Position numbers and translations under genes: made by a program
The notes under the pieces: generated by a model
What the model saw: only the letters and a program-made list of their open reading frames with translations
What the model was told of the DNA's origin: nothing
The model's database searches: none
Part shown: one piece after another, positions 1 to 64,000 of the stretch
Position numbering within the stretch: the stretch's first letter is position 1
Layout of the letters: each line of letters starts with the position of its first letter
From: an uncultured Candidatus Peribacteria bacterium
Lineage (GTDB): Bacteria > Patescibacteriota > Gracilibacteria > UBA1369
Direction of reading: 5' to 3'
NCBI GenBank assembly: GCA_964571725.1
Contig: CAZNDB010000003.1
Span: 127,797-191,796 of the forward strand
Length of the DNA stretch: 64,000 bases

Positions 1-1313
1 CCCATTTTATTTGATTCGGTCTCGTCCGGGCAGAAATAACGCAATGCTTTATCCTTCTTTTTATCCATAACAAACACCTCGTTGAACCACTCGGTGGCAA
101 TGCGGGTTGACTGTCCCATCACTTCACCGTGACGGCCTTTGAATTCATATTTTTCCGGTTTGGGCATCGGCAAATCTTTGACCAGATTTCCTCCATAGGC
201 GTGTTTGCATTTCCCCATCCGTAAATCACCCTGCGGCACGTAAGTCAGGACTTTCGGAAGCGGGCGGCCCTTGCCGTCCACCAGATTCTTGGCATTGTAC
301 GATGACAGCCAGGCTGATAAAGCTTTGAACTGAATGGGATCACCCTTTGGATCGGCCAGCGGAATACCGTGTGAACGGTAATTGTCTTCAATTTTCTTGT
401 CACCAATACTTTTCGTACCGGTCCAGCCTTTCATCGAACGGAAAATGATCACCGGCCAGGCGGTCTTGGTCACGCACTTTTCTTCACGCGCTTTTTTCCA
501 GATTGCTTTGATGTCCCGATAGGCGGCATCCAGATTTTTGGCCATGCACTCGTGCAGATTCTCTTCTTTATCAACCACGAAATAGGGTTTGTAACCATAT
601 CCCTTGAACAGATGTTCCAGTTCCTCGTCACTCATCGTGGAGTAGATCGAAGGGCCGGAAATCTTGTAACCGTTCACATGTATAATCGGCAAAACGGCAC
701 CCGATTCAGCCGGGTTCAAAAATTTATTGGAATGCCAGGCCGCGGCCAGCGGACCGGATTCGGACTCACCGTCACCCACTACGCACACGGCCAGCAGATC
801 GGGATTATCCATCACCGCTCCATAGGCGGTCGCCAGAGAATAACCCAGCTCTCCTCCTTCCAAAATAGAACCCGGTACATCCGGAGTCACGTGACTGGGC
901 AGTTTGTAAGGCCAGGAAAAACCTTTGATCAGATTTCCCATTCCCTTACCGTCCCGTGAAAATTCCCGATAGTAGTCTCCCATCGTTCCGTCCACAAAAT
1001 TATTGGCCAGAATGGCGGGAGCCCCGTGTCCGGGACCGGTGATAAAAAGGGCCTTCTGTTGATAGCGTTTAATCAGGAAATTGGCATGGGCATAAATAAA
1101 ATTCAGACCCGGCACAGTTCCCCAGTGTCCCAGTATTCTCTCTTTGATATCCGCTTTGGACAGTGGCCGCTTCAGCAAAAAATTATCCTTCAGATAAAGC
1201 GTTGAAGCACCGATATAATTGGTCAGGGCGTGATAATCCTTGAACCATTGGAGCTGTTCCGCCGTCAGAAATTTTTTGGTGTTTTTTACAGTTTTTGTTT
1301 TAGACAAAACCAT
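1..1313 (-). CDS. xfp: xylulose-5-phosphate/fructose-6-phosphate phosphoketolase, N-terminal about 437 aa (C-terminus lies beyond the window edge)
   Basis: Not in the ORF track because it runs off the window. Manual reverse translation from ATG (complement of 1311-1313) gives MVLSKTKTVKNTKKFLTAEQLQWFKDYH...GHWGTVPGLNFIYAHAN...EGGELGYSLATAYGAVMDNPDLL..VVGDGESESGPLAAAWHSNKFLNP...HVNGYKISGPS. These are phosphoketolase / ThDP-binding signatures. Confidence 0.9.
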   Translation of the reverse strand, partial: MVLSKTKTVKNTKKFLTAEQLQWFKDYHALTNYIGASTLYLKDNFLLKRPLSKADIKERILGHWGTVPGLNFIYAHANFLIKRYQQKALFITGPGHGAPAILANNFVDGTMGDYYREFSRDGKGMGNLIKGFSWPYKLPSHVTPDVPGSILEGGELGYSLATAYGAVMDNPDLLAVCVVGDGESESGPLAAAWHSNKFLNPAESGAVLPIIHVNGYKISGPSIYSTMSDEELEHLFKGYGYKPYFVVDKEENLHECMAKNLDAAYRDIKAIWKKAREEKCVTKTAWPVIIFRSMKGWTGTKSIGDKKIEDNYRSHGIPLADPKGDPIQFKALSAWLSSYNAKNLVDGKGRPLPKVLTYVPQGDLRMGKCKHAYGGNLVKDLPMPKPEKYEFKGRHGEVMGQSTRIATEWFNEVFVMDKKKDKALRYFCPDETESNKM

Positions 1314-1366
1314 GCTAAAAATTGTTAAATTTTGTTTGAGCAGAGTATATCAGATACAATTTGTTT

Positions 1367-2455
1367 ATGCATTCCAAATTTTGGCAAAATCTGAGCAAGC
1401 CGGTGATCGGACTGTCCCCCATGGACGGAGTCACTGACGCGGCCTTTCGTTATTTGGTAGCCAAATACGGGAAACCATCCGTGATTTTCACGGAATTTAT
1501 CAATGTTGAAGGACTCGCCCACGGAGCCGTAAAAACCCTGCCGGCCTTTCTGTATGATTCCTCTGAACACCCTATCATCGGACAAATTTACGGCATCACG
1601 CCGGAAAATTTTTATCAGGCTGCTTTCATCGTCGCCGAACTGGGATTCGATGGCATCGACATCAACATGGGCTGTCCTTCCAAGGCGGTTTCCGGTCATG
1701 GAGGCGGCGCGGGACTGATCAAAACACCCAAACTGGCCTGCGACATTTTGCGCACAGCGAAACTCGCCGCTGCAGATTGGGCCGCCGGCAAAACCTTACA
1801 GGAAGCCGGCGTTCATCAGGACCTCCTGCCGTTCATCCGCAAACAACAGAAAGTCCACGGCGGCCCCCCGCCGCGCCGCCTCCTCCCCGTATCCGTAAAA
1901 ACCCGCCTGGGTTACGAAAAAGTGATCACCGAATCCTGGATCGAAACTTTGCTTTCCTGTGAACCGGATAATATTACCCTGCACGGCCGCACGCTCCGCG
2001 AAATGTACACTGGCGAAGCTCATTGGGATGAAATCACCAAAGCCGCCGACATCGTCCATGCTGCCAAATATCCCACCACCATTCTCGGCAACGGTGACGT
2101 AAAATCCCTGCCCGATGCCCTGGAGAAAATTAAACGGTACCAGGTTGACGGGGCGCTGATCGGGCGAGCCGTATTCGGCGAGCCCTGGATCTTCAGCGAC
2201 GCCGCGCCTCCCGGCCTCAACGAAAAATTCCACATCGCTCTGGAACACTGTCTCAAACACGAAGAAATTTTTAGCACTCACCGCGCAGCTAATTCCACTC
2301 TCACCCCCAGCCAGATCTTCGCCCCCATGAAAAAGCATCTGGGCTGGTACTGCCGCGGCTTCGCGGGCGCCAAGGAATTGCGAATGCAATTAATGTCCTG
2401 CGACAGTTCCTCCCAGGTTAAAGAAATTTTGAAACACCACCAACTGCCCGGCTAA
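1367..2455 (+). CDS. dus: tRNA-dihydrouridine synthase
   Basis: 364-aa ORF. Motifs LSPMDGVTDAAFR, DGIDINMGCPSKAV and HGRT are typical of the Dus family FMN TIM barrel. The track start at 1361 is TTG; the ATG at 1367 (MHSKFWQ) is more likely. Confidence 0.9.
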   Translation: MHSKFWQNLSKPVIGLSPMDGVTDAAFRYLVAKYGKPSVIFTEFINVEGLAHGAVKTLPAFLYDSSEHPIIGQIYGITPENFYQAAFIVAELGFDGIDINMGCPSKAVSGHGGGAGLIKTPKLACDILRTAKLAAADWAAGKTLQEAGVHQDLLPFIRKQQKVHGGPPPRRLLPVSVKTRLGYEKVITESWIETLLSCEPDNITLHGRTLREMYTGEAHWDEITKAADIVHAAKYPTTILGNGDVKSLPDALEKIKRYQVDGALIGRAVFGEPWIFSDAAPPGLNEKFHIALEHCLKHEEIFSTHRAANSTLTPSQIFAPMKKHLGWYCRGFAGAKELRMQLMSCDSSSQVKEILKHHQLPG

Positions 2456-2847
2456 CTCCTTGTTCCTTTTCGAAGTTTTCGCCGTAACCGTGCGTCCATA
2501 TAAACCATCTGCTCCTCGTTATAGCCGAAGTAATGGGCGATTTCGTGAAGCAAAACCTGCAAAATCAGATTTTCCAGCTCCTGCAAATCGGCAACCGATG
2601 CTAAAATGGTTTTCTCAAATAAAGTAATTTTTGATGGCTGCACACCACTGAACATATTATATGGTGCAGTTTTTGGTACCCCCTGGAACAATCCCAGTAA
2701 AGTTCGACGGCTGCCACGATAAGGTTCGGGCGGCCACTCCTCCACCAGAATATCCACGTTCTCCAGCTGCTCGCGAAATTCCGCCGGAACTTTTTTTTCA
2801 AAAGCCCGCCGCACCATCAACTCAAATTCCTGACTATCCAATTCCAT
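2452..2847 (-). CDS. small zincin-like metallopeptidase family protein (DUF1025-type)
   Basis: 131 aa with C-terminal HEIAHYFG (HExxH) and the conserved LLGLFQGVP segment seen in this family. Its stop overlaps the dus stop (convergent). Confidence 0.7.
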   Translation of the reverse strand: MELDSQEFELMVRRAFEKKVPAEFREQLENVDILVEEWPPEPYRGSRRTLLGLFQGVPKTAPYNMFSGVQPSKITLFEKTILASVADLQELENLILQVLLHEIAHYFGYNEEQMVYMDARLRRKLRKGTRS

Positions 2848-2902
2848 AAAGTTTGTTCTAATTTCCCTTTGGGATTATATATGATACCTGAAACAACACC
2901 AC

Positions 2903-3400
2903 ATGGAAAAAATCATTTATCATGGCAAGCCCCTGCCTCTGATCATCGATTTCCACGCCCTGAAAAAATCCCGGCTGGAAATAAAGGATAACCACGCCCT
3001 GGCCACGCTCTGTTATGACCTCAGTACCAAACAACAGTTGAATCAGCTACGAATCATGACCGAAACGCTCTACCGCCGTTCCACCAAAAACATTACCGAA
3101 GAAACCCTGCTGCTTTTGCAAAATTTCGCCCCCCGGCCGCTCAAGGACATCCGCTATAAAAAAATGCGCAGCCGCTGGGGGTCAGCTTCCTCAAAAAACA
3201 ACCTTAATTTCAATATCGACCTGGCCAAGCTGCCGCTGGAAATCCAGCAATACATCGTTATCCACGAATATTGCCACCTGTTCGAGATGAATCATTCGGC
3301 CAAATTCTGGGACAAAGTCGAAAAGTTCGATCCCAGCTACCGCGACCACCGCCGTCAGTTAAGATTACTGGAAAAATCCTGGATCCGCACGCAGCGTTAG
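2903..3400 (+). CDS. YgjP-like metal-dependent hydrolase (DUF45 / M48-like)
   Basis: 165 aa. RSRWGSAS...NFNIDLAKLP...YIVIHEYCHLFEMNHSAKFW matches the DUF45 HExxH...NHS motif. Confidence 0.75.
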   Translation: MEKIIYHGKPLPLIIDFHALKKSRLEIKDNHALATLCYDLSTKQQLNQLRIMTETLYRRSTKNITEETLLLLQNFAPRPLKDIRYKKMRSRWGSASSKNNLNFNIDLAKLPLEIQQYIVIHEYCHLFEMNHSAKFWDKVEKFDPSYRDHRRQLRLLEKSWIRTQR

Positions 3401-3524
3401 CGAAATACGCTTCCCCTTTGCTTCCCTGATCTTTTCTGAAAGTTCCAGTCCATATTGAATTGCCGTTTTTAAAATTTTCTGTAAAATCGACTCGAAAGTC
3501 TGCGCGCGCAGCCCCTTCATGTCC

Positions 3525-3598
3525 GCGGTATTGGTTCAATGGTAGAACGCGACCTTCCCAAGGTTGAGACACGGGTTCGATTCCCGTATACCGCTCCA
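3525..3598 (+). tRNA. tRNA-Gly (anticodon CCC), CCA encoded
   Basis: Manual cloverleaf: acceptor GCGGTAT/ATACCGC, D stem GTTC/GAAC, anticodon stem CGACC/GGTTG, loop TTCCCAA, T stem ACGGG/CCCGT, T loop TTCGATT, discriminator T, CCA. 74 nt. Confidence 0.95.
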
Positions 3599-3651
3599 TA
3601 AAATCGGCCACTGATATTTTACCTGCAAAGACATCCTGGTTCTTCTTTTTT

Positions 3652-4485
3652 ATGATATTATTTGTTACAAGCAATACCATTTCTAATAACAGTATGACCA
3701 AAGATTGCAATGTATTTCAGCATTATTGGTTCAATCCAGGTTTGGCAGCTCTAAGAAGCGTTGAAGCACAAATCTTAAATTCAAAAATCACTCAGCTGCA
3801 TTTACAATCCTCAACCTGTGCGCTGGATATTGGAGTCGGTAATGGATATTTTAGTAACCTGTTGGATGTCCATTTCAAACTTGGAATTGATTTGCTGCCG
3901 GAGCAGCTTGAAGAAGCAAAAAAATTCAACCAGCACGATGAGTTACAAAAGTTTGACATTTCACAAAAAATCTCCTCAGGCAATCCAATTAAAGCTGATC
4001 TGATCATCTCCAATTCTGTGCTTGAACACACCTCGGACCCAAACGCCGCTATCCAGAATATTGCGAAATTTTTAATTAAAGGTGGTTACGCACTGATTAC
4101 AATCCCTCTGGAATCTTCCATTAAATGTGTTAATCCAGGTCCCAAACAAGAATACAGCCGGGTAATGAAAATATTTCTGGGCCATAAAAATATGTATAAC
4201 AAACAAAAATGGGAAAGACTGTTTCTCAAACACGGTCTTAACATAGTTGAATCAAAATACTACTTATTCAGTGAGTTTGCCGGATACATGAAGGCCTTTT
4301 CTCCATTTAAAACAATCCTGAACGAACGAGTCAGATCTGAAGTTAAATTACATGATCATTTCATCAGCGAGTTTGCTTCCCACCAAAAAGAATTGTTTGT
4401 CCCAGTAATGAAAAGAGAATTGGATCTGTTTAGAGACAATTCGGCAAATATTGGTGATTGTTTATTTCTGGTTCTGAGAAAATGA
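3652..4485 (+). CDS. class I SAM-dependent methyltransferase
   Basis: 277 aa. ALDIGVGNGYF (motif I, GxGxG), acidic residue in GIDLLPEQL, later ADLIISNSVLEHT and KGGYALIT (motifs II/III), as in small-molecule methyltransferases. Alternative start ATG at 3694 (MTKDC). Confidence 0.7.
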   Translation: MILFVTSNTISNNSMTKDCNVFQHYWFNPGLAALRSVEAQILNSKITQLHLQSSTCALDIGVGNGYFSNLLDVHFKLGIDLLPEQLEEAKKFNQHDELQKFDISQKISSGNPIKADLIISNSVLEHTSDPNAAIQNIAKFLIKGGYALITIPLESSIKCVNPGPKQEYSRVMKIFLGHKNMYNKQKWERLFLKHGLNIVESKYYLFSEFAGYMKAFSPFKTILNERVRSEVKLHDHFISEFASHQKELFVPVMKRELDLFRDNSANIGDCLFLVLRK

Positions 4486-4487
4486 AA

Positions 4488-5027
4488 TTAGTAACTATTC
4501 CATTTGATCGATTCAATTTCGGCTTTTCTTTCCAGCAGTGTTGGCCAGACTTTCTCCCGTGACAGTTTTTGTTCGGATATCTTCAAAAAACAATTAAACT
4601 TCTCCAATAATATCTGAAATTGCTTTTCATTTTCGGCCAAATGATAATAATAAGAATTGTCTATCAAATCGGCTGCCCGAACAATCAAACAAGCCGCTCC
4701 CATTCGATCAGCTTCCATAAACGACTTGAAGTATCTTGCTTTGTGATCTTCAATAGTTTTATCCAGAGTACAGGCCAGCACCATATCAAAAACGTTTCTG
4801 CCAAATCTTTCAACCAAAGTATTCTCTTCCACTGAAGAATCCTCCATTAGATCGTGAAATAACGCCGCTATGACAATGTCTTTGCCATAACCAAGATCAT
4901 AAAGCCAATAGGCAATTCTTAAGCTATGCATGAGAACCGGTTTTGTACTTCGATTAAACGTCTGTAATGCCTGTACCAAAAAAATTATAGCTTCTTCTAT
5001 TTTTTGATCATCACTTTTGTTTAGCAT
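4488..5027 (-). CDS. HD-domain phosphohydrolase, RelA/SpoT-hydrolase-like (small alarmone hydrolase architecture)
   Basis: HSLRIAYWLYDLGYGKDIVIAALFHDLMEDS matches the SpoT/Mesh1 HD...ED hydrolase motif. The track start at 5057 is TTG and overlaps the upstream gene by 47 nt; the ATG at 5027 is preferred. Confidence 0.65.
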   Translation of the reverse strand: MLNKSDDQKIEEAIIFLVQALQTFNRSTKPVLMHSLRIAYWLYDLGYGKDIVIAALFHDLMEDSSVEENTLVERFGRNVFDMVLACTLDKTIEDHKARYFKSFMEADRMGAACLIVRAADLIDNSYYYHLAENEKQFQILLEKFNCFLKISEQKLSREKVWPTLLERKAEIESIKWNSY

Positions 5028-6012
5028 TCTTATTGCAAAAACTGTAAATGTCTTCAATTTTGGCTGTTAAATCCACCGCCTGTTGATATCCGCAAACTTC
5101 ACTCCCTATACTACCGTAGATTATTGATTTTAGCACTGCCGTATAATTATGCCTGTGCCCTAAACCATATATGTCGTTTTTATCGGGTTCCGTTTCATCA
5201 TTTCCGTCCAGAAAGATAGAAGAATACTCAATTTTATTCAAGCCGGGCCCCCCAATCTTAATAGTCCCTTTTTCTCCCACAATCAGGAGAGTGTTTTCCA
5301 GATTCCGATTACTGACACAAGTCGAGAATTCCAGATTTATTGGTATCGAATGATTTTGAAGCATCACTGACATAAAATTTTCTGTTTCAATGCAATATCC
5401 CAAATCCAAAAGTTGTTTATTGGCAAACACAACTTTGGACTCATTAATATTCAGATCCGGCAACCAATGGCATAAATCAAGCAAATGTATACCCTGGTTG
5501 TAAAGTATGCCTCCTTCCTTATTTTTTATCCCTTTCCAGCTGTGTTGGTAATACTCAAATGGCCGGTACCATCTGGTTGCCCCTGCGCAATATAATATCT
5601 TCCCTAACTTTCCCTCCACCAGGGCCTTCCTTACCGTTTGTACAGCCATATTAAATCTGTTCTGCGTAATCATATACAGTCGACCCGCCCAATTGGCCTT
5701 GATCCCTCTTAATTCTGATTTGTGAAGACAAAGTGGTTTTTCAGATATACAAATTTTCCCCGCCTTTAGTACCTTTTTAATAATGGGAGCATGCAGGTGA
5801 TGAGGAGTACAAACTGAAATAATATCCGTATTTTGAATTGATTCCTCCAGTGACGCAAACTGATTTAGATGATATTTTTCTGCAAACCGGCGCCCTGTTT
5901 CCAGATCTATATCATAGACACCGCATATACCCGCCTCAGAATTTTCGGACAACGCAAGGTAGTGTTTATGGGCAATATTACCCGTTCCTATCAACGCGAC
6001 TTTTAACGGCAT
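5011..6012 (-). CDS. Gfo/Idh/MocA family NAD(P)-dependent oxidoreductase
   Basis: 333 aa. N-terminal Rossmann motif KVALIGTGNIAHKHY, EKPL motif (ISEKPLCL), and a C-terminal alpha/beta domain typical of inositol or sugar dehydrogenases. Confidence 0.85.
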   Translation of the reverse strand: MPLKVALIGTGNIAHKHYLALSENSEAGICGVYDIDLETGRRFAEKYHLNQFASLEESIQNTDIISVCTPHHLHAPIIKKVLKAGKICISEKPLCLHKSELRGIKANWAGRLYMITQNRFNMAVQTVRKALVEGKLGKILYCAGATRWYRPFEYYQHSWKGIKNKEGGILYNQGIHLLDLCHWLPDLNINESKVVFANKQLLDLGYCIETENFMSVMLQNHSIPINLEFSTCVSNRNLENTLLIVGEKGTIKIGGPGLNKIEYSSIFLDGNDETEPDKNDIYGLGHRHNYTAVLKSIIYGSIGSEVCGYQQAVDLTAKIEDIYSFCNKNAKQK

Positions 6013-6809
6013 AATGTTCTTAAATAAATGAATGAATCCAGTGTGTCCTGAACGTTTCCCGTATGGGTTTCCAGAGATAAAAATATTGGATGTTTTGGAT
6101 TTGCCTTTAACAGTTGGGCAAACACTTCTTGATAGGGAATATCTCCCTGTCCGAGAACCACATATCTTTTTCCGGTCACGTCGTAATCTTTTATATGAAA
6201 ATAATGACTTGATTCAATAACCTTCCATTCATCCCGGCCAATCACGCTGTTCCCAATTGAAAACTCGTTACCTAAATCAACCAGAGGGGAAATGTTCCCG
6301 GAATCAAATGCAGATATTCCCCCGAGTTGTTTGATAAATTTAATATTACAGATTGGTTCGTTTTCCATAAGAATTGAGATACCGGCTTTATTCGCTTTCT
6401 CAAGCAACGGCGCCAATCTTTGAACTAATGTTTGGAAACGAAAAGTTTCTGAATCCAAAAAAGAAAACACCCTGACCCTTTCGCATTTGAAGAGTTGGGC
6501 AATGTATAGGCTTCGGTCAATATAATATTCTTCCGTTTTCACTTTATTAAAGCCGAACTGATGACTAATAACTTTCTCTTCCAGATCCCATTTGTACAAA
6601 GGAGAAGCAATACAGCTCACCTGGAGCCCGGATTCGCGAAAACGGGACGCCACATGTTCCAACGTTTGATCGGACAAATTAAAAACGCTTGTGTTGTTAA
6701 AAGATCTTAACTCAATCCATACAACATTATGCTTCCTACAAAAGGAAATACATTCTTCCAGATCGGAGCTGATTTCGTCATTTATTATACTCAAACAAAC
6801 GTTCATCAT
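6003..6809 (-). CDS. sugar phosphate isomerase/epimerase family protein (xylose-isomerase-like TIM barrel)
   Basis: 268 aa. Pattern of WIELRS..., ILMENEP (conserved Glu), HIKD and LETH is typical of the AP-endonuclease-2 / IolE / dehydroshikimate dehydratase-like TIM barrel. Overlaps both neighbours (4 and 10 nt). Confidence 0.65.
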   Translation of the reverse strand: MMNVCLSIINDEISSDLEECISFCRKHNVVWIELRSFNNTSVFNLSDQTLEHVASRFRESGLQVSCIASPLYKWDLEEKVISHQFGFNKVKTEEYYIDRSLYIAQLFKCERVRVFSFLDSETFRFQTLVQRLAPLLEKANKAGISILMENEPICNIKFIKQLGGISAFDSGNISPLVDLGNEFSIGNSVIGRDEWKVIESSHYFHIKDYDVTGKRYVVLGQGDIPYQEVFAQLLKANPKHPIFLSLETHTGNVQDTLDSFIYLRTLCR

Positions 6810-7672
6810 AATTTAGCGGATAATTTCTTATAAATAGCCTCAACTCCACCCTCATCTAAATGACAGTCATTCCATATCTCAAAAGCCTTTACGCCCTGAT
6901 AGATCATCCAGTACAGTCCTCCGCAGACATGTGCACCATGCTCTTTCGCCAACTTTAAAAACTTGGTTTCAAGAGGGTTAAATATTGCATCAAAAAAATA
7001 TCTGGGTTTGTCGAAAAAAAACGCAGACTGAAGTAGATCAAAAGTTTCCACTTCCAGCAAAGAGACGGAACTTTGAGGGGACATCCCTACCGGCGTTACG
7101 TTAATTATATAGTTGATATCCTCCTGGAGTAATATTTTAGCAATGGCATACTGATCAAAAGGAATTGCTTCTTTAAGACAATGAAACCTTCCCATAAGGT
7201 TTACCGCCTTATTGTGATCCCTGTTCGTAATCCAGACATTAGACGTAAATTTTCCAAGTTCGTTGAGAACTGCCCTTGCGGCCCCTCCCGCCCCCAAAAT
7301 CAGCACCTTATCCGCCGTTTCCAGAGGTTTTAATCGTTTGGAAATTGTCGTAATCGCTCCATAACAATCCGTGTTGAATCCCTGAAAACCTTTTTCCGAA
7401 ATTTTTACGGTATTTACGGCACCACACGCTCTCACATTTTCGTCAAAGCTATCCAATAAACTCACCGCGTCCATCTTATGGGGTAACGTGATATTAAACC
7501 CTTTGAAACCAAGCTCACGCATTGACTCAAAGACAGATTTTAGCCTGCCGGCTTCCGGAACATTGATTTTAAGATGACTATAATCCAGCCCCTGCGTCTC
7601 AGCAAAATATTGAAACAAGTAGTTTGACACACTGTGCTCCACTGGGCTACCAATAAGCGCGCTGTAGTTCAT
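6806..7672 (-). CDS. aroE: shikimate/quinate 5-dehydrogenase-like protein
   Basis: 288 aa. IGSPVEHSVSNYLFQYF, GFNITLPHK, GAVNTV, GFNTDCYG and ILGAGGAARAV are all AroE-family signatures. Confidence 0.8.
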   Translation of the reverse strand: MNYSALIGSPVEHSVSNYLFQYFAETQGLDYSHLKINVPEAGRLKSVFESMRELGFKGFNITLPHKMDAVSLLDSFDENVRACGAVNTVKISEKGFQGFNTDCYGAITTISKRLKPLETADKVLILGAGGAARAVLNELGKFTSNVWITNRDHNKAVNLMGRFHCLKEAIPFDQYAIAKILLQEDINYIINVTPVGMSPQSSVSLLEVETFDLLQSAFFFDKPRYFFDAIFNPLETKFLKLAKEHGAHVCGGLYWMIYQGVKAFEIWNDCHLDEGGVEAIYKKLSAKL

Positions 7673-7676
7673 TTTA

Positions 7677-8759
7677 TCAAGTTAATGATTTATTTAAGAG
7701 AATGGAAACGTTTACAATCCTGTCTTCAACTTCGCGCTGAGGTGTTTCAAGTATACTTTCCCAGAAACTGACCACTCTCACGATATAGAGATCCGATAAA
7801 ACCGCCAGATTCTCTTTGCTGATTGGAATGTTTTTTATGACACGGGAAAGAACGCTGGCCCATTGCTGGTCTGTCACCATATCATCATCTAATGTTATTC
7901 CTTCAAATAGCGAGTTCTTGAGACGTTGCCGTAAGGACAAAAGGGCCTGCTTTTTTAAATTCAATGCCTCGGCATAATGATCAAATCTGGAAATGTCGTC
8001 TAAAAAGTAACTAGAACAAGCCTTAAGAGCCCTGTTCAGACTCCTAAAAGGACGTTTTTCAAGCTGATAAAGCAGAGAGTTGGCTATCTGCGGAAACATT
8101 ATGGCCAGATTGGGGAAACTTGCTTTATGAATTTTTTTACTTAATTTTATTTGACCAATCTTAAAAGCTCCCTGCATCGCAGAATAAGTAATAAATACGT
8201 CTATCCCATACAGCAAAGTATCCGGGTGGAAATCAATATTCAATAATGCCTGCACCAAAGCCCTGCTCATCCCAAAATCACCCGCAATAGGTTGCCGGAT
8301 GCAATATCCCGTTAAGGCATATAGTATCGGGAAAGTAAAATGATTGGTTGCACTTCCCTCAAATTTATTTCGGGAGTAAACGGGCGTAATCAAATCGACA
8401 TGGTTGCGAATAATTTGTTGTAAATAAACATCCATCCACATCGGTTCAATTGATCTCAGATCAGTGTCAAAAAGCAGCAAATAATCGTACCCATCCCTGA
8501 TCATGACTTTAAATATTTCCAAGAGGTTTGCTCCCTTGCCTCTCGGTCTGGATTTATTAACAATGCATTCCTTCGAAAAACTTATTCTGAGATTGGAAAA
8601 TACCTCTACTGTTGAGTCCGTACTGTCGCTATCCACAAGTAATATTGATGCGGAATCGTCTTTGGGCAGATATTCCCTCAAACCCTTGTCTATCGCCATA
8701 ACAACCGCTTCAATAGTTCCCTCTTCATTATACGCTGGTAGTCCTACGAGAATTCTCAT
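7677..8759 (-). CDS. family 2 glycosyltransferase (GT-A fold)
   Basis: 360 aa. N-terminal ILVGLPAYNEEGTIEAVV, LLVDSDSTDST and LLLFDTDL (DxD) match the GT2 / glucosyl-3-phosphoglycerate-synthase-like architecture. The acceptor cannot be assigned. Confidence 0.7.
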   Translation of the reverse strand: MRILVGLPAYNEEGTIEAVVMAIDKGLREYLPKDDSASILLVDSDSTDSTVEVFSNLRISFSKECIVNKSRPRGKGANLLEIFKVMIRDGYDYLLLFDTDLRSIEPMWMDVYLQQIIRNHVDLITPVYSRNKFEGSATNHFTFPILYALTGYCIRQPIAGDFGMSRALVQALLNIDFHPDTLLYGIDVFITYSAMQGAFKIGQIKLSKKIHKASFPNLAIMFPQIANSLLYQLEKRPFRSLNRALKACSSYFLDDISRFDHYAEALNLKKQALLSLRQRLKNSLFEGITLDDDMVTDQQWASVLSRVIKNIPISKENLAVLSDLYIVRVVSFWESILETPQREVEDRIVNVSILLNKSLT

Positions 8760-8795
8760 ATTCAGAATGGGTTTATTGCTATGTATTCGTGTTAT

Positions 8796-9746
8796 TTATA
8801 GTTTTGAAACGCTGGATTGAACAAATTTGACAATATCGTCAATCCTCCCTGACACATACAACAGACCTTCCGCCAACAATCTTGACATAAAAAGTTGCCT
8901 GATCTCGTATAATTCAGGACAATCAAAACTTGGCATATAATACATAAATTCTCCATTACTGCCCATACCCGGATTAGCAGTGGCACGAATATGCCGGGAA
9001 AAGTTTTCATTTAGAACCAGCTTTGTCACAAAATCATGACTATCATCTTTTACAAATAGTTTTTCTTGTCCCTGATCCACATGAACAACAAGTGCAAGTT
9101 TAAGTTGTATATTCCCCCTTGTGGATTCAATACCTAAACTTTCAGGGGCAACATATTGTTTATGTCTCCAAGTATCCAGATCTGATCCGGAAAACAACGG
9201 TAACAGATCAGGTAAATTTCTGCTTACCGATTCCTTCCTCAAGTAAACTATTTTTGTGCCGTCAAAAACTGCGGGAAACCCGTTTTCATCCATTCCGATT
9301 ATCGATAAATCATTCCCAATCAATCGTGCTTCTGCATGACGACACAATTCTATTGCCAGTGAGCTTTTCCCTGCACCTTCTTTTCCAAAAATTACTATCC
9401 CCTGCCGGCCTATTTCTACCGTTGCGGCATGGCTAGTCAAACGCCCCTTTCTTTGCCGTGCGGCCTCAGTCAAAGGATAGCACGCATATGAAAGAACCTC
9501 ACCGCTGACGCTGTCATATGGAGCCTGAAACGATACGCTGTTTTCACCGGTAATTACGTATTCAGGCTTTCCAGAGGTAAAGTCCAGCCTTGAACCCGGT
9601 AAATCCGGCTCAACCAGTCTATATCCTGGCATTGCCCGACTAAACCTTTCATGTCGATCAAACAAGGTTCTGATAATACCGGATTCGCTTGAAATCGTCA
9701 CCGCCTCACCCCCGATTTCCACACCGATTTTATCAATCTCTACCAT
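8796..9746 (-). CDS. HprK-related P-loop kinase-like protein
   Basis: 316 aa. SHAATVEIGRQGIVIFGKEGAGKSSLAIEL resembles the HPr kinase C-terminal P-loop segment. The rest is unassignable. Its start overlaps the upstream gene by 7 nt. Confidence 0.5.
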   Translation of the reverse strand: MVEIDKIGVEIGGEAVTISSESGIIRTLFDRHERFSRAMPGYRLVEPDLPGSRLDFTSGKPEYVITGENSVSFQAPYDSVSGEVLSYACYPLTEAARQRKGRLTSHAATVEIGRQGIVIFGKEGAGKSSLAIELCRHAEARLIGNDLSIIGMDENGFPAVFDGTKIVYLRKESVSRNLPDLLPLFSGSDLDTWRHKQYVAPESLGIESTRGNIQLKLALVVHVDQGQEKLFVKDDSHDFVTKLVLNENFSRHIRATANPGMGSNGEFMYYMPSFDCPELYEIRQLFMSRLLAEGLLYVSGRIDDIVKFVQSSVSKL

Positions 9747-10948
9747 GATTTTGGCATTAAATAACCTCCCAATAATTTCTGCAAATGATCATTTTTTAAA
9801 AAAACTTCACGAATAATTTTCTCAACGCCACTGCGTTCTACCGGCTCTATCCCGACACGTGCCATATATACAATGACCGAAGATGGCTCTAATAATGGTT
9901 CTCCATTATTAGTCTTAATAATTACTGTATTGGCAGAACCGAAAGCCTCATAAATGGCTCTGGAAATTTCTGCAGCGTAATATGAATGTACTCTACCGGT
10001 ATGATACACGGGATTCTTTCCGAAAGGGGCTTCCACGCTGCTGGATCGCATGATCGAAATCAATCCGTTTACCCGATTACCTCTCCCAACATACCCTTCC
10101 TCTCCAAATTCAATACAACTGCCAGTCGCAGTCAGGTAGGGGGCAGGTCGTAACGAATTTTGGTCTGCAGTATTAATTTGAAGATTTATGTCACAACCGG
10201 TACCAACCAGACTATTGGACAACGCCAGCAACTCTCTGTGCAGTTCTGCTTTATATTCAAAATACTGTTCAATTGTATGAACCTTGTGACTGATCATTGG
10301 AACGCACATCGTTACATCAAAACGCGATAAGTGCCGGACCGTCATTACTTTTATGTCCTGACCAATAAAATCAAATTTGGGAGTATAAGGATCGGTATAA
10401 AAGTAATTTTCCAGTAGCTGGGTCAAATTTTCGGCAACTGATGTTGGATAATGAGCAACAACACAAGCCGTATCGTTAGCCCATTGCTTTTTACTATCCG
10501 GTACATCGTCCAGAGTTTGAGGTCTATACCAACTGGGATTCATCGAATGATCGGACGTTTCGTGTGCAAAAATCAAGTCTTCCTCAACGTTAAGACCCGG
10601 CAACACTTTCCGTAAGTAAGATCTTGCAGCTGATTCCTGAATTTCGCGATAGGGAATTTCGGCATTCCCAAATGCAGAACTCATTCTCCCGCCAAAGTTC
10701 ACCCTAACGTTCTTAATCTTCTCACCGTATCCAAAACCTCGTTTCCAAAGACCGCCCCCTATTCCTAATTTATCTAAATTATGGTGAAGTACTGCGCCAT
10801 ACTTTTCCAGAGTATATTTCGAATACTCGATAGAAATAATCTCGGCCAAACCATCCGCAAGAGTATCAGGATGGCCCAATCCTTTTCTTTCGACAATTTC
10901 TATCGGATCATTTTGAATATCATCCTTATACAAACAAGTGATCTTCAT
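9740..10948 (-). CDS. archaeal-type S-adenosylmethionine synthetase (methionine adenosyltransferase) homolog
   Basis: 402 aa. IEIVERKGLGHPDTLADG, LHHNLDK, ANDT, GQDIKVM, INTAD, YLTATGSCIEFGEEGYVGRGNRVNGLI and FGKNPVYHTG line up with the archaeal MAT family (e.g. Methanocaldococcus) and not with bacterial MetK. Confidence 0.85.
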   Translation of the reverse strand: MKITCLYKDDIQNDPIEIVERKGLGHPDTLADGLAEIISIEYSKYTLEKYGAVLHHNLDKLGIGGGLWKRGFGYGEKIKNVRVNFGGRMSSAFGNAEIPYREIQESAARSYLRKVLPGLNVEEDLIFAHETSDHSMNPSWYRPQTLDDVPDSKKQWANDTACVVAHYPTSVAENLTQLLENYFYTDPYTPKFDFIGQDIKVMTVRHLSRFDVTMCVPMISHKVHTIEQYFEYKAELHRELLALSNSLVGTGCDINLQINTADQNSLRPAPYLTATGSCIEFGEEGYVGRGNRVNGLISIMRSSSVEAPFGKNPVYHTGRVHSYYAAEISRAIYEAFGSANTVIIKTNNGEPLLEPSSVIVYMARVGIEPVERSGVEKIIREVFLKNDHLQKLLGGYLMPKSW

Positions 10949-11673
10949 TTGTTGGGTATTAAGATATCACTCAATTTACTGCGTATATCTCTCGTATAAT
11001 CAACTCCTCTCACAATAACCACGGGTTTACCCTCAGCAGACTCGCCCATCAAAATAGAGGCAGCCGCAGCAACCCTGTCAACTATATTCATTAGCGGTTT
11101 TCCGATCTTCCCATAAAGATCCGGACCGGTCTTTTGCTCCAATCCTTTAATTCCGGAAAAACCAATCGCAGCACCGATAGAACCACCTCTATTGGCATTC
11201 CCCAGACTATCAGAAATGATTACGGAGACTTCTCTAACTTGAGATTCTATCCGTTTCCGGATTTTTTCCGCGCTTGCATCCGCATCCAATGGTAATAAAA
11301 CGACTCTTTGCCTATCTTCCTGATCAATATTAGACATGTCTATCCCTGCCGAAGTACAAACCATTCCGTTGTTGTGCTCTACTACAATTACCTTACCTTT
11401 TATATCAATAATTGATTTAGATTCCCTCAAAACCAGTTCACAGAACTCGGGAGATCTGCCGGTCTTTCTGGCCAATTCCAGAGCATATTCTGAAGGTATC
11501 ACTGTATCAAGCCAAATAAGTCTGTCCTCTGCCTTGGAAACAATCTTTTGCGCAATAACAATGATGTCCCTGTCTTGAATCGAATCAGCATAATCCATCA
11601 CCATCTCCCCCAAATCATCTCCAGGCTTTACCAGTGGAAAATTTGGTACCTCGATGACTTCTATTTTGGTCAT
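10945..11673 (-). CDS. CofE-like protein (coenzyme F420-0:L-glutamate ligase family fold)
   Basis: 242 aa. GDDLGEMV, IIVIAQKIVSKAEDR, VCTSAGIDMSN, VIISDSLGN..RGG and GESAEGKPVVIVRG match the CofE / FbiB N-terminal domain pattern. First gene of the overlapping operon. Confidence 0.7.
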   Translation of the reverse strand: MTKIEVIEVPNFPLVKPGDDLGEMVMDYADSIQDRDIIVIAQKIVSKAEDRLIWLDTVIPSEYALELARKTGRSPEFCELVLRESKSIIDIKGKVIVVEHNNGMVCTSAGIDMSNIDQEDRQRVVLLPLDADASAEKIRKRIESQVREVSVIISDSLGNANRGGSIGAAIGFSGIKGLEQKTGPDLYGKIGKPLMNIVDRVAAAASILMGESAEGKPVVIVRGVDYTRDIRSKLSDILIPNK

Positions 11674-11804
11674 ACTTGTTTAGACTCAATATTTTAAAAT
11701 TCAGGAGATTGCACATTACCAATCTTTCCACGCGTTTGTCAATTGCCCGTGCGATATTTCAATCAAACAATAACTGAAACTCAGTTCAAATAAAAAAATT
11801 CAAT

Positions 11805-11833
11805 TTGCTAATCTGTCAGCCTTGGGCTAGTAT
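11805..11833 (+). promoter_or_regulatory. putative sigma70-type promoter for typA (TTGCTA-17-TAGTAT)
   Basis: Hexamers read by eye with a 17-nt spacer, about 100 nt upstream of the typA ATG. Confidence 0.3.
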
Positions 11834-11930
11834 TCCGTGGCTAATTGGCAATAATGTTTTAAAATATACATTTCTTTCGCTTACTGCCCCGGCAAAACCT
11901 CATCTCCAAGTTAATTCTCAAGTTACCGCT

Positions 11931-13739
11931 ATGAAAACCCTCTCAATCGCTATCATCGCCCACGTTGATCACGGAAAAACCACCTTGACCGACCATCTGC
12001 TCCGCCAGGGCGGAGCCTTCAACACCCACGAAAAAGTGGAAGAACTGGTCATGGATTCCAACGACCAGGAACGCGAAAGAGGCATCACTATTTTTGCCAA
12101 AAACTGCGCCGCTTTTTACAAGGACGTGAAGATTAATATAGTTGACACTCCCGGCCACGCCGATTTCAGTTCCGAAGTGGAACGCATCCTGAAAATGGTG
12201 GATTGCGTGATTCTGCTGGTAGACGCCAAGGAAGGCCCCATGCCACAGACCAAATTCGTGCTGGCCAAATCCCTGAAGCTCGGCCACAAACCGATCGTGG
12301 TCATCAACAAAATCGATCGCAAGGACCAGCGCGCCGAAACGGTCGTGGACCAGGTCTTCGACCTCTTCGTGAAACTCGGCGCCACTGACGAACAGTTGGA
12401 TTTCCCAATTATTTATGCCATCGGCCGCGAGGGAATCGCCAAATATAATATGGAGGACGAAAGCAAAGACCTCACCCCGCTTTTTGACACTATCCTCAAA
12501 CACGTCCCCCTTTACGATGAATCTTTGGCGCAAAAACCCCTGCAAATGCAGGTTACCAACCTCGGTTATGACGATTACATCGGACGCATCGCCATCGGAC
12601 GCATACTGAAAGGAACTCTCAAGGTTGGTCAAAACGTCACCATCTGCAAAATCGACGGCAGCAAAAGGACTTCCCGCGTCACCAAGATCTTTATTTACGA
12701 AGGCGTACGCCAAACTGAAGTAATAAAAGAAGCTGATGCCGGAGAAATCGTGGCTATTGCCGGATTCCCGGACATCACCATCGGCGAAACCGTCACCGAT
12801 CCTGCGCTCCCGGTTGCCCTGCCCCTCCTGCAAATCGACGAGCCAACCCTGCAGATGAATTTTCTGGTCAACAACTCCCCTTTTGCCGGCAAGGAAGGGA
12901 AATTCGTCACCACACGCCACATCAAGGACCGTCTGGACAAGGAATTACAAACCAATGTCGGTCTCCGCGTTGAACCCCTGGAAGGAACCGACGGCTACAA
13001 GGTATCCGGTCGCGGCGAACTGCATCTGTCCGTACTAATCGAGGCCATGCGCCGCGAAGGTTTTGAGTTGCAGGTTTCCCAACCCGAAGTAATTCTTAAA
13101 GACATCGACGGCCAGAAATGCGAACCGATTGAACAACTGATTATCAGCGTCCCGGAAGAATTTTCCGGAACCGTGATCGAAAAACTGGGCCGCCGCAAAG
13201 GCGAGATGAAAGATCTGGTTACCGAAAACGGCATCACGCGCATCGAATATGAAATTCCTACCCGCGGTCTGCTGGGTTTCCGTTCCGAATTCGTCATGGA
13301 TACCCGCGGCGAAGGTCTGATGGATCACAGTTTTCTCAAATATGACGGTTACAAAGGCCTCATTCCGCACAGGGGCAACGGCGTTCTGATTTCCGGTGAC
13401 AAAGGCGTTACGGTTGCTTACGCGCTATTTTATCTACAGGAAAGAGGAACTCTGTTCGTACCGCCGGTTACTCCGGTTTATGAAGGCATGATTATCGGTG
13501 AAAACGCCCGCGGAGAAGATCTGACGGTCAATCCCTGCAAAGAGAAAAGGATGTCCAATATGCGCACCACCGCCTCCGATCAGGCCATCAAGATCACCAC
13601 GCCCCGTGAAATCACACTGGAAAGCGCGCTGGAATACATCCAGTCCGATGAGCTGGTGGAAGTCACCCCGAAGTCCATCCGTCTGCGCAAAAAGTTCCTG
13701 ACCGAACTGGACCGCAAACGCGTCTCCAGGGATAAATAA
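11931..13739 (+). CDS. typA: translational GTPase TypA/BipA
   Basis: [14 protein letters not shown] (G1), DTPGHADF (G3), NKIDR (G4), plus EF-G-like domains. The track ORF begins at a TTG at 11805, but the conserved N-terminus starts at the ATG at 11931 (MKTLSIAII). Confidence 0.95.
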
Positions 13740-13772
13740 GACCGTTCCCACCCTTTTTCCCGATATAACGCT

Positions 13773-13801
13773 TTTTCAAAGCTGCCATTTTGTGCTATAA
13801 T
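13773..13801 (+). promoter_or_regulatory. extended -10 promoter (TTTTCA-17-TGcTATAAT) for the MscS gene
   Basis: TGTGCTATAAT at 13791-13801; ATG at 13827. Confidence 0.5.
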
Positions 13802-13826
13802 AAGCAGATTATCGCTAACAGAATCC

Positions 13827-14798
13827 ATGGCGGCACCAATCAACACCAATACCAACGTTTCCTCCGGCACCGAAGGCGGACAAATTGATTTTGCCAACCT
13901 TGGTCCCTATCTTCTGACCAAATTTGTACAAGTGTTGGAAGCGGCACTGATCATCGTCATCGGTATTTTTGTTATACGCTACGCCAAACGATATCTGAAT
14001 AAAATCGCGCTGGAACACGAACAGCAAAAAACCGCCCTTAATCTGTTTGAAAAACTCGTTACCGGTTTCATCATTGTCATTTCCATTACCCTGGCCCTGC
14101 GCATCGTCGGCATCGATATGACGCTGCTGGTCAGCGTTACAATTCTGGGTCTCAGTTACGGTTTACAGGACATTATCAAAAACTATGTGGCTGGCATTCT
14201 GATCATGTTTAAATCCCCTTTCAAAATCGGCGACATTATCAACATCAAAGGACATACCGGAAAAGTGGATAAAATTGATTTTCAGGCCACCACGCTGCGT
14301 ACCTTCGACCAAAAAGACGTGACCATCTACAACAGCGACGTCATGACTCAATCCATCATCAACCACTCCCGCAGCAACATCAGACGGATCGAGGTGGAAA
14401 TCAAACTGGGCTTCGGGTCAGACTACCTGCACGCCATAAAAGTTCTGGACAACATCATTCGCAACCACCAAAGCATTCTCAAAAAACCCTCCCACAAAAT
14501 TGTTTTCAAAAAGTTCGATGAGGACGGCGTTGTTTTCACCATACGCTGTTGGGTCCAACTACCCTGCAACCTGCTGGCCATTAAATCCGACCTGGCCCTG
14601 CAGGTCAGCCAGATTTTTGATGAAGAAAATGTCTTTATACCGCACAGTAAAGGTATTGAACTGGATGTTGATTACACTTTCACCGAAAAAAAGAAGGCCC
14701 AGAACGAACAAATCAAAACCAGTCCCAATTTCAACGTAGATGACAGTCAACCAATTCCCGCCGACGCAGAATTAATCGACTTCGAAGAAATCGATTAA
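13827..14798 (+). CDS. mechanosensitive ion channel family protein (MscS-like)
   Basis: 323 aa. TM helices followed by GLQDIIKNYVAGILIMFKSPFKIGDIINIKGHTGKVDKIDFQATTLRTFDQKDVTIYNS, the canonical MscS pore helix and beta domain. Confidence 0.85.
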   Translation: MAAPINTNTNVSSGTEGGQIDFANLGPYLLTKFVQVLEAALIIVIGIFVIRYAKRYLNKIALEHEQQKTALNLFEKLVTGFIIVISITLALRIVGIDMTLLVSVTILGLSYGLQDIIKNYVAGILIMFKSPFKIGDIINIKGHTGKVDKIDFQATTLRTFDQKDVTIYNSDVMTQSIINHSRSNIRRIEVEIKLGFGSDYLHAIKVLDNIIRNHQSILKKPSHKIVFKKFDEDGVVFTIRCWVQLPCNLLAIKSDLALQVSQIFDEENVFIPHSKGIELDVDYTFTEKKKAQNEQIKTSPNFNVDDSQPIPADAELIDFEEID

Positions 14799-14800
14799 AT

Positions 14801-14829
14801 TTGACTTTTAGAGGTTCCTCCGTTTTAAT
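14801..14829 (+). promoter_or_regulatory. putative promoter TTGACT-17-TTTAAT
   Basis: Read by eye upstream of the Lys/Ala-rich protein gene. Confidence 0.35.
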
Positions 14830-14865
14830 AAGGCCGCTTCGCACGAATTTATCATCAATTTTTCT

Positions 14866-15132
14866 ATGTCTAATAAGCACGTCAATCATCAGCACGGTTT
14901 ACACACCATGAACGCCACCCGCCCCAAAAGCAAGGTGACCAAAAAAGTCAATAAAGCCAAGGCCAAAGTCAGAAAGGCTCCTCTCCTGGCAGCCCTGATG
15001 GAAGCCCGCTACGGCAAGAAAGTGGCCGTTACCAAAACAGCCAAACCCGCCAAAAAGACCACCGCCGCCAAGAAAGCCACCGCCAAAGCCAAAGTTGCCA
15101 CCAAAAAAGCCGCGGCCAAAAAGAAGGCCTAA
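14866..15132 (+). CDS. Lys/Ala-rich histone H1-like basic protein
   Basis: 88 aa. The C-terminal half is KKTTAAKKATAKAKVATKKAAAKKKA, a low-complexity sequence like bacterial H1/Hc1/AlgP-type nucleoid proteins. It has its own promoter and terminator. Confidence 0.6.
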   Translation: MSNKHVNHQHGLHTMNATRPKSKVTKKVNKAKAKVRKAPLLAALMEARYGKKVAVTKTAKPAKKTTAAKKATAKAKVATKKAAAKKKA

Positions 15133-15165
15133 ATAAAACAGCTTTCCAATTCTCGTTTGACTATT

Positions 15166-15201
15166 AAAACACCGTTCAATCCACGATTGACCGGTGTTTT
15201 T
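15166..15201 (+). terminator. rho-independent terminator candidate
   Basis: AAAACACCG (15166-15174) pairs with CGGTGTTTT (15192-15200) and is followed by T. The 17-nt loop is rather large. Confidence 0.45.
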
Positions 15202-15231
15202 CCATTATGCCTCCAGAAAGTCCCCCCTTCC

Positions 15232-15259
15232 TTGCTGAATAATTAATTTGTGTTATAAT
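15232..15259 (+). promoter_or_regulatory. extended -10 promoter (TTGCTG-16-TGtTATAAT)
   Basis: TGTGTTATAAT at 15249-15259; ATG at 15292. Confidence 0.5.
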
Positions 15260-15291
15260 AAACAGATTATCTATTTCCAATATAAAAATAT

Positions 15292-16878
15292 ATGTCTTCA
15301 TCCAATCTCCAGACTATCGAACAAAAAGACGACGATTCCCAAAAACCCGACTCCCTGCCTCCGGAAAGCGGCGACAGAAAGCGTGAAAAAAACGAATCCC
15401 TGGAAGCCGCGGATCAATCCTCAGCTAAAATCCATGATATCAGTTCCGCTATTCATAAACGGATTATTCCGGAAGGAGTGGATCTGAGCCAATGGGGAGG
15501 AGCAAATCTGGACCGGGAATTCCTCGATGAACTTAAATCCTATGGTTTTTCCAAAAATGAAATCGAAAAATTACATATCATCCGGGGAAAAATACGCGGA
15601 TCTGCTTTCTATCAGAAAGAAGCCGACCACCGGGAACTTACACAGGCCTTGAAAACCGCCCTCGGAGACGATTTGAAATATTTATACTCCATGCTGGCCA
15701 AATTCCGGACCAATGCCGGCAAAGATTTACCCGGTCTCTCAACGCAGGAATTGGATATGGAGTTCATGGATAAACTGGGGGTCCGTTTCATCGATCTGGA
15801 AAGACAAAGGGAACGGGTGGACGAATTAATCATCAATAAATTTGGCTATCGGGACAATATCCGCAAACAACAGCTTTTCAAGCTGATCGTCAAACACAAT
15901 CCCGATATTACCCTGCTCAATCGTCTGGCAGTTTTTGTTCGCCGCATCTATTCCACCTATGACCGGAAACCCGAAATTTTCGGTGATGACCACTTTGATA
16001 ATCTGGCCTTTGGAATTATTGAAGACTGTCTGGCCAATAAAAAAATTATCACCCTGCCAATACAAAACCTGATGACCGATTTTATTGCGCGAACGCGTCT
16101 CACGGATCCCCGCCCACTTATCTCCCTTTACCCACTCTATGAAAATGACGCCGGAAAATTCAAGCAGGTACTGGACTCCCTGGAACAACTGATCCAAAGA
16201 TGGGGAACAAACACCCGTGAACTCATGATTATGATTCAAAACCTGCATCCCCTCTATCACAACAATCTGGCCAGTTTCCAGAAATGGGTGGACCGGACTG
16301 CCGGCATCCTGCAGCATCAGCCGACACACTATCGTTCTTCGGATGTCATTGAAAGCGAAGAAAGAGCCAAAGCAGAAGTTCTCAGAACCATCAAACCTTT
16401 CAATCTGGGGGGAAACCACGATTTCAGTAAAATTATGGAAAACCTGGAACCTACAGACGCCGAGACTCTGGGAAACAAACTTATGGATGAAGCCACCCAT
16501 TTCATGGATCTCTATTATTATGGAAAAGAAAGCGAAGGACTAAAAGAATATTACGATTCTTTCCTGCGCGGACTCTATGAGGGGCAATCCGTCTATATCA
16601 TTCCGGCTGCCCCGGGCCAAACCCATCCCCGTCTCGACCTGCAAAAACTGGAAGGGCTGATAAAAGTATTCCATGAAGCTTCCAAAGTAACCTATGACGG
16701 GTACTACCAGAGAGACGGGTCTTATATCAGAGATATCGAAAAGTACATCACTAAAAATACGAGTGGAAATCTGACCCTGGAACAAATTCAACACTTTTAC
16801 CGGGATCTGAGGGCAGAAACAATTAAGGAACACGACCAAAAACTGGGCCGTCCAGCTTCAAACGACACCGCCAAATAG
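15292..16878 (+). CDS. hypothetical protein (528 aa, soluble, no recognisable domain)
   Basis: Long uninterrupted ORF with its own promoter. Acidic or disordered N-terminus followed by sequence that looks helical. No motif recognised. Confidence 0.6.
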   Translation: MSSSNLQTIEQKDDDSQKPDSLPPESGDRKREKNESLEAADQSSAKIHDISSAIHKRIIPEGVDLSQWGGANLDREFLDELKSYGFSKNEIEKLHIIRGKIRGSAFYQKEADHRELTQALKTALGDDLKYLYSMLAKFRTNAGKDLPGLSTQELDMEFMDKLGVRFIDLERQRERVDELIINKFGYRDNIRKQQLFKLIVKHNPDITLLNRLAVFVRRIYSTYDRKPEIFGDDHFDNLAFGIIEDCLANKKIITLPIQNLMTDFIARTRLTDPRPLISLYPLYENDAGKFKQVLDSLEQLIQRWGTNTRELMIMIQNLHPLYHNNLASFQKWVDRTAGILQHQPTHYRSSDVIESEERAKAEVLRTIKPFNLGGNHDFSKIMENLEPTDAETLGNKLMDEATHFMDLYYYGKESEGLKEYYDSFLRGLYEGQSVYIIPAAPGQTHPRLDLQKLEGLIKVFHEASKVTYDGYYQRDGSYIRDIEKYITKNTSGNLTLEQIQHFYRDLRAETIKEHDQKLGRPASNDTAK

Positions 16879-16900
16879 TAATCCAAAAACCGGCCAGGAC

Positions 16901-16929
16901 TTATCAAAAACCCCGAATGGTGCTATAAT
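16901..16929 (+). promoter_or_regulatory. extended -10 promoter (TTATCA-17-TGcTATAAT)
   Basis: TGCTATAAT at 16921-16929; ATG at 16956. Confidence 0.45.
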
Positions 16930-16955
16930 AAAGGGATTTTTTAATTGACCCCGAC

Positions 16956-18302
16956 ATGGAACTTGATATAAACATGGCTATCTTCCGTCTTTTCATTGGC
17001 GGCGTGATCGGAGCAATCGTCGGCCTGGAAAGAGAGAAAAGCATGCAATTGAACAAGGAAAAAAGCCCCATCGGCATCCGCACCGACATCCTGATCGGCA
17101 TATTTGGAGGTTCCGCCATCTATTTGAGTCAGATTATCAACGAATGGGTTTTTCTGATCTCTCTGGTGGCCGTCATTACTTTCAGCCTGCTCCCCCTGAC
17201 CAGCAAAGCCAACGAAGGTGAAAAAATCATGAGTTACAAAACCGCCCTCAGTTCAATTATCGTTTTTCTGATGGGCGCGCTGGCGTTTGCCGGCCAAATC
17301 CAGGTGGCCCTTGCCGTGGCTATCATCACCACTTTTGTCCTCTCTCTGAAATACACCCTCAAGCAGTTTATTTACGGAGTATCGTATCCGGAACTGATTG
17401 ACGGCGTAAAATTTGTGATAATCGCCTTTATCATTCTGCCCTTTCTGCCCAATGTACCCTATGACCAAACCCTGGTGCAGTTTTTTGAACCTTCCTCCAT
17501 CACCACTCCGCTTTCCACCAACATTATCAATCCTTACCGCATCTGGCTGCTGATCGTAATCATCAGCGGTCTGAACTTTCTGGGTTATATTCTGGTAAAG
17601 ATCTTTGGTAAAAACAAAGCCTATAGCCTGACCGGATTAATCGGAGGTTTCTATTCCAGCACCGTAACTTCGCTCAACCTGTCGACCACCAGCAAAGAGC
17701 ACCTGGACATAACCTATCCGTTTGTGGCTGGCATTTTATTGGCTTGCGGCAGCAGCTTTTTCAAAATGATGGTTCTGGTCAGAACCTTGAACCTGAGTCT
17801 TTTTGACCGGGTATTTCCCAGTCTGTTGGCCATGTGCACCTATCTGCTGCTTTCCGGCTGGTTGTTCCACCTTTACGGCGAAAAAAAACACCAGGCCGGT
17901 AAAATGTTACAGAAACGGGATATCAAACAAAAAGAACTGGTCCAGGTAAAATCGCCGCTGAACCTGAAAAGTGCTTTTAAACTGTCGGTCTTCGTAATTT
18001 TGACCATGCTGGGCGCCAATCTGATTTTACGCTATGCCGATCTGAATTTATACTATGTGTTGGCTGCTTTGATGGCCTTTTTATCAGTCGACGATCCGAT
18101 TATCATTTCCACGGCCGACATAGCCGGAACAGTCCTGACTTTGGGAGTCGCCAAAAACATCATCCTGGGAGTAATTTTCCTGAACTTCCTCCAAAAACTG
18201 CCGATGGTTTATCTGTTTGGAAACAGAAAACTTCTCAAACCTTTGGCATTGGGATTTGGCGGCCTTCTGCTTGTCACTCTGCTCTCTCTGCTGTATCTTT
18301 AG
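16956..18302 (+). CDS. MgtC/SapB family membrane protein with DUF4010-like C-terminal domain
   Basis: 448 aa polytopic protein. The N-terminus FRLFIGGVIGAIVGLEREK is the MgtC signature. Confidence 0.7.
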   Translation: MELDINMAIFRLFIGGVIGAIVGLEREKSMQLNKEKSPIGIRTDILIGIFGGSAIYLSQIINEWVFLISLVAVITFSLLPLTSKANEGEKIMSYKTALSSIIVFLMGALAFAGQIQVALAVAIITTFVLSLKYTLKQFIYGVSYPELIDGVKFVIIAFIILPFLPNVPYDQTLVQFFEPSSITTPLSTNIINPYRIWLLIVIISGLNFLGYILVKIFGKNKAYSLTGLIGGFYSSTVTSLNLSTTSKEHLDITYPFVAGILLACGSSFFKMMVLVRTLNLSLFDRVFPSLLAMCTYLLLSGWLFHLYGEKKHQAGKMLQKRDIKQKELVQVKSPLNLKSAFKLSVFVILTMLGANLILRYADLNLYYVLAALMAFLSVDDPIIISTADIAGTVLTLGVAKNIILGVIFLNFLQKLPMVYLFGNRKLLKPLALGFGGLLLVTLLSLLYL

Positions 18303-18326
18303 GACGACTTAACCTAATCGTCCCCG

Positions 18327-19319
18327 ATGTCGCTTTTTGGCCGGAGGAAAGCAAAAAGTCTCTTTACCAAGCCCCCCCGCCGGCAGGAAATAAAAAGCCG
18401 CCGCAGGGTCTTTGGCAAAGCCTCCATTTCCCAGACCTCCAATCCCTATGTCACTGCCAAAAATCTCCGCGCCCCCATCAAACTGCGCAAAAAAATCCGC
18501 CGCACCTCCAAGGCCAATATTGCGCTCCCGCCCAACCGCCTGACCCATCAAAAATCCTCAAAACTCAGAAAAATACTGATTATTCTGCTGATTATATTTA
18601 CCCTGGGAGGACTGACCTATTTCACGTTTTTTACCGACTATTTCCAGATTGAGGGGTTTCAGATCTATGAAGAAGGAACCGAAATCACCACCAATTTGAA
18701 ATTAAACGAAATCGCCACCGCCATACTGTCCAACCAGAATATCCTGCTTTTCGACGAAAATATTCTGTCTGCGGAAATGCTCAAGGAAAACCCCGAATAC
18801 AGAAGCGTCAAAATCAAAAAGATCCTGCCCAAAAACATCGAAATTGAACTGGAAAAATTTCCGGTCACGGCCAACATCATCGATATTATCGACGGCGTCG
18901 ACGGCATCAAAGTCCAGAAAAAATATCTGGTCAACAGCAACGGCATGATTATCATGGAAAACGAGGAAAACCCCGATCTGCCCTATATCCGCGTAAGTAC
19001 CAAACAGGCCCTGGGCATCAACGCCTTTCCCCTGGATCAGGAAAAACTGGATTACATTATCAAACTGGTCAATCTCTTTGAGGAAAAATTCGGCATCAAG
19101 GTTGTGGAAGCCGTCTATCTGAAACAGGCCCGGGAAATCCACCTGAAAACCGAAAAAGGTTTTGACGTTTGGTTTGATTCTACCAAGACCATCATTTCAC
19201 AAATTGACAAGCTAAAAAGAGCACTGCCCAAACTGGATATTTACAAGACTCCCCTGGAATATATAGACTTGAGAATAACGGGTACCAATGCTGAAAAAGT
19301 ACTGTACAAACGTCGCTAA
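18327..19319 (+). CDS. ftsQ: cell division protein FtsQ/DivIB-like (POTRA)
   Basis: 330 aa. Basic N-terminus, a single TM (ILIILLIIFTLGGLTYFTFF), then YFQIEGFQIYEEGTE (POTRA start) and an FtsQ-type C-terminal domain. A DUF1290 gene follows, as in Firmicutes. Confidence 0.65.
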   Translation: MSLFGRRKAKSLFTKPPRRQEIKSRRRVFGKASISQTSNPYVTAKNLRAPIKLRKKIRRTSKANIALPPNRLTHQKSSKLRKILIILLIIFTLGGLTYFTFFTDYFQIEGFQIYEEGTEITTNLKLNEIATAILSNQNILLFDENILSAEMLKENPEYRSVKIKKILPKNIEIELEKFPVTANIIDIIDGVDGIKVQKKYLVNSNGMIIMENEENPDLPYIRVSTKQALGINAFPLDQEKLDYIIKLVNLFEEKFGIKVVEAVYLKQAREIHLKTEKGFDVWFDSTKTIISQIDKLKRALPKLDIYKTPLEYIDLRITGTNAEKVLYKRR

Positions 19320-19349
19320 ACCAAAGCAATTACCGCATAAAATCTCACT

Positions 19350-19709
19350 ATGACCTGGGCATTTCTCGGCATCTTGATCGGAGTAATCATCGGACTGGCA
19401 CTCAATTTTTCCATTCCGATCGAGCTCACCAAATATTCCGCGGTTATCATTATGGGTATTCTGGATGCCCTTTTCGGCGCTATCCGGGCCGAGGCTACCA
19501 ATGACCGCTTTGACGGAATCATTTTTATGACCGGTCTGGGGTTTAATATTGTTCTGTCCGTTCTGATAACCATTTTGGGCGATAAACTGGGCCTGGACCT
19601 CTATCTGGCTGCCGCTTTTGTCTTCACTTTCCGCATTTTTACCAATGTCGGAGCCACCCGCCGCTATCTGTTGGACCGTCTTCTGGCCAAGACCAAAAAG
19701 AACGCCTGA
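19350..19709 (+). CDS. small basic membrane protein (DUF1290 / Sbp-like)
   Basis: 119 aa. GILDALFGAIRA...FNIVLSVLITILGDKLGLDLYLAAAFVF matches DUF1290. Confidence 0.65.
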   Translation: MTWAFLGILIGVIIGLALNFSIPIELTKYSAVIIMGILDALFGAIRAEATNDRFDGIIFMTGLGFNIVLSVLITILGDKLGLDLYLAAAFVFTFRIFTNVGATRRYLLDRLLAKTKKNA

Positions 19710-19748
19710 AAAAGGGCTTGGCAAAATTGGAAGTTTTGGCTTTTCTAA

Positions 19749-19777
19749 TTGTTCGGAAGCCGTTTTTTTGCTATAAT
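19749..19777 (+). promoter_or_regulatory. extended -10 promoter (TTGTTC-17-TGcTATAAT) for the 188-aa/pilT/pilin operon
   Basis: Hexamers and spacing read directly; ATG at 19813. Confidence 0.55.
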
Positions 19778-19812
19778 TAAGTGAACAAAAAATAAAACTA
19801 AAACAAAAAAAC

Positions 19813-20379
19813 ATGTCCAAGTCTTCGAAAATTGCTTTAATCAGGGAAATTTTAGACAGTGCTGAGGCCTCGCTGCGCTCGGCCAAACAAATGCTGGCTG
19901 AAATGGCCGGGGAATCAGGTCAGAATCAGCTTGCCAAAATGGCCGAGAAAGTCGGCAGCCACAAACAGGTTGGCGAACAGCATATTATCGAGGGATCGTT
20001 TGACGGTCAAAATATGATCGGACCCGATGCCCGCGTTTATTCCGTTCCGGCCAATTATGCCTCCAAATCCAAGCTGGTCCCCGGAGACGTTTTAAAACTG
20101 ACTATTACCGAGGACGGAACCTTTCTGTACAAACAGATCGGCCCTATCGAAAGAAAAAAGCTGGTTGGAACGCTTACCTATGATGATGGCGTTTACCGCG
20201 TCATTGCCGGAGGGAAGTCCTACAAAGTATTGCTGGCTTCCGTAACCTATTTCAAAGCAGAGATCGGCGACCGGATCACTATAGTGGTTCCGGAAAGCAG
20301 CGACAGCGACTGGGCTGCTATTGAGAACGTTCTCCCCCGCTTCGAGGAAGGCATCAGTCCTGACGATTTCAAAATTTAA
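19813..20379 (+). CDS. hypothetical protein (188 aa), first gene of the pilT operon
   Basis: ORF with an N-terminal helix and a C-terminal half that looks beta-rich. No motif recognised. 42 nt upstream of pilT. Confidence 0.55.
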   Translation: MSKSSKIALIREILDSAEASLRSAKQMLAEMAGESGQNQLAKMAEKVGSHKQVGEQHIIEGSFDGQNMIGPDARVYSVPANYASKSKLVPGDVLKLTITEDGTFLYKQIGPIERKKLVGTLTYDDGVYRVIAGGKSYKVLLASVTYFKAEIGDRITIVVPESSDSDWAAIENVLPRFEEGISPDDFKI

Positions 20380-20421
20380 AAAATCCCCCGCCGGAAAACC
20401 GGCCAAAATAAAAATAAAATT

Positions 20422-21480
20422 ATGGCTCAATTAGACAAAATCTTCAAAACCGCTGTTCAGTACAAAGCTTCCGATGTCTATATCACCACAGGTACCAAGC
20501 CCATTCTGCGCATCAACGGTAATCTGATCTCCATCGAAGAACATCCGGTGCTGTCCAAAAAAATGGCTGAGGACTACCTTTCCGAAATTCTAAGCGACAA
20601 ACAAAAGGAAGAATTTTCCCGCACTCTCGATCTCGACTTCTCTCTGGAAGTACCCGGAGTTTCACGCTTCAGAGTAAATATGTTCGTCCAAAGAAAGGGA
20701 ATCGGAGCCTGTTTCCGCGTCATTCCGGAAAACGTCCACACCCTGGAAGAATTGGGACTCCCGGATAAATTAAAGGAAATTGCCGTCACCGACCTGGGTC
20801 TGGTCATCGTAACCGGTGCCACCGGTTCAGGTAAATCCACCACCCTGGCCGCCATGTTAAATGAGGTCAACTCCAAAGACGCGCGCCATATCATCACCAT
20901 TGAAGACCCCATTGAATACGTCCATGAAAACGTTAAATCCGTCATCGATCAACGTGAAGTCGGCACCCACACCCTGAGCTTTCAGAAAGCCCTGCGTTCC
21001 GCCCTGCGTGAAGATCCGGATGTAATTCTGGTTGGTGAAATGCGTGATCTGGAAACCATTGCACTGGCTCTTACCGCCGCTGAAACCGGTCACTTGGTGT
21101 TCGCCACTCTGCATACCAACGGAGCCGCCGCTTCCATCGACCGTATCATCGACGCCTTCCCGACCAATCAGCAAAATCAGATCAGAATGCAGCTGGCCGG
21201 TTCCCTGAAAGCCGTAGTCTGGCAGACACTGCTCAAAACCAAAGACGGCAACGGCCGCGTGGCCGGTCTGGAAATCATGATCAACAACAATGCCGTAGCC
21301 AACATGATCCGTAAAAACAAGACCCATCAGCTGAACTCCGCCATCGAAACCGGTTTCAAAGAAGGTATGCAAACCATGAAGAAGTCCATTACCGAGTTAT
21401 TGGAAGCCGGAATTATCAGCGAAGAAGTCGCCCTGGAAAATATTCCCGAAGACATTATCGATAACAATGCCAACGCTTAA
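20422..21480 (+). CDS. pilT: type IV pilus retraction ATPase PilT
   Basis: 352 aa. Walker A GATGSGKSTT, IITIEDPIEY (Asp box), ILVGEMRD (Walker B), GHLVFATLHT (His box), and AVANMIRKNKTHQL in the position of the PilT AIRNLIRE motif. Confidence 0.92.
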   Translation: MAQLDKIFKTAVQYKASDVYITTGTKPILRINGNLISIEEHPVLSKKMAEDYLSEILSDKQKEEFSRTLDLDFSLEVPGVSRFRVNMFVQRKGIGACFRVIPENVHTLEELGLPDKLKEIAVTDLGLVIVTGATGSGKSTTLAAMLNEVNSKDARHIITIEDPIEYVHENVKSVIDQREVGTHTLSFQKALRSALREDPDVILVGEMRDLETIALALTAAETGHLVFATLHTNGAAASIDRIIDAFPTNQQNQIRMQLAGSLKAVVWQTLLKTKDGNGRVAGLEIMINNNAVANMIRKNKTHQLNSAIETGFKEGMQTMKKSITELLEAGIISEEVALENIPEDIIDNNANA

Positions 21481-21937
21481 CATCACAAAATCCGCCGCTC
21501 TGATTTTGAAAACCCTGCTGGTCGGACTGTTGTTGTCGTTGAATATTGGACAAACCGCCTGGGCGCAGCTGGACCGAAGTCAATATAGCCAGATGAATGT
21601 CGGCCAGGTACTTTCCCTCAAAGAAAACACCGAGGGACAAACCGGGGCTGGCGTTACGCAAGGCAGCCAGGATCAGAGTTATCTGAAAAGCAGCAACCCC
21701 ACCGCCTCTTTCATCCTGCAGGCCATTAACATGGTCGCCCTGATGTCAGCCTCTTTAAGCTTTCTGGCCATAGTCGTCGCCGGTTTTATGATGATGACCT
21801 CTACTGGCAACGAAACACAAAGAAACCGGGGCATCGAAATATTAACAAAGGCCATAGTCGGGCTGGTAATTACTTTGAGCGCCTATTTCATCGTAGCTTT
21901 CGTCCAGAATTTACTTTTTGAAACCGCCGGAAAATAA
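21467..21937 (+). CDS. TrbC/VirB2-like pilin family protein, paralog 1 (putative)
   Basis: 156 aa. Signal peptide (…TAWA|Q), variable ectodomain, then a TM-loop-TM hairpin LSFLAIVVAGFMMMTSTGNETQRNRGIEILTKAIVGLVITLSAYFIV. The start overlaps the pilT stop by 14 nt. Confidence 0.65.
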   Translation: MPTLNITKSAALILKTLLVGLLLSLNIGQTAWAQLDRSQYSQMNVGQVLSLKENTEGQTGAGVTQGSQDQSYLKSSNPTASFILQAINMVALMSASLSFLAIVVAGFMMMTSTGNETQRNRGIEILTKAIVGLVITLSAYFIVAFVQNLLFETAGK

Positions 21938-22618
21938 ATGAAAAAATTTGTCACAAAAATCTTGTTACTCACTCTTGCCAGTATCATTACGATTTCAATC
22001 TCGCAAGTTTCATTTGCCTTAACGCAATTTCAGGTCTGCACTTTTGTAAACAACCAAAACAAATCCGTTGACGAAAAAGTACCGGTAGACGATAGAGAAT
22101 TTTCAGACAAAATGGTTGTGATTACCGAAGAAAGACTGGGTGCCCCCGACAACAAAAACACCTTCAACTGCTACCGGAAAATTGAATGTACCATTAAACC
22201 TTCAGACCCCGCTAAAGCAGGCGAGAATCTGATCCGCAAATGCTCTACAACCTTCACAACTTCTTCCCCTTCCGGATGTTCAAACAGCAAAGAAATTGCT
22301 GAAGTATTGGCAAAAACACCGGCCGAAAACGACACCTACACCATCTGCGAACCCATTATGGTCTATGTCTCCGGAGCCGGCACGGAATTACTGTACTACT
22401 ACATGGGACAAATCTATAAGTACATAGCCACACTGGGCGGCCTGATTGCCGTACTTGCTCTGATCATCGCGGGAATCATGCGTTCAACCGCCGGCGACAA
22501 CACCACCCAGATCACCGAAGCCAACAAAATCATTACCAAATCCATAACCGGACTGGTGGTGCTGTTCTTATCGGCCATCATTCTTTACACCATCAATCCG
22601 AACTTCTTTGTAATTTAG
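21938..22618 (+). CDS. TrbC/VirB2-like pilin family protein, paralog 2 (Cys-rich ectodomain)
   Basis: 226 aa. Signal peptide (…VSFA|L), ectodomain of about 120 aa with 6 Cys, and hairpin LIAVLALIIAGIMRSTAGDNTTQITEANKIITKSITGLVVLFLSAII. Starts at the base after the paralog 1 stop. Confidence 0.6.
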   Translation: MKKFVTKILLLTLASIITISISQVSFALTQFQVCTFVNNQNKSVDEKVPVDDREFSDKMVVITEERLGAPDNKNTFNCYRKIECTIKPSDPAKAGENLIRKCSTTFTTSSPSGCSNSKEIAEVLAKTPAENDTYTICEPIMVYVSGAGTELLYYYMGQIYKYIATLGGLIAVLALIIAGIMRSTAGDNTTQITEANKIITKSITGLVVLFLSAIILYTINPNFFVI

Positions 22619-22621
22619 CCA

Positions 22622-23044
22622 ATGAAAAAACTTGCCCCGAAAATCAGCTGTAAATATGCCAGACTGTTCCTGCTCGGACTATATCTGCTGATTTCTTTTG
22701 CCAGTGTCTCGCTGGCCCAGGGCACCATCACCCAACCGCCCATTATCCCGAGCGGTGGTACCAGCACCGAAAAACTTTATATACCTCACAACACCTCCCA
22801 GGAATCCAACAAAACCTATATGGAACAACGGCTTCTGCCGGGCATAGCCAGTTCAATTATCGGTATTACTGGAGCCCTGGCCCTGCTATTCACTATTATC
22901 AGCGGCATACAGCTTTTAACCGCTTACGGCAACACCGACGCCGCGGGAAAGGCCCAGAAAACGCTGACCTGGTCGCTGATCGGTTTATTGGTCGCTGGCC
23001 TTTCCTATGCCATCGTCAGAATTATTGCCTCAATAACGGTATAA
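22622..23044 (+). CDS. TrbC/VirB2-like pilin family protein, paralog 3
   Basis: 140 aa. Signal peptide (…VSLA|Q). Hairpin ALALLFTIISGIQLLTAYGNTDAAGKAQKTLTWSLIGLLVAGLSYAIV. Confidence 0.65.
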   Translation: MKKLAPKISCKYARLFLLGLYLLISFASVSLAQGTITQPPIIPSGGTSTEKLYIPHNTSQESNKTYMEQRLLPGIASSIIGITGALALLFTIISGIQLLTAYGNTDAAGKAQKTLTWSLIGLLVAGLSYAIVRIIASITV

Positions 23045-23045
23045 A

Positions 23046-23636
23046 ATGATTGGAACAAAAATCACAATCAGAAAAATCCTGGCTACCATTGCGCTTTTAT
23101 GGTTGATTGTTCCTGCTGTTTGTCTGGCTGATCCCACGGATCCGGCCGTCCCCGCCGGTTCAAGCGGAACAACGGGCAGCCAGGCCCCCGCCTCCCAGGA
23201 CGCCGGCGTATCCGCAGACGAATTGTTTCAACGCTTCACCTACACTACCGAAACAACCGGCACCAAACTGGACGCGGTCAACAATCTGCCTCAAAAAGAC
23301 TGGAAAGCTTCACTGACAAGCATAATCAAAATTCTGCTCAATATCAGCGGCGCACTGACACTGCTCTCCTTTACGGTGGGCGGAGTAATGATGATCGTTT
23401 CACAGGGCAACGGAGATCTGCTGGAGAAAGGAAAACGCATCACCTATTATTCAGTGGCTGGACTGGTTATCATTGCCGTATCCTATGCCGTGGTAATCGG
23501 CGTATCCGAACTGCAGATTTTCACGCCGGGAGCAGGAGGAGGAGGGCAACAGAGCGGTAGTTCAGCGCCGGCGGCGCCAGCGGCACCGGCTAACGGAGGT
23601 GGCACCGTACCAAGTCAGGCACCCTCCAAATTATAA
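23046..23636 (+). CDS. TrbC/VirB2-like pilin family protein, paralog 4 (with G/S/A/P tail ending VPSQAPSKL)
   Basis: 196 aa. Signal peptide (…VCLA|D). Hairpin ALTLLSFTVGGVMMIVSQGNGDLLEKGKRITYYSVAGLVIIAVSYAVV, then a low-complexity tail. Confidence 0.65.
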   Translation: MIGTKITIRKILATIALLWLIVPAVCLADPTDPAVPAGSSGTTGSQAPASQDAGVSADELFQRFTYTTETTGTKLDAVNNLPQKDWKASLTSIIKILLNISGALTLLSFTVGGVMMIVSQGNGDLLEKGKRITYYSVAGLVIIAVSYAVVIGVSELQIFTPGAGGGGQQSGSSAPAAPAAPANGGGTVPSQAPSKL

Positions 23637-23642
23637 ACAAAA

Positions 23643-24167
23643 ATGACTAAAAAAATCCCAAAATTAATCCTGGCAATATTGGCCCTCACTATCTGGACAG
23701 CCGGACTTGGCACCGCTATGGCCATACCTTTAGACAATCAGGATCTGATGACCCGGGTTGTTCTTGATCCCAATCTAAAACCGGATAATTCACCGGGAGT
23801 AATTATCGGAACGGAAACTCTCGCCAAATCAGGCGCGGAGGCGGCCTTTGGAAATTATGTATTACAAATTATCGCCGGTGGACTGATCACAGTTGCTGCC
23901 CCGGTTGCCATAATCATTATTGCAATTTCCGGTTTGATAGCAGTTGTTTCACATGGTGAACAGGCACTCATCGATAAAGCCAAGAAAACTTTAACCTGGG
24001 CCATCATAGGACTGATAGTAATTATATTTTCCTGGGTCATCGTGAAAGCTGTAATAAGTGTAGTGATCAGTGCCAACAGTAATCCGACCACCCAAACCGG
24101 TACACCTCCGTCAACTCAGGGAGCGGGTACTGGAAACGTGCCAAGTCAGGCCCCCTCTAATTTATAA
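23643..24167 (+). CDS. TrbC/VirB2-like pilin family protein, paralog 5 (tail ending VPSQAPSNL)
   Basis: 174 aa. Signal peptide (…TAMA|I). Hairpin VAIIIIAISGLIAVVSHGEQALIDKAKKTLTWAIIGLIVIIFSWVIV, then a T/P/G/S tail. Its stop overlaps the convergent metG stop region by 11 nt. Confidence 0.65.
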   Translation: MTKKIPKLILAILALTIWTAGLGTAMAIPLDNQDLMTRVVLDPNLKPDNSPGVIIGTETLAKSGAEAAFGNYVLQIIAGGLITVAAPVAIIIIAISGLIAVVSHGEQALIDKAKKTLTWAIIGLIVIIFSWVIVKAVISVVISANSNPTTQTGTPPSTQGAGTGNVPSQAPSNL

Positions 24168-25677
24168 CATTATTTAAATTCAATTTCGGAAACAGCACTC
24201 CGGCTTCGCCCAGTGAAGTGCCACTTTTCAGTAACCCGAAATCCTTTTTACCTATCCAGGAAAATCCGGCAACGGCAAACTCTGCATCATAGAGTTTCAG
24301 AATTTTTTCCGCAGAATCCGGAATAAAGGGCAGTAACATCAAGGCCAGTTGCCGTATTAATTCCAATAAATTGTACATAACGCCGGGAAGCCGGTCAGAA
24401 CTTTCTTTAGCCAAACCCCAGGGTTTGCTGTCCTCCACATATTTGTTGGCCGCGAAACCCAAATCCAAAATCACCTCTGCCGCCTTTTTGAGATCATATT
24501 CGGAAAAATGCTTTTCCAGATTCACCCAGGCCTGCCCCACCTTCACTTCAAATCCTTCATCAGCACCTTTTCCCGGGACTTTCCCGTCAAAATATTTCTT
24601 ATTCATGGCAAAAACCCGGCTGACCAGATTACCAAAGGTGTTGGCCAATTCATCGTTATAAACGATATCAAAGCGCTCCTGACTAAAATCCCCGTCATTC
24701 AAAGTCGGAATTTCTCTGAGCAAAAAATACCGCAAAGCGTCTCTGCCGTTCTTCTCCAGATATTCAAAAGGGTCCTTCACGTTGCCCAAAGACTTGCTCA
24801 TCTTCTGGCCCTCGGAAGTTATAAAACCGTGAACCATAATGGACTTGGGCAATTCAAACCCGGCCGACAACAGCATTCCCAGCCAAATCACGGCATGAAA
24901 ACGCAAAATATCTTTACCGATCACATGCACGTCCGCCGGCCAAAATTTATCCCGGTCAATTACCGAAATATAATTGGTCAGGGCATCGCACCACACATAC
25001 ATCAGCTGCGTATCGTCACCGGGAATCTCAATTCCCCATTTCACCGAATCCCGCGGACGGGAAAAACTGATATCCGTCACGCCCTCCTCAAAGAAACTCA
25101 ACACTTCATTTTTACGTGATTCCGGAACAACCTTAACTTCATCCGAAGCTATCTTGGCTTTGATTTGATCGGCATATTTGGACAGACGAAAAAAATAATT
25201 TTCCTCCGCCACTTTAATCGGCGGCTTTTTATGAATCGGACAATTGCCGTCCACCAGCTCTTTTTCCAGAATGTATTTTTCACAGCCCACACAATAAAGA
25301 CCGGTATAATTGGATTTATATAAATCCCCCGCCGCGTCCAGTTTCTTCCACATCTCCTGTACAAAAGCCACGTGTTTCTCATCCGTTGTACGAACAAAAT
25401 GATCATTGCTTACACCCATCTTTTCCGCCAGATCCTGAAACAGGGCAGACACTTCATTGGCCAGTTCCTGCGGCCAGACTCCCCTTTGCTCGGCCACCTG
25501 GGCGATTTTCAAGCCGTGCTCGTCCGTACCGGTCATAAAAAACACGTCTCTGCCCTCCAAACGGTTATAGCGGGCCAGTGCATCAGCTTGCAACAACTCC
25601 ATGGCGTAACCCACATGGGGACCGGCGTTCACATAAGCAATCGAAGTGGTAACATAAAATTTATTGGCTTTGGACAT
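24157..25677 (-). CDS. metG: methionine--tRNA ligase
   Basis: 506 aa. YVNAGPHVGYAMELLQADALARY (HIGH-type region), CVGCEKY...CPIHKK zinc knuckle, KMSKSLGN. Confidence 0.95.
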   Translation of the reverse strand: MSKANKFYVTTSIAYVNAGPHVGYAMELLQADALARYNRLEGRDVFFMTGTDEHGLKIAQVAEQRGVWPQELANEVSALFQDLAEKMGVSNDHFVRTTDEKHVAFVQEMWKKLDAAGDLYKSNYTGLYCVGCEKYILEKELVDGNCPIHKKPPIKVAEENYFFRLSKYADQIKAKIASDEVKVVPESRKNEVLSFFEEGVTDISFSRPRDSVKWGIEIPGDDTQLMYVWCDALTNYISVIDRDKFWPADVHVIGKDILRFHAVIWLGMLLSAGFELPKSIMVHGFITSEGQKMSKSLGNVKDPFEYLEKNGRDALRYFLLREIPTLNDGDFSQERFDIVYNDELANTFGNLVSRVFAMNKKYFDGKVPGKGADEGFEVKVGQAWVNLEKHFSEYDLKKAAEVILDLGFAANKYVEDSKPWGLAKESSDRLPGVMYNLLELIRQLALMLLPFIPDSAEKILKLYDAEFAVAGFSWIGKKDFGLLKSGTSLGEAGVLFPKLNLNNVIN

Positions 25678-25694
25678 TTCTTGGATCAGAAAAT

Positions 25695-25714
25695 GGGGTA
25701 AAAATCTTTACCCC
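25695..25714 (-). terminator. stem-loop after the 1372-aa gene (GGGGTAAA-4 nt-TTTACCCC), weak T tract
   Basis: Perfect 8-bp stem and 4-nt loop, 40 nt past the stop of the giant gene and only about 17 nt upstream of the metG ATG. It could be a terminator, an attenuator or part of the metG leader. Confidence 0.4.
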
Positions 25715-25753
25715 TGAAATCTACTAAACAAACTGTTTTAAATCAAATCCAAG

Positions 25754-28700
25754 CTATTTGGCAGGAGCGGTTTGAGAACTGGCAGAGGACACTGTATCCT
25801 TTGGTTGATCGGTTCCATACAGTACTTTCTGATTGTTATAAAAATACCGCATTTGGTCCTGCGTGACAGATCCTTGCTTCAAGGCAGCAATGAAACTTTC
25901 TACAGTCATCCCTTGAGGCGGTACCAAAATATTTTTTATTTCTGGAAATTTATTGATCGTATCAGCAATTGTCCTCTGACCTGCTGAACCAACATTATAA
26001 TTGGATTCTACAATCAAGACACCAATTTTTCTGCCAGCTTCTCTGGCGGCATCAGTTCCTTCCCGTTCTCTGGTCATTACCGGCACAGCTTCCGGAACAT
26101 TGCCTATTGTGGCCGGAGCTTTAGGCGCCTGGGCTGGGGGAACCTGTGCTGGAGCCGCTTGGGGTTTTACCGAAACACCAGCCAGATAACCGGGCTCGTT
26201 ATTAACGGCCATATTGATCAGGGTTGAAACGGCATTTTTTTCAGCGTTCATGGCCATATGTCTGTTTCCCCCCTCCACAAAATTGTTCCAACCCGGTGCG
26301 ACAGATATTTCCATCCCCTGTGATGTTTTATAAAAATTCAGGGTCAGGGGTTTTTCGTTACCAGGCATTCCAGCCCGGACATTGAAACTGACTGAGTTTT
26401 CCGATACCGAGGAATTTCCTTCAATTCTTGACAAGAATAATTTACTCGTATCAAAATTTTCAGTTTGATTAATCTTGTTTAACGCAGCTAAAGGCAACTC
26501 TTTCCAGTTTGGAGAGTTGGCAAATTCTTTAAAAGTTGGATAAGGTTTTGTCTTTGCCTCCTGATATTCCTTTTGGGCTGCTGCTTGAGTCTCCTGATCC
26601 TTTTTATAACGGGGATATTCTTTCTTATTTTTCTTATTTTTCTCATTTTCCTGATATTCCTTATAAAAGGTCTTGGGGTATTTGATGACTTTAATTAAAG
26701 CCTCCTGAAAACGACGGTCATAGGTCTGCAAAGGCTCCGTGCTTTTCATCGCGCCAAGTTTAGTCTGAACCGCTTTCAAAGCTTCCTCCATTCCGGCGGC
26801 ATAAGCCTTTTGGGCTTCGACAAAATCTCCATAACCCATTGTATTCCAACCCGCTTCCGTCTGATCTGCGTTCAACAGAACTCCAACAAAAGCCCGCGTA
26901 CTGGGCAGATTTTTTAAGATATTCTTACCGTCCTTCTCCATTGGTAACTTTTCGTTATCATTGACCACGCTATCAAAGTTTTTTCTGAACGGAGTCCCGG
27001 CAATAATTTTCCTGACCCGTGATTGGTACGAAGAACTCTCGGTATTTTCCCCGTCTTTGGGTTTCAATTCCGCAATGGGAAGTTTTGAGATCAACTCCCA
27101 CATCTGCTTAATATAATATAACACTTTTACTTTTTCACCAGTCCCTGCCGGAGTACTATCCCCCACTTCTTTGGCCAGTAAATATTTTCTTACCCTTTCA
27201 TAATTTTCCAGTTTTGGAACGCCCTTTAAAACATTATCAACAGCTGCAATTTTTATTTTGTTGTCATTGGGCACTTCTGTCGGTTCCTTGTCATCATGCA
27301 AAACATTAATCTTCGGTTTCGGTTCCTCCGGAGGTTTCGGCTGTTCCTTACCAGGTTCCACAGTAGCCGGTTGTTCTTTTGGGGGTTCCAATCCCTGCGG
27401 TTTGACTATGAAATAGCCCTCATTTCTGGCCCGGCGAAACTCCTGTAAATTCGGTTCCGTCGGTGTACCCAAATTAAACATTCTGGCGGACATTCCATCG
27501 ATCGAAAGATAAGCAAGTCCATCCGGCGACATCGAAGTTATGCGTACATTATCAGGCCTTTCAAACGTACCGCCGAATGTGGCGGAATGCTTGGCGTTAA
27601 AATTATCCAGCATTTTACCAAGTCCTTGTTCAGATACCTTCTCTCCCCCCTTGGTAGTCATCTGTTCCTTCTGTACAGCCAGCAAGCTTAAAGCCTTATT
27701 AACTGCCATTCCTGGTTCTCCGTGAAAAGTCCCCAATTGTTGCCCGAGGGGAATCAGATTAAACTTAAAATCTCCATTACCGTTATGAATTATTTGCAGG
27801 CTCTGAGGCGGATCAAGTTTCTGCATCCAGTCAATCACCAGGATATGCCCCTTGTCTCCGGATTCCTGTACTTTACCGTTTGCGGCTTCCATATTGCGCA
27901 TAGATCTGATATTCAATACCTCTCCGGCATTCAGACTTCGCGCCATTGATTGAATCAATTTCAATCCTTTTTCTGGCCCCTTTTCAGTTCCCATTTCTTC
28001 AAAAAACCTTCTTTCCATTTCCGCCTGCTCATCGCGGGGATCTCTGTCATCCGGATGTTCCGCCCTATCCTGTAATTGTTTTAGAGTTCTCATCATATCC
28101 GAAAAACCACCTGCCCTAAAACGGTATTCACCTTGGCGATTAACACTGCTATGTACAACCCTGACATCTAGTTCGCCATGCAGCAATGACTTAATATTAA
28201 CGCGCGGATCTTTGGACAGCCCCACAGCCCAGTCAAATTCATATTGTACTCCTCCGTCTTTATCTTCGGGACCATTATCAACAGTCAATCCCCAGGCCTC
28301 AAAATTCGACTTATCTCTGACGGTCTTACTTTGAGCTTCCTGTAAGATAGACCCGTCATTTAATCTGGCCGCATAATACTTTTGCGCTTCCTGTAATCCG
28401 GCTTTTCCTTCAGCTTTAGGGTTATAGTCCGACAGAATTTTCCCGGAATCCATCCGCAAATAATAATCACCACTCTTACCTTTATAGAAATCACAGGCGA
28501 TTGCTCCATCACCAAGGGGAACATTTACCTTCACCGGAGGCCCGTCATTATATTGCAATATTTGCTGCAAAGCTGGCAAATACCGTTTATCCACCTCCGC
28601 AACATCTTTTTTATTTAATAATTTTGCCACCTCCTGTTCAGTCCCGTCTAGGGCCGTTGATTTGGGTTCTTTATCGGCCTTTTCCTGTGCAGCCTTGGCA

Positions 28701-29872
28701 ACCGCTTCCTTCCCTTTCTCCTGAGCCCGGACCGAAAGATTATCATGGGCATAGGCCAAATGTTGCCCGCCATTGGCTTCCGGACCGTATAACACTTTCA
28801 ATGGATTACTGCTTGGCGCTTTCCCGCCTTCTTTCAAAAACACAAACACACCGTTTTCTATTCTCACATTGGTGTAGCCTTGTCCGGTTAGTTTGTTGAT
28901 AAAATTAGTGTATTTTTCTGCCGGTGATTTATTGGACGGATCATCGGCATTTATATAACTTTGCAAAGCCGTTTCCATTTCAGCCGCAGTAATTGGTTTG
29001 CCCTTATCCCTGGTTATTGAAGCTTCTAGAGATTTAACCAAGTCCGACAGACTCACGCTGGGATCAAGTTTTGGCGCATTATTCCCGCTCACCTTCTCCA
29101 GATTCTCCGGTTTGGTGCGCTCCCGGTTGGCAGCCTCCTGTTTGGCCTTGGCTTCACTGTCTTTTTTCTCGGCCTGACGGCGATTCATATAATTCTTGGA
29201 TTCCTCACTGGTGGCTGTCATTTGTATCGGAGAAGATATCAGTTTTTTTTCTTTATCAAAAAACCGCCATTTCCCGTTTTCAATCGCGAATGAAGCAATT
29301 TTGTTGTCCTTCAGCCACCGGTTTATCTCAGTATTCCGTGCCGCCTGTTTTTCTCCTGCAGTCTTTTTCCCATTATCTATTGCACCAATTTTATCCGCGC
29401 TACTAGCCCTTTCCAGAATTCCTGTCATCATATCATCCACCATCCTTTCAATCGTAAACTTATTATCGGTTTTTTGAATTTCCTGCACGGCATTTTTAAT
29501 ATCGGCATTGCCCTTCAGAGTATTTCTCAAACTGACCGCATCGGGCCGGGGCTTCATATCAATATGTTTGTCCGTACCGGTCTTCAGCTGATCATATTGT
29601 TTTTCAATATTGTTCAATCTCTCTCCTGCCTGTTTGTCCCGCTCGGCTTTTTCCTGGGCATCTTTGGCCTCCTTGGCCTTTTTGGCCGCGTCGTCAGAAT
29701 CCGCAGCAGTATCTGGCTTGTTCACATCAAAAACCATTCTCTTCTGCAGAAAAATCCATTTTTCCGGATTCTGTTTAGGAATAAATGTTGTCATTGTCTT
29801 GAATATTATTATTTTCTTTGTTTTTGTTGGACATCTGATCGATGATTCTCTGCCTGGCCAACTTGGCGTCAT
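25754..29872 (-). CDS. giant orphan protein (1372 aa as drawn), last gene of the pilin operon
   Basis: Uninterrupted 4.1-kb ORF with no signal peptide, TM helix or enzyme motif. It has K/E-rich and P/A/Q-rich linkers and an internal repeat (FAIENGKWRFFDKEKKLISSP versus VRIENGVFVFLKEGGKAPSSNP). The start is uncertain: ATGs at 29872, 29794 (MTTFIPK) and 29737 (MVFDV). Confidence 0.8.
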   Translation of the reverse strand: MTPSWPGRESSIRCPTKTKKIIIFKTMTTFIPKQNPEKWIFLQKRMVFDVNKPDTAADSDDAAKKAKEAKDAQEKAERDKQAGERLNNIEKQYDQLKTGTDKHIDMKPRPDAVSLRNTLKGNADIKNAVQEIQKTDNKFTIERMVDDMMTGILERASSADKIGAIDNGKKTAGEKQAARNTEINRWLKDNKIASFAIENGKWRFFDKEKKLISSPIQMTATSEESKNYMNRRQAEKKDSEAKAKQEAANRERTKPENLEKVSGNNAPKLDPSVSLSDLVKSLEASITRDKGKPITAAEMETALQSYINADDPSNKSPAEKYTNFINKLTGQGYTNVRIENGVFVFLKEGGKAPSSNPLKVLYGPEANGGQHLAYAHDNLSVRAQEKGKEAVAKAAQEKADKEPKSTALDGTEQEVAKLLNKKDVAEVDKRYLPALQQILQYNDGPPVKVNVPLGDGAIACDFYKGKSGDYYLRMDSGKILSDYNPKAEGKAGLQEAQKYYAARLNDGSILQEAQSKTVRDKSNFEAWGLTVDNGPEDKDGGVQYEFDWAVGLSKDPRVNIKSLLHGELDVRVVHSSVNRQGEYRFRAGGFSDMMRTLKQLQDRAEHPDDRDPRDEQAEMERRFFEEMGTEKGPEKGLKLIQSMARSLNAGEVLNIRSMRNMEAANGKVQESGDKGHILVIDWMQKLDPPQSLQIIHNGNGDFKFNLIPLGQQLGTFHGEPGMAVNKALSLLAVQKEQMTTKGGEKVSEQGLGKMLDNFNAKHSATFGGTFERPDNVRITSMSPDGLAYLSIDGMSARMFNLGTPTEPNLQEFRRARNEGYFIVKPQGLEPPKEQPATVEPGKEQPKPPEEPKPKINVLHDDKEPTEVPNDNKIKIAAVDNVLKGVPKLENYERVRKYLLAKEVGDSTPAGTGEKVKVLYYIKQMWELISKLPIAELKPKDGENTESSSYQSRVRKIIAGTPFRKNFDSVVNDNEKLPMEKDGKNILKNLPSTRAFVGVLLNADQTEAGWNTMGYGDFVEAQKAYAAGMEEALKAVQTKLGAMKSTEPLQTYDRRFQEALIKVIKYPKTFYKEYQENEKNKKNKKEYPRYKKDQETQAAAQKEYQEAKTKPYPTFKEFANSPNWKELPLAALNKINQTENFDTSKLFLSRIEGNSSVSENSVSFNVRAGMPGNEKPLTLNFYKTSQGMEISVAPGWNNFVEGGNRHMAMNAEKNAVSTLINMAVNNEPGYLAGVSVKPQAAPAQVPPAQAPKAPATIGNVPEAVPVMTREREGTDAAREAGRKIGVLIVESNYNVGSAGQRTIADTINKFPEIKNILVPPQGMTVESFIAALKQGSVTQDQMRYFYNNQKVLYGTDQPKDTVSSASSQTAPAK

Positions 29873-30314
29873 ACTTGACCCGCCCTCTTTCCACCTCCCG
29901 AAACCTCATCACCCGCGGGGCTATCGGGAATTCCAGCGGAACGGTTTTCAGGGCTAATTTTTCCTCGCCCCGGTAAAAATCAACCTCACCGCCCACGATC
30001 CCAATATAATTGGCTCCCTCGGCAATTTTCTGCATCCAGACATCCTCAATCTTCTGTCCGGCCTGCAAATATTTCTCCAGAGAAGCCATCGCTTTTCCCG
30101 GCAAATCGGGATCATAAGGTTTCACGTTGTCTCGAAGCAGTTCCAAAGTTTTATCAATATCAGCGGAAATCGGACAGCCACCGTTAAATTTTTTCCCCGC
30201 ATCTTCCTGCTCCGCAAACTTTTGCAGGCGCAGGTCCAGCGGAGGTCTGCCGGTATTCGCACCGTCATCCCTGACCGGTTCCGCATCCAAATTGTGGGTC
30301 ATATCATTTACCAT
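29775..30314 (-). CDS. hypothetical protein (179 aa, no signal peptide)
   Basis: ORF whose ATG overlaps the stop of the PilX-like gene by 4 nt and whose stop overlaps the giant ORF. No recognisable motif. Confidence 0.6.
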   Translation of the reverse strand: MVNDMTHNLDAEPVRDDGANTGRPPLDLRLQKFAEQEDAGKKFNGGCPISADIDKTLELLRDNVKPYDPDLPGKAMASLEKYLQAGQKIEDVWMQKIAEGANYIGIVGGEVDFYRGEEKLALKTVPLEFPIAPRVMRFREVERGRVKYDAKLARQRIIDQMSNKNKENNNIQDNDNIYS

Positions 30315-30316
30315 GA

Positions 30317-31660
30317 CTACTGATTATTTGTGTTTACTGTTTCCGCTTCATTGCGGGTCCTATATAAAGAAAAATTGAACACCGGTAAAAATCCCGGAGC
30401 TTTGTATCTGACATCCAGGCTCTTGGTCACAGTACCGGCGGCTGAAAATCCCCGGCTGCTGATCTCGGCAAAATCTTTGACCAGTTTGGGAGCCTCCTGA
30501 CCCGCAGACCCGGCCTCAGCTTGCGTATCACGCCTGGCCAGTACGCGGTAATAGATATCAGCCCGGGCCAGCTGGCTGGGATCCTTCAGATTGGCAATTC
30601 CGGCCACGTTGGGATTAACCATGTTGGTCAGAATCAGATAATTCTCTTTGTGATTATCAATAAAGTCGCGCATCTGACAGCCGGTCGCATCGCCTATGGT
30701 GGTTCCCTTGATCAAAGCCCCGCCGGTTACGGCCACTCCGGCATCGGTCTGATAACACTCACGGGCAGCGGACCAGAGAGTCACATCACTCAAATCGGTA
30801 TTTTCACCAAGCTTGGGAGGTTTCGGACTTAAACTGGGAAACACGCAGGTTTCAGCCTTTGCCCCGCTTACCGCCCGTATATTGGCATCAGTACCGATAC
30901 AAACAGGACGGTCTGGACTGTTGTTGGTAACCCCGGGATAAAAATCGGCAATAGATTCCGTTCTCTGTACCCCGCTGTCAACCAGGGGCTTACCGTAAAT
31001 TTTCCAGCGCAACACATCAAACTCTTCCAGTTTCATTCCCTGCAAGGGACCGTATAAATCACTGCCGTCCCTCAAATTCAAATAATATTCAATCAAAAAA
31101 TCATTTACCGAAACAGTCGAATCGCCATCATCCTCCGCGCTGTACAACGGAATGATATGGGTCTCGTTCAATCCCAGTTTTCTGTAGGTGGCTTTGGGAC
31201 AATCTTCGTATACCTGCTGTCTGGAATAGGCTATCGCCATCGGATTGCGGGCGTTACTGATCTGACAATCCGCGTTTATCTGCCCGCCGTCCACTCCGGC
31301 CACCCTGTCCACAAAAATCGGCTGACCCTGGGGAAATCCGGGAATGGAGTCAGTGCGGTTACTGGTGGAATAACCGTAGGAAAAAGACGGATCAATCTCA
31401 TCATTCGGGTCCGCCGCCAATTCGCCCCGCGGTTCTTTACCCGGTAAACTGTCGGAAAGCGCCAGCAAAGCATCCTCTACTCCGGCTTCCGCGGCATAAT
31501 AGGCCTTATTGGCATCCACAATCGACTGGGTAACCCGAATTTCTTTGAGCACCAACGTGCTTATACCCAAAGTCATGGTCATTAAAACACCTAACATCAA
31601 TAAAGTGATCAGCAGAGCCGAGCCTTTTTTCAACACCGGATTTTGATGCGGTTTAATCAT
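30317..31660 (-). CDS. PilX-like type IV minor pilin / pilus assembly protein
   Basis: 447 aa. The N-terminus KKGSALLITLLMLGVLMTMTLGISTLVL is the PilX-N type hydrophobic segment and lacks Glu5. Large variable globular domain. Confidence 0.65.
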   Translation of the reverse strand: MIKPHQNPVLKKGSALLITLLMLGVLMTMTLGISTLVLKEIRVTQSIVDANKAYYAAEAGVEDALLALSDSLPGKEPRGELAADPNDEIDPSFSYGYSTSNRTDSIPGFPQGQPIFVDRVAGVDGGQINADCQISNARNPMAIAYSRQQVYEDCPKATYRKLGLNETHIIPLYSAEDDGDSTVSVNDFLIEYYLNLRDGSDLYGPLQGMKLEEFDVLRWKIYGKPLVDSGVQRTESIADFYPGVTNNSPDRPVCIGTDANIRAVSGAKAETCVFPSLSPKPPKLGENTDLSDVTLWSAARECYQTDAGVAVTGGALIKGTTIGDATGCQMRDFIDNHKENYLILTNMVNPNVAGIANLKDPSQLARADIYYRVLARRDTQAEAGSAGQEAPKLVKDFAEISSRGFSAAGTVTKSLDVRYKAPGFLPVFNFSLYRTRNEAETVNTNNQ

Positions 31661-32346
31661 TAATTTCTGGCGGTGATTAAGGTCTGATATTTCAAATCAA
31701 ATTTAACCGTGTCCAATTTCGATCCCACGTCCAGATACATTCTCACCATCGGTTGCAGCTGGGTGGCCAGATCTTTTGCCGAACCGGCACCCTGGGGATC
31801 TTTCTGGGGCAATATTTCAAAACGCACGTCGTTCACTTTCAGATTGGAGAAAGCAAATTCTTTGTAATCTCCGCAACCGTTTCCTTCACCCTCCGTTGCA
31901 GCATTCTCATAACCGCTTTCCAGCTGCCACGAACCGTTCAGACTCCTGTATCTCTTCAGACAGACTTTCTGCGTCACCGGATCAAATTTAATAATGCTGC
32001 TGGTTAAACCGTCCCGGGAAATGGTGCGAAGATTATCACCGGAACTAACCGTCAGAAGAGCGGAATCGTAACATCTCACCAGTGACATCTGATTGAAAAC
32101 GATGTTTTCCCCGAAATCCTGGTTATAACAAAAATAATCCACGGTTCCTTCGCGCATTTCATTGTTCACGTAATCCACAAAATTGCGCAGTTCGGAATAA
32201 ATCTGTCTGGTTTCATTGGCCGACTTCTGAGCCCGTATCACCTGCAGATAAGCGTCAACGGCAACCACCATAAACCCCATGAAGATAGCAATTGCAATCA
32301 GCAATTCGATCAGGGTGAAACCTTTTTGTCTTTTGGGGTTTTTCAT
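31660..32346 (-). CDS. prepilin-type N-terminal cleavage/methylation domain protein (minor pilin)
   Basis: 228 aa. MKNPKRQKG|FTLIELLIAIAIF is a canonical class III signal. Confidence 0.85.
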   Translation of the reverse strand: MKNPKRQKGFTLIELLIAIAIFMGFMVVAVDAYLQVIRAQKSANETRQIYSELRNFVDYVNNEMREGTVDYFCYNQDFGENIVFNQMSLVRCYDSALLTVSSGDNLRTISRDGLTSSIIKFDPVTQKVCLKRYRSLNGSWQLESGYENAATEGEGNGCGDYKEFAFSNLKVNDVRFEILPQKDPQGAGSAKDLATQLQPMVRMYLDVGSKLDTVKFDLKYQTLITARN

Positions 32347-33077
32347 TATCTCCAGTCAGTTAAATTGGTGGTCAGAACAACTTTTCTGGGTATTCCGTTT
32401 ATCCCCTCCCAGGTAACAATCGAATTTATCCGGAGAGAATTAATCTCTCCCTTATCGGATAGAACAGGTTGAATGCGAATCATTCTGTGAAAGGCAGTGG
32501 CCTGAGCGGAAGAAGGAATCTCCGTATAATTATCGGTTTGAAAATATCTAAACCTGCTTTGAATCTGAGCATCGGCGCCGGCTTCGCCCTGATCAAGATA
32601 AACCAAGGTGGAATCGGATTTTGACAGATCCTGCCAGGTGGCCTGTTCCAGTTTGACCAGACTGACCGGCAGACAAAGCTTCAGATTTAATTTATCGCAG
32701 CTCAAAGACGGATTCTCAAAAGTAACCAGTTTGAAAAAAGACTCTCCGTTCAAAACGTTGTCTTCATAAAGTTTTTCGCCCCAGAAAGAGAACTGGTCAA
32801 CGGAATTTTTTTTGGCACCGTCAAAACCAAGTCCCAGATAGACGTTGGAATCGCGTATAAACCTGACTGCTTCCAACCCTTCCTGGGCCAGGCCGTTGGC
32901 AATCAGACTGCTGACATTATCCGAATTGGTTCTCATCACCACGCTGAGAATGCTGACCGCGCTGGTAATCACCATGGCCAAAACGCTAAAAGAGATTATT
33001 ACCTCCGGCAACGTAAAAGCCATCTGGCGGAGAGAGTTTTTTACAATTTCTGATTGTCGTTTTTCTGCAGTCATCAA
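32346..33077 (-). CDS. minor pilin-like protein with non-canonical class III signal
   Basis: 243 aa. ...LRQMA|FTLPEVIISFSVLAMV has Ala rather than Gly at position -1, with Glu5 retained (PilV/GspI-like). Confidence 0.65.
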   Translation of the reverse strand: MMTAEKRQSEIVKNSLRQMAFTLPEVIISFSVLAMVITSAVSILSVVMRTNSDNVSSLIANGLAQEGLEAVRFIRDSNVYLGLGFDGAKKNSVDQFSFWGEKLYEDNVLNGESFFKLVTFENPSLSCDKLNLKLCLPVSLVKLEQATWQDLSKSDSTLVYLDQGEAGADAQIQSRFRYFQTDNYTEIPSSAQATAFHRMIRIQPVLSDKGEINSLRINSIVTWEGINGIPRKVVLTTNLTDWR

Positions 33078-33097
33078 AAATTCTAATTTATCCCTTA

Positions 33098-33106
33098 ATT
33101 ATACCA
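33098..33106 (-). promoter_or_regulatory. extended -10 element TGGTATAAT (minus strand) upstream of the minor-pilin genes
   Basis: The reverse complement of 33098-33106 reads TGGTATAAT, located just after the major-pilin terminator. Confidence 0.4.
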
Positions 33107-33131
33107 AAAAAACAGCTTTTTTAAAAGCCGT
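33105..33131 (-). terminator. rho-independent terminator after the major pilin gene
   Basis: Minus strand ACGGCTTTT-AA-AAAAGCTGT (one mismatch) followed by TTTTTTT. Confidence 0.5.
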
Positions 33132-33158
33132 ATCCTCCCTCTTTTGACCTAAAATCAG

Positions 33159-33776
33159 TTAGATTCTTCTGACCGCTCCCGTAGACAAATCAAATTCCAC
33201 TTGTCTGTCCAGATCCGGCGAATCCACGTCACCCACTTTGAAAGTCACAATTTGGCTTACCGGTCTGACCAAACTATCCTGCTGCAGCTCCAGAATTTGT
33301 CCAAAAGGAGGTTTAAAATAATAGGTATTTTCCGTTCCCTCACCAATTAAAATCACTTTTCCGGTAAAAACTTCGGATTTTCTCCAGTTTTCTGCGCCGG
33401 GAACCCTTTGACAACTGTCCACAACGCCGTTTTCGCCCTCCGCGACGTAATTGGTCTGGGCAGTAAATAATCCGGCTTTGGTTTCGTCCGTACCGGTAAC
33501 AATTTTAACCGCGTAACACTGCAAAACCGATTTATCGGGTTCCGTACTGGTACTTTCCTGCCGCACTACATTGCCGCTTCTGGCCAACACCTGCACTTCC
33601 CGCAAAGTGGAGACCAGCGTATCGGTGGCAAATTCCACCCGGGCCTGTCTTTCCACGGCGGCATAATTGGCAACGGCGATCACCGTCATCAGGGCAATGA
33701 TACAAATAACAATCAGCAGTTCTATTAAAGTAAACCCTTTCTTCTGACCGGATATTTGTTCGGACCTCTGTTTCAT
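33159..33776 (-). CDS. type IV pilin (probable major pilin)
   Basis: 205 aa. MKQRSEQISGQKKG|FTLIELLIVICIIALMTVIAVANY is a canonical type IVa signal. Two Cys in the globular domain. A terminator follows the gene. Confidence 0.85.
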   Translation of the reverse strand: MKQRSEQISGQKKGFTLIELLIVICIIALMTVIAVANYAAVERQARVEFATDTLVSTLREVQVLARSGNVVRQESTSTEPDKSVLQCYAVKIVTGTDETKAGLFTAQTNYVAEGENGVVDSCQRVPGAENWRKSEVFTGKVILIGEGTENTYYFKPPFGQILELQQDSLVRPVSQIVTFKVGDVDSPDLDRQVEFDLSTGAVRRI

Positions 33777-33780
33777 GAAA

Positions 33781-34971
33781 TTAAACTAAAGAGGACAATT
33801 TGAAGACCGGTGACAGAATCGCCAGGGCCAGCAGAGCCACCGTTACGCCCACCAGCACGATCATAATCGGCTCAAACAAGCTGGTCAGACGTTTCAGACT
33901 ATTATCAATTTCCTGATCATAATGTTCGGCAATTTTTTCTGAAATACGACCGATGGCAGCCGTCTGTTCACCTACCGACAGCATCTGGGTGACCGTTTCG
34001 GGAAAAAGAAAAGGAGAATCCATCAGAGCGGCGGAGATTTTTTCCCCGTCCCGCACCTTGGCAATCACCTCCCAGGTTTTCAGGGAATACATTTGGGAAG
34101 ACATACTTTGGGCAATAATTTCCAGGGATTTAATCACCGGCAACCCGGACTCGATCAATATTCCCAGATTGGATATAAAGCGCAGTACATAGACCTTTCT
34201 GAGCAGCACTCCGACTACCGGAAATTTCAATTTCATGATGTCCCAGCGATAACGACCTCCCTCCGATTCAGTCCAGATTTTGAAAAGAAAATAAATAACC
34301 AGCGCTCCGATTATAATGGCCCACCAATAAGATGTCAGAAAGGCCGAAATTGCAATCAGCAGCTTGGTCATTACGGGCATGTCGGACTCTTTCATACCAC
34401 CTTCCATCAAAAGTCCCACCAGCGAGGGGATAACAAAAGTCATCATGCCGGCGGCTGCGATAATCAAAACGCCCAACACGGCCAAAGGATAGATGGAAGC
34501 CGTAATCAGCTTCACCTGTAAAGTATTGGACTTATCCAGCTGAGCGGACAGCTTGAAAAGCATTTTATCCAGATTACCGGCGGCTTCGCCGGAACGAACA
34601 ATGCCAATCTCCATTTCCCCGAAAACATCGGCAAAACGGGAAAGGGCAGTGGAAAAAAGACTTCCCTGTTTCAGATTATAGGCGACGGTATTTAAAATTC
34701 TGGCAAAACGCACGCTTTCCGCCCGGGTAGCCAGGATATTCATGGCTGTAATCAGGGGAATGCCGGCATCAATCATCACTGCCAGCAGGTGAAAAAAATA
34801 AACTTTTTCCTGCAGGGAAATCCGGCCATGATCAATCAGAAAATCCTCCATACGGGTCAAAAGTCCGGCCCCGGAATTATCGTAAGTGCCATAAATTACT
34901 GATCTGCGCGGATCCTCTTTTACGGACTGCCTCAGTAACTTATCGATTTTTTTCTGATTGTTGTCTTCCAT
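33781..34971 (-). CDS. pilC: type IV pilus platform protein PilC (GspF family)
   Basis: 396 aa. Two T2SSF repeats (GEMEIGIVRSGEAAGNLDKML and QMLSVGEQTAAIGRISEKIAEHY) and three TM segments. Confidence 0.9.
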   Translation of the reverse strand: MEDNNQKKIDKLLRQSVKEDPRRSVIYGTYDNSGAGLLTRMEDFLIDHGRISLQEKVYFFHLLAVMIDAGIPLITAMNILATRAESVRFARILNTVAYNLKQGSLFSTALSRFADVFGEMEIGIVRSGEAAGNLDKMLFKLSAQLDKSNTLQVKLITASIYPLAVLGVLIIAAAGMMTFVIPSLVGLLMEGGMKESDMPVMTKLLIAISAFLTSYWWAIIIGALVIYFLFKIWTESEGGRYRWDIMKLKFPVVGVLLRKVYVLRFISNLGILIESGLPVIKSLEIIAQSMSSQMYSLKTWEVIAKVRDGEKISAALMDSPFLFPETVTQMLSVGEQTAAIGRISEKIAEHYDQEIDNSLKRLTSLFEPIMIVLVGVTVALLALAILSPVFKLSSLV

Positions 34972-34989
34972 TATGATAAGTTTAGCGGT

Positions 34990-35532
34990 TTAAAGACCGG
35001 CCTGGAAATAAGTTTCCAGACTGATACTGAAATTGACCCTGGCCATCCCTTCGGTCGTACCAAATTGAACGGTAATGTTCTTAACCACCATCTTGCGGGG
35101 GCTGTTTTCCAGTCCCTTCAAAAGTCTGATCAGATCGGATTCATTGCCGGTCATGCTGATGCTGACAGTTGCTTTCTTTAATTGTTCCTTAGACCCCAGT
35201 GGAATTGAAAAACTGATACTGCCAATGTTGACATCGTTTTTGCTGGCAATGTCAGTAATCAGGGTAATTAATTTATCCTGCTCAAATCTTTCCGGAACAG
35301 CCGTTAAAACTGTTTGTTGCTCAATCTCACCGGCACCCTGTAAATTGGCCTGAGCTGCCTGTAACGTTGCCAGCTGGTCTTCCGCGGTCTTTTTATCGGC
35401 TTCACGCGCCCGCTCGGTAACCCTGAGCGCGGATGTTTCATCCAGATTGGGTTTAAACCAGAATATTCCGACCGCCACCAGCGCCACCAGCAGGATCAGA
35501 CTGACTATTGAGGATGTATTATTACTTTTCAT
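34990..35532 (-). CDS. PilO-like pilus assembly protein
   Basis: 180 aa. Bitopic protein with an N-terminal TM, a coiled coil, and a ferredoxin-like C-terminal domain pattern. Position is downstream of the PilN-like gene. Confidence 0.6.
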   Translation of the reverse strand: MKSNNTSSIVSLILLVALVAVGIFWFKPNLDETSALRVTERAREADKKTAEDQLATLQAAQANLQGAGEIEQQTVLTAVPERFEQDKLITLITDIASKNDVNIGSISFSIPLGSKEQLKKATVSISMTGNESDLIRLLKGLENSPRKMVVKNITVQFGTTEGMARVNFSISLETYFQAGL

Positions 35533-35538
35533 ATTTAA

Positions 35539-36210
35539 CTAATTATTTCTTGGTATTTTTGGGGTGTTGTTTTCCGTATTTGACGTGCTCGCGGTGCCGT
35601 CATTGGAAAGTTGCAGGGAATCGGAACCGGTTTCCGCTTTTTTATAGTCGGTATTCAGCATGAAACTCAGTGAAACGGAGCCGGTCTCATCTGTGCCTTT
35701 GGCAATGGATGGGACATAAGCATCTTTGAAAAAGACACTGTTGTTAAACGTGGCAATAATCCCGGCAACGGCATCATAAGGAGGTAAAGCGGCCGGTTGG
35801 GTAACCATGCTCAAAACAATTTTTCCCTGACCGGTACCGGAATAAGACAAAATTTCCACTTTTCGTTTGCCGAAAGAATCCTGGGGTAAAAGTTTTTCCA
35901 CTTCTGAGATGACCTCTGACCAGCGGATTTCGTCGGACTCGATTTTGGCCAGGGCTTCGGAAGCATTCTGGCTCACTTCCACCTTGTTACTCTTGATAGT
36001 ATCAATCTGCGCTTGAATATCACGGGTCTGCTTTTCCAGATCGGTGGTATTACTGAGAATCCTGCCCTTGTCAAAACTTAGAAAGACTCCATACAGTACC
36101 AGTCCGATTACCAGAAAAAACAGGACATAATTCAGCATTCCACCTTTACCCGTCTTCTGGTTGACCTGACTGTCTGTTTCCGGAGCCTTATTATTGGATA
36201 TAATTGCCAT
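35539..36210 (-). CDS. PilN-like pilus assembly protein
   Basis: 223 aa. Short cytoplasmic N-terminus, a TM (NYVLFFLVIGLVLYGVFLSF), a coiled coil and an alpha/beta domain. First gene of the minus-strand pilus operon. Confidence 0.55.
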   Translation of the reverse strand: MAIISNNKAPETDSQVNQKTGKGGMLNYVLFFLVIGLVLYGVFLSFDKGRILSNTTDLEKQTRDIQAQIDTIKSNKVEVSQNASEALAKIESDEIRWSEVISEVEKLLPQDSFGKRKVEILSYSGTGQGKIVLSMVTQPAALPPYDAVAGIIATFNNSVFFKDAYVPSIAKGTDETGSVSLSFMLNTDYKKAETGSDSLQLSNDGTASTSNTENNTPKIPRNN

Positions 36211-36274
36211 AGTTGCCTTTTATGAGTTTTAATCCTAATATTCTACCATAATTTTGCCTTACTTGCAAAGCACC

Positions 36275-36598
36275 ATGGCCCGTACAAAGAAGATCAATAC
36301 GTCTTTTGTCTGTCTAAATTGCGGACATCAAAACTCCCCCGCTCCACAGACCTGCAGAAACCATTGTCAACTGTGTCTGTTCAGCCGGCACGTTGACCTG
36401 CAAATCCCCGGAGACCGCGCTTCCGACTGCCTGGGACTGCTGGAACCGGTCGGTTTGGACCAAAGCGGTAAAAAGGGCTTTATCATTCTCCATAAATGTC
36501 TAAAATGTGGACATGAATCACGCAATTTAACGTCCCCGGACGACAATTTCGATGCAATTATTAAACTCTCTCAAAGACAGAATCTCGGCCAGGCTTGA
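36275..36598 (+). CDS. RNHCP-domain zinc-ribbon protein
   Basis: FVCLNCGH...CRNHCQLCLFSRHVD...HKCLKCGH has the Cys pattern and near-literal RNHCP motif. The track start at 36254 is TTG; the ATG at 36275 is preferred. Confidence 0.6.
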   Translation: MARTKKINTSFVCLNCGHQNSPAPQTCRNHCQLCLFSRHVDLQIPGDRASDCLGLLEPVGLDQSGKKGFIILHKCLKCGHESRNLTSPDDNFDAIIKLSQRQNLGQA

Positions 36599-37532
36599 AC
36601 CTGCCGACACCATTGTCATCGGCCTGTCCGGCGGGCCGGACTCGGTTTTTCTGCTGGAAACTCTCTTACGCCACCCTCTGAAACTGAAAATTATTGTCTG
36701 CCACGTGAACTATCGGCTCAGGAAAAAAGCCAGTGACCTGGACCAGAAATTCGTGGAAGAGCTCTGCCGCCGCCACCGTCTGACGCTGGAAATCCTGCAG
36801 GCCGGCGATTCGATCAAAAAAGGAAATCTGGAAAACAACTGTCGCAATCTGCGCTACGATTTTTTCGAAAAAGTGCGTCAAAAATATTCCGCCAAACTGA
36901 TTATGGTTGGACATCATCTCAACGATCAGATTGAAACTTTTCTGCTTAATCTGACCAGGGGCAGTTCTTTCCGCGGCTTTGCTTCAATGCGGGAATTTGA
37001 CCGAAAAAGACATTTATTCAGGCCGCTGCTGAACATACCTAAAAATGAAATTCTCAAATGGCTGGCCAAAAACGGCATTTCCTACCGCCTGGACCGCTCC
37101 AATTTATCCGCGAAATTTTCACGCAATCAGATACGCCTGAAAGTGATTCCCCCGCTGGAAAAAATCAACGCCAACTTTTTGGTGACCGCCGGAGAATCGC
37201 TGCAAGACCTTACCCGGACGCTGGATCTGGTCGATACTCTGGCCGATGATTGGTTAACTGACAACCTCCATTCGGACGACAAAAAATTTTATTTTGATCA
37301 GGAACTCTTTCTCAAACAACCGGTCATAATGCAAAAAATTCTGCTGCGCAAAATATGTACGGAACTTCACGAACAATCCCTGACCAGACAAACCCTGGAG
37401 GAAATACTTCTGACCATCGGGAAGAAAAAAGCCGGTTTAAAAAAAGAATTCGGCCGGAAAACTTTTCTTAAAACAATCAAAGACGCCAAAAAACGGAAAA
37501 GACTAGTTGTGATGGAGCGTAAACTCGATTAA
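36552..37532 (+). CDS. tilS: tRNA(Ile)-lysidine synthase
   Basis: 326 aa. PP-loop [21 protein letters not shown] and [15 protein letters not shown]. Confidence 0.88.
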
Positions 37533-37570
37533 AATATCGCAGCAGAAATAGAAATACTAAAAATTTTCAC

Positions 37571-39490
37571 ATGCCTATTAGTCAAACTTCAGGACAAAAA
37601 CCGGGATCCAATAATTTTCTGGCTTTACTGGCGGTTATACTTGCCGTTTCAGCTCTGGCCGTAATATGGAGCGGAGGAAGCAGCATCAGCAAAAAAATCA
37701 CCCTCAATCAGTTCATCGAGGAGGTTCAGAACGGAAAAGTTGCCAAAATTTCCCTGGACACCGAATCCGACAAACTCAATGTCACCCGGGTAGACGGCTC
37801 ACAGTCCTATACCTATAAAGAACCATCCTCCACCCTGGACGAGATTCTGGCCAAAGTTCCGGAGGACGTAAAAAAAGACATTGAAACCGACATACAACCT
37901 GTTTCCGGTAACGGATTCTGGCTGACACTGCTGGTCAATGTTCTGCCCATTCTGCTGATCGTGGGATTTTTCGTCTTCATGATGAGACAGGCCCAAAGCA
38001 GCAATAACCAGGCCATGTCGTTCGGCAAAAGCAAAGCCAAACTTTTCGACGGTACCAAGAAAAAAACCATGTTTTCCGACGTCGCCGGAGCCGAGGAGGC
38101 CAAACAGGAACTTGTGGAAATCGTCGACTTCCTGAAAAGTCCTTCCAAATACGCCCAGATGGGAGCCAAAATTCCCAAAGGCGTTCTGCTGGTCGGTTCA
38201 CCCGGTACGGGTAAGACCCTGCTGGCGCGCGCCGTCGCCGGGGAAGCCAATGTTCCGTTTTTCAGCATTTCCGGTTCGGAATTCGTGGAAATGTTTGTGG
38301 GTGTCGGCGCGTCGCGCGTCCGGGATTTGTTTAAAAAAGCCCAGAAAAACGCTCCCTGCATTGTCTTCATTGATGAAATCGACGCGGTGGGAAGACAACG
38401 CGGTACCGGACTGGGCGGCGGACACGACGAAAGAGAGCAGACTCTCAATCAGATTCTGACCGAAATGGACGGTTTCGAAAACGATACCGGAGTCATCGTA
38501 ATGGCTGCCACCAACCGCCCCGACGTTCTGGACCCGGCACTGCTGAGACCCGGCCGCTTCGACCGCAGAGTGATGGTTGATTTGCCCGACTTGAAAGACC
38601 GTGAAGCCATTCTGAAAGTGCATGGCCGCAACAAACCTCTGGAAAAAGACATCAATATTACCGTGATCGCCCAGCACACGCCCGGATTTTCCGGCGCCGA
38701 TCTGGAAAACGTCATGAATGAGGCGGCCATTCTGGCCGCCAAGGAAGACCGCAAACAAATCACCCAGGACGACCTGCAGGAATCCGTGGAAAAAGTGATG
38801 ATGGGCCCGGAAAGAAAATCCAAGGGACTCTCTGAAAAAGAAAAAAAACGTACCGCCTATCACGAGGTTGGCCACGCCGTAGTCGGCCACTCAACGGCCA
38901 ACTGCGATCCGGTTCATAAGATTTCCATCATCTCCCGCGGCATGGCTTTGGGAGTAACCTGGTTCCTGCCCGAAGACGATAAACATCTCTATACCAAATC
39001 CAAATTCTTTGACGAAATCTGCTCGCTGTTCGGTGGTTATTGCGCCGAAATTGAATTCTTCGGTGAAATGAGCACCGGCGCTTCCAACGACCTGGAAAAA
39101 GCCACCGCCATCGCTACCAACATGGTTACCAAATACGGTATGAGTCCTCTTTTGGGTCCCATTACCCTGGGTGAACAGAACCATGAAATTTTCCTGGGGC
39201 GCGACCTGGGCCACATGAAAAATTATTCCGAGGAAACCGCCAAAAAAGTCGACGCCGAGGTTAAGGCTATTCTGGAAAATGCCAGAGTCTATGCAACCAA
39301 CATCATCAAAGATCAGAAAAACACCATCATCAAAATCGCCGAGAAATTATTGGAAACTGAAACTCTGACACGCTCCGAATTTCTATCTTTTTTTGGCGAA
39401 ACTGAAGATCAGGACGACAAAAAACGTGACATCAAACCGGCGACCGCCAAAAGAAGAAAAGTTAAAAAAGTAAATACGCAAAACAACTGA
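37571..39490 (+). CDS. ftsH: ATP-dependent zinc metalloprotease FtsH
   Basis: 639 aa. Two TM segments, Walker A GSPGTGKT, Walker [32 protein letters not shown], zinc site HEVGHAV. Confidence 0.97.
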
Positions 39491-39524
39491 ATTTAATTTT
39501 TCACCCACCACGTAAATTTTCCCC

Positions 39525-39941
39525 ATGAACAAAGACACCCATAAAAAACCCGCCGTGAAGGTCAGCCTCGAACAGGCTGAAAAGAAGCTTGCCGAGGCCG
39601 AGGAAGAAATCGGGCAACTGTCCGTGGACGTTTATGAATCCCCTTCCGAACTGACCATTATCGCCCCAATCGCCGGAGTAAAACTCCAGGACATTAACAT
39701 TGGTCTGACCGATGACATTCTGGTCATCAGCGGCAAAAGAACGCTCGATTTCAAGATGCCGGTGGATGACTATATAATACAGGAATGCTTCTGGGGTGAA
39801 TTTTCACGTTCAATCGTTCTGCCCGACAATGCCAACCAGAGTCAAATCAGCGCCAGCTTTAAAGACGGTATTTTAAAAATCATTATCCCCAAAACCTCGG
39901 AAAACAACAAAACCAAGCTGATCAGAATTAAAAACGATTAA
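39525..39941 (+). CDS. Hsp20/alpha-crystallin family small heat-shock protein
   Basis: 138 aa. Alpha-crystallin domain pattern VDVYESPSELTIIAPIAGV...SFKDGILKIIIPK. Confidence 0.85.
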   Translation: MNKDTHKKPAVKVSLEQAEKKLAEAEEEIGQLSVDVYESPSELTIIAPIAGVKLQDINIGLTDDILVISGKRTLDFKMPVDDYIIQECFWGEFSRSIVLPDNANQSQISASFKDGILKIIIPKTSENNKTKLIRIKND

Positions 39942-39942
39942 C

Positions 39943-40818
39943 ATGTCCAAACCAAAGCCGATTACCAAAGCCATTTTCCCGGTTGCCGGTTTCGGAACCC
40001 GCTTTCTGCCCGCCACCAAGGCCCAGCCCAAAGAAATGCTGCCGATTGTGGACAAACCGGTCATCCAATACCTGGTGGAAGAAGCCGTGGCTGCCGGAAT
40101 CACCGATATCATCATGGTTACCGGCCGCGGCAAACGCGCCATTGAGGATCACTTTGATACCAGTTTTGAACTGGAATACACCCTGGTGGAAAAAGACAAA
40201 CACGACTTGCTGGAAGAAATACGCAACATTTCCAAACTAGCCAATTTCGTCTACGTACGTCAGCCCAAACCGCTGGGTGACGGCCACGCCATCCTCTGCG
40301 CCCGCAGCCTGATAGGCAATGAACCCTGCGCCGTTTTGTTCGGCGATGACGTAATTGACGGAAAAGTACCGGCCATCAAACAGTTGATTGACGTTTACAA
40401 TGAAACGGGCTGTTCCGTAATCGGCGTCAAGGAGGTCCCCCGCGAAGAAATTTCCAGTTATGGAGTGATCGGAGGAAAAGCGGTAAAAAAAGGTTTGTAT
40501 GAAGTGGAACAACTAGTGGAAAAACCCAAACCTGAAAAGGCACCGTCCAATCTGGCCATCATCGGTAAATACATTATTACGCCCGAAGTTTTTGATTGCA
40601 TCGAAAAAGGAGGACGCAGCACCGGAGGTGAACAAAGATTGATCGATGGTTTTGAAGTTCTGTTAAAAAAAGAACGCATCTATGCCCAGATAATGGAAGG
40701 CCGCCGTTATGACACCGGCCAGAAAATCGGCTTATTAACTGCTAATATTGACTTCGCCCTGAAACGAAAGGATCTGGGACCGGAGCTGCGGGATTACCTG
40801 AGAAAATTGAAGTTGTAA
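39943..40818 (+). CDS. galU: UTP--glucose-1-phosphate uridylyltransferase
   Basis: 291 aa. KAIFPVAGFGTRFLPATKAQPKEMLPIVDKPVIQY, plus VEKP. Confidence 0.93.
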   Translation: MSKPKPITKAIFPVAGFGTRFLPATKAQPKEMLPIVDKPVIQYLVEEAVAAGITDIIMVTGRGKRAIEDHFDTSFELEYTLVEKDKHDLLEEIRNISKLANFVYVRQPKPLGDGHAILCARSLIGNEPCAVLFGDDVIDGKVPAIKQLIDVYNETGCSVIGVKEVPREEISSYGVIGGKAVKKGLYEVEQLVEKPKPEKAPSNLAIIGKYIITPEVFDCIEKGGRSTGGEQRLIDGFEVLLKKERIYAQIMEGRRYDTGQKIGLLTANIDFALKRKDLGPELRDYLRKLKL

Positions 40819-40880
40819 TAAAAAAAGTCCTCGGCGTCAATTGCCATTTTCAATTAGTTATCAAATACACGTCTGGAGCA

Positions 40881-40909
40881 TTGAAGAAATCCGGAAAATT
40901 TGCTATAAT
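40881..40909 (+). promoter_or_regulatory. promoter TTGAAG-17-TGcTATAAT
   Basis: -35 at 40881-40886 and extended -10 at 40901-40909. This places the track TTG start of the TPR ORF inside the promoter. Confidence 0.55.
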
Positions 40910-40937
40910 TTCTAGATTTACAAAAACCAAAACAAAA

Positions 40938-41546
40938 ATGCCCAGCGAACCAATAGACTTTAATTACCTTCTATCCGAATCCGACCGGCTCAAAATGGCC
41001 GGCGAACATCTGGAAGCAATCAGAATCTGTGAAAAAGTGCTTACTCAGGATCTGGACAGCCAACAGGCCTACGAAGAAATCGGCGACAACTTTCTCAGTA
41101 TGCGGGAATATGAAAAAGCCGAGCGCGCTCTGATTCAGGCTCTCCGTTTGAACCCGGGTTCCGCCAACGCCCATTATCTGATCGGTTTCGCCCATTCCGC
41201 CCTTGGGAAATGGGAAGATTCCATCAGTCATTTGGAAACCGCCGACCGCATCCAACCCAATCATCCGGAAATTTTACGCTGCCTGGGCTGGTCAATTTTC
41301 CATTCCGGCGAAAAAAAGCAGGGACTGGTGATTCTGGAACGATCTCTCAATCTGAGCCCCCGCGATCCCCTGATCCTCAGCGACCTGGGCATCTGTTACC
41401 TCAACGATAAGGAATTCGACAAAGCCAATGACCTCTTCCGCAAAGTCCTGGAAATTGAACCGGACAACGAGAAAGTCAAAGAATGCCTCTATGCCGTAAA
41501 ATTCTTCAAGAGCGAATTCAAAAAATTCCGCGAGAGCAAGAAATAA
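40938..41546 (+). CDS. tetratricopeptide repeat protein
   Basis: TPR-type 34-aa repeats (AYEEIGDNFLSMREYEKAERALIQALRLNP, AHYLIGFAHSALGKWEDSISHLETADRIQP, and others). Start moved to the ATG at 40938 (MPSEPIDF). Confidence 0.8.
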   Translation: MPSEPIDFNYLLSESDRLKMAGEHLEAIRICEKVLTQDLDSQQAYEEIGDNFLSMREYEKAERALIQALRLNPGSANAHYLIGFAHSALGKWEDSISHLETADRIQPNHPEILRCLGWSIFHSGEKKQGLVILERSLNLSPRDPLILSDLGICYLNDKEFDKANDLFRKVLEIEPDNEKVKECLYAVKFFKSEFKKFRESKK

Positions 41547-41566
41547 ATAAAATACGCCCCCACGCT

Positions 41567-41593
41567 TTGACAACATTTTCCCATAGTTGTCAA
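41567..41593 (+). terminator. inverted repeat TTGACAAC-11 nt-GTTGTCAA after the TPR gene (weak terminator or operator)
   Basis: Perfect 8-bp arms, followed by TTTC. Confidence 0.3.
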
Positions 41594-41600
41594 TTTCAGC

Positions 41601-41629
41601 TTGCATTTCGAGACAATTTTGGCGAAAAT
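41601..41629 (+). promoter_or_regulatory. putative rnpB promoter TTGCAT-17-GAAAAT
   Basis: This spacing puts the transcription start near 41636, the predicted 5' end of the P1 stem. Confidence 0.35.
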
Positions 41630-41635
41630 AGCGGC

Positions 41636-42113
41636 GATCCTATCAATGAGTAATCGCTGGTTTTGAGACTCTCCCGGTTTCGGCCGGAAGTGATCCTTAA
41701 AAACGAGAGGAAAGTCCGAGCGCCCGTTAAGCATAATGGCTTCTAACGGAAGCAGCCGTCCGCCCTAAACGGCCGGTATGGAAAGTGCCACAGAGACTAT
41801 ACTAGTTTTGTCCGTCCGCTTCAGTCGCAAGATTGATCCGGAAACAACAAAACCAAAGGTGAAAAGCCTTGCCGTCCGGCCTGGACTTCGGTTCCGGCCA
41901 GGCGAGGTGCCTCCGTGTGAACGGAGTGTTATGGCAAACCCCATTTGGCGCAAGGTGGGATGGGAGATTTCGGGATTACCTGGCTTAACAGGTCCGGAAC
42001 TCCCCACCGCTTGAGCTCCACCGCAAGGTGGCGCCTAGATAGATGATTACTGGACGGGAGGCCCCACAAGGGCTTGCCGTTATACAGAACTCGGCTTATG
42101 ATTTGATAGGATC
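41636..42113 (+). ncRNA. rnpB: RNase P RNA, bacterial type A
   Basis: P1 pairing GATCCTATCAA (5') with TTGATAGGATC (3'). Universally conserved GAGGAAAGTCCG, GTGCCACAGAGA, CTTGAGC...CCTAGATAGATGA and ACAGAACTCGGCTTAT (P4) blocks are in the correct order. A T7 run follows. Confidence 0.93.
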
Positions 42114-42127
42114 TTTTTTTATGTAAG

Positions 42128-43573
42128 ATGAAACCACTTGAGATTTTTTTCGGTGCCCTCAGAATTCCAGTAGACTTCCTGCTGACAATTTTGGCGTTCC
42201 TGATCGCCTATCAGGTTCGTCTGACCACCGACTTGATCCCCGGCGTACAATTGCCGGTCAGCCTGGCTACCTTTCCCGAATACAACGAATATCTGACCTT
42301 CACGGCCATCGCGGCAACCCTGCTGCTGATTTTATTTGCTTTTTTCGGGTTGTACAGTCTGAAAAGACCCGAATCACTGGGACAACAATTGTCCAAAATT
42401 TTCGCCGCCAGTATGATCTGGCTTTTTGCCATCATTACTTATTATTTCCTGATCAGGACTTTCCCCTTCTCCCGTCTGGCTCTGCTGCAAAGCTGGATTT
42501 TTGCTTTTCTGCTGATCTCAGCCGGAAGGACCCTTCTGCAAAACCTGCAAAACCGCCTTTACCGCAAAGGCATCGCCCAGACCAGAGTTTTGCTGATCGG
42601 CACCGGAGCCACCACCGAAGAAATCCTGGCCAACTATTTTAAAAATCCCCAGTACAAATGCGTCGGTTATCTGGAATCGGAAGACAAAAACCTCGGCAAA
42701 ATTCATTATCTGGGCTCCATCGAAAACCTGGCGGAAATTGTCCAAAAACACCGCATTGAAAAAATCATCCAGTGCAAAGAACAAATCACTCCCAACCAGG
42801 AAGGAACTTTGCTGGATTTTTGCCGTGAACATCAGCTGGAATACAGTTTCATACCCGATCAGCTGGAAATGCAACGTTCCAACATTAAAATTGAAACTCC
42901 TTCGGGAATTCCCATAATTACTCTTAAACCCACTCCGCTGGACGGCTGGGCCAGAGTCGTTAAAAGGGCTTTTGATTTTCTGGCCGCTCTGCTGCTTTTG
43001 ATCCTCCTCTCCCCCGTTATGCTGGTGATCGCCATATTGATTAAACTGGACGATCCCAAAGGTACAATCCTCTTCAAATATCTGGACGACGGATCACGTG
43101 TACAAAGAGTCGGATTGAAAGGCCGTCTGTTCAAGTTCTACAAGTTTCGGACCATGAAGCCCAATACTCACAATCTGCGCTACACCGACCTCTCCCACCT
43201 GAATATCAGACAGGGCACGCCCATGGTAAAAATCAAAAACGATCCCCGCGTCACCAAAATCGGCCGTTTTCTCCGCAAAACTTCCCTGGACGAATTACCC
43301 CAGCTGTTCAATGTACTGAAGGGAGAAATGTCCATGGTCGGACCGCGCCCCCATCTGCCGGAAGAAGTCGCCCACTACGACCGCCATCACAAATTCGTCC
43401 TGACCGTCAAACCCGGCATCACCGGAATGGCCCAGGTCAGCGGCCGCAGCGATCTGGAGTTCGACCAGGAAGTCCGGCTGGACACCTACTATATCGAAAA
43501 CTGGAACCTGCTCCTGGATTTAAAAATTTTTATTCAGACCGTCTTAGTTCCCTTTAAAAATTTTGAAGAATAA
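42128..43573 (+). CDS. polyprenyl-phosphate glycosyl-1-phosphate transferase (WbaP/bacterial sugar transferase family)
   Basis: 481 aa. Four N-terminal TM segments, a central Rossmann-like domain, and a C-terminal KRAFDFLAALLLL...KFRTM...DELPQLFNVLKGEMSMVGPRP. Confidence 0.9.
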   Translation: MKPLEIFFGALRIPVDFLLTILAFLIAYQVRLTTDLIPGVQLPVSLATFPEYNEYLTFTAIAATLLLILFAFFGLYSLKRPESLGQQLSKIFAASMIWLFAIITYYFLIRTFPFSRLALLQSWIFAFLLISAGRTLLQNLQNRLYRKGIAQTRVLLIGTGATTEEILANYFKNPQYKCVGYLESEDKNLGKIHYLGSIENLAEIVQKHRIEKIIQCKEQITPNQEGTLLDFCREHQLEYSFIPDQLEMQRSNIKIETPSGIPIITLKPTPLDGWARVVKRAFDFLAALLLLILLSPVMLVIAILIKLDDPKGTILFKYLDDGSRVQRVGLKGRLFKFYKFRTMKPNTHNLRYTDLSHLNIRQGTPMVKIKNDPRVTKIGRFLRKTSLDELPQLFNVLKGEMSMVGPRPHLPEEVAHYDRHHKFVLTVKPGITGMAQVSGRSDLEFDQEVRLDTYYIENWNLLLDLKIFIQTVLVPFKNFEE

Positions 43574-43654
43574 AGTAAACTCCACACACGAGCTGCCGCA
43601 GACAGCGAGTGTGCTCTCGTATTCCTCCTCCCCAAACAATCACAATAATCAACC

Positions 43655-46444
43655 ATGGTCCGCAAACTTATTGAAAGAATTATCGGTGAACCCAACGAAA
43701 GAGCCCTGAAAAAAATCCGCCCCCTGATCCCCAAAATTAACGCCATCGAAGAAGAATATCAAAAAACCCTGACTTCCGATGAGGATTTTCCACGTAAAAC
43801 CGCCGAATTCCAGCAAAGAATCGCCAACGGTGAATCCCTGGACGACCTGCTTCCCGAAGCTTTTGCCCTGGTAAAAAACGCCTGCCGCCGTATTCACGGC
43901 CGGGAGTTTGAAATCGGCAAACTGTACTCCGAAAAAAGCACCGCCGCCCAGGAAGAGCTGGAAAAAGAAGAGGGAAAAACACCCGAGGAAGTTGCCAAAG
44001 AAATTGCCGCCAATAAATATGTCTGGCGCATGATCCCCTTTGACGTGCAGCTGATGGGAGGCATCGCTCTGCATCAGGGAAAAATCGCTGAAATGAAAAC
44101 CGGTGAAGGAAAAACCCTGGTCTGTACCATGCCCCTTTATCTGAACGCTTTGGCAGGGAAAGGCGCTTTTCTGGTAACCGTAAACGAATATCTGGCCCAA
44201 AGAGACTCCGCCTGGATGGGCGTGCTGTTTAAATTTCTGGGACTTTCAGTGGGAGTGGTTCTGAACAATATGCCCACCAACGCCAAAAAAGAGGCCTACC
44301 GCTGTGACATTACCTACGGCACCAACAGTGAATTCGGTTTCGATTATCTGCGCGACAACATGTCCACCGAACCGGACGCGCTGGTTCAAAGGGAACTGAA
44401 TTACGCCATCGTGGATGAAGTGGACTCCATCCTGATCGACGAAGCCAGAACTCCTTTGATTATTTCCACCGCCGCCGCCGAATCCACCGACAAATATCAA
44501 AAATATACGCGTCTGGTCAAAGGACTGGAGGAAGGCGTGGACTTTGAAATTGATGAGAAACAGAAAGCCGCCACTCTAACCGAGGAAGGCATCGCCAAGA
44601 TGGAAAAAATGATGGGCGTGGACAATATTTATACCGACGCCGGATTTGAGGAAGTTCACCACATTGAGCAGGCACTCAAAGCCAATTACCTGTTCAAGAA
44701 CGACGTGGATTATGTCATCAAGGACGGGGAAATTGTCATAGTTGACGAATTCACCGGCCGTCTGATGGCCGGAAGACGCTATTCCGACGGTCTGCACCAG
44801 GCCATCGAAGCCAAGGAAAACGTGGAAATCAAACGTGAAAGCAAAACCCTGGCCACCGTCACCCTGCAGAACTATTTCAGACTGTTCAAGAAACTGGCCG
44901 GCATGACCGGTACGGCCAAAACCGAAGAAGAAGAATTCATGCAAATTTACGGACTGGAAACCATCGTCGTTCCCACCAACCGGCCGGTAGTCCGCTTCGA
45001 CCAGTCCGACGTCATTTTCAAAAACCAGCGCGGCAAATTCATGGCCGTCGCCTCCAAAGTCAAAACCGCCTATGAGAAAGGACAACCGGTATTGATCGGT
45101 ACGGTCTCCATCGAAAAATCGGAAGCTCTCAGTAAAATTCTGCAAAAAGAAGGTATCCCGCACGCCGTTTTGAACGCCAAATACCATGAAAAAGAAGCTG
45201 AAATCATCGCCCAGGCCGGCGTTAAAGGAGCCGTGACCATCGCCACCAACATGGCCGGTCGCGGAACCGACATCAAAATCGACGATGAAGTAAAAGGCCT
45301 GGGAGGTTTGCTGGTGATCGGCACGGAAAGACATGAATCCCGCCGCATTGACAATCAGCTGCGCGGCCGCACCGGCCGTCAGGGAGATCCGGGCGAAAGT
45401 CATTTCTTTGTCTCCATGGACGACGAATTGATGAGACTTTTTGCCGGCGAGAGAATCCAGCATATGATGGAAATGCTCAACCTGCCCGACGAAACCCCCA
45501 TCCAGAACAAAATGATCAGCAACTCCATTGAAAGCGCCCAGAAGAAAGTGGAAGGACGCAACTTCGACATCAGAAAACACCTGGTGGAATACGACGACGT
45601 GATGAACAAACACCGCGAAATAATCTATTCCCGACGCCGCAAAGCCCTCTTCAATGATAACATCAAAAACGACATCATCGTTCTGATTGAAAAAGAAGCC
45701 GAAAGAACCGTCCGCAACCATCAGATTGTGGAAAACCGCGAATACGATTGTGAAAAAATGATCGAAGACCTGAGCGTACTTGCTCCTGACGCCAAATCCC
45801 AGCTTTCCCTGGAACAGTTGTCCGACCTCAATGACGAGGAAGCTCTGATTGAACATCTGAAGCTGTTTTTGTTTGATCAATATCAACAAAAAGAAGACCG
45901 CCTGACCGACGCGGAGGTTTTGAGACGTCTGGAAAAAGCCGTGTCCCTTTCCATTATTGATTCTCTCTGGATGGAACACATCGACAACATGCAGAACCTG
46001 CGGGAAAGCGTCTCACTGCGCGGCTACGGCCAGCGTGATCCGCTGATCGAATACAAGGAACAGGCCTTCCAAATGTTTATGAAACTCCTGACCGACATCC
46101 AGATCAACACTATCAACACACTCTTCCGCCTGAACCTGGAGGCTCAGCTGCCTGCTCACCTGCTAAAACCCTCCGCGCCCGTCCAGCACTTTGTTACCAA
46201 CGCCGACAGCCTGGAAGGCAATTTGCAGAACAGCGGTCTGAAAGTTACAACTAACGCCGGCGGCGCAGCCGGATCCTCCGACTGGGCCATGTCCAATCAG
46301 CCGGCTTCCGGCAACCCGGCCAGAGTTGTCCGTAGCGGTGCCGAAAACTCCAGCCCGAAACTGGCCTGCGACGGACTGGGCCGCAATGAAATTTGTCCCA
46401 AATGTGGAGTAAAAGCAAAAAAATGCCCATACCAAAAATCCTAG
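43655..46444 (+). CDS. secA: preprotein translocase ATPase SecA
   Basis: 929 aa. EMKTGEGKTLV (Walker A), DEVDSILIDEARTPLIIS, TNMAGRGTDI, and a C-terminal Cys cluster CPKCGVKAKKCP. Confidence 0.97.
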   Translation: MVRKLIERIIGEPNERALKKIRPLIPKINAIEEEYQKTLTSDEDFPRKTAEFQQRIANGESLDDLLPEAFALVKNACRRIHGREFEIGKLYSEKSTAAQEELEKEEGKTPEEVAKEIAANKYVWRMIPFDVQLMGGIALHQGKIAEMKTGEGKTLVCTMPLYLNALAGKGAFLVTVNEYLAQRDSAWMGVLFKFLGLSVGVVLNNMPTNAKKEAYRCDITYGTNSEFGFDYLRDNMSTEPDALVQRELNYAIVDEVDSILIDEARTPLIISTAAAESTDKYQKYTRLVKGLEEGVDFEIDEKQKAATLTEEGIAKMEKMMGVDNIYTDAGFEEVHHIEQALKANYLFKNDVDYVIKDGEIVIVDEFTGRLMAGRRYSDGLHQAIEAKENVEIKRESKTLATVTLQNYFRLFKKLAGMTGTAKTEEEEFMQIYGLETIVVPTNRPVVRFDQSDVIFKNQRGKFMAVASKVKTAYEKGQPVLIGTVSIEKSEALSKILQKEGIPHAVLNAKYHEKEAEIIAQAGVKGAVTIATNMAGRGTDIKIDDEVKGLGGLLVIGTERHESRRIDNQLRGRTGRQGDPGESHFFVSMDDELMRLFAGERIQHMMEMLNLPDETPIQNKMISNSIESAQKKVEGRNFDIRKHLVEYDDVMNKHREIIYSRRRKALFNDNIKNDIIVLIEKEAERTVRNHQIVENREYDCEKMIEDLSVLAPDAKSQLSLEQLSDLNDEEALIEHLKLFLFDQYQQKEDRLTDAEVLRRLEKAVSLSIIDSLWMEHIDNMQNLRESVSLRGYGQRDPLIEYKEQAFQMFMKLLTDIQINTINTLFRLNLEAQLPAHLLKPSAPVQHFVTNADSLEGNLQNSGLKVTTNAGGAAGSSDWAMSNQPASGNPARVVRSGAENSSPKLACDGLGRNEICPKCGVKAKKCPYQKS

Positions 46445-46740
46445 AAAGAGCCGTGAAAAGCGACACCACCCTCACCAACCGCATTATCTTCTTTCTCTGC
46501 GGAATATTTTTCTCGGCCATCTTCTTCCTTACCATGCTGAAATTGCTCGGCACCAACGGCGTTTACCTGGCTCTGGCCATCAGCGTGGCCCTGAACGTCT
46601 GGCTGAAGAAAAACCGCAAAGACAAAATGCTCACCAACAGTTTCAACAACGGACTGATTACCTTTAATATTCTTTCGGTAAGTCTGGCCCTGATCATTTT
46701 TATAGTGTTTTTCGGGGCAATCCAGAATTTGCTAAACTGA
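46393..46740 (+). CDS. hypothetical small membrane protein
   Basis: Three predicted TM segments. It overlaps the secA 3' end; the real start may be the ATG at 46423 (MPIPK). Confidence 0.45.
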   Translation: MSQMWSKSKKMPIPKILERAVKSDTTLTNRIIFFLCGIFFSAIFFLTMLKLLGTNGVYLALAISVALNVWLKKNRKDKMLTNSFNNGLITFNILSVSLALIIFIVFFGAIQNLLN

Positions 46741-46799
46741 CACCATTAGTGTGAGCAGCCGAATCAGTAGTATAATGACGCTGTTTTTCAATTTCCCCC

Positions 46800-47786
46800 A
46801 TGAACAACATCGAAAACATTCTGGAGAAAATTCGGGAAAAGACCTCCGTCTCCGGACTAATGCCTCTTTATGAAGGTAAATATTACCTGCAGGACCAGAT
46901 CCGCGGCAGGATTTACCGATGCGATTATCAAGGCCGGCCAGCCATTTTGAAAATTCTGGATGATCCCCGTCTGATGCTGGAAGTCAGTGCTCACCGTCAA
47001 TTCCTGGAGAAGAACCAGAACCCTATCATCAAAGCACCGGAAATCTTTCAGGCCGAGCAATTGTCCCCGGGAATTGCCTGGATTCTGATGGAGAAAATCC
47101 CCGACGGACAGATCTTTGACCGCGCCTATATTGACTCGCACCGCAAGGAGTTCATTAAATTGTACCTGGAATACCGCCAAACCTTTCCGCAGTCTCCCTC
47201 CCGCCCGCTGGCCCTCTCCGAGTCCCTGCCGGCCAACGATTTCCACGTCATGCGCCTTTCCCGCTGGGCCGATCTGGCTACCACGGCGGAATACGCCTCA
47301 ATCTTGCAGAACCAGCCGCGTCTGCTGGATACCGAGCGCTTCGCAAAACTGTACAGCGAAAGCCTGCGGGTGATCAGCCGCACTTTTGCCGGCCGCCCGA
47401 TGGTCTGGAGCAAAGGAAATTTCTGGCCCAAACATCTGGTCCGCGCCACTGACGGCAAATATTGGATCTTCGATTTCAGTCTGACCAAAATGTACCCGGA
47501 AGGATATGAACTGGGCGGAATAGCCTGGTCCTGTTTTCTGATGGGTGATTATTATAACCTGCCGCTGACGGAATGGCTGACAAAGGTTGCAGACTGGCAA
47601 AAAGCCGTGCTCTCGGTAGCCCGCAAACTGGGTTACAAAAATCCCACCCGCCTGATCCGCAGCTGCCTGCTGGAGCGCACCTGGGGCACCATTTTGGCAG
47701 ACGTCCTGACTTCCGACAAGCCGGGCGAACAGAAAGCAAAAATGCTGGAATACCTGATCCAATTGGTGGAGCAATTATTGAAATAA
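46800..47786 (+). CDS. phosphotransferase (APH/choline-kinase-like) family protein, putative, with divergent catalytic motifs
   Basis: 328 aa. Overall layout (AILKIL Lys region; KGNFWPKHLV...YWIFDFS in the HGDxxxxN...IDW position) resembles the aminoglycoside phosphotransferase fold. The catalytic His-x-Asp is not conserved. Confidence 0.35.
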   Translation: MNNIENILEKIREKTSVSGLMPLYEGKYYLQDQIRGRIYRCDYQGRPAILKILDDPRLMLEVSAHRQFLEKNQNPIIKAPEIFQAEQLSPGIAWILMEKIPDGQIFDRAYIDSHRKEFIKLYLEYRQTFPQSPSRPLALSESLPANDFHVMRLSRWADLATTAEYASILQNQPRLLDTERFAKLYSESLRVISRTFAGRPMVWSKGNFWPKHLVRATDGKYWIFDFSLTKMYPEGYELGGIAWSCFLMGDYYNLPLTEWLTKVADWQKAVLSVARKLGYKNPTRLIRSCLLERTWGTILADVLTSDKPGEQKAKMLEYLIQLVEQLLK

Positions 47787-47795
47787 ATTTTCCAC

Positions 47796-48056
47796 ATGAA
47801 ACACGAAAAAAAAATCTGGCCGGAATATTTCCAGAAAATTCTGGAAGGGAAAAAGACCTATGAACTGCGTCTGGCCGACTGGGAATGCCACGAGGGAGAT
47901 GTTTTGTTTCTGCGCGAATGGGATCCGGCCACCCGTGATTACACCGGCCGCAGCCTGGAAAAAAAGGTCACCTATGTGGGCAAGACCAAAGATCTTCACC
48001 TCTGGACTGAAGAGGAAGTAGAAAAGTACGGTTATCAAATCATCGCATTTTCTTAA
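47796..48056 (+). CDS. ASCH/PUA-like DUF3850 domain protein
   Basis: 86 aa. KKIWPEYFQKILEGKKTYELRLADWECHEGDVLFLREW matches the DUF3850 N-terminal pattern. Confidence 0.65.
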   Translation: MKHEKKIWPEYFQKILEGKKTYELRLADWECHEGDVLFLREWDPATRDYTGRSLEKKVTYVGKTKDLHLWTEEEVEKYGYQIIAFS

Positions 48057-48062
48057 CACACC

Positions 48063-48088
48063 AAAAAGTCTGGGCACACAGACTTTTT
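48063..48088. terminator. bidirectional rho-independent terminator between convergent genes
   Basis: AAAAAGTCTG-GGCACA-CAGACTTTTT: perfect 10-bp stem (5 A:T pairs from the A/T runs) flanked by A5 and T5. Confidence 0.7.
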
Positions 48089-48125
48089 AGCAGTCAACCC
48101 AGTAAAACACCAATTCAGGAATTTC

Positions 48126-50561
48126 CTAATCCATATAAATTTCCCTAGCCTTGGCCCCGTTAACCGGACCAATAGCGCCCTTCTCTTCCATCATGTCCAA
48201 AAGGCGCGCTGCGCGCGCATAACCCACTTTCAGACGCCGTTGCAGAAGTGACGCGGAGGCTTTGCGGGATTCCATCACGACATTCAAGGCTTGCTCATAT
48301 AAATCATCCCCGACCTCCTCATCAGACAAACTGGATCGCGGCAAACCCTGAACCGAATCAGCGGCAATTTTGGGGGAAATAATGTCTTCGTACATCGGTT
48401 CACCGTGAAGTTTCACGTTATTGATGACCCGTTCAATTTCCTTGGTGGAAACGTAAATTCCCTGGATACGAACCAGCTTGCTGGTGCCTCCGCCCAAATA
48501 AAGCATGTCCCCCTTGCCCAGCAGATCTTCAGCGCCAATCGTATCAATAATCGTTCTGGAATCCACCTGGCTGGATACGGCAAAAGCAATTCTGGAAGGA
48601 ATATTGGCCTTGATCAAACCGGTGATCACATCAACCGACGGACGCTGCGTTGCAACCACCAGATGCATACCGACGGCGCGGGCCATCTGGGCAATGCGGC
48701 AGACTGAAGCTTCCACCTCTTTTCCGGTAGCCATCATCAAATCGTTCAACTCATCCACGATAACCACAATGTTAGGCATTTTTTGCGGAATCTCCTCCGA
48801 TTCCTTGTGATCCTCGGGCATCGACAGAAAGGTCGCGCCCTCATCAACGTCCACTTTGTCGTGAGCTTTTTCCACCGCCTCCTTAAACACGCCGCCATTT
48901 TCTTTCAGTGCACGGTCGGCAGCCGCCTGTCTTTCCCTGACCATTTCATTGTATTCGTTGATATTGCGGACACCATGATCGGAAAGAGCCCTGTAACGGC
49001 GGTTCATCTCGGCCACGCACCAGCGCAGGGCAATCGCGGCCTTTTCCGGATCATTAATTACCGGCGTAAGAAGATGAGGCAAACCGTTATAGACCTTCAA
49101 TTCGACCCGCTTTGGATCGATCAAAATCAGACGCAGATCGGAAGGCGAATTTTGATACAGCAGCGAAATCAGAAAAGCGTTCACCCCGACTGACTTTCCC
49201 GAACCGGTAGCACCGGCAATCAGCAAATGCGGCATGGTGGTCAAATCGGCACACATCGGTTTACCGGCCACATCGCGTCCCAGGGGGAAGCGCAGATTGG
49301 ATTTGATTTCATTATATTCCTTGCTCTCCAAAACTTCCCTGAGATGCACGATGCTGCGGTGCTCATTGGGGACTTCGATACCCACCAGACTTTTCCCGGG
49401 AATGGGAGCCTCAATACGAATGGCAGTCGCGGCCAGCGCCAGAGCCAGATCGTTCTTGAGCGTGGTAATTTTGGAAAGCTTGATACCTTCGGAAGGCTTC
49501 AAAGTATATTGAATAACAGTCGGCCCCACGTGTACTTCATGCATGGTTACGTCAATCCCGAACTGTTCCAGTTTGGCCTGAATTTTGCGGGCATTGTCGG
49601 CCAGCAGATCATCATCCAGCGCTACGTCCGGCACGGCGGGAGAAAGAATGTCCAGACTGGGCGGAGCCCAATGGCTGTCGGCATCGCTGGAACGTGAAGT
49701 GAGGGCTTCCTCGGATTCGTTTTTAATGGAAATTTTGCGGGTTTTCATTTTCGGTTCTTCCCCCTCCATAATTTCGCCCGTTTCCTGATCAATCACCGGA
49801 ACATCCTGGGAAATAGCCGCTCTTTTGATTTTCAGGGTCGGCACAGCCTCTTCCGGCATGGAGAAATCGCTGTCCGGCATCCGGTCAATCTTTTTGAAAA
49901 TTTCTTCCTCATTTATGTCATCATCCGCCCGGATCAAATCTTCATTGCGATGATTACGGCTGATTTTCAGGTCATCCACCTGGTTCAGACGGATCTGCGG
50001 CAGACTGGGTTTGAATAATTTCAAAATGGTCAAAAGAGACAACTGGAAAGTCAGCAATATCCCGGTCAAAAGCAGTACCAGAAAAACCGCGCTGGCACCC
50101 ACCGTACCCATCTTCAACACTTCCAGCAAAAAGAAATTGGTTGTAAATCCCACATATCCTCCATATTCACCCTTTTGAGCCACACTATAAATACTCTCCA
50201 TCGGTACAGACAAATGCAATATGGACAGCACCGCCAGCATCATAACCGCCACACCCGTTATCCGGGATAAGGGAAGATTAATGCGCTTGGATAAAAAGTA
50301 CATCAGCGAAACCAGGATCAGCACAAACGGGAAACCGTAAATCCCCCAGCCCAGTATCGGTTTCAGAAACTCCAGCCAGGCCTCCCCGATTATTCCAAAA
50401 CTGTTATTCAGACTGAGAATGGTAAACACCCCCAAACCGAGATAAAAAACCCCGTAAATTTCCCTCAAAACCGATTTGGGAACATTGAGAGTTATTGGAG
50501 CTTTTGCGGCTCTGCGGGTGCGGGCGCGCGTGGTAGTGCTTCTTTTTTTCCTTCTAGCCAT
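48126..50561 (-). CDS. ftsK: DNA translocase FtsK/SpoIIIE
   Basis: N-terminal TM domain, linker, Walker A IAGATGSGKSVGVN, VVIVDELNDLMM, and a C-terminal gamma wHTH ASASLLQRRLKVGYARAARLLDMMEEKG. The start is taken at the ATG at 50561 (MARRKKRS); the track ORF extends to 50615. Confidence 0.93.
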   Translation of the reverse strand: MARRKKRSTTTRARTRRAAKAPITLNVPKSVLREIYGVFYLGLGVFTILSLNNSFGIIGEAWLEFLKPILGWGIYGFPFVLILVSLMYFLSKRINLPLSRITGVAVMMLAVLSILHLSVPMESIYSVAQKGEYGGYVGFTTNFFLLEVLKMGTVGASAVFLVLLLTGILLTFQLSLLTILKLFKPSLPQIRLNQVDDLKISRNHRNEDLIRADDDINEEEIFKKIDRMPDSDFSMPEEAVPTLKIKRAAISQDVPVIDQETGEIMEGEEPKMKTRKISIKNESEEALTSRSSDADSHWAPPSLDILSPAVPDVALDDDLLADNARKIQAKLEQFGIDVTMHEVHVGPTVIQYTLKPSEGIKLSKITTLKNDLALALAATAIRIEAPIPGKSLVGIEVPNEHRSIVHLREVLESKEYNEIKSNLRFPLGRDVAGKPMCADLTTMPHLLIAGATGSGKSVGVNAFLISLLYQNSPSDLRLILIDPKRVELKVYNGLPHLLTPVINDPEKAAIALRWCVAEMNRRYRALSDHGVRNINEYNEMVRERQAAADRALKENGGVFKEAVEKAHDKVDVDEGATFLSMPEDHKESEEIPQKMPNIVVIVDELNDLMMATGKEVEASVCRIAQMARAVGMHLVVATQRPSVDVITGLIKANIPSRIAFAVSSQVDSRTIIDTIGAEDLLGKGDMLYLGGGTSKLVRIQGIYVSTKEIERVINNVKLHGEPMYEDIISPKIAADSVQGLPRSSLSDEEVGDDLYEQALNVVMESRKASASLLQRRLKVGYARAARLLDMMEEKGAIGPVNGAKAREIYMD

Positions 50562-50676
50562 ATTGAAAAACTTGTTGGATGTATTCTGGTCTGCGTTCCC
50601 CAGCAGTATAAACAAATCCTAGTCTTGCGGCAAATCTTCTGCTATATTCGGCACGTTAAAATTTAAGAATCGCATC

Positions 50677-52308
50677 ATGACTGTCCGTACCCGTTTTGCC
50701 CCGTCCCCGACCGGTTATCTGCACATCGGAGGCCTTCGCACCGCCCTCTACAGCTATCTTTATGCCAAACAGCAGGGGGGAACGTTTGTCCTGCGCATCG
50801 AAGACACCGACCAGACCCGCTATGTGGAAGGCGCCGTGGAAAAACTAATCAGGGTAATGGAACAAATTGGAATGACCGCCGATGAAGGACCGGTCGTCAG
50901 TGATAAACCATCCAACATCTACAAAGATCCCCGTTATTCCACGCTGACTGAAAAAGGCGACAAAGGCCCTTATATCCAATCAGAACGCCACGAACTATAT
51001 ACAAAGTATGCCCAGGAATTGTTAGAAAAAGGTCATGCCTATCACTGTTTTTGTACACCGGAAGATCTGGACAAAATGCGGGCGGAGCAAACTGCCGCCA
51101 AACTGGCCCCCATGTATGACCGCCGCTGTCTGAAACTGACTCCCGAAGAAGTCTCCGCCAAGCTTCAGTCCGGCGTTTCACACGTAATCCGTCTGAAAAT
51201 GCCCCGCGACCGCAAAATCGAATTCAAAGACCATGTCAGAGGCCGCGTTACCTTCATGGGCAACCAGGTTGACGATCAGGTTTTAATCAAATCCGACGGC
51301 CTGCCCACTTATCACCTGGCCAACGTGGTGGACGATCACCTGATGGAAATCACCCATGTCCTGCGGGCCGAAGAATGGCTGGCTTCCACTCCCAAACATA
51401 TCATCATGTATGAGGCTTTCGGCTGGCCGATTCCTGAATACGCCCACTTGCCCCTGATTCTCAATGCCGATAAAACCAAGCTTTCCAAACGTCAAAATGA
51501 CGTTTCCGTAGAATCATATCTGGATAAAGGTTACTCCCCTGAAGCACTCTTGAATTTTGTCGTTTTGATGGGCTGGAATCCCGGCAAGGGCAGCGAACAG
51601 GAAATCTTTTCGCTGGAGGAAATGATCAAGGCTTTCACGCTGGAAGGCATCAATAAATCCGGCGCTGTTTTCAATCTGGAAAAACTGGACTGGTTCAATC
51701 ATCTCTGGAATAAGATTAAATTTTACACAAAATTGGATCAGGAAGCTAAAAAACTGGACTCCGCAGTCCAGATCACCGTCGATAAACACCAGAATCACAC
51801 CTATACTTTTGCCGATCCCGCCCCGGCCGCCCAATTTGAGCAGAAACACAGCGAATTACTGCTGGCACTCTGTCCCTCCCTGCAGGAAAACCCGCTCTTT
51901 GCCGCCAACCGGGAGAAATTTTTGAAAGCCCTGCTGGTTACCGAAGAAAAAATCCTCCAGAAACCGGCCGACGCCTGGACTCAAATCCATTATCTTTTTG
52001 AGCCCAAACCACTCGACCAAAACCAGCTCCTGAACCCCAAAATGGGCGTTGAAACCCTGGACCAGGCCAAAGACTCGCTGAGCTTCTGCAAAGCCATCAT
52101 CGACCAGCTGAGCGGCCAGGAAACGCTGCTCGCGCTGAAAGAGCTGTTTCTGGGTAAAATCAAGGAAGCCGGCCGCAAAAACGGTGAAATTCTCTGGCCG
52201 CTCCGGGTAGCCCTGACTCACGAGGAATTTTCCGTGGGAGCTTTCGAATCAATCTGGGTACTGGGTAAGGAAGACACCCTAAAAAAGCTTGCCGAAATCG
52301 GCATTTAA
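50677..52308 (+). CDS. gltX: glutamate--tRNA ligase
   Basis: 543 aa. RFAPSPTGYLHIGGLRTAL (HIGH) and KLSKRQ (KMSKS). Confidence 0.95.
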   Translation: MTVRTRFAPSPTGYLHIGGLRTALYSYLYAKQQGGTFVLRIEDTDQTRYVEGAVEKLIRVMEQIGMTADEGPVVSDKPSNIYKDPRYSTLTEKGDKGPYIQSERHELYTKYAQELLEKGHAYHCFCTPEDLDKMRAEQTAAKLAPMYDRRCLKLTPEEVSAKLQSGVSHVIRLKMPRDRKIEFKDHVRGRVTFMGNQVDDQVLIKSDGLPTYHLANVVDDHLMEITHVLRAEEWLASTPKHIIMYEAFGWPIPEYAHLPLILNADKTKLSKRQNDVSVESYLDKGYSPEALLNFVVLMGWNPGKGSEQEIFSLEEMIKAFTLEGINKSGAVFNLEKLDWFNHLWNKIKFYTKLDQEAKKLDSAVQITVDKHQNHTYTFADPAPAAQFEQKHSELLLALCPSLQENPLFAANREKFLKALLVTEEKILQKPADAWTQIHYLFEPKPLDQNQLLNPKMGVETLDQAKDSLSFCKAIIDQLSGQETLLALKELFLGKIKEAGRKNGEILWPLRVALTHEEFSVGAFESIWVLGKEDTLKKLAEIGI

Positions 52309-52386
52309 AGGCACAATACCATACGCACAAATGGTCAAAAAACCATTTTACATAATATAAATCACGCCAGCATTAAAAGTAAAAAA

Positions 52387-52767
52387 ATGAACTTTAGTGA
52401 ATTATCACAAGTAGTACGATATCTGAGAAAAACGCTCCCCTGTTCCGGTTGCCAGGCAACCTATGAAGGCGAGAGCATTGAAGTACTGTCCACTTTTGAC
52501 GATCAGGGGCTTTTCAACCTGCACTGTCCTCATTGCCACAATCAAATACTGGTACACATCACCATCAGCGATGAGGAACGGAACCTGTCCGAGCCCAAGA
52601 GCAAGGGCAAACAAATCATCCGCGCCCACCGTGCCATCACCGAAAAGGAAATAGACAAGCAACTCTTGAACGGAACCAACATCTCCACCGATGACATTAT
52701 CAACATGCACTTTTTCCTCAATAAATTTAACGGGGATTTTAAACAACTTTTCTCTAAACAAAAATGA
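52387..52767 (+). CDS. hypothetical zinc-ribbon protein
   Basis: 126 aa with CSGC...CPHC (a four-Cys ribbon). No other motif. Confidence 0.5.
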   Translation: MNFSELSQVVRYLRKTLPCSGCQATYEGESIEVLSTFDDQGLFNLHCPHCHNQILVHITISDEERNLSEPKSKGKQIIRAHRAITEKEIDKQLLNGTNISTDDIINMHFFLNKFNGDFKQLFSKQK

Positions 52768-53108
52768 CCGTAAAATTAACCAACACCTCCTTTATATTGC
52801 TGACTTTTCTGACCGTAATCATGCTGGGCGGTTGCCAGTTCATGCAACAATCCGCCCGTGATATCCGCTCCACCATCGACGAAACGGTCACCAATGTTCA
52901 GGATAAAGCCAATTCGGTAAAGACCGGTATTGAAGAACGGGTCAATCAGGTGGAAACCAGCGTTAATCAGGTTAAGACGCAAGTGGATCAAACCAAACAA
53001 TCCATAGACGAAAAAATTCAACAGATTAACGAAGCCGGACAAAAAATTGAAGAAGCAAAACAGGCTATTGGTGAAGCCAACGAGGCTGTCGGCAGTATCG
53101 TGAAATAA
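52764..53108 (+). CDS. coiled-coil lipoprotein
   Basis: 114 aa. Lipobox LGGC after a hydrophobic leader. The remainder is repetitive and looks helical (VNQVETSVNQVKTQVDQTKQSIDEKIQQINEAGQKIEEAKQAIGEA). Its start overlaps the previous stop by 4 nt. Confidence 0.6.
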   Translation: MTVKLTNTSFILLTFLTVIMLGGCQFMQQSARDIRSTIDETVTNVQDKANSVKTGIEERVNQVETSVNQVKTQVDQTKQSIDEKIQQINEAGQKIEEAKQAIGEANEAVGSIVK

Positions 53109-53117
53109 CACTTTCAA

Positions 53118-54302
53118 ATGCTCATTCTCGTAATCAATTCCGGTTCATCTTCCATCAAATTTAAAATTTTCCGGCAAACCGGCCTCAATTTCAGCTTAAA
53201 AGTTAAAGGAATGGCCGAAGCCATCGGTCTAAAAAATTCCCAGCTGGGCATTGCCTCCGACCGCGACGCCAAATTGATCAAACTGCCTCTGGAAAACCAT
53301 CTCCAGGCGCTCAAAGCCATTTTTGACCATCTCAAAAAATTCCAGTTTCTTACGGAAAAAGACCATATCGAGCTGATCGGCCACCGCATTGTGCATGGCG
53401 GAGAAAAATACATCAAACCGGTCAAAGTGACGCCCAAGATCTTAAGCGACATCAAAAAGCTTTCCGAACTGGCTCCTCTGCACAATCCCGCCCATATCGC
53501 CTGCATGGAGGCCTGCGTGAAAATTTTTCCCCATATTCCCCAGGTAGCCGCTTTCGACACATCCTTCCATTCCACCATGCCGAAAACAGCCTATCTGTAT
53601 GCCATCCCCACCGACCTCTATAAAAAATTCGGACTGCGCCGTTATGGATTTCACGGCATCAACAACGAATACGTCACCCGCGAAGCCACCCGCCTGCTCA
53701 AACAACGCCGTCAAAAATATCAGAAACTGATTTGCGTTCATCTGGGCAACGGCTGTTCCATGACCGCCATCAAAAACGGTAAAAGTATTGAAAACAGCAT
53801 GGGGTTCACACCTCTGGAAGGCCTGATGATGGGCACCCGGTCCGGAGACATCGACCCGGCCCTGCTGGAGGTTCTAAGCAATAAATTGAAAAAAGATCTC
53901 CACGAAACCACTGAGTTTTTAAACAAACAGTCGGGACTTCTGGGCATGAGCGGGCTCAGTTCGGACATGAGAACTATCCACGCCGCGGTCCAAAAGAAAA
54001 ATCCCCGGGCCATGCAGGCCCTGGACTCCTATTGCTACCGTATCGGCAAGTACCTGAACGCCTATATCGGTCTTTTGGGAGGAATTGATGCCATTATCAT
54101 GACCGGCGGAGTCGGCGAGAACGCCTGGTATGCCCGGGAGAAGATCTTCAGCTACACGGGACACCTGAACGTCACCCTGGACAAACAAAAAAACCGCAAA
54201 AATCAGACTTTCCTGGAAAACAAAAACAGCCGGGCCAAAATTATGATCATCCCGGCCAACGAGGAACTGGAAATTGCCCGACAGGCGGTCAAGTTAATTT
54301 AG
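53118..54302 (+). CDS. ackA: acetate kinase
   Basis: 394 aa. ILVINSGSSSIKFKIF, GHRIVHGG, AFDTSFH, YGFHGI and TGGVGEN. Confidence 0.95.
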   Translation: MLILVINSGSSSIKFKIFRQTGLNFSLKVKGMAEAIGLKNSQLGIASDRDAKLIKLPLENHLQALKAIFDHLKKFQFLTEKDHIELIGHRIVHGGEKYIKPVKVTPKILSDIKKLSELAPLHNPAHIACMEACVKIFPHIPQVAAFDTSFHSTMPKTAYLYAIPTDLYKKFGLRRYGFHGINNEYVTREATRLLKQRRQKYQKLICVHLGNGCSMTAIKNGKSIENSMGFTPLEGLMMGTRSGDIDPALLEVLSNKLKKDLHETTEFLNKQSGLLGMSGLSSDMRTIHAAVQKKNPRAMQALDSYCYRIGKYLNAYIGLLGGIDAIIMTGGVGENAWYAREKIFSYTGHLNVTLDKQKNRKNQTFLENKNSRAKIMIIPANEELEIARQAVKLI

Positions 54303-54314
54303 CCCCCCATTCTC

Positions 54315-55757
54315 ATGAAACTTTATACCAACACTTCAATTTACCGGGAAACTTTAAAATGCCTGGATCAGATTGAAGAAATTCTGAAAAACAAGCCCGC
54401 TTCCGCCATACTGGGCAGACTGGAAGTTGAAATGATCGATCTTTCCTCGGAGATGGCCGTGGCCCTGGAAGAGCCGGAAATCGAACAGGTGGATTATAAA
54501 TTGGGCTTGCTGGACACCCGTCTCATTAAAGCCGTACAGCTCTGCAATCTGGCCCACCAGCAACATCAGATCACCCAGGCCGAAAATGACAGTATCGAAA
54601 ATCTTTTGAATCTGCTCAAACAAAAAATCAAAATTTTCCCGCAAAAACGCAAGAACGTATTGATACTGAGTTCAATCATGGGACAGGGACACATGAGTGC
54701 CTCCAAAGCCATGGTACAAGGCATGGAGCACCTCTATGGACGCGATTATAACGTAGTTATTATTGATTTTTATGAAGTAATCGGCTCGCTTTTCAACAAA
54801 GCCACCATCAGAGCCTATGAGGGATCCACCAAATATCTGCCGGACGCCTATAAATATTTTTTCGAAGCTACCGACGCCAAATGGCCGATTAAATTCATCA
54901 ATCTGATCAATTACCCGCTGAACGCCACGCGCATCGAAAAACTTTTCAAATCCTACAATCCCCACATTATCATTTCCAATTATCCCATCTGGGAATACCT
55001 GGCTTCTCTGATCATCAAAAAGATGGGGAATATCAAATTTTTGAGTCTGGTTACCGATTCCATTTCCATTCATAACGCCTGGGCCACCGCCAATCCTGAC
55101 GCCCATATAGTGGCCAATTTCGAGACCGCCATTTCCATGAAAAAACTGGGCGTACAAGAAGATAAAATCCAGATTCTGGGCTTTCCCGTAAAACTTGAAC
55201 TGTCCACCCCCTCCAATCGCCGGGAATTTCTGGGAAGCCTCAACTTAAACCCAGATCTCTACACGATTATCCTCATGCCCACGACCGAAAAAACCAAGGC
55301 AACTGTTAAAATGATCAATGAAATCAGAAACGGAGTAAAAGACGTCAATCTGATTGTCATCTGCGGAAGAAATATGGAATTATATCCCAAACTGGAAGAA
55401 TTCGACCATCAGGAAAACACCCGCATCATCGGCTGGACCGACCAAATGCCGGAATTTATCAAAAACTCCGATTTAATAGTCACCAAAGCCGGCGGCGCTA
55501 CCGTCATGGAATGCATCGCCGCAAAAAAACCCATGATCATTACCCATGTAATTCCCGGACAGGAAATGGGCAACGCCGAACTGATCAAGATTCACGAGCT
55601 GGGTATCATTCAGAAAGAAGCCAAAATGAGCATTCCGGAATGCGTTGAATACATACGGAAAAACCAGAGCCGCATCCTGGAAAATCTCAGCCGCATCAGC
55701 AATCCTGATTCCAGTCTGAAGATCGCGCGCTACATTCACGACCAGATCGAGAACTAG
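54315..55757 (+). CDS. MGDG-synthase/UgtP-like diacylglycerol glycosyltransferase (GT28) with an N-terminal extension of about 105 aa
   Basis: 480 aa. VLILSSIMGQGHMSASKAM (MGDG_synth N-terminal motif) and a C-terminal TKAGGATVMECIAAKKPMI (GT28 C-terminal motif). Confidence 0.75.
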   Translation: MKLYTNTSIYRETLKCLDQIEEILKNKPASAILGRLEVEMIDLSSEMAVALEEPEIEQVDYKLGLLDTRLIKAVQLCNLAHQQHQITQAENDSIENLLNLLKQKIKIFPQKRKNVLILSSIMGQGHMSASKAMVQGMEHLYGRDYNVVIIDFYEVIGSLFNKATIRAYEGSTKYLPDAYKYFFEATDAKWPIKFINLINYPLNATRIEKLFKSYNPHIIISNYPIWEYLASLIIKKMGNIKFLSLVTDSISIHNAWATANPDAHIVANFETAISMKKLGVQEDKIQILGFPVKLELSTPSNRREFLGSLNLNPDLYTIILMPTTEKTKATVKMINEIRNGVKDVNLIVICGRNMELYPKLEEFDHQENTRIIGWTDQMPEFIKNSDLIVTKAGGATVMECIAAKKPMIITHVIPGQEMGNAELIKIHELGIIQKEAKMSIPECVEYIRKNQSRILENLSRISNPDSSLKIARYIHDQIEN

Positions 55758-55828
55758 AAAACCCCGCTATTTGGCCTTCCCACGATATTGCGCAGATTTT
55801 CTATGCGCCATTATTTCCTTCCCCAAAT

Positions 55829-57835
55829 CTATAGCATGGTCCTGTAAATCGACGTTCCTGTCAGCACATACATGGTGTTGGTATCTTTGTCGACATAGAA
55901 GTCCTTGATGTCTTCCAGGTCATCAAAAATATATTGTCCGGTATAAACCGCTCCTCCGGTTCTGTCGTCTTTATTATAGACCAAGACGCGATTCTCGGAC
56001 GGTTCCAGAACAAAAATCTGGGACATGTCGGCCTCGGTAAATATTTTGGTCGGAGAAATCAGACTCTTGACCGGTAATTTTTTAATCGGGAAATCTTCCT
56101 TGTTGCCCTGAAACAGCTTGGTGATGTAGCCATCCGATCCCAAAACGTATACATTGCCGTCAATCGCCAGATCAACCCCGTTTTCCAGGTCCACGCCATT
56201 GGCATAGGGCTGCGCAGCGTCAAACTTGTCCCGGCGGCGGGTATAACGCCAGATCTGATTTTCAGCCGCATCCAGAACGTAGATTTTGTTGCTGTAGGCA
56301 TCAATTACTTTACCCTTTTTAAAATTCTCGTCGGTAGTCTGCAAAAAGCTCATCCGGTCATCCTTATATTCAATCAGTTTTCCCGATTCGGTAAAAAACA
56401 GAACGGAATCCTGATCATCGTAATTCACCGCGGAAATTACCTTTTCGTTATCGTCAATGGTCAAAGGATCCGCCACCTTGTCCAGCATCACCGGATAAAG
56501 GGCATTATATTCATAAGCATACAACTTGTCCTTCAGATTGATTAACCCAAGGGCACTGACGTTAGCGCGTTTCTGGCTCAAATCAGCCATTAATTCAACT
56601 TTTGGATGCATCACTCCGTCCAGTTTATCCCTGGTTTCCAGAATCAGATCCAGCAAATCCCTGGCCTTGGATTTATGATAACCGCTGTTGAGTACTTCAA
56701 TAGCGCTTTGTTCAGCCTCCGTCAGCATTTCCCCCGCTCTTTCCTTATCAAACTGACCGGTGGTGATGGCCGAATTGATCTGCTCGCGAATCTGTACCAG
56801 ATTATCAGCCAAAGTCTGAATTTTCTGATCTTCATCAGCCTTTGAACGCAGCCACCAGACGCCTAAAGTCAGAATCAATACCAGTACAATTATGGAAATC
56901 AAAATTTTATCCTTGCCCCAGTTGCTGAAAGACCACGGGTTGCCGGGTTCTCCCCTTCTGACTCCCCTGTCGTCCCTGCTCAGATCCGAGACCTTGTTTT
57001 TTACTCTGGAAACCGTCGTGCCCAGAAATTTCGTGAATTTGTCCACCGACAGTTTGGCCCTGGCGGATTGTGATTCGGGACGGTTAATTTCTTCGGAAAC
57101 ATCCTGAAACCCCTCTTCACGATTATGCGCGGCAGTCACTTCTCCAGGCATCTCACCCGCCACCGGAGCGGAAACCTTGGCCTGGCTGGCCTGTATGGCT
57201 ATTAAACCGATTTTACTCATCACTTCACCGTGCAGAAAGTCCCGTATTGAAACCACCGTATGCTGCAGATTACCGCTGACATGCTTGGACAAATCATTCT
57301 TGGACACATAGCGGAGCAGTCTGGTGGTACTGATCAGCACAAAATCACCCGGCTCCAGATCGCCCGAGGCAATATTGGTAAATACATCCTTACTTTCGGC
57401 ATCTTCCAGATCATCACTGATGGTGGTGGCCAGTCTTTTGCGGACCAGATAAGCCTCGGCTTCACCGGTCTGAGTCAAATAAAGCTGATCACCGACAACT
57501 GCCGCTATTATAATATTTAATTTTCCCAGCCAGTCGTTATCTCTTTCTTTTTTGTAATCATTGAGAGCCCGGTTAACCTCCTTCAGGGCTTCTTCAAACC
57601 TTTCGTAACCGTCCACCTCACTGTCGGCAAAAAACACCCTGCGCATCCGGTCAAAAATTATCTCCCCGATCTTGTCCGGATCAATATTATTCTGGACAAT
57701 CTCCAGACAAACATAGACCTTTCCGCTATGTTCGCCTCCTTCTCCCAGATCATAGGCATAATTTTCAACGAAGCTGCCTTCATCGCTTCCGACAAATAAA
57801 AAATCGTATTGGGTTTTTAACTGCTGAGTAGCCAT
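55829..57835 (-). CDS. membrane protein with N-terminal PP2C-like domain, single TM and C-terminal beta-propeller-like domain
   Basis: 668 aa. The N-terminal 200 aa resemble a PPM fold (IIAAVVGDQLYLTQTGEAEAYLVR...GDFVLISTTRLLRYV). TM is ILISIIVLVLILTLGVWWL. The C-terminal 300 aa have repeated blades ending in motifs like YVLD/YVLG/FVLE. Confidence 0.5.
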   Translation of the reverse strand: MATQQLKTQYDFLFVGSDEGSFVENYAYDLGEGGEHSGKVYVCLEIVQNNIDPDKIGEIIFDRMRRVFFADSEVDGYERFEEALKEVNRALNDYKKERDNDWLGKLNIIIAAVVGDQLYLTQTGEAEAYLVRKRLATTISDDLEDAESKDVFTNIASGDLEPGDFVLISTTRLLRYVSKNDLSKHVSGNLQHTVVSIRDFLHGEVMSKIGLIAIQASQAKVSAPVAGEMPGEVTAAHNREEGFQDVSEEINRPESQSARAKLSVDKFTKFLGTTVSRVKNKVSDLSRDDRGVRRGEPGNPWSFSNWGKDKILISIIVLVLILTLGVWWLRSKADEDQKIQTLADNLVQIREQINSAITTGQFDKERAGEMLTEAEQSAIEVLNSGYHKSKARDLLDLILETRDKLDGVMHPKVELMADLSQKRANVSALGLINLKDKLYAYEYNALYPVMLDKVADPLTIDDNEKVISAVNYDDQDSVLFFTESGKLIEYKDDRMSFLQTTDENFKKGKVIDAYSNKIYVLDAAENQIWRYTRRRDKFDAAQPYANGVDLENGVDLAIDGNVYVLGSDGYITKLFQGNKEDFPIKKLPVKSLISPTKIFTEADMSQIFVLEPSENRVLVYNKDDRTGGAVYTGQYIFDDLEDIKDFYVDKDTNTMYVLTGTSIYRTML

Positions 57836-57900
57836 TGTTGTTTATCTTTATTATTATTTTGTTTCCGTTTGGGCAGCCAGATTTTAACATGAAAATATAA

Positions 57901-57929
57901 TTGACACAAAATTAACTTAAAGTTATCTT
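57901..57929 (+). promoter_or_regulatory. promoter TTGACA-17-TATCTT for the rpmH operon
   Basis: Consensus -35, 17-nt spacer, 4/6 match in the -10. ATG at 57956. Confidence 0.5.
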
Positions 57930-57955
57930 CTGCTAGCTTATTTACCATTTTGTTC

Positions 57956-58096
57956 ATGCCAATATCCAAACTCCAGAAAAGAAAACATCTAAAAATGCAC
58001 GGATTCCGTGCCAGAATGAAAACGGCAGGAGGCCGAAAAGTACTGGCCGCCCGCAGAAACAAGGGAAGAAAACAGTTGACCGTCAGTGACAAATAA
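57956..58096 (+). CDS. rpmH: 50S ribosomal protein L34
   Basis: 46-aa ORF, below the track cutoff: [53 protein letters not shown]...GR.VL..RR.KGRK.LTV is the L34 signature. Canonical position upstream of rnpA. Confidence 0.93.
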
Positions 58097-58129
58097 AACT
58101 CGAAGCAAAAGCATCGTTGACCATTTTTA

Positions 58130-58468
58130 ATGCTCAAAAAAAATCAACGTATTTCCAAAAATCAAGTTTCCTGGCTGCAAAAGAAAGGCTACAGATTCTC
58201 CAACGAGTTTTTTTCCGTTAAATTTCTGCTAAACAAAGAGACTTTTTGCCGCTATAGTGTTGTAGTCAGTAAAAAGACCTTAAATCTGGCTGTTGACCGC
58301 AATTTGCTCAGAAGACAGCTTTATGAAATTATCCGCGGAAATCCAGAACCAAATCAGCATCTGGACTATCTGATCACCGTTAAACCGGCTTTGACCGCGC
58401 TCACCTTCACCGACAAAAAACTTCAACTGCTAAACACCCTCCGGCAGATTTCCTCAAAATATAATTAA
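58130..58468 (+). CDS. rnpA: ribonuclease P protein component
   Basis: 112 aa basic protein located between rpmH and yidC. Contains LAVDRNLLRRQLYEI (RNR-motif region). Confidence 0.85.
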   Translation: MLKKNQRISKNQVSWLQKKGYRFSNEFFSVKFLLNKETFCRYSVVVSKKTLNLAVDRNLLRRQLYEIIRGNPEPNQHLDYLITVKPALTALTFTDKKLQLLNTLRQISSKYN

Positions 58469-58471
58469 TAT

Positions 58472-59833
58472 ATGGACAGCAAAGCTTTAAAAAACATCCT
58501 GAGCCAGGCCCTGACCTTTCTGATCATCTTTTTGATCGTAAACTTCATCTATAATCAGTTTTTCAACAAAGCCGAACCGCCCAAAACCGGCCTGCAATTC
58601 TTTGTGGAACAAAACCAGATCAGCCAAAATGACCAGGTAATCGCCCATCTGGAAAACTTTACCAACGAGGACGTTATCCTGAAAACCCGTTGTCCGGAGC
58701 CAGCCTTTCTGGTCGAAAAACAGGAAAACGGCCAATGGATTAATAAAACCGCCACCGCCCAAATCGACTGCGCCGCTCACCCCGACATCACGCTAAAACC
58801 CGGGGAAAAACTGCCCTACAGCTTCAAAAGCTGGAATCACGAATTGTTCTGGACTCTGGGAAACTACCGTCTAAAAGCCCAGATCGGCGATCAAACACTG
58901 GAATCAAACCAGTTTGAAATCGTCAACATGTCTTTCTTCGGCTGGATCTGGAACACCATTATCTATCAACCGATCTATAACGCCCTGATTTTCTTTGTCA
59001 GCATTATCCCCGGCCACAACCTGGGCTGGGCCATCATTCTGCTGACCATTTTGATCAGAACCATCCTGCTTATCCCCAACCAGAAAGCCCTCAAATCCCA
59101 GAAAAAACTGCAGGCGCTGCAACCCAAAATCGCCGAACTGAAAACCAAACACGGCAATGACCAGCAAAAAATTGCCGCCGAAACCCTGGCTTTATATAAA
59201 GAACACAAAGCCAGCCCTTTTGGCAGTTGCCTGCCCCTGCTGATCCAGCTGCCGATACTGATCGGACTTTTCAACGTCATCCAGACCGGCATGGACCCCG
59301 GCAGCAATTATCTGCTTTACGAACCGTTAAAGGCTTTTGACTTAAGCAAAGTACAAACCAACTTTTTGGGTCTGTTGGATCTGACTAAAATCGATTTCAT
59401 CGTTCTACCTGTCCTGGTGGGACTGTTACAATATCTGCAATTGAAACTGAGTCTGGGAAAAACCCAAAAGACAGAAAAAAAGGCCGGTTCGGAAATGGAA
59501 ATGGCCAACCGCACCATGACTATCATCATGCCTTTCATGGTTGCTTTCTTCACCGCTTCGGTACCTTCGGGAGTAGGTCTCTACTGGGCATTTTCCACTA
59601 TTTACGGCATAGGACAACAGGTAATTGTCAACCGTGCTCACGACCAAACTGAAACCAAAATCCAGGTTGCCCCCGCCCGCAATAAAGAAAAGAAACAGCT
59701 CTATAAAGAATTGGCCGAACAGAGAAAAACTGAAAAAAATCCCGTCATCGGCAACGACGACGACCAACCTCCGGCCTCCGATAACGGGGATAGCAGCAAT
59801 GGCAAGCCCCCCATCACTACCATAAAAATCTAA
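58472..59833 (+). CDS. yidC: membrane protein insertase YidC
   Basis: 453 aa. N-terminal TM plus an extracytoplasmic domain, then the 60-kDa insertase core GWAIILLTILIRTILLIPNQKALKSQKKLQALQPKIAELK...PFGSCLPLLIQLPILIGLF. Confidence 0.92.
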   Translation: MDSKALKNILSQALTFLIIFLIVNFIYNQFFNKAEPPKTGLQFFVEQNQISQNDQVIAHLENFTNEDVILKTRCPEPAFLVEKQENGQWINKTATAQIDCAAHPDITLKPGEKLPYSFKSWNHELFWTLGNYRLKAQIGDQTLESNQFEIVNMSFFGWIWNTIIYQPIYNALIFFVSIIPGHNLGWAIILLTILIRTILLIPNQKALKSQKKLQALQPKIAELKTKHGNDQQKIAAETLALYKEHKASPFGSCLPLLIQLPILIGLFNVIQTGMDPGSNYLLYEPLKAFDLSKVQTNFLGLLDLTKIDFIVLPVLVGLLQYLQLKLSLGKTQKTEKKAGSEMEMANRTMTIIMPFMVAFFTASVPSGVGLYWAFSTIYGIGQQVIVNRAHDQTETKIQVAPARNKEKKQLYKELAEQRKTEKNPVIGNDDDQPPASDNGDSSNGKPPITTIKI

Positions 59834-59854
59834 ATCCCATAATTTATTTTTCCT

Positions 59855-60328
59855 ATGGAAAATAAAATTCACCGGCACCTGGAAACCCTCCTGGAAAAAA
59901 TCGGCGTAAGCATCAATAAAATACGTATTGAAACACCCGAAGAAAACAGCTTCAAAATCAATATTGAAACCTCCCATCCCAACCTGATGATCGGACATCA
60001 CGGCGAGAACATCGGCGCCGTCCAACATTTGCTGAAATTATTGCTCTGGGCGGATCTTGATAAAGAAGATACTCCCAGACCGGAAATCAGTCTGGACATC
60101 GAAAACTACCGCAGACGCCAGGAACAGCACATCATACAGCTGGCCGAGCGAAAAGTGGAAATGGTCAGACAACTTTCTTCGCCTCAAAGTCTTCCCGCCA
60201 TGGCCCCCTATTTCCGCCGGGTTGTGCATCTGCATCTCGCCCAGGAAAAATTCAATGACGTCAAAACGGAAAGCCAGGGACAGGGCGAATATCGCTTTAT
60301 CGTGATCAAACCTGAAATTACCATTTAA
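59855..60328 (+). CDS. jag: Jag-like KH/R3H RNA-binding protein
   Basis: 157 aa. KH GxxG (IGHHGENIGAVQHL) and R3H (YFRRVVHLHL). Position is after yidC. Confidence 0.8.
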   Translation: MENKIHRHLETLLEKIGVSINKIRIETPEENSFKINIETSHPNLMIGHHGENIGAVQHLLKLLLWADLDKEDTPRPEISLDIENYRRRQEQHIIQLAERKVEMVRQLSSPQSLPAMAPYFRRVVHLHLAQEKFNDVKTESQGQGEYRFIVIKPEITI

Positions 60329-60336
60329 TAAACCAT

Positions 60337-61338
60337 ATGTTAACCGGCTTGAGCAGAACTTCATTCAGCGCTTCCCTTTGCGTTATTACTTGTTTTAGCA
60401 TCGTCACTGCCTCCCTCGCCCTCGCGCAGGAAACACCGGCTGAAGCCACCGACCTTTTCCCCGACCTGCCGGTGGGCAGTCAGTATTACAGTGGAGTCAA
60501 ATATCTGAAAGACCTGGGACTGATCCAGGGATATCCCGACGGCACCTTCAAACCAAATCAGCAAATCAATCGTGCCGAAGCCCTGAAAATTCTGGTTGGC
60601 GCGATAAAATTTGAAAAATTCAGTAGCGCTGAAAAACCGATTGCCAGTCAGGAAGCCACCCCCGACATAGACGTAACCAAGTGCCCCTTTCCCGATCTGG
60701 ACCCGACTGCCTGGTACCACCATTACGTCTGTGAAGCTTACCAGAACGGCGTAGTCTCGGGCTATCCCGACGGGACTTTCAAACCGGAACAGACTATCAA
60801 CAAAGTGGAAGCCCTGAAAATGACAATTTTACAGGGAGGAATTTCCACCCAAACCGCCTACACCGATAACTTTGATGACATTTCCCCCTCCGACTGGTTT
60901 TGGGACTATGCCCGCATTGCCGATGAAAAAAGCTTTATCGTGGCAGACCGACAGGGAAAACTTAACCCGGCCGAAACGCTGAACCGTGGAGATTTCTCCA
61001 TGCTGGTCTACCGTACCATCCGGGCAATGCAGGATCACTCCGAATTCGGGAGGGCAACTTTTTACGCCGGACGTTTCGACGGACAGGGCACTGCCAACGG
61101 GGAAATCTTTCTCAACTCCCGGATGACCGCCGCCCACAAAACACTGCCTTTCAACACTATCGTCCGCGTCACCAATCTCGCCAACGGTAAACAGGTGGAT
61201 GTCCGCATCAATGACCGCGGCCCCTACGTCAACGGAACCATCATCGATTTGAGCACCAGTGCTTTTCAGGCCATCGCCTCTTTATCAACCGGTGTAATTC
61301 ACAGTGAAGTTCAAATTATCGCTCCCGCGACACCCTGA
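60337..61338 (+). CDS. SLH-domain-anchored RlpA-like (double-psi beta-barrel) lytic transglycosylase
   Basis: 333 aa. Signal peptide, three SLH repeats (e.g. GYPDGTFKPNQQINRAEALKILV, GYPDGTFKPEQTINKVEALKM), and a C-terminal GRATFYAGRFDGQGTANGE...VRVTNLANGKQVDVRINDRGPY. Confidence 0.85.
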   Translation: MLTGLSRTSFSASLCVITCFSIVTASLALAQETPAEATDLFPDLPVGSQYYSGVKYLKDLGLIQGYPDGTFKPNQQINRAEALKILVGAIKFEKFSSAEKPIASQEATPDIDVTKCPFPDLDPTAWYHHYVCEAYQNGVVSGYPDGTFKPEQTINKVEALKMTILQGGISTQTAYTDNFDDISPSDWFWDYARIADEKSFIVADRQGKLNPAETLNRGDFSMLVYRTIRAMQDHSEFGRATFYAGRFDGQGTANGEIFLNSRMTAAHKTLPFNTIVRVTNLANGKQVDVRINDRGPYVNGTIIDLSTSAFQAIASLSTGVIHSEVQIIAPATP

Positions 61339-61372
61339 TCTCCTTTTGCGCCCCTAAGTAATCCGCGTTACC

Positions 61373-61708
61373 ATGGCCCACGAAGATATTATCAATAAAC
61401 GAGGGAAAAACATCCCGGTACGAACTCCTTTTTCCCAGGAACTCAAAAAAAGCATCTTTATGCTTATTTTTACGCTGCTTGCCATTATCGTTCTGGTCAG
61501 TATTGTCTATCTGCTAAATTCCAGTCAGACCACCCAAAAGGGCTATGCCCTGAAACAGCAACAGCTGGAAAAGGATCAATTGAACGAAGAAAGTCACGAC
61601 TTGGTCAGAAAAATTATTCAGGCCCAGTCTTTCAAAAACATTCAGAACAACCCGCTGGTACAAAATATGATCAAACCTGAAAAACCCGTTTATCTGGAAG
61701 AAAAATAG
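61373..61708 (+). CDS. bitopic membrane protein with coiled coil (FtsL/DivIC-like architecture)
   Basis: 111 aa. TM is IFMLIFTLLAIIVLVSIVYLL, followed by a short coiled coil. Function is inferred from architecture only. Confidence 0.4.
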   Translation: MAHEDIINKRGKNIPVRTPFSQELKKSIFMLIFTLLAIIVLVSIVYLLNSSQTTQKGYALKQQQLEKDQLNEESHDLVRKIIQAQSFKNIQNNPLVQNMIKPEKPVYLEEK

Positions 61709-61720
61709 CCGGAAATTGGT

Positions 61721-61748
61721 TTGACTTAAAAAAAGATCACAATATAAT
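61721..61748 (+). promoter_or_regulatory. near-consensus promoter TTGACT-16-TATAAT for tRNA-Glu
   Basis: Hexamers read directly. The tRNA starts about 37 nt downstream of the -10. Confidence 0.65.
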
Positions 61749-61785
61749 AAACCTGCTCCGGACTAATCCGGTGCCGGTTCTTTAA

Positions 61786-61860
61786 GGCGATATCGTCTAG
61801 TGGTTAGGACGGAAGGTTTTCAACCTTTAAACCGGGGTTCAATTCCCCGTATCGCTACCA
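61786..61860 (+). tRNA. tRNA-Glu (anticodon TTC), CCA encoded
   Basis: Manual cloverleaf: acceptor GGCGATA/TATCGCT (G1:U72), D stem GTCT/GGAC, anticodon stem GAAGG/CCTTT, loop TTTTCAA, T stem CGGGG/CCCCG, T loop TTCAATT. 75 nt. Confidence 0.93.
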
Positions 61861-61878
61861 ATTATTTCCCAGACCGGA

Positions 61879-62292
61879 TCATCCATCCTCTCCCCCTTCC
61901 AGGGAATCATCATCTTCTTCCACCTGGGCCGTTTTCGCAACGCTTCCGGCAGTTTTATCAACAATTCCCTCCGGAGAACGCACATTATCGGTCATATAAC
62001 CAATTGTTACGGCCAGCCTGTCAGCGCACAATCCTGCCATACCTACTACCTGCTGAAGATAAGCAAGTTTGGCTGTAACAGCCTTTTCACTAAAAGCAGG
62101 CTGACTCATCAATTTAATCAGCTTTTCAAAGAGAATGTCCAAAGCATTATTAGCCATCTCCACACTTTCCGTACTGGGCAACTTGCATATCAGATCATTC
62201 AGTTCCTGCACCTGCTCCACCCGCGCATTCAAATCAGCCGCTTGCTCAACCTCCAACTCATTTTGGTCTTTCAACAGCTCTTTTGATGACAT
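61879..62292 (-). CDS. hypothetical acidic coiled-coil protein
   Basis: 137-aa ORF. No TM or motif. Acidic C-terminus (EEDDDSLEGGEDG). Confidence 0.45.
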   Translation of the reverse strand: MSSKELLKDQNELEVEQAADLNARVEQVQELNDLICKLPSTESVEMANNALDILFEKLIKLMSQPAFSEKAVTAKLAYLQQVVGMAGLCADRLAVTIGYMTDNVRSPEGIVDKTAGSVAKTAQVEEDDDSLEGGEDG

Positions 62293-62434
62293 AATTGATA
62301 ATTAAATAATTAGTCAAGAGTAAATTATAACACAAGCTTGGTATATAAACAAGTTGATTTAAAGCTTAGAATTCCGGGAAAATTGACAAAACTTCTGTTA
62401 ATTAGCAAAATAAACTACCAGTCAAATAAAATTT

Positions 62435-63289
62435 ATGGAGAAAAAACTTACCGGCTTTATCACCGACATCGATGACACCCTGATCCCCTGGGAACCGCCG
62501 CACGCCAAGGCCTATCCGGCCATGGCCAAAGCCCTCAGTGAAGCATCTGGGCTGCCCTATCAAACGATTGTAGAAAATATCCAACAGGTAAATACCACCC
62601 ACGGCACCATCGAATACACCGCCCTTGTGCAGGAAATGACCTGTTTTCAACAGCTTTCCAGACAGCGCATCGGGCAGCTCATACGTATTGCCATTGACAG
62701 TAAAAAAGCCGCCCTGGCGGAATTAACCAAGCCTTTTGAAGACATAGAACTGCTTCTGGAAACTCTGCGCATCAACCGTCTGGTCTTGCTGGCTCTTAGT
62801 GATGCCCCCAAAAACCTGGCCTATCTCAGGCTGAAAAACTCGGGTCTGCTGCAATACTTTGATCTGGTCATCGGAACCGCCTCTCCCTCCGATGAAAACT
62901 TCGACCCGCAATTCCGCATGGAAAACAAACCTTTTCTGATCCCCACCGCAGCCACCCCGAACAAAAAACCCCACGTACTGCTGGAACATTATCTGAATAT
63001 CAACGAAAACCGCATTGGCGGGGAATACGCGCTCCTGGGCAATAGTAACTTTTCCGATCAGGGCCAGGCGCAAAATTACGGCATGGATTTTTATCACAGC
63101 CAATGGGACAAGGGCACCGATGAAGAAAGAAACACTCTGTTACAATTCGCTCCGCTGTCGGCACTGGAAGAAGATGGCACCCAAGCAGTCAAAAACGCCC
63201 CCGTGATCCGTCCGGGATACGAAAAAATTGAGGTGTTTTCGCCGCGCCAAATGATCGAAGAATTACGTCAGCGTGGTCACATCCAATAA
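62435..63289 (+). CDS. HAD-superfamily hydrolase
   Basis: 284 aa. Motif I FITDIDDTLIPW (DxDxT), LALSDAP (motif II Ser), and later LGNSNFSDQ (motif IV-like). Confidence 0.7.
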   Translation: MEKKLTGFITDIDDTLIPWEPPHAKAYPAMAKALSEASGLPYQTIVENIQQVNTTHGTIEYTALVQEMTCFQQLSRQRIGQLIRIAIDSKKAALAELTKPFEDIELLLETLRINRLVLLALSDAPKNLAYLRLKNSGLLQYFDLVIGTASPSDENFDPQFRMENKPFLIPTAATPNKKPHVLLEHYLNINENRIGGEYALLGNSNFSDQGQAQNYGMDFYHSQWDKGTDEERNTLLQFAPLSALEEDGTQAVKNAPVIRPGYEKIEVFSPRQMIEELRQRGHIQ

Positions 63290-63474
63290 TATCGGCTCCA
63301 TCCGTTTGATAAAGCTGTTTTGACGTGCCAAGAGGTTTCAAGCGGATTTCAATCTGTTTTTATAACAATTTACTCCAATACGCCAGTTATTATGCGCATC
63401 GGAGTAATACATTAATTTACTAATCTGACAAAATTGCCTATCTTAAACTAGAAAAAATAACCAACACACAATCA

Positions 63475-63717
63475 ATGTTGATTCAAATAGCCAGAGGAAC
63501 CTGTATCGGGGCTGCCCCCTGCGTTGCAATCGCCGGGGATGTGTTTCAGCTGGACGAAGAAGGCAAGGCCTTTGTGGTAGGAACCAGCGATGACACGGCC
63601 AAAATCAAACTGGCTGCGGAATCCTGTCCGGTCCGGGCCATTTATTTATATGATGACAATAAAAACCAGATTTATCCGCCTCCTGAGGAAAATCCCCGTC
63701 CCTATCAGGAAAATTAA
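63475..63717 (+). CDS. small ferredoxin (single [3Fe-4S]/[4Fe-4S] cluster type)
   Basis: 80 aa. CIGAAPCVAIAGDVF...AAESCPVRAI is the typical Cys spacing of monocluster ferredoxins. Confidence 0.7.
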   Translation: MLIQIARGTCIGAAPCVAIAGDVFQLDEEGKAFVVGTSDDTAKIKLAAESCPVRAIYLYDDNKNQIYPPPEENPRPYQEN

Positions 63718-63719
63718 CC

Positions 63720-64000
63720 ATGAGCATCTCCCCCCCATCAGTACAGGTTGATCCCAAGCTGGCAGACCAGGTCTGGTCGGCGCTAAACAAAGCTTCCTCT
63801 ATAGGAATCATTTCTCACCGCCACCCTGATCCTGATTGTGTCGGCAGCAACCTGTCCCTGCGGGAAATTCTCCTGAAATTGGGCAAACAGGTGGATTCCC
63901 TCTGCCTGAATGAAATTTCTTCCTCCTGTCAGGGCTTAAAAAACGTTCACGAGTTCAAATCTGAGTTTCAGGCCGAACGCTATGATCTGATTATCTGCGT
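63720..64000 (+). CDS. DHH-family phosphoesterase (NrnA-like), N-terminal fragment running off the window
   Basis: Manual translation MSISPPSVQVDPKLADQVWSALNKASSIGIISHRHPDPDCVGSNLSL. The ISHxxPDxDxxGS motif is the DHH motif I/II region. Confidence 0.75.
   Translation, partial: MSISPPSVQVDPKLADQVWSALNKASSIGIISHRHPDPDCVGSNLSLREILLKLGKQVDSLCLNEISSSCQGLKNVHEFKSEFQAERYDLIIC

What the first reader, a model, noticed from the sequence alone, without database searches (positions are those of the whole stretch)
23523..24167. Conserved C-terminal tail motif G(T/N)VPSQAPS(K/N)L on two of the five pilin paralogs
Paralogs 4 and 5 extend beyond the second TM helix with G/S/A/P/T-rich low-complexity linkers that have different sequences. 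Both nevertheless end in almost the same nine residues: ...GGGTVPSQAPSKL* and ...GTGNVPSQAPSNL*. The codons differ at synonymous positions (gtaccaagtcaggcaccctcc versus gtgccaagtcaggccccctct). That argues for selection on the peptide and against recent DNA duplication. Paralogs 1-3 stop right after TM2.

From the predicted topology (N-out, loop-in, C-out), the tail would be extracellular. C-terminal processing and head-to-tail cyclisation are established for RP4 TrbC, and cyclisation for Ti VirB2. A conserved terminal peptide could therefore be a processing, cyclisation, sorting or attachment signal.

A weak echo (…PAQAPKAPATIGNVPEAVP…) occurs near the C-terminus of the 1372-aa orphan, at about 26085-26175 on the minus strand.
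Basis: seen in the sequence. Interest (0 to 1): 0.6.

Follow-up and report, generated by a model that had tools for sequence, protein, structure and literature searches.

The report
Matched fast-evolving tips on two pilins
Two of five neighbouring pilin-like membrane proteins in an ultrasmall (Peregrinibacteria) bacterium end in nearly the same nine residues, and across related genomes this end peptide differs between genomes but stays matched between the two proteins of one genome, so it is a co-evolving exposed tip rather than a conserved sorting or cyclisation signal.

Summary
Paralog 4 ends ...GGGTVPSQAPSKL and paralog 5 ends ...GTGNVPSQAPSNL; the last 30 nt, stop codon included, are 26/30 identical, with 3 synonymous changes and 1 replacement. 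The motif occurs nowhere else in this 1.26-Mb genome and in no ortholog.

The closest relative (83-84% identical proteins) ends both paralogs in a different matched peptide, G[KQ]ENT[SA]PLPPS. In 21 Peribacteria genomes with tails on both paralogs, the last 16 residues of P4 and P5 score 37.8 within a genome against 19.3 between genomes (z=10.8, p<2e-5). Linkers and N-terminal regions show almost no such effect (z<=1.9). Sister genomes carry different tip pairs.

One genome has a 39-nt identical run, which points to recent DNA transfer. Most others keep the peptide while synonymous sites are randomised, which points to selection on the peptide.

Best reading: disordered extracellular stalks carry a short tip that is kept alike on two co-assembling VirB2-like subunits by occasional short-tract gene conversion plus purifying selection, and that is replaced quickly between lineages. 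It is not a universal processing, sortase or cyclisation signal. The "echo" in the 1372-aa protein is not supported. What the tip binds is unknown. This is a new variant of a known kind, of moderate interest.

The parts
20422..21480 (+). PilT-like ATPase (352 aa) heading the operon; its end overlaps the start of P1
   Evidence: PF00437 T2SSE, E=1.4e-50. The synteny pilT-P1..P5-metG(convergent)-giant gene is conserved in L021 and L065-L070.
21467..21937 (+). P1, a VirB2-like hairpin protein with no tail (ends ...LLFETAGK)
   Evidence: PF18895, 26.8 bits against a cut-off of 26.6. The end is conserved in orthologs.
21938..22618 (+). P2, a VirB2-like hairpin protein with no tail (ends ...INPNFFVI)
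   Evidence: PF18895, 34.5 bits.
22622..23044 (+). P3, a VirB2-like hairpin protein with no tail (ends ...ASITV)
   Evidence: PF18895, 31.4 bits.
23046..23636 (+). P4 (196 aa): signal peptide, P/A/G/S-rich N-terminal region, membrane hairpin, C-terminal tail
   Evidence: P4 itself has no Pfam hit. However, 12 of 15 orthologs hit PF18895, and the P4 profile aligns to the P5 profile over the hairpin with hhalign probability 98.3%.
23523..23606 (+). P4 stalk/linker (TPGAGGGGQQSGSSAPAAPAAPANGGGT). The proximal part, TPGAGGGG, is conserved among P4 orthologs
   Evidence: Alignment A3. DNA homology to L021 holds through the proximal tail and is then lost.
23607..23633 (+). P4 tip VPSQAPSKL (stop codon at 23634-23636)
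   Evidence: It matches the P5 tip at 8 of 9 residues.
23643..24167 (+). P5 (174 aa): signal peptide, ectodomain, membrane hairpin (helices 65-104 and 107-145), C-terminal tail
   Evidence: PF18895, 28.7 bits. AlphaFold2 model with pLDDT 79-87 over the hairpin.
24072..24137 (+). P5 stalk/linker (ANSNPTTQTGTPPSTQGAGTGN). The proximal ANSN(P/Q) is conserved among P5 orthologs
   Evidence: Residues 147-174 have pLDDT <50, so they are predicted disordered.
24138..24164 (+). P5 tip VPSQAPSNL (stop codon at 24165-24167, inside the 11-nt overlap (24157-24167) between the P5 3' end and the 3' end of convergent metG)

Best explanation
P4 and P5 are two of five Sec-exported two-helix membrane-hairpin proteins (PF18895, VirB2-like) encoded directly behind pilT. 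The gene order P1..P5 is conserved across the family Peribacteria.

In one subclade both proteins continue past TM2 into a disordered G/S/A/P/T-rich stalk of 30-45 residues that ends in a tip of about 9-16 residues. The tip is not a family-wide motif. It is replaced even between sister genomes, yet within each genome the P4 tip and the P5 tip stay alike.

The proposed mechanism has two steps. First, DNA is occasionally copied over a short tract between the 3' ends of the two adjacent genes (gene conversion or template switching). Second, purifying selection holds both peptides while synonymous sites drift.

Shown: the matched-within, different-between pattern; its restriction to the extreme C-terminus; DNA-identical tracts in two genomes; randomised synonymous sites in the others.

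Inferred: the tip sits outside the cell at the end of a flexible stalk. This rests on VirB2-type topology (signal peptide, positive loop inside). Both subunits are inferred to need the same tip because they assemble into the same structure and present the same ligand or epitope to a lineage-specific partner that itself changes quickly. That partner could be a host-cell surface, a phage or antagonist, or a co-evolving protein of the bacterium itself.

VPSQAPS[KN]L is this genome's version of that tip.
For: Within versus between genomes:
- With 13 genomes, the last-16-residue Smith-Waterman score is 39.5 within a genome against 18.3 between genomes, and the own partner ranks first both ways in 10 of 13.
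- With 21 unique genomes it is 37.8 against 19.3, z=10.8, and 0 of 50000 permutations reach it. With 22 loci (one tail pair sampled twice), 0 of 200000 permutations reach it.

Specific to the tip:
- Linker against linker gives z=1.9.
- N-terminal region against tip gives z<=1.8.
- N-terminal region against N-terminal region gives z=0.0.
- Composition-preserving shuffles give z=6.7 for this genome and 8-11 for L021, L029 and L068.

Fast turnover:
- The sister pairs L001/L021, L024/L067 and L028/L029 carry different tip pairs (tree).
- G000 against L021 gives tail dN 0.44-0.59 against core dN 0.06-0.07.
- DNA homology to L021 is lost exactly in the tip region.

DNA transfer:
- L028 has a 39-nt identical run and L029 a 17-nt run, against a cross-genome maximum of 14 nt in 306 comparisons.

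Selection on the peptide:
- In L068, 15 aligned identical residues share only 5 codons, including Ser TCT/AGT.
- L021 has Ser AGT/TCC and Leu TTA/CTG.
- Excluding L028 and L029, same-codon use at identical residues is 51/126 against 46.7 expected from codon usage.
- In the window, the last 9 codons give pS 0.45 against pN 0.05.

Related genomes L068 and L101 share a VTPP-type tip on both paralogs, so the tip is conserved jointly. The tail is predicted disordered and follows TM2.
Against: - The function of the tip is not shown. No partner was identified, and surface exposure is inferred from topology rules only.
- Four to six of the 21 genomes show no clear match (L031, L043, L069, L100; L027 and L042 are weak), so matching is not obligatory.
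- Tip segments were picked because they match. dN/dS computed on them is therefore biased downward, and the window's own estimate rests on 9 codons.
- The sequences are low-complexity, and gene conversion is directly visible in only two genomes.
- Block exchange of the whole P4-tail-to-P5 segment between lineages could contribute to the apparent parallel turnover. P4 and P5 core dS against L021 is about twice that of pilT, P1 and P3.
Confidence: 0.6

Rival explanations
1. Neutral by-product. The low-complexity 3' ends of adjacent paralogs are homogenised now and then by gene conversion or slippage, and the tip has no function of its own. The match simply decays until the next event.
For: L028 and L029 have identical DNA tracts. 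The tails evolve about 7 times faster than the cores at replacement sites. Several genomes have unmatched tips. P4 lacks a tail altogether in many genera.
Against: In most matched genomes the synonymous positions are already random while 8-15 residues stay identical. Neutral decay would erase the peptide match at a similar rate. The match sits at the extreme C-terminus in nearly all genomes, and the equally repetitive linkers show almost none (z=1.9). The tails overall still have dN/dS of about 0.3.
Confidence: 0.2
2. The terminal peptide is a recognition signal for a dedicated processing, cyclisation (TraF/TrbC-like), sorting or attachment enzyme.
For: The tail starts right after TM2, where RP4 TrbC is trimmed before cyclisation (established knowledge, not tested here). 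The peptide is under selection. The genome encodes two S26-family peptidases and one sortase.
Against: Enzyme recognition motifs are normally conserved among orthologs, but here the tip differs even between sister genomes with 83-90% identical proteins. P1-P3 and many P4 orthologs have no tail at all. No peptidase or sortase gene lies in or beside the conserved cluster. The tails have no LPXTG, no terminal hydrophobic segment and no charged end.
Confidence: 0.1
3. Chance resemblance between two low-complexity tails, or a shared DNA/RNA element (terminator, ribosome-binding region) rather than a peptide.
For: The sequences are G/S/A/P/T-rich. The P4 tip lies just upstream of the P5 start, and the P5 tip overlaps the end of metG.
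Against: The shuffle test gives z=6.7 here, and the family-wide permutation test gives p<2e-5. In relatives the peptide is kept with different codons. The metG overlap is absent in L021. The sequence downstream of the two stop codons is unrelated.
Confidence: 0.02

Closest known systems
Tandem VirB2-like pilin arrays of Patescibacteria/CPR (PF18895/PF04956), as surveyed in Microb Genom 2025, PMC12102498 (bioRxiv 10.1101/2025.01.22.634366)
   Same: Arrays of 2-11 small signal-peptide-bearing two-helix proteins with low identity between paralogs (mean 25%). They are proposed to vary surface interactions with hosts, and an array is reported essential in Ca. Southlakia epibionticum. Four of the five genes here pass the PF18895 cut-off.
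   Different: This array sits behind pilT inside a type IV pilus neighbourhood, not beside virB4. The VirB4-like ATPase is on another contig. The long disordered C-terminal stalks with matched tips on two paralogs were not among the passages of that paper retrieved with the terms PF18895, pilin, VirB2 and C-terminal. Other CPR arrays fetched here mostly lack tails.
VirB2 paralog arrays of Anaplasma phagocytophilum / A. marginale (PMC3556328)
   Same: Multiple tandem VirB2 paralogs whose diversity is concentrated in two hypervariable regions, one near the mature N-terminus and one close to the C-terminus. They are thought to be surface exposed and antigenically variable.
   Different: In Anaplasma the ends differ between paralogs. 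Here two paralogs keep the same end within a genome while it changes between genomes. The organism and envelope are also different.
Pilin antigenic variation by gene conversion (Neisseria pilE/pilS; own knowledge)
   Same: Short-tract, non-reciprocal DNA transfer between pilin gene copies changes an exposed C-terminal part of a filament subunit.
   Different: These are type IV pilins with silent donor cassettes, and the process generates diversity within a strain. Here there is no silent copy in the genome. Both copies are full expressed-type genes, and the outcome is homogenisation of two different subunits.
RP4 TrbC / Ti-plasmid VirB2 maturation (C-terminal trimming and head-to-tail cyclisation by TraF or a host factor; own knowledge)
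   Same: Signal peptide, two hydrophobic helices, and extra residues after the second helix.
   Different: There is no conserved cleavage or cyclisation motif across orthologs and no linked TraF-like gene. The tails are 30-45 residues of low-complexity sequence. Processing could not be tested.

Membership tests
PF18895 T4SS_pilin (CPR/monoderm VirB2-like hairpin) | Sequence match to the family profile above the curated cut-off (26.6 bits) | tested here: met
   P1 scores 26.8, P2 34.5, P3 31.4 and P5 28.7 bits. P4 itself has no hit, but 12 of 15 P4 orthologs match at E<=0.01, and the P4 profile matches the P5 profile at hhalign probability 98.3% over 58 hairpin columns.
PF18895 T4SS_pilin (CPR/monoderm VirB2-like hairpin) | N-terminal signal peptide followed by two long hydrophobic helices joined by a short positively charged loop | tested here: met
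   The AlphaFold2 model of P5 has helices at 4-25 (signal), 65-104 and 107-145, with pLDDT 79-87 over the hairpin. The loop SHGEQALIDKAKKT is read.
TrbC/VirB2 conjugative pilin proper (PF04956; T4SS pilus subunit) | Profile match, structural match to solved VirB2/TraA pilins, and linkage to VirB4 and other T4SS genes | tested here: not met
   PF04956 is hit by only 2 of 15 P4 orthologs, weakly. Foldseek against the PDB gives nothing with E<=0.001. The neighbours are pilT, FtsQ-like, metG and type IV pilus genes. The VirB4-like ATPase lies on contig C4.
TrbC/VirB2 maturation by C-terminal cleavage and cyclisation | Conserved C-terminal processing site and a TraF-like peptidase | tested here: not met
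   The tips are not conserved among orthologs. The two S26 peptidases of the genome are on C1 and C2, unlinked to the cluster. Actual processing cannot be tested with these tools.
Sortase substrates (LPXTG-type cell-wall sorting signal) | LPXTG-like motif followed by a hydrophobic segment and a positively charged end | tested here: not met
   The tails end ...VPSQAPSKL and ...VPSQAPSNL, with no motif and no hydrophobic segment. The single sortase gene is on C1.
Type IV pilins (T4P, class III signal peptide) | N-terminal methylation motif (PF07963) / prepilin peptidase site | tested here: not met
   P1-P5 have no PF07963 hit, whereas true pilins of the neighbouring operon do.
Cassette-based pilin antigenic variation (pilE/pilS type) | Silent donor copies of the variable segment elsewhere in the genome | tested here: not met
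   The genome has no third copy of the tip at peptide level or at DNA level (<=6 mismatches in 27 nt).
Concerted evolution of paralogs by gene conversion | Paralogous segments are more alike within a genome than orthologous segments are between genomes, plus DNA tracts of identity bounded by diverged sequence | tested here: met
   Within-genome score 37.8 against cross-genome 19.3 (z=10.8). Cross-genome P4-P4 and P5-P5 tip scores are about the same as cross-genome P4-P5 scores. L028 has a 39-nt identical tract and L029 a 17-nt tract, against a null maximum of 14 nt. In the window itself the longest identical run is only 11 nt, so any transfer here is not recent.

The most novel reading that the evidence does not exclude
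The tip is a lineage-specific recognition tag displayed on two different subunits of one Peribacteria surface filament or complex. It co-evolves with a rapidly changing partner: a receptor on the host cell these epibionts attach to, or a cognate protein of their own. The pair of matched tips would then act as a specificity code that is reset in both genes at once when the partner changes.
Probability: 0.3. Interest if true: 0.7.

Novelty: new variant of a known kind. Interest (0 to 1): 0.5.

Why it matters
VirB2-like arrays are among the few gene sets reported as essential for the epibiotic life of Patescibacteria (as cited in PMC12102498), and how they contact hosts is unknown.

A short peptide that is held identical on two subunits, yet replaced between sister genomes, marks the part of these proteins most likely to face a changing partner. 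That gives a concrete, small target for experiments such as tip swaps, tip peptides used as baits, or antibodies.

It also shows that a motif which looks genome-unique, and would be dismissed as chance, can be one instance of a family-wide co-variation rule.

Tried and rejected
- **Echo in the 1372-aa neighbour.** It is marginal against shuffles (p about 0.04, uncorrected). The orthologous linker in L021 does not resemble L021's own tip (p 0.2-0.7). Rejected.
- **Frameshift or stop-shift origin of the G000/L021 tip difference.** DNA alignments show plain loss of homology, with no frame relationship.
- **Third copy or silent cassette of the tip in the genome.** None found.
- **Structural confirmation of a VirB2 fold.** Foldseek against the PDB returned only non-significant helical hairpins.
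- **Genome-specific composition as the cause of the match.** Controlled by composition shuffles and by linker and N-terminal comparisons; it accounts for at most 2-3 score units.
- **P4 N-terminal 'GSQAPAS' resembling the tip.** It does not co-vary across genomes (z 1.3-1.8).
- **A second pair of PF18895 proteins on contig C1 (tails ...SVPNV and ...TIPNT).** In 25 relatives their tails are conserved among orthologs rather than evolving in concert. This was judged by eye only.
- **Other CPR arrays fetched.** They mostly lack tails, so the rule could not be tested there.
- **Longest-run artefact in L024.** The apparent 29-nt run came from my ORF start overlapping P4 and is ignored.

Full report
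**What is there.** The window lies in a 1.26-Mb, six-contig genome. Its relatives are labelled Candidatus Peregrinibacteria / Peribacteria. A PilT-like ATPase (20422-21480; PF00437, E=1.4e-50) is followed without gaps by five small ORFs:

| Paralog | Coordinates |
|---|---|
| P1 | 21467-21937 |
| P2 | 21938-22618 |
| P3 | 22622-23044 |
| P4 | 23046-23636 |
| P5 | 23643-24167 |

P1, P2, P3 and P5 pass the curated cut-off of PF18895 (T4SS_pilin). P4 does not by itself. However, 12 of 15 P4 orthologs do, and the P4 profile aligns to the P5 profile over the hairpin with 98.3% hhalign probability.

An AlphaFold2 model of P5, built on 25 orthologs, shows a signal helix and two long helices (65-104 and 107-145; pLDDT about 80-87). 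The tail (147-174) is unstructured, with pLDDT below 50. Foldseek against the PDB gave nothing significant.

The order pilT-P1-P2-P3-P4-P5, then convergent metG, then a giant orphan gene, is conserved in many genera.

**The observation.** P4 ends ...PANGGGTVPSQAPSKL and P5 ends ...GAGTGNVPSQAPSNL. P1-P3 stop right after the second helix. The last 30 nt, stop codon included, are 26/30 identical, with three synonymous differences and one replacement. Similarity ends at the stop codon, and the linkers upstream are unrelated.

Against composition-preserving shuffles the match has z=6.7. The motif occurs nowhere else in the genome, either as a peptide in six frames or as DNA.

**The motif is not conserved, but the match is.** None of 46 P5 homologues carries VPSQAPS, including two at 83-84% identity.

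The syntenic contig of the closest relative (L021) has P4 ending ...APGKENTSPLPPS and P5 ending ...KPGQENTAPLPPS. This is a different peptide, again shared by the two paralogs. The same holds elsewhere:

| Locus | Shared tip on P4 and P5 |
|---|---|
| L028 | GQGGAGGGGPLPP |
| L029 | GTG.AGS.TDTGP.AS |
| L068 | G.GGAQGG..VTPPPS |
| L012 | TEGG[NK]PST |
| L067 | GPKAG.SG |
| L009 | T/S-DAG end |
| L024 | GG.AGQAP |
| L065 | ESET |
| L070 | EGGVK |
| L026 | TSS.TGG |
| L101 | GGS.VTPP |
| L103 | GTT.P |

**Statistics.** I used 21 unique genomes that have tails on both paralogs.

- The Smith-Waterman score of the last 16 residues of P4 against P5 averages 37.8 within a genome and 19.3 (sd 6.0) between genomes. 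This gives z=10.8, and none of 50000 permutations reached the observed sum.
- With 18 genomes, the own partner was the unique best hit in both directions in 13.
- Cross-genome P4-P4 and P5-P5 tip scores (15.7-19.3) are no better than cross-genome P4-P5 scores. Orthologous tips are therefore not conserved.
- Internal controls show that the effect is specific to the tip:

| Comparison | z |
|---|---|
| Linker against linker | 1.9 |
| P4 linker against P5 tip | 2.8 |
| P4 tip against P5 linker | 3.3 |
| P4 N-terminal region against either tip | 1.3-1.8 |
| N-terminal region against N-terminal region | 0.0 |

A maximum-likelihood tree of the concatenated P4+P5 cores places genomes with different tip pairs as well-supported sisters: L001/L021, L024/L067 and L028/L029. 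Between this genome and L021, DNA homology runs through the proximal tail and then vanishes in the tip region of both genes, without any frame relationship. Tail dN is 0.44-0.59 against 0.06-0.07 in the cores.

**DNA transfer or selection on the peptide? Both.** L028 has a 39-nt run of identity between the P4 and P5 tails, and L029 has 17 nt (about 45 of 48 nt overall). The longest run in 306 cross-genome comparisons is 14 nt. That is a footprint of recent short-tract DNA transfer.

In the other genomes the peptide match persists with diverged codons.

- L068 has 15 aligned identical residues but only 5 identical codons, and its terminal Ser uses TCT versus AGT.
- L021 has Ser AGT/TCC and Leu TTA/CTG.
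- Excluding L028 and L029, identical residues use the same codon 51 times out of 126, against 46.7 expected from codon usage.

Synonymous sites are thus near-random while the peptides stay alike. This requires selection on the peptide. I note that dN/dS on tips chosen for similarity is biased, so I rest this point on the same-codon statistic instead.

In the window itself the last nine codons give pS 0.45 (3 of 6.7 sites) and pN 0.05. This is younger than, or comparable to, the G000-L021 divergence of the same genes (dS 1.2-1.6). It is consistent with a tip replacement after that split, but it rests on few sites.

**Interpretation.** The tail starts where TM2 leaves the membrane. The inter-helix loop is lysine-rich and the N-terminal domain follows a Sec signal peptide. 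By the positive-inside rule and by analogy with VirB2 topology (established knowledge, not tested here), the tail is outside the cell. A 30-45-residue disordered G/S/A/P/T stalk would hold the tip away from the membrane.

The simplest account of "identical on two subunits, different between lineages" is an exposed functional peptide that both subunits must present. It would be reset in both genes by occasional conversion and then held by purifying selection. What it binds is unknown.

**Rejected or weakened readings.**

- *Universal sorting, processing or cyclisation signal.* Such a signal should be conserved among orthologs, and this one is not. The genome's two S26 peptidases and single sortase are unlinked to the cluster, and the tails lack sortase-signal architecture.
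- *DNA/RNA element.* This is excluded by codon divergence in relatives and by unrelated downstream sequence.
- *Echo in the 1372-aa protein.* It is marginal and does not co-vary.
- *Purely neutral conversion.* This remains the main rival. It explains L028 and L029. It does not explain the persistence of peptide identity at random synonymous sites, nor the restriction of the match to the extreme C-terminus.

**Context.** VirB2-like arrays are widespread in Patescibacteria. There are 441 arrays of 2-11 genes with about 25% identity between paralogs. One array is reported essential for epibiotic growth (PMC12102498 / bioRxiv 10.1101/2025.01.22.634366).

Here the array sits behind pilT, next to a type IV pilus operon (PilO-, PilC- and N_methyl-type genes). 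A VirB4-like ATPase lies on another contig.

Anaplasma VirB2 paralogs have hypervariable regions near both termini (PMC3556328). That is the closest published analogue for exposed, fast-changing pilin ends. Matched ends on two paralogs were not found in either paper: the 2025 CPR survey and the Anaplasma paper were consulted only through term searches. Other CPR arrays fetched here mostly lack tails.

**Limits.** All sequences come from metagenome-assembled genomes or contigs. Function and topology are inferred. Four to six of the 21 genomes lack a clear match.

Noticed in passing
window 20422-24167 versus L021: Synonymous divergence from the closest relative is uneven along the operon. dS is 0.59 for pilT, 0.85 for P1 and 0.77 for P3, but 1.58 for P2, 1.19 for the P4 core and 1.61 for the P5 core. 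This could reflect recombinational replacement of parts of the array, or weaker codon constraint.
   Followed up: partly
own genome, contig C1 about 311.4-321.0 kb (locus L099): There is a second PF18895 locus. It holds two proteins of about 340 aa, each with several VirB2-like hairpins. One ends ...ESVPNV and the other ...TTIPNT. They are followed by a 1587-aa protein with an N-terminal PF18895 hairpin plus PKD domains, and by an 860-aa PKD-repeat protein. The pair is conserved across the order. Its tails look conserved among orthologs rather than concerted.
   Followed up: partly
own genome, contig C4 about 72 kb (locus L071): An 829-aa VirB4/TraG-like ATPase (PF19044, E=8e-23; AAA_10; weak CagE_TrbE_VirB) is the only candidate T4SS ATPase found. 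It is unlinked to the pilin array.
   Followed up: partly
window 24157-24167: The P5 3' end (stop codon included) and the convergent metG 3' end overlap by 11 nt in this genome. In L021 the two genes are separated by 5 nt, so the overlap is not conserved.
   Followed up: partly
L013 (G006) 1450-2115: The P5 ortholog runs on to 221 aa, with a non-low-complexity end (...RFALVTHTAVTLKIQNFQIIYHFQQKIIIFV). This looks like a lost stop codon or a frameshift in that assembly.
   Followed up: no
tails of many loci (L008/L028, L013, L030, L031, L042, L043, L068, L021): Despite the turnover, many tips end in a proline-rich theme...PLPPS...VTPPPS...PPAPTK...TPIPTK...KPIPQK...APPPGK. There may be a loose compositional constraint (proline-rich, often ending in K or S) beneath the lineage-specific sequences.
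   Followed up: no
L045 2508-2963 and 3429-3875: In a genus where P4 has no tail, the short P3 tail (...TSQTPPAT) resembles the P5 tail (...VTPPAATTSTTTP). Tail matching may therefore not be limited to the P4/P5 pair.
   Followed up: no
window 23121-23200 (P4 mature N-terminus): P4 has a P/A/G/S/T-rich N-terminal region containing GSQAPASQ, which is reminiscent of the tip SQAPS. Across genomes the N-terminal region does not co-vary significantly with the tips (z 1.3-1.8).
   Followed up: yes

What the first reader, a model, noticed from the sequence alone, without database searches (positions are those of the whole stretch)
25754..30314. Two leaderless orphan proteins (179 aa and about 1350 aa) translationally coupled to the minor pilins at the PilY1 position
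The minus-strand pilus operon runs pilN-pilO-pilC-major pilin-(terminator/promoter)-three minor pilins. It continues without a gap into a 179-aa ORF, whose ATG overlaps the PilX-like stop by 4 nt, and then into a 4.1-kb ORF that overlaps the 179-aa stop.

In proteobacterial T4P operons the large gene embedded among the minor pilins is the tip adhesin PilY1, which is secreted. Here neither protein has a signal peptide, class III signal or TM segment. Neither shows any recognisable enzymatic or PilY1 (beta-propeller / Ca-binding) motif.

The giant protein has these features:
- K/E-rich charged stretches
- a proline-rich linker (PPKEQPATVEPGKEQPKPPEEPKPK)
- a P/A/Q linker near the C-terminus
- at least one internal repeat (…FAIENGKWRFFDKEKKLISSP… and …VRIENGVFVFLKEGGKAPSSNP…, each followed by K/E/A-rich segments)

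Possible roles are pilus-delivered or pilus-associated cargo, a cytoplasmic scaffold for the machine, or a new non-classically exported adhesin.
Basis: partly seen in the sequence, partly recalled or inferred. Interest (0 to 1): 0.75.

Follow-up and report, generated by a model that had tools for sequence, protein, structure and literature searches.

The report
Unknown protein pair behind pilus minor pilins
Two real, tightly linked genes at the end of a type IV pilus minor-pilin operon in an uncultivated ultrasmall (CPR) bacterium encode a new, fast-evolving protein family with no export signal, which sits where other bacteria keep the pilus-tip adhesin PilY1 but is unrelated to it.

Summary
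A 179-aa ORF (29775-30314, -) and a 1346-aa ORF (25754-29794, -) follow a PilX/GspK-like minor pilin and have no signal peptide or TM segment. One detail is wrong: a 2-nt spacer, not a 4-nt overlap, separates the PilX-like stop from the 179-aa ATG. Homologue N-termini fix the giant's start at ATG 29794.

- **Rarity and synteny:** the pair is not orphan but rare, with 27 representative clusters in 1.84 billion proteins. The order PilX-small-giant-MetRS recurs in 11 loci of one Gracilibacteria/Peregrinibacteria-like lineage.
- **No known relatives:** nothing matches in Pfam, NCBIfam, PHROGs, PADLOC or PDB, and Foldseek gives no usable hit. It is not PilY1.
- **New findings:**
  - The small protein is a free copy of a 3-helix + hairpin module repeated twice in the giant.
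  - The core holds a tandem duplication.
  - The family shares an N-terminal R-L-V-W motif.
  - Both genes evolve faster than the pilins.
  - Three remote core-domain relatives lie outside pilus loci, and one closer relative has a lipoprotein-type signal.

My best guess (0.38) is a non-pilin partner of the tip/priming complex acting outside the cell. A cytoplasmic machine accessory is nearly as likely (0.33). Localisation cannot be settled in silico.

The parts
29775..30314 (-). Small protein gene: 179 aa, 20.3 kDa, pI 5.2, no signal or TM segment. It is a free-standing copy of the 3-helix + beta-hairpin + long charged helix module.
   Evidence: ORF and junction. Homologues at 40-68% identity. 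Alignment with invariant NGGC.IS and W..K..EG.N motifs. AF2 model at pLDDT 70-84 over residues 45-125. hhalign to giant residues ~248-330: probability 91%, E 1e-6.
25754..29794 (-). Giant protein gene: 1346 aa, 149.6 kDa, pI 8.8, no signal or TM segment. The start is ATG 29794, overlapping the small ORF by 20 nt.
   Evidence: (NCBI call of identical length).
29729..29758 (-). Conserved extreme N-terminal motif (W13-F22, WIFLQKRMVF). Family consensus: hydrophobic-L-x-K-R-L-V-W, often followed by G-P-E-G-P.
   Evidence: Alignment of 21 N-termini: the Arg is invariant and L/V/W nearly so, in an otherwise unalignable region. The motif is not found on other ORFs of the window.
29210..29482 (-). Module R1 (residues 105-195): three helices plus the hairpin FAIENGKWRFF. 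It is hypervariable between close relatives.
   Evidence: AF2 secondary structure. Only 48% identity to P0002, where the core units are 63-89%. hhalign R1 vs R2 matches the hairpin only, E 0.004.
28760..29089 (-). Module R2 (residues 236-345): three helices plus the hairpin VRIENGVFVF. It is a paralogue of the small protein.
   Evidence: hhalign. AF2 pLDDT 73-90 with the same helix-helix-helix-strand-strand order as the small protein.
27395..28657 (-). Conserved core (residues 380-800) made of beta-sheet + helix units. Units U2 (493-590, EFDW...HG) and U3 (615-722, DWMQKL) are a tandem duplication.
   Evidence: Most conserved part of the family. U2 vs U3 hhalign probability 76%, E 2.3e-5. AF2 pLDDT 70-89 for residues 385-574. 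This is the region shared with P0026 and with P0033/35/36.
27290..27394 (-). Proline/lysine/glutamate-rich linker (residues 801-835, PPKEQPATVEPGKEQPKPPEEPKPK).
   Evidence: AF2 pLDDT 26-35. This is the site of a ~220-aa insertion in P0004/P0005.
26207..27289 (-). C-terminal helical region (residues 836-1104) and C-terminal beta domain (residues 1105-1196).
25757..26206 (-). P/A/Q-rich tail (residues 1197-1249), followed by a 97-aa extension (1250-1346) private to this genome.
   Evidence: No Pfam or PDB match. In other family members the tail is K/P/A-rich and basic.
30317..31660 (-). PilX/GspK-like large minor pilin (447 aa), immediately upstream of the small gene.
   Evidence: PilX_N E 0.002, below Pfam's cut-off. 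NCBIfam T2SS_GspK E 2e-5, far below its curated cut-off and over the N-terminal region only. Hydrophobic N-terminal helix.
31660..33077 (-). Two minor pilins: 228 aa (GspJ/ComGF-like) and 243 aa.
   Evidence: N_methyl and NCBIfam hits.
33098..33131 (-). Terminator-like hairpin and overlapping promoter-like site. They separate the first pilin from the minor-pilin unit.
   Evidence: consensus scan only.
33159..36210 (-). First pilin (205 aa, GspH-like N-terminus), PilC/T2SSF, PilO, and a PilN-like protein assigned by position only.
25695..25714 (-). Terminator-like hairpin (GGGGTAAAGATTTTTACCCC + T-rich tail) between the giant's stop and the MetRS start.
   Evidence: consensus scan only.

Best explanation
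The two ORFs are the last genes of the minor-pilin transcription unit of a type IV pilus locus. The host is a Gracilibacteria/Peregrinibacteria-like CPR bacterium that uses the standard genetic code. They encode an undescribed family: a ~150-kDa modular protein, and a 20-kDa acidic protein that is a free-standing copy of the module repeated twice near the giant's N-terminus.

Proposed mechanism:
1. Tight junctions (a 2-nt gap, then a 20-nt overlap) suggest translational coupling. This would make both proteins in fixed proportion with the GspH/I/J/K-like minor pilins.
2. The small protein binds the giant's hypervariable N-terminal region by like-with-like module or charged-helix contacts. It acts as a dedicated partner or chaperone.
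3. The giant docks through its N-terminal R-L-V-W peptide.
4. The giant serves as this lineage's non-pilin partner of the pilus tip/priming complex, filling the functional niche of PilY1 without being homologous to it. Its conserved core and variable ends mediate contact with a host or surface.

Shown here: gene reality, operon position, conserved tight junctions, absence of Sec/class III signals, module paralogy, the N-terminal motif, rapid evolution, and absence of any known domain.

Inferred: the small-giant interaction, docking by the motif, and above all an extracytoplasmic site of action, which would need a non-Sec export route that I cannot identify.
For: - **Operon membership:** the PilX-to-small gap is 2 nt in the window and in four further loci (5 and 18 nt in two others). 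The small-to-giant spacing ranges from -20 to +21 nt. The PilX-small-giant order holds in 11 loci down to about 25% identity.
- **Transcription unit:** the pair lies downstream of the internal terminator/promoter, together with the minor pilins rather than with pilNOC.
- **Fastest-evolving genes of the neighbourhood:** window against L006 gives giant 35% and small 29%. The same comparison gives PilX 77%, pilins 60-69%, PilC 82% and MetRS 76%.
- **Hypervariable N-terminus:** between the closest pair, the giant's N-terminal ~170 residues after the motif are 42-48% identical while its core is 63-89%. This pattern is typical of host- or surface-interaction proteins.
- **Relative with a signal peptide:** P0026 is 34% identical over 350 aa (E 6e-41). 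It carries a lipoprotein-type signal and a Cys-rich tail, so the core domain is used outside the cytoplasm at least once.
- **Partner model:** the small protein matches R2 by hhalign (91%, E 1e-6), with matching AF2 secondary-structure order in small, R1 and R2.
- **Envelope-spanning features:** the Pro-rich linker and K/P/A-rich tails resemble those of envelope-spanning proteins such as TonB and PspA (my own knowledge; sequences).
- **Precedent in CPR:** in Saccharibacteria, adhesin domains ride on the PilX-type pilins of the same kind of operon (PMC11623550).
Against: - **No export signal anywhere in the family:** no signal peptide, class III leader or TM segment occurs in more than 20 diverse members with well-defined starts. 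Every known non-pilin pilus-tip or pilus-secreted protein that I know of (PilY1, PilC1/2, TcpF, CofJ) uses Sec.
- **No alternative export system seen:** the 64-kb window shows none. Its FtsK is a genuine FtsK, not an EssC.
- **Composition leans cytoplasmic:** a crude composition classifier trained on proteins of this locus scores the core (-0.025) and the small protein (-0.016) on the cytoplasmic side.
- **Remote relatives outside pilus loci:** three core-domain relatives are leaderless and lie beside FemAB, not beside pilins.
- **Weak synteny argument:** all syntenic loci belong to one lineage in which even MetRS adjacency is conserved.
- **Small gene not universal:** L012 lacks it.
- **P0026 is thin evidence:** it is a single sequence on a 2.3-kb contig with no context.
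Confidence: 0.38

Rival explanations
1. Cytoplasmic accessory of the pilus machine. The giant would be a scaffold, positioning or regulatory protein that docks by its N-terminal R-L-V-W peptide onto a cytoplasmic face of the machine (PilC, the PilN N-terminus, PilB/PilT, or a missing PilM function). The small paralogue would be a subunit or assembly factor. Neither protein would leave the cell.
For: - The family is leaderless throughout. By established knowledge, leaderless products of T4P operons are cytoplasmic (PilB/T/M/Z, regulators).
- A short invariant N-terminal peptide is how PilN docks onto PilM (my own knowledge). A similarly short invariant N-terminal peptide exists here.
- No pilM gene precedes the pilN-like gene in any locus.
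- The composition score of the core and the small protein is on the cytoplasmic side.
- The remote relatives are also leaderless.
- Charged helices and Pro-rich linkers also occur in fast-evolving polar hub proteins such as FimV/HubP/PopZ (my own knowledge).
Against: - Cytoplasmic machine parts in this very locus are the slowest-evolving genes (PilT 78-98%, PilC 70-93%), while the pair is the fastest.
- The pair is placed with the minor pilins, not with pilNOC.
- The relative P0026 has a lipoprotein-type signal in front of the same core.
- No actin-like, ATPase, PilZ, TPR or other known cytoplasmic fold was detected.
Confidence: 0.33
2. Passenger genes. The pair would be co-transcribed with the minor pilins but work in something else, for example nucleic-acid handling or cell-envelope or division biology. 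The linkage would simply reflect frozen gene order in a small, streamlined genome.
For: - The whole ~25-kb neighbourhood (FtsH, TilS, MetRS, PilT cluster, FtsQ) is syntenic in every locus. Adjacency is therefore not specific to pilins.
- Core-domain relatives sit next to FemAB, and in one locus near FtsZ, without pilins.
- Basic K/P/A-rich tails and weak Foldseek similarity of the beta4-alpha units to PUR repeats and RnlA (E 0.2-1) could hint at nucleic-acid binding.
Against: - The junctions with the PilX-like gene are tight and conserved: 2 nt in the window and four further loci.
- No known nucleic-acid or envelope domain reaches significance in any of 30 members.
- The Foldseek hints are far below significance.
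- Rapid evolution is unusual for housekeeping roles.
Confidence: 0.2
3. Annotation artefact: long ORFs in A-rich sequence that are not expressed as proteins, or a frameshifted fusion.
For: The coding strand is strongly A-rich, with AT skew of about -0.2 on the + strand. No SD-like site precedes ATG 29794.
Against: - Intact homologues of both ORFs exist at 25-73% identity, with conserved motifs and conserved length.
- AF2 gives confident domains, with 514 residues at pLDDT >= 70.
- No gene of this operon has an SD, so its absence here means nothing.
Confidence: 0.01

Closest known systems
PilY1 / Neisseria PilC1-C2 (non-pilin tip protein of type IVa pili)
   Same: A large gene placed directly after the PilX-type minor pilin in the minor-pilin operon. 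It has a variable region plus a more conserved region. Its presumed co-expression with the priming complex is also shared.
   Different: No Sec signal. No PilY1/Neisseria_PilC beta-propeller domain in Pfam, and no propeller in the AF2 model. No significant structural match. It has a small paralogous partner gene. This is functional analogy by position only.
Modular minor pilins carrying adhesin domains (Saccharibacteria PilX1/PilX2, PMC11623550; S. sanguinis PilB/PilC, PMC8179133)
   Same: In monoderm and CPR pilus operons, adhesive modules are encoded at the end of the minor-pilin set. Here the 447-aa PilX-like pilin is of that type.
   Different: The pair studied here has no pilin N-terminal helix at all. 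It therefore cannot be incorporated into the filament the way modular pilins are.
Effector-chaperone gene pairs of leaderless-substrate secretion systems (e.g. CagF/CagA, VirE1/VirE2, T3SS class I chaperones; LXG toxin with small partner proteins)
   Same: A small acidic protein is encoded immediately upstream of, and tightly linked to, a large basic, leaderless, rapidly evolving protein. The terminal peptides are conserved.
   Different: - No cognate secretion machinery was identified.
- No homology: the CagA Foldseek hit has E 0.11 and probability 0.07.
- Here the small protein is a paralogue of part of the large one, which is not a known chaperone feature.

The resemblance comes from my own knowledge and was not tested.
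UpsX of the Sulfolobus Ups pilus operon (my own knowledge)
   Same: A sizeable protein without signal or TM segment, encoded in a type IV pilus operon, of unknown biochemical function.
   Different: Archaeal, at a different operon position (first gene). No sequence relationship was tested or expected.

Membership tests
PilY1 / PilC tip adhesin family | C-terminal PilY1/Neisseria_PilC beta-propeller domain (Pfam PF05567) | tested here: not met
   No Pfam family at E <= 0.1 for the giant, and none in 30 family members. AF2 secondary structure shows helix/hairpin modules and beta4-alpha units, not a 7-bladed propeller. BamB/WD40 Foldseek hits have E 0.18-2 and probability < 0.1.
PilY1 / PilC tip adhesin family | N-terminal Sec signal peptide (periplasmic or extracellular protein) | tested here: not met
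   Maximum hydropathy is 0.76, and the N-terminal 60 residues score -0.09. Upstream extension is excluded by in-frame stops.
PilY1 / PilC tip adhesin family | Gene located after pilX within the minor-pilin operon | tested here: met
PilY1 / PilC tip adhesin family | Calcium-binding EF-hand-like loop in the propeller | not tested
   There is no propeller to search in, and no dedicated motif scan was run.
Type IV pilins / minor pilins | Class III signal (G|F/M-x-x-x-E) followed by a hydrophobic N-terminal helix | tested here: not met
   No N_methyl hit for either protein, while the three upstream pilins show one: two above Pfam's cut-off and one weak (E 0.022). There is no hydrophobic segment.
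Tapirins (T4P-associated cellulose-binding proteins) | NCBIfam NF051896 match over the whole protein | tested here: not met
   NF051896 hits only the N-terminal helix of the PilX-like pilin (E 0.0097). Neither protein studied here is hit.
Effector + secretion chaperone pair | Small acidic protein encoded directly upstream of a large leaderless substrate | tested here: met
   The small protein is 20.3 kDa with pI 5.2; the giant has pI 8.8; the two ORFs overlap by 20 nt.
Effector + secretion chaperone pair | A dedicated secretion machine for leaderless substrates (T3SS/T4SS/T6SS/T7SS) in the genome | tested here: inconclusive
   The 64-kb window holds only Sec (SecA), a genuine FtsK, T4P genes, and a PilT + PF18895 cluster. 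The rest of the genome was not available.
Effector + secretion chaperone pair | Physical chaperone-substrate complex and export | not testable with these tools
   This needs multimer prediction or experiment.
Anti-phage defence systems | Match to a PADLOC model | tested here: not met
   No family at E <= 0.1.
Polar hub/scaffold proteins FimV/HubP | LysM domain, TM segment, TPR/FimV C-terminal motif | tested here: not met
   No Pfam hits and no TM segment.

The most novel reading that the evidence does not exclude
The type IV pilus machine of this monoderm-like CPR lineage would itself export, or deliver to the host, a leaderless 150-kDa protein. The invariant N-terminal R-L-V-W peptide would be the secretion signal and the 20-kDa paralogue the secretion chaperone or adaptor. 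That would make the T4P a one-step secretion or delivery system for a cytoplasmic substrate, which is not known for any type IV filament system.
Probability: 0.12. Interest if true: 0.9.

Novelty: new variant of a known kind. Interest (0 to 1): 0.58.

Why it matters
CPR/Patescibacteria live attached to other microbes. Their type IV pili are the best-supported attachment devices (PMC11623550), yet what the pili carry or recognise is largely unknown outside Saccharibacteria.

This is a conserved protein pair with no recognisable fold. It is tightly linked to the tip/priming minor pilins and evolves faster than the pilins themselves. That makes it a concrete candidate for the host-specificity or machine-control component in the Gracilibacteria/Peregrinibacteria branch.

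If it acts outside the cell, it would require a new export route for leaderless proteins linked to a type IV filament machine. If it acts inside, it would be a new kind of cytoplasmic T4P accessory, possibly compensating for the lack of an adjacent pilM.

Either way, it defines a new domain family: the 3-helix-hairpin module, the duplicated EFDW/DWMQ core, and the R-L-V-W N-terminal peptide. Its relatives also occur beside FemAB and, once, behind a lipoprotein-type signal.

Tried and rejected
- **Known-family searches, all empty:**
  - Pfam, NCBIfam, PHROGs and PADLOC.
  - PDB sequence profiles for the whole giant, its core, the small protein and the private C-terminal extension (12, 18, 86, 87).
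- **Foldseek of both AF2 models against PDB:** nothing better than E 0.11. The CagA, RnlA, PUR-repeat and BamB hits are all at probability <= 0.15, so I did not build on them.
- **Foldseek against BFVD:** one apparently good hit (E 8.8e-6) to an 831-aa protein of Vibrio phage Kuja.
  - I traced it to Kuja_0190 (MN718199 19877-22372). It is a hypothetical protein in phrog_3867 (unknown function), with hhalign probability 0.2% to the family.
  - This is a dead end, probably similarity of repetitive secondary structure.
- **tblastn of the core against 50,697 phage records:** no match.
- **Alternative genetic code (UGA = Gly, as in BD1-5/Absconditabacteria) hiding a longer N-terminus:** rejected, because TGA closes many ORFs here.
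- **Start codons 29872 and 29737:** rejected on homologue N-termini. The SD-like GGAGG before 29872 is discounted because no gene of the operon uses an SD.
- **Small protein fused into giants that lack it (L012/P0031):** no.
- **Conserved Cys of the small protein as catalytic or a lipobox:** rejected. No hydrophobic region precedes it, and it is replaced in L007.
- **Polymorphic-toxin reading of the private C-terminal extension:** judged unlikely. No immunity-like gene follows; MetRS does.
- **R-L-V-W motif as a shared signal on other ORFs of the window or loci:** not found.
- **Tool failures:**
  - The first representative-library job failed because the profile exceeded 1,200 positions.
  - The third homologous-protein search, with the core alignment, returned nothing, not even self.
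  - Genome and metagenome scans added only one locus each.
Full report
**Observation.**
The window carries a minus-strand pilus operon. In order it holds a PilN-like gene (35539-36210), PilO (34990-35532), PilC/T2SSF (33781-34971), a 205-aa pilin (33159-33776), and pilins of 243 and 228 aa. These are followed by a 447-aa PilX/GspK-like pilin (30317-31660).

A terminator-like hairpin and a promoter-like site lie after the first pilin (33131-33098).

The 179-aa ORF (29775-30314) starts 2 nt after the PilX-like TAG. An in-frame TAA just upstream forbids a longer N-terminus.

The giant ORF is open from ATG 29872 to the stop at 25754. The organism uses TGA as a stop, so no recoded extension is hidden upstream.

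Homologues begin with the equivalent of MTTFIPKQ... and share a motif at residues 13-22. This fixes the start at ATG 29794: 1346 aa, a 20-nt overlap with the small ORF, and the same length as the NCBI product P0001.

No gene of the operon has a Shine-Dalgarno site. All have A/T-rich leaders like the one before 29794.

Neither protein has a hydrophobic segment. The maximum 19-residue hydropathy is 0.76 and 0.71, against 2.34 for the PilX-like pilin. A terminator-like hairpin (25714-25695) separates the giant from MetRS.

**How widespread it is.**
- The word-indexed search of 5.8 billion clusters found six clusters for the giant and eight for the small protein, in each case including the window's own.
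- A full HMMER scan of 1.84 billion representatives, using a profile of residues 105-1190, found only 27 proteins at E <= 0.001, 16 of them below 1e-30.
- One GTDB species representative out of 185,579 carries the giant. It is a 'Candidatus Gracilibacteria bacterium' MAG chromosome of 1.34 Mb.
- One further locus came from the metagenome scan.

The proteins are therefore not orphans but belong to a rare, lineage-restricted family. The small genomes, the PF18895 proteins and the MAG title place the window in a code-11 Gracilibacteria/Peregrinibacteria-like CPR lineage.

**Synteny.**
The order minor pilin - PilX-like - small - giant - MetRS holds in 11 loci: the window plus L001, L002, L003/4, L005, L006, L007/8, L012, L013 and L014. 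The small gene is missing only in L012.

| Junction | Spacing across the six compared loci |
|---|---|
| PilX-like to small | 2 nt in the window and four further loci; 5 and 18 nt in the others |
| Small to giant | -20, -20, -8, +3, +17, +21 nt |

However, the whole ~25-kb region (FtsH, TilS, MetRS, a PilT cluster, FtsQ) is syntenic too. Synteny alone therefore does not prove a functional link. The tight junctions are the better argument.

**What the proteins are not.**
- No Pfam, NCBIfam, PHROGs or PADLOC family matches either protein, nor any of 30 family members.
- PDB sequence-profile searches are empty.
- The AF2 model of the small protein has mean pLDDT 64, with 70-84 over residues 45-125.
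- The AF2 model of giant residues 105-1190 has mean pLDDT 65.5, with 514 residues at >= 70.
- Neither model has a significant Foldseek match in PDB; the best E-value is 0.11.
- The single BFVD hit is a phage protein of unknown function, unrelated by profile comparison.
- There is no beta-propeller, no pilin N-terminus and no Sec signal, so this is not PilY1 and not a pilin.

**Anatomy found here.**
1. *Shared module.* The small protein is homologous to residues ~248-330 of the giant. hhalign gives 91% and E 1e-6 against the R2 sub-alignment, and 68.6% and E 4.6e-5 against the full alignment.
   - Independent AF2 runs give the same element order in the small protein, R1 (105-195) and R2 (236-345): three helices, a beta-hairpin, then a long charged helix.
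2. *Duplicated core.* The conserved core (380-800) consists of beta-sheet-plus-helix units. U2 (EFDW...HG) and U3 (DWMQKL...) are a tandem duplication (hhalign 76%, E 2.3e-5).
3. *N-terminal motif.* All full-length members begin with a short motif, hydrophobic-L-x-K-R-L-V-W, often followed by GPEGP. Its Arg is invariant in 21 of 21 representatives, in an otherwise unalignable charged region. No other ORF in the window has it.
4. *Variable tails.* C-terminal tails are variable, P/A/K-rich and mostly basic. The window's protein has a private 97-aa extension.

**Evolutionary rate.**
The pair is the fastest-evolving part of the neighbourhood.

| Gene | Identity, window vs L006 |
|---|---|
| Giant | 35% |
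| Small | 29% |
| PilX-like | 77% |
| Pilins | 60-69% |
| PilC | 82% |
| MetRS | 76% |
| PilT | 91% |

Between the closest pair (window and P0002, whose PilC proteins are 93% identical), the giant's residues 24-195 are 42-48% identical and the small protein is 68%. The core units are 63-89%. The two most variable pieces are thus the small protein and the N-terminal region of the giant. This is what one would expect if they contact each other or a variable external partner.

**Relatives in other contexts.**
- Three remote relatives share only the core: P0033, P0035 and P0036 (E 2e-7 to 2e-5 against the whole library). They are leaderless and lie convergent to a FemAB gene, with no pilin genes in the flanks held.
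- A closer relative, P0026, is 34% identical over 350 aa (E 6e-41). It lacks the N- and C-terminal regions. It begins with a lipoprotein-like signal (MKRAAYVGLVGNLAVVLAVGC, hydropathy 1.99) and ends in a Cys-rich segment.
- P0026 sits on a 2.3-kb contig with no context.

**Weighing the location.**

For a cytoplasmic site:
- The family is leaderless throughout.
- A crude composition classifier, trained on known cytoplasmic and extracytoplasmic proteins of these loci, places 13 of 14 families on the expected side when each is left out, though several individual sequences score at or near zero. It scores the core at -0.025 and the small protein at -0.016, slightly cytoplasm-like.
- The FemAB-linked relatives are also leaderless.

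For an extracytoplasmic, pilus-associated site:
- The pair sits in the minor-pilin unit rather than with pilNOC.
- It evolves faster than the pilins, whereas the cytoplasmic machine parts are the most conserved genes.
- It has proline-rich spacers.
- P0026 has a signal peptide.

I estimate about 0.38 for an extracytoplasmic tip/priming-complex partner (the PilY1 niche, by analogy only), 0.33 for a cytoplasmic machine accessory, 0.2 for passenger genes with another role, and about 0.01 for an artefact. The remainder is unassigned.

**Comparison with known systems.**
- The closest functional analogue by position is PilY1/PilC, but every defining structural feature that could be tested is absent.
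- In Saccharibacteria, adhesin domains are fused to PilX-type pilins (PMC11623550). The 447-aa PilX-like pilin here may play that part, so the leaderless pair is something additional.
- The layout of a small acidic protein directly upstream of a large basic leaderless one resembles effector-chaperone pairs. No cognate secretion system was seen, and this resemblance is untested.

**Verdict.**
The pair is a real, conserved, rapidly evolving accessory module of a CPR type IV pilus operon, built from previously undescribed domains. I rate it a new variant of a known kind (a non-pilin accessory of a minor-pilin operon) and moderately to highly interesting. Its site of action remains the key open question.

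Noticed in passing
window 19813-24167 (+): A PilT/PilU-family ATPase (20422-21480; TIGR01420, 469 bits) is followed by five small membrane proteins. Four of them match PF18895 (T4SS_pilin, VirB2/TrbC-like) above the gathering score. This PilT + 'T4SS pilin' cluster converges on MetRS and is conserved in every related locus. The pairing of a T4P retraction ATPase with conjugative-pilin-like proteins is unexplained.
   Followed up: partly
L015 175-2130 (protein P0026): A 651-aa relative of the giant's core (34% identity over 350 aa). It has a lipoprotein-type N-terminal signal and a Cys-rich C-terminus, and sits on a 2.3-kb, ~56% GC contig. It is the only family member with an export signal.
   Followed up: partly
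L009 10001-13006, L010 2023-5160, L011 289-2238: Three leaderless proteins share only the core domain (E 2e-7 to 2e-5). Each lies convergent to a FemAB gene, followed by similar small unknown ORFs. L010 also has FtsZ nearby. This is a second conserved context for the domain, without pilins.
   Followed up: partly
window 25757-26047 (-), giant residues 1250-1346: A private 97-aa C-terminal extension, absent even from the 72%-identical homologue P0002. It has no Pfam or PDB match.
   Followed up: partly
L012 9951-10001: This locus (GCA_964546505.1) has the giant directly after the PilX-like gene, with a 49-nt gap and no small gene. The small protein is not fused into that giant.
   Followed up: yes
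window 41643-42110 (+): The bacterial class A RNase P RNA spans 468 nt against a 367-position Rfam model, implying sizeable insertions.
   Followed up: no
window 15292-16878 (+): A 528-aa ORF with no Pfam family at E <= 1e-4; only weak hits to DUF4885 and HBL.
   Followed up: no
With the next three pilins it looks like a GspH/I/J/K-type (FimU-PilVWX-type) tip set. The true major pilin may be encoded elsewhere. The terminator after it would, however, fit a highly expressed gene.
   Followed up: partly
window 26001-30000: AT skew on the + strand drops to -0.20/-0.23 over the giant gene. This reflects an A-rich (Lys/Glu/Asn) coding strand. GC content (0.44-0.45) is not foreign to the window.
   Followed up: yes
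window 33072-33077 (-): The ORF finder starts the 243-aa pilin at TTG, but an ATG follows as the next codon (TTGATG). The ATG is probably the real start.
   Followed up: no
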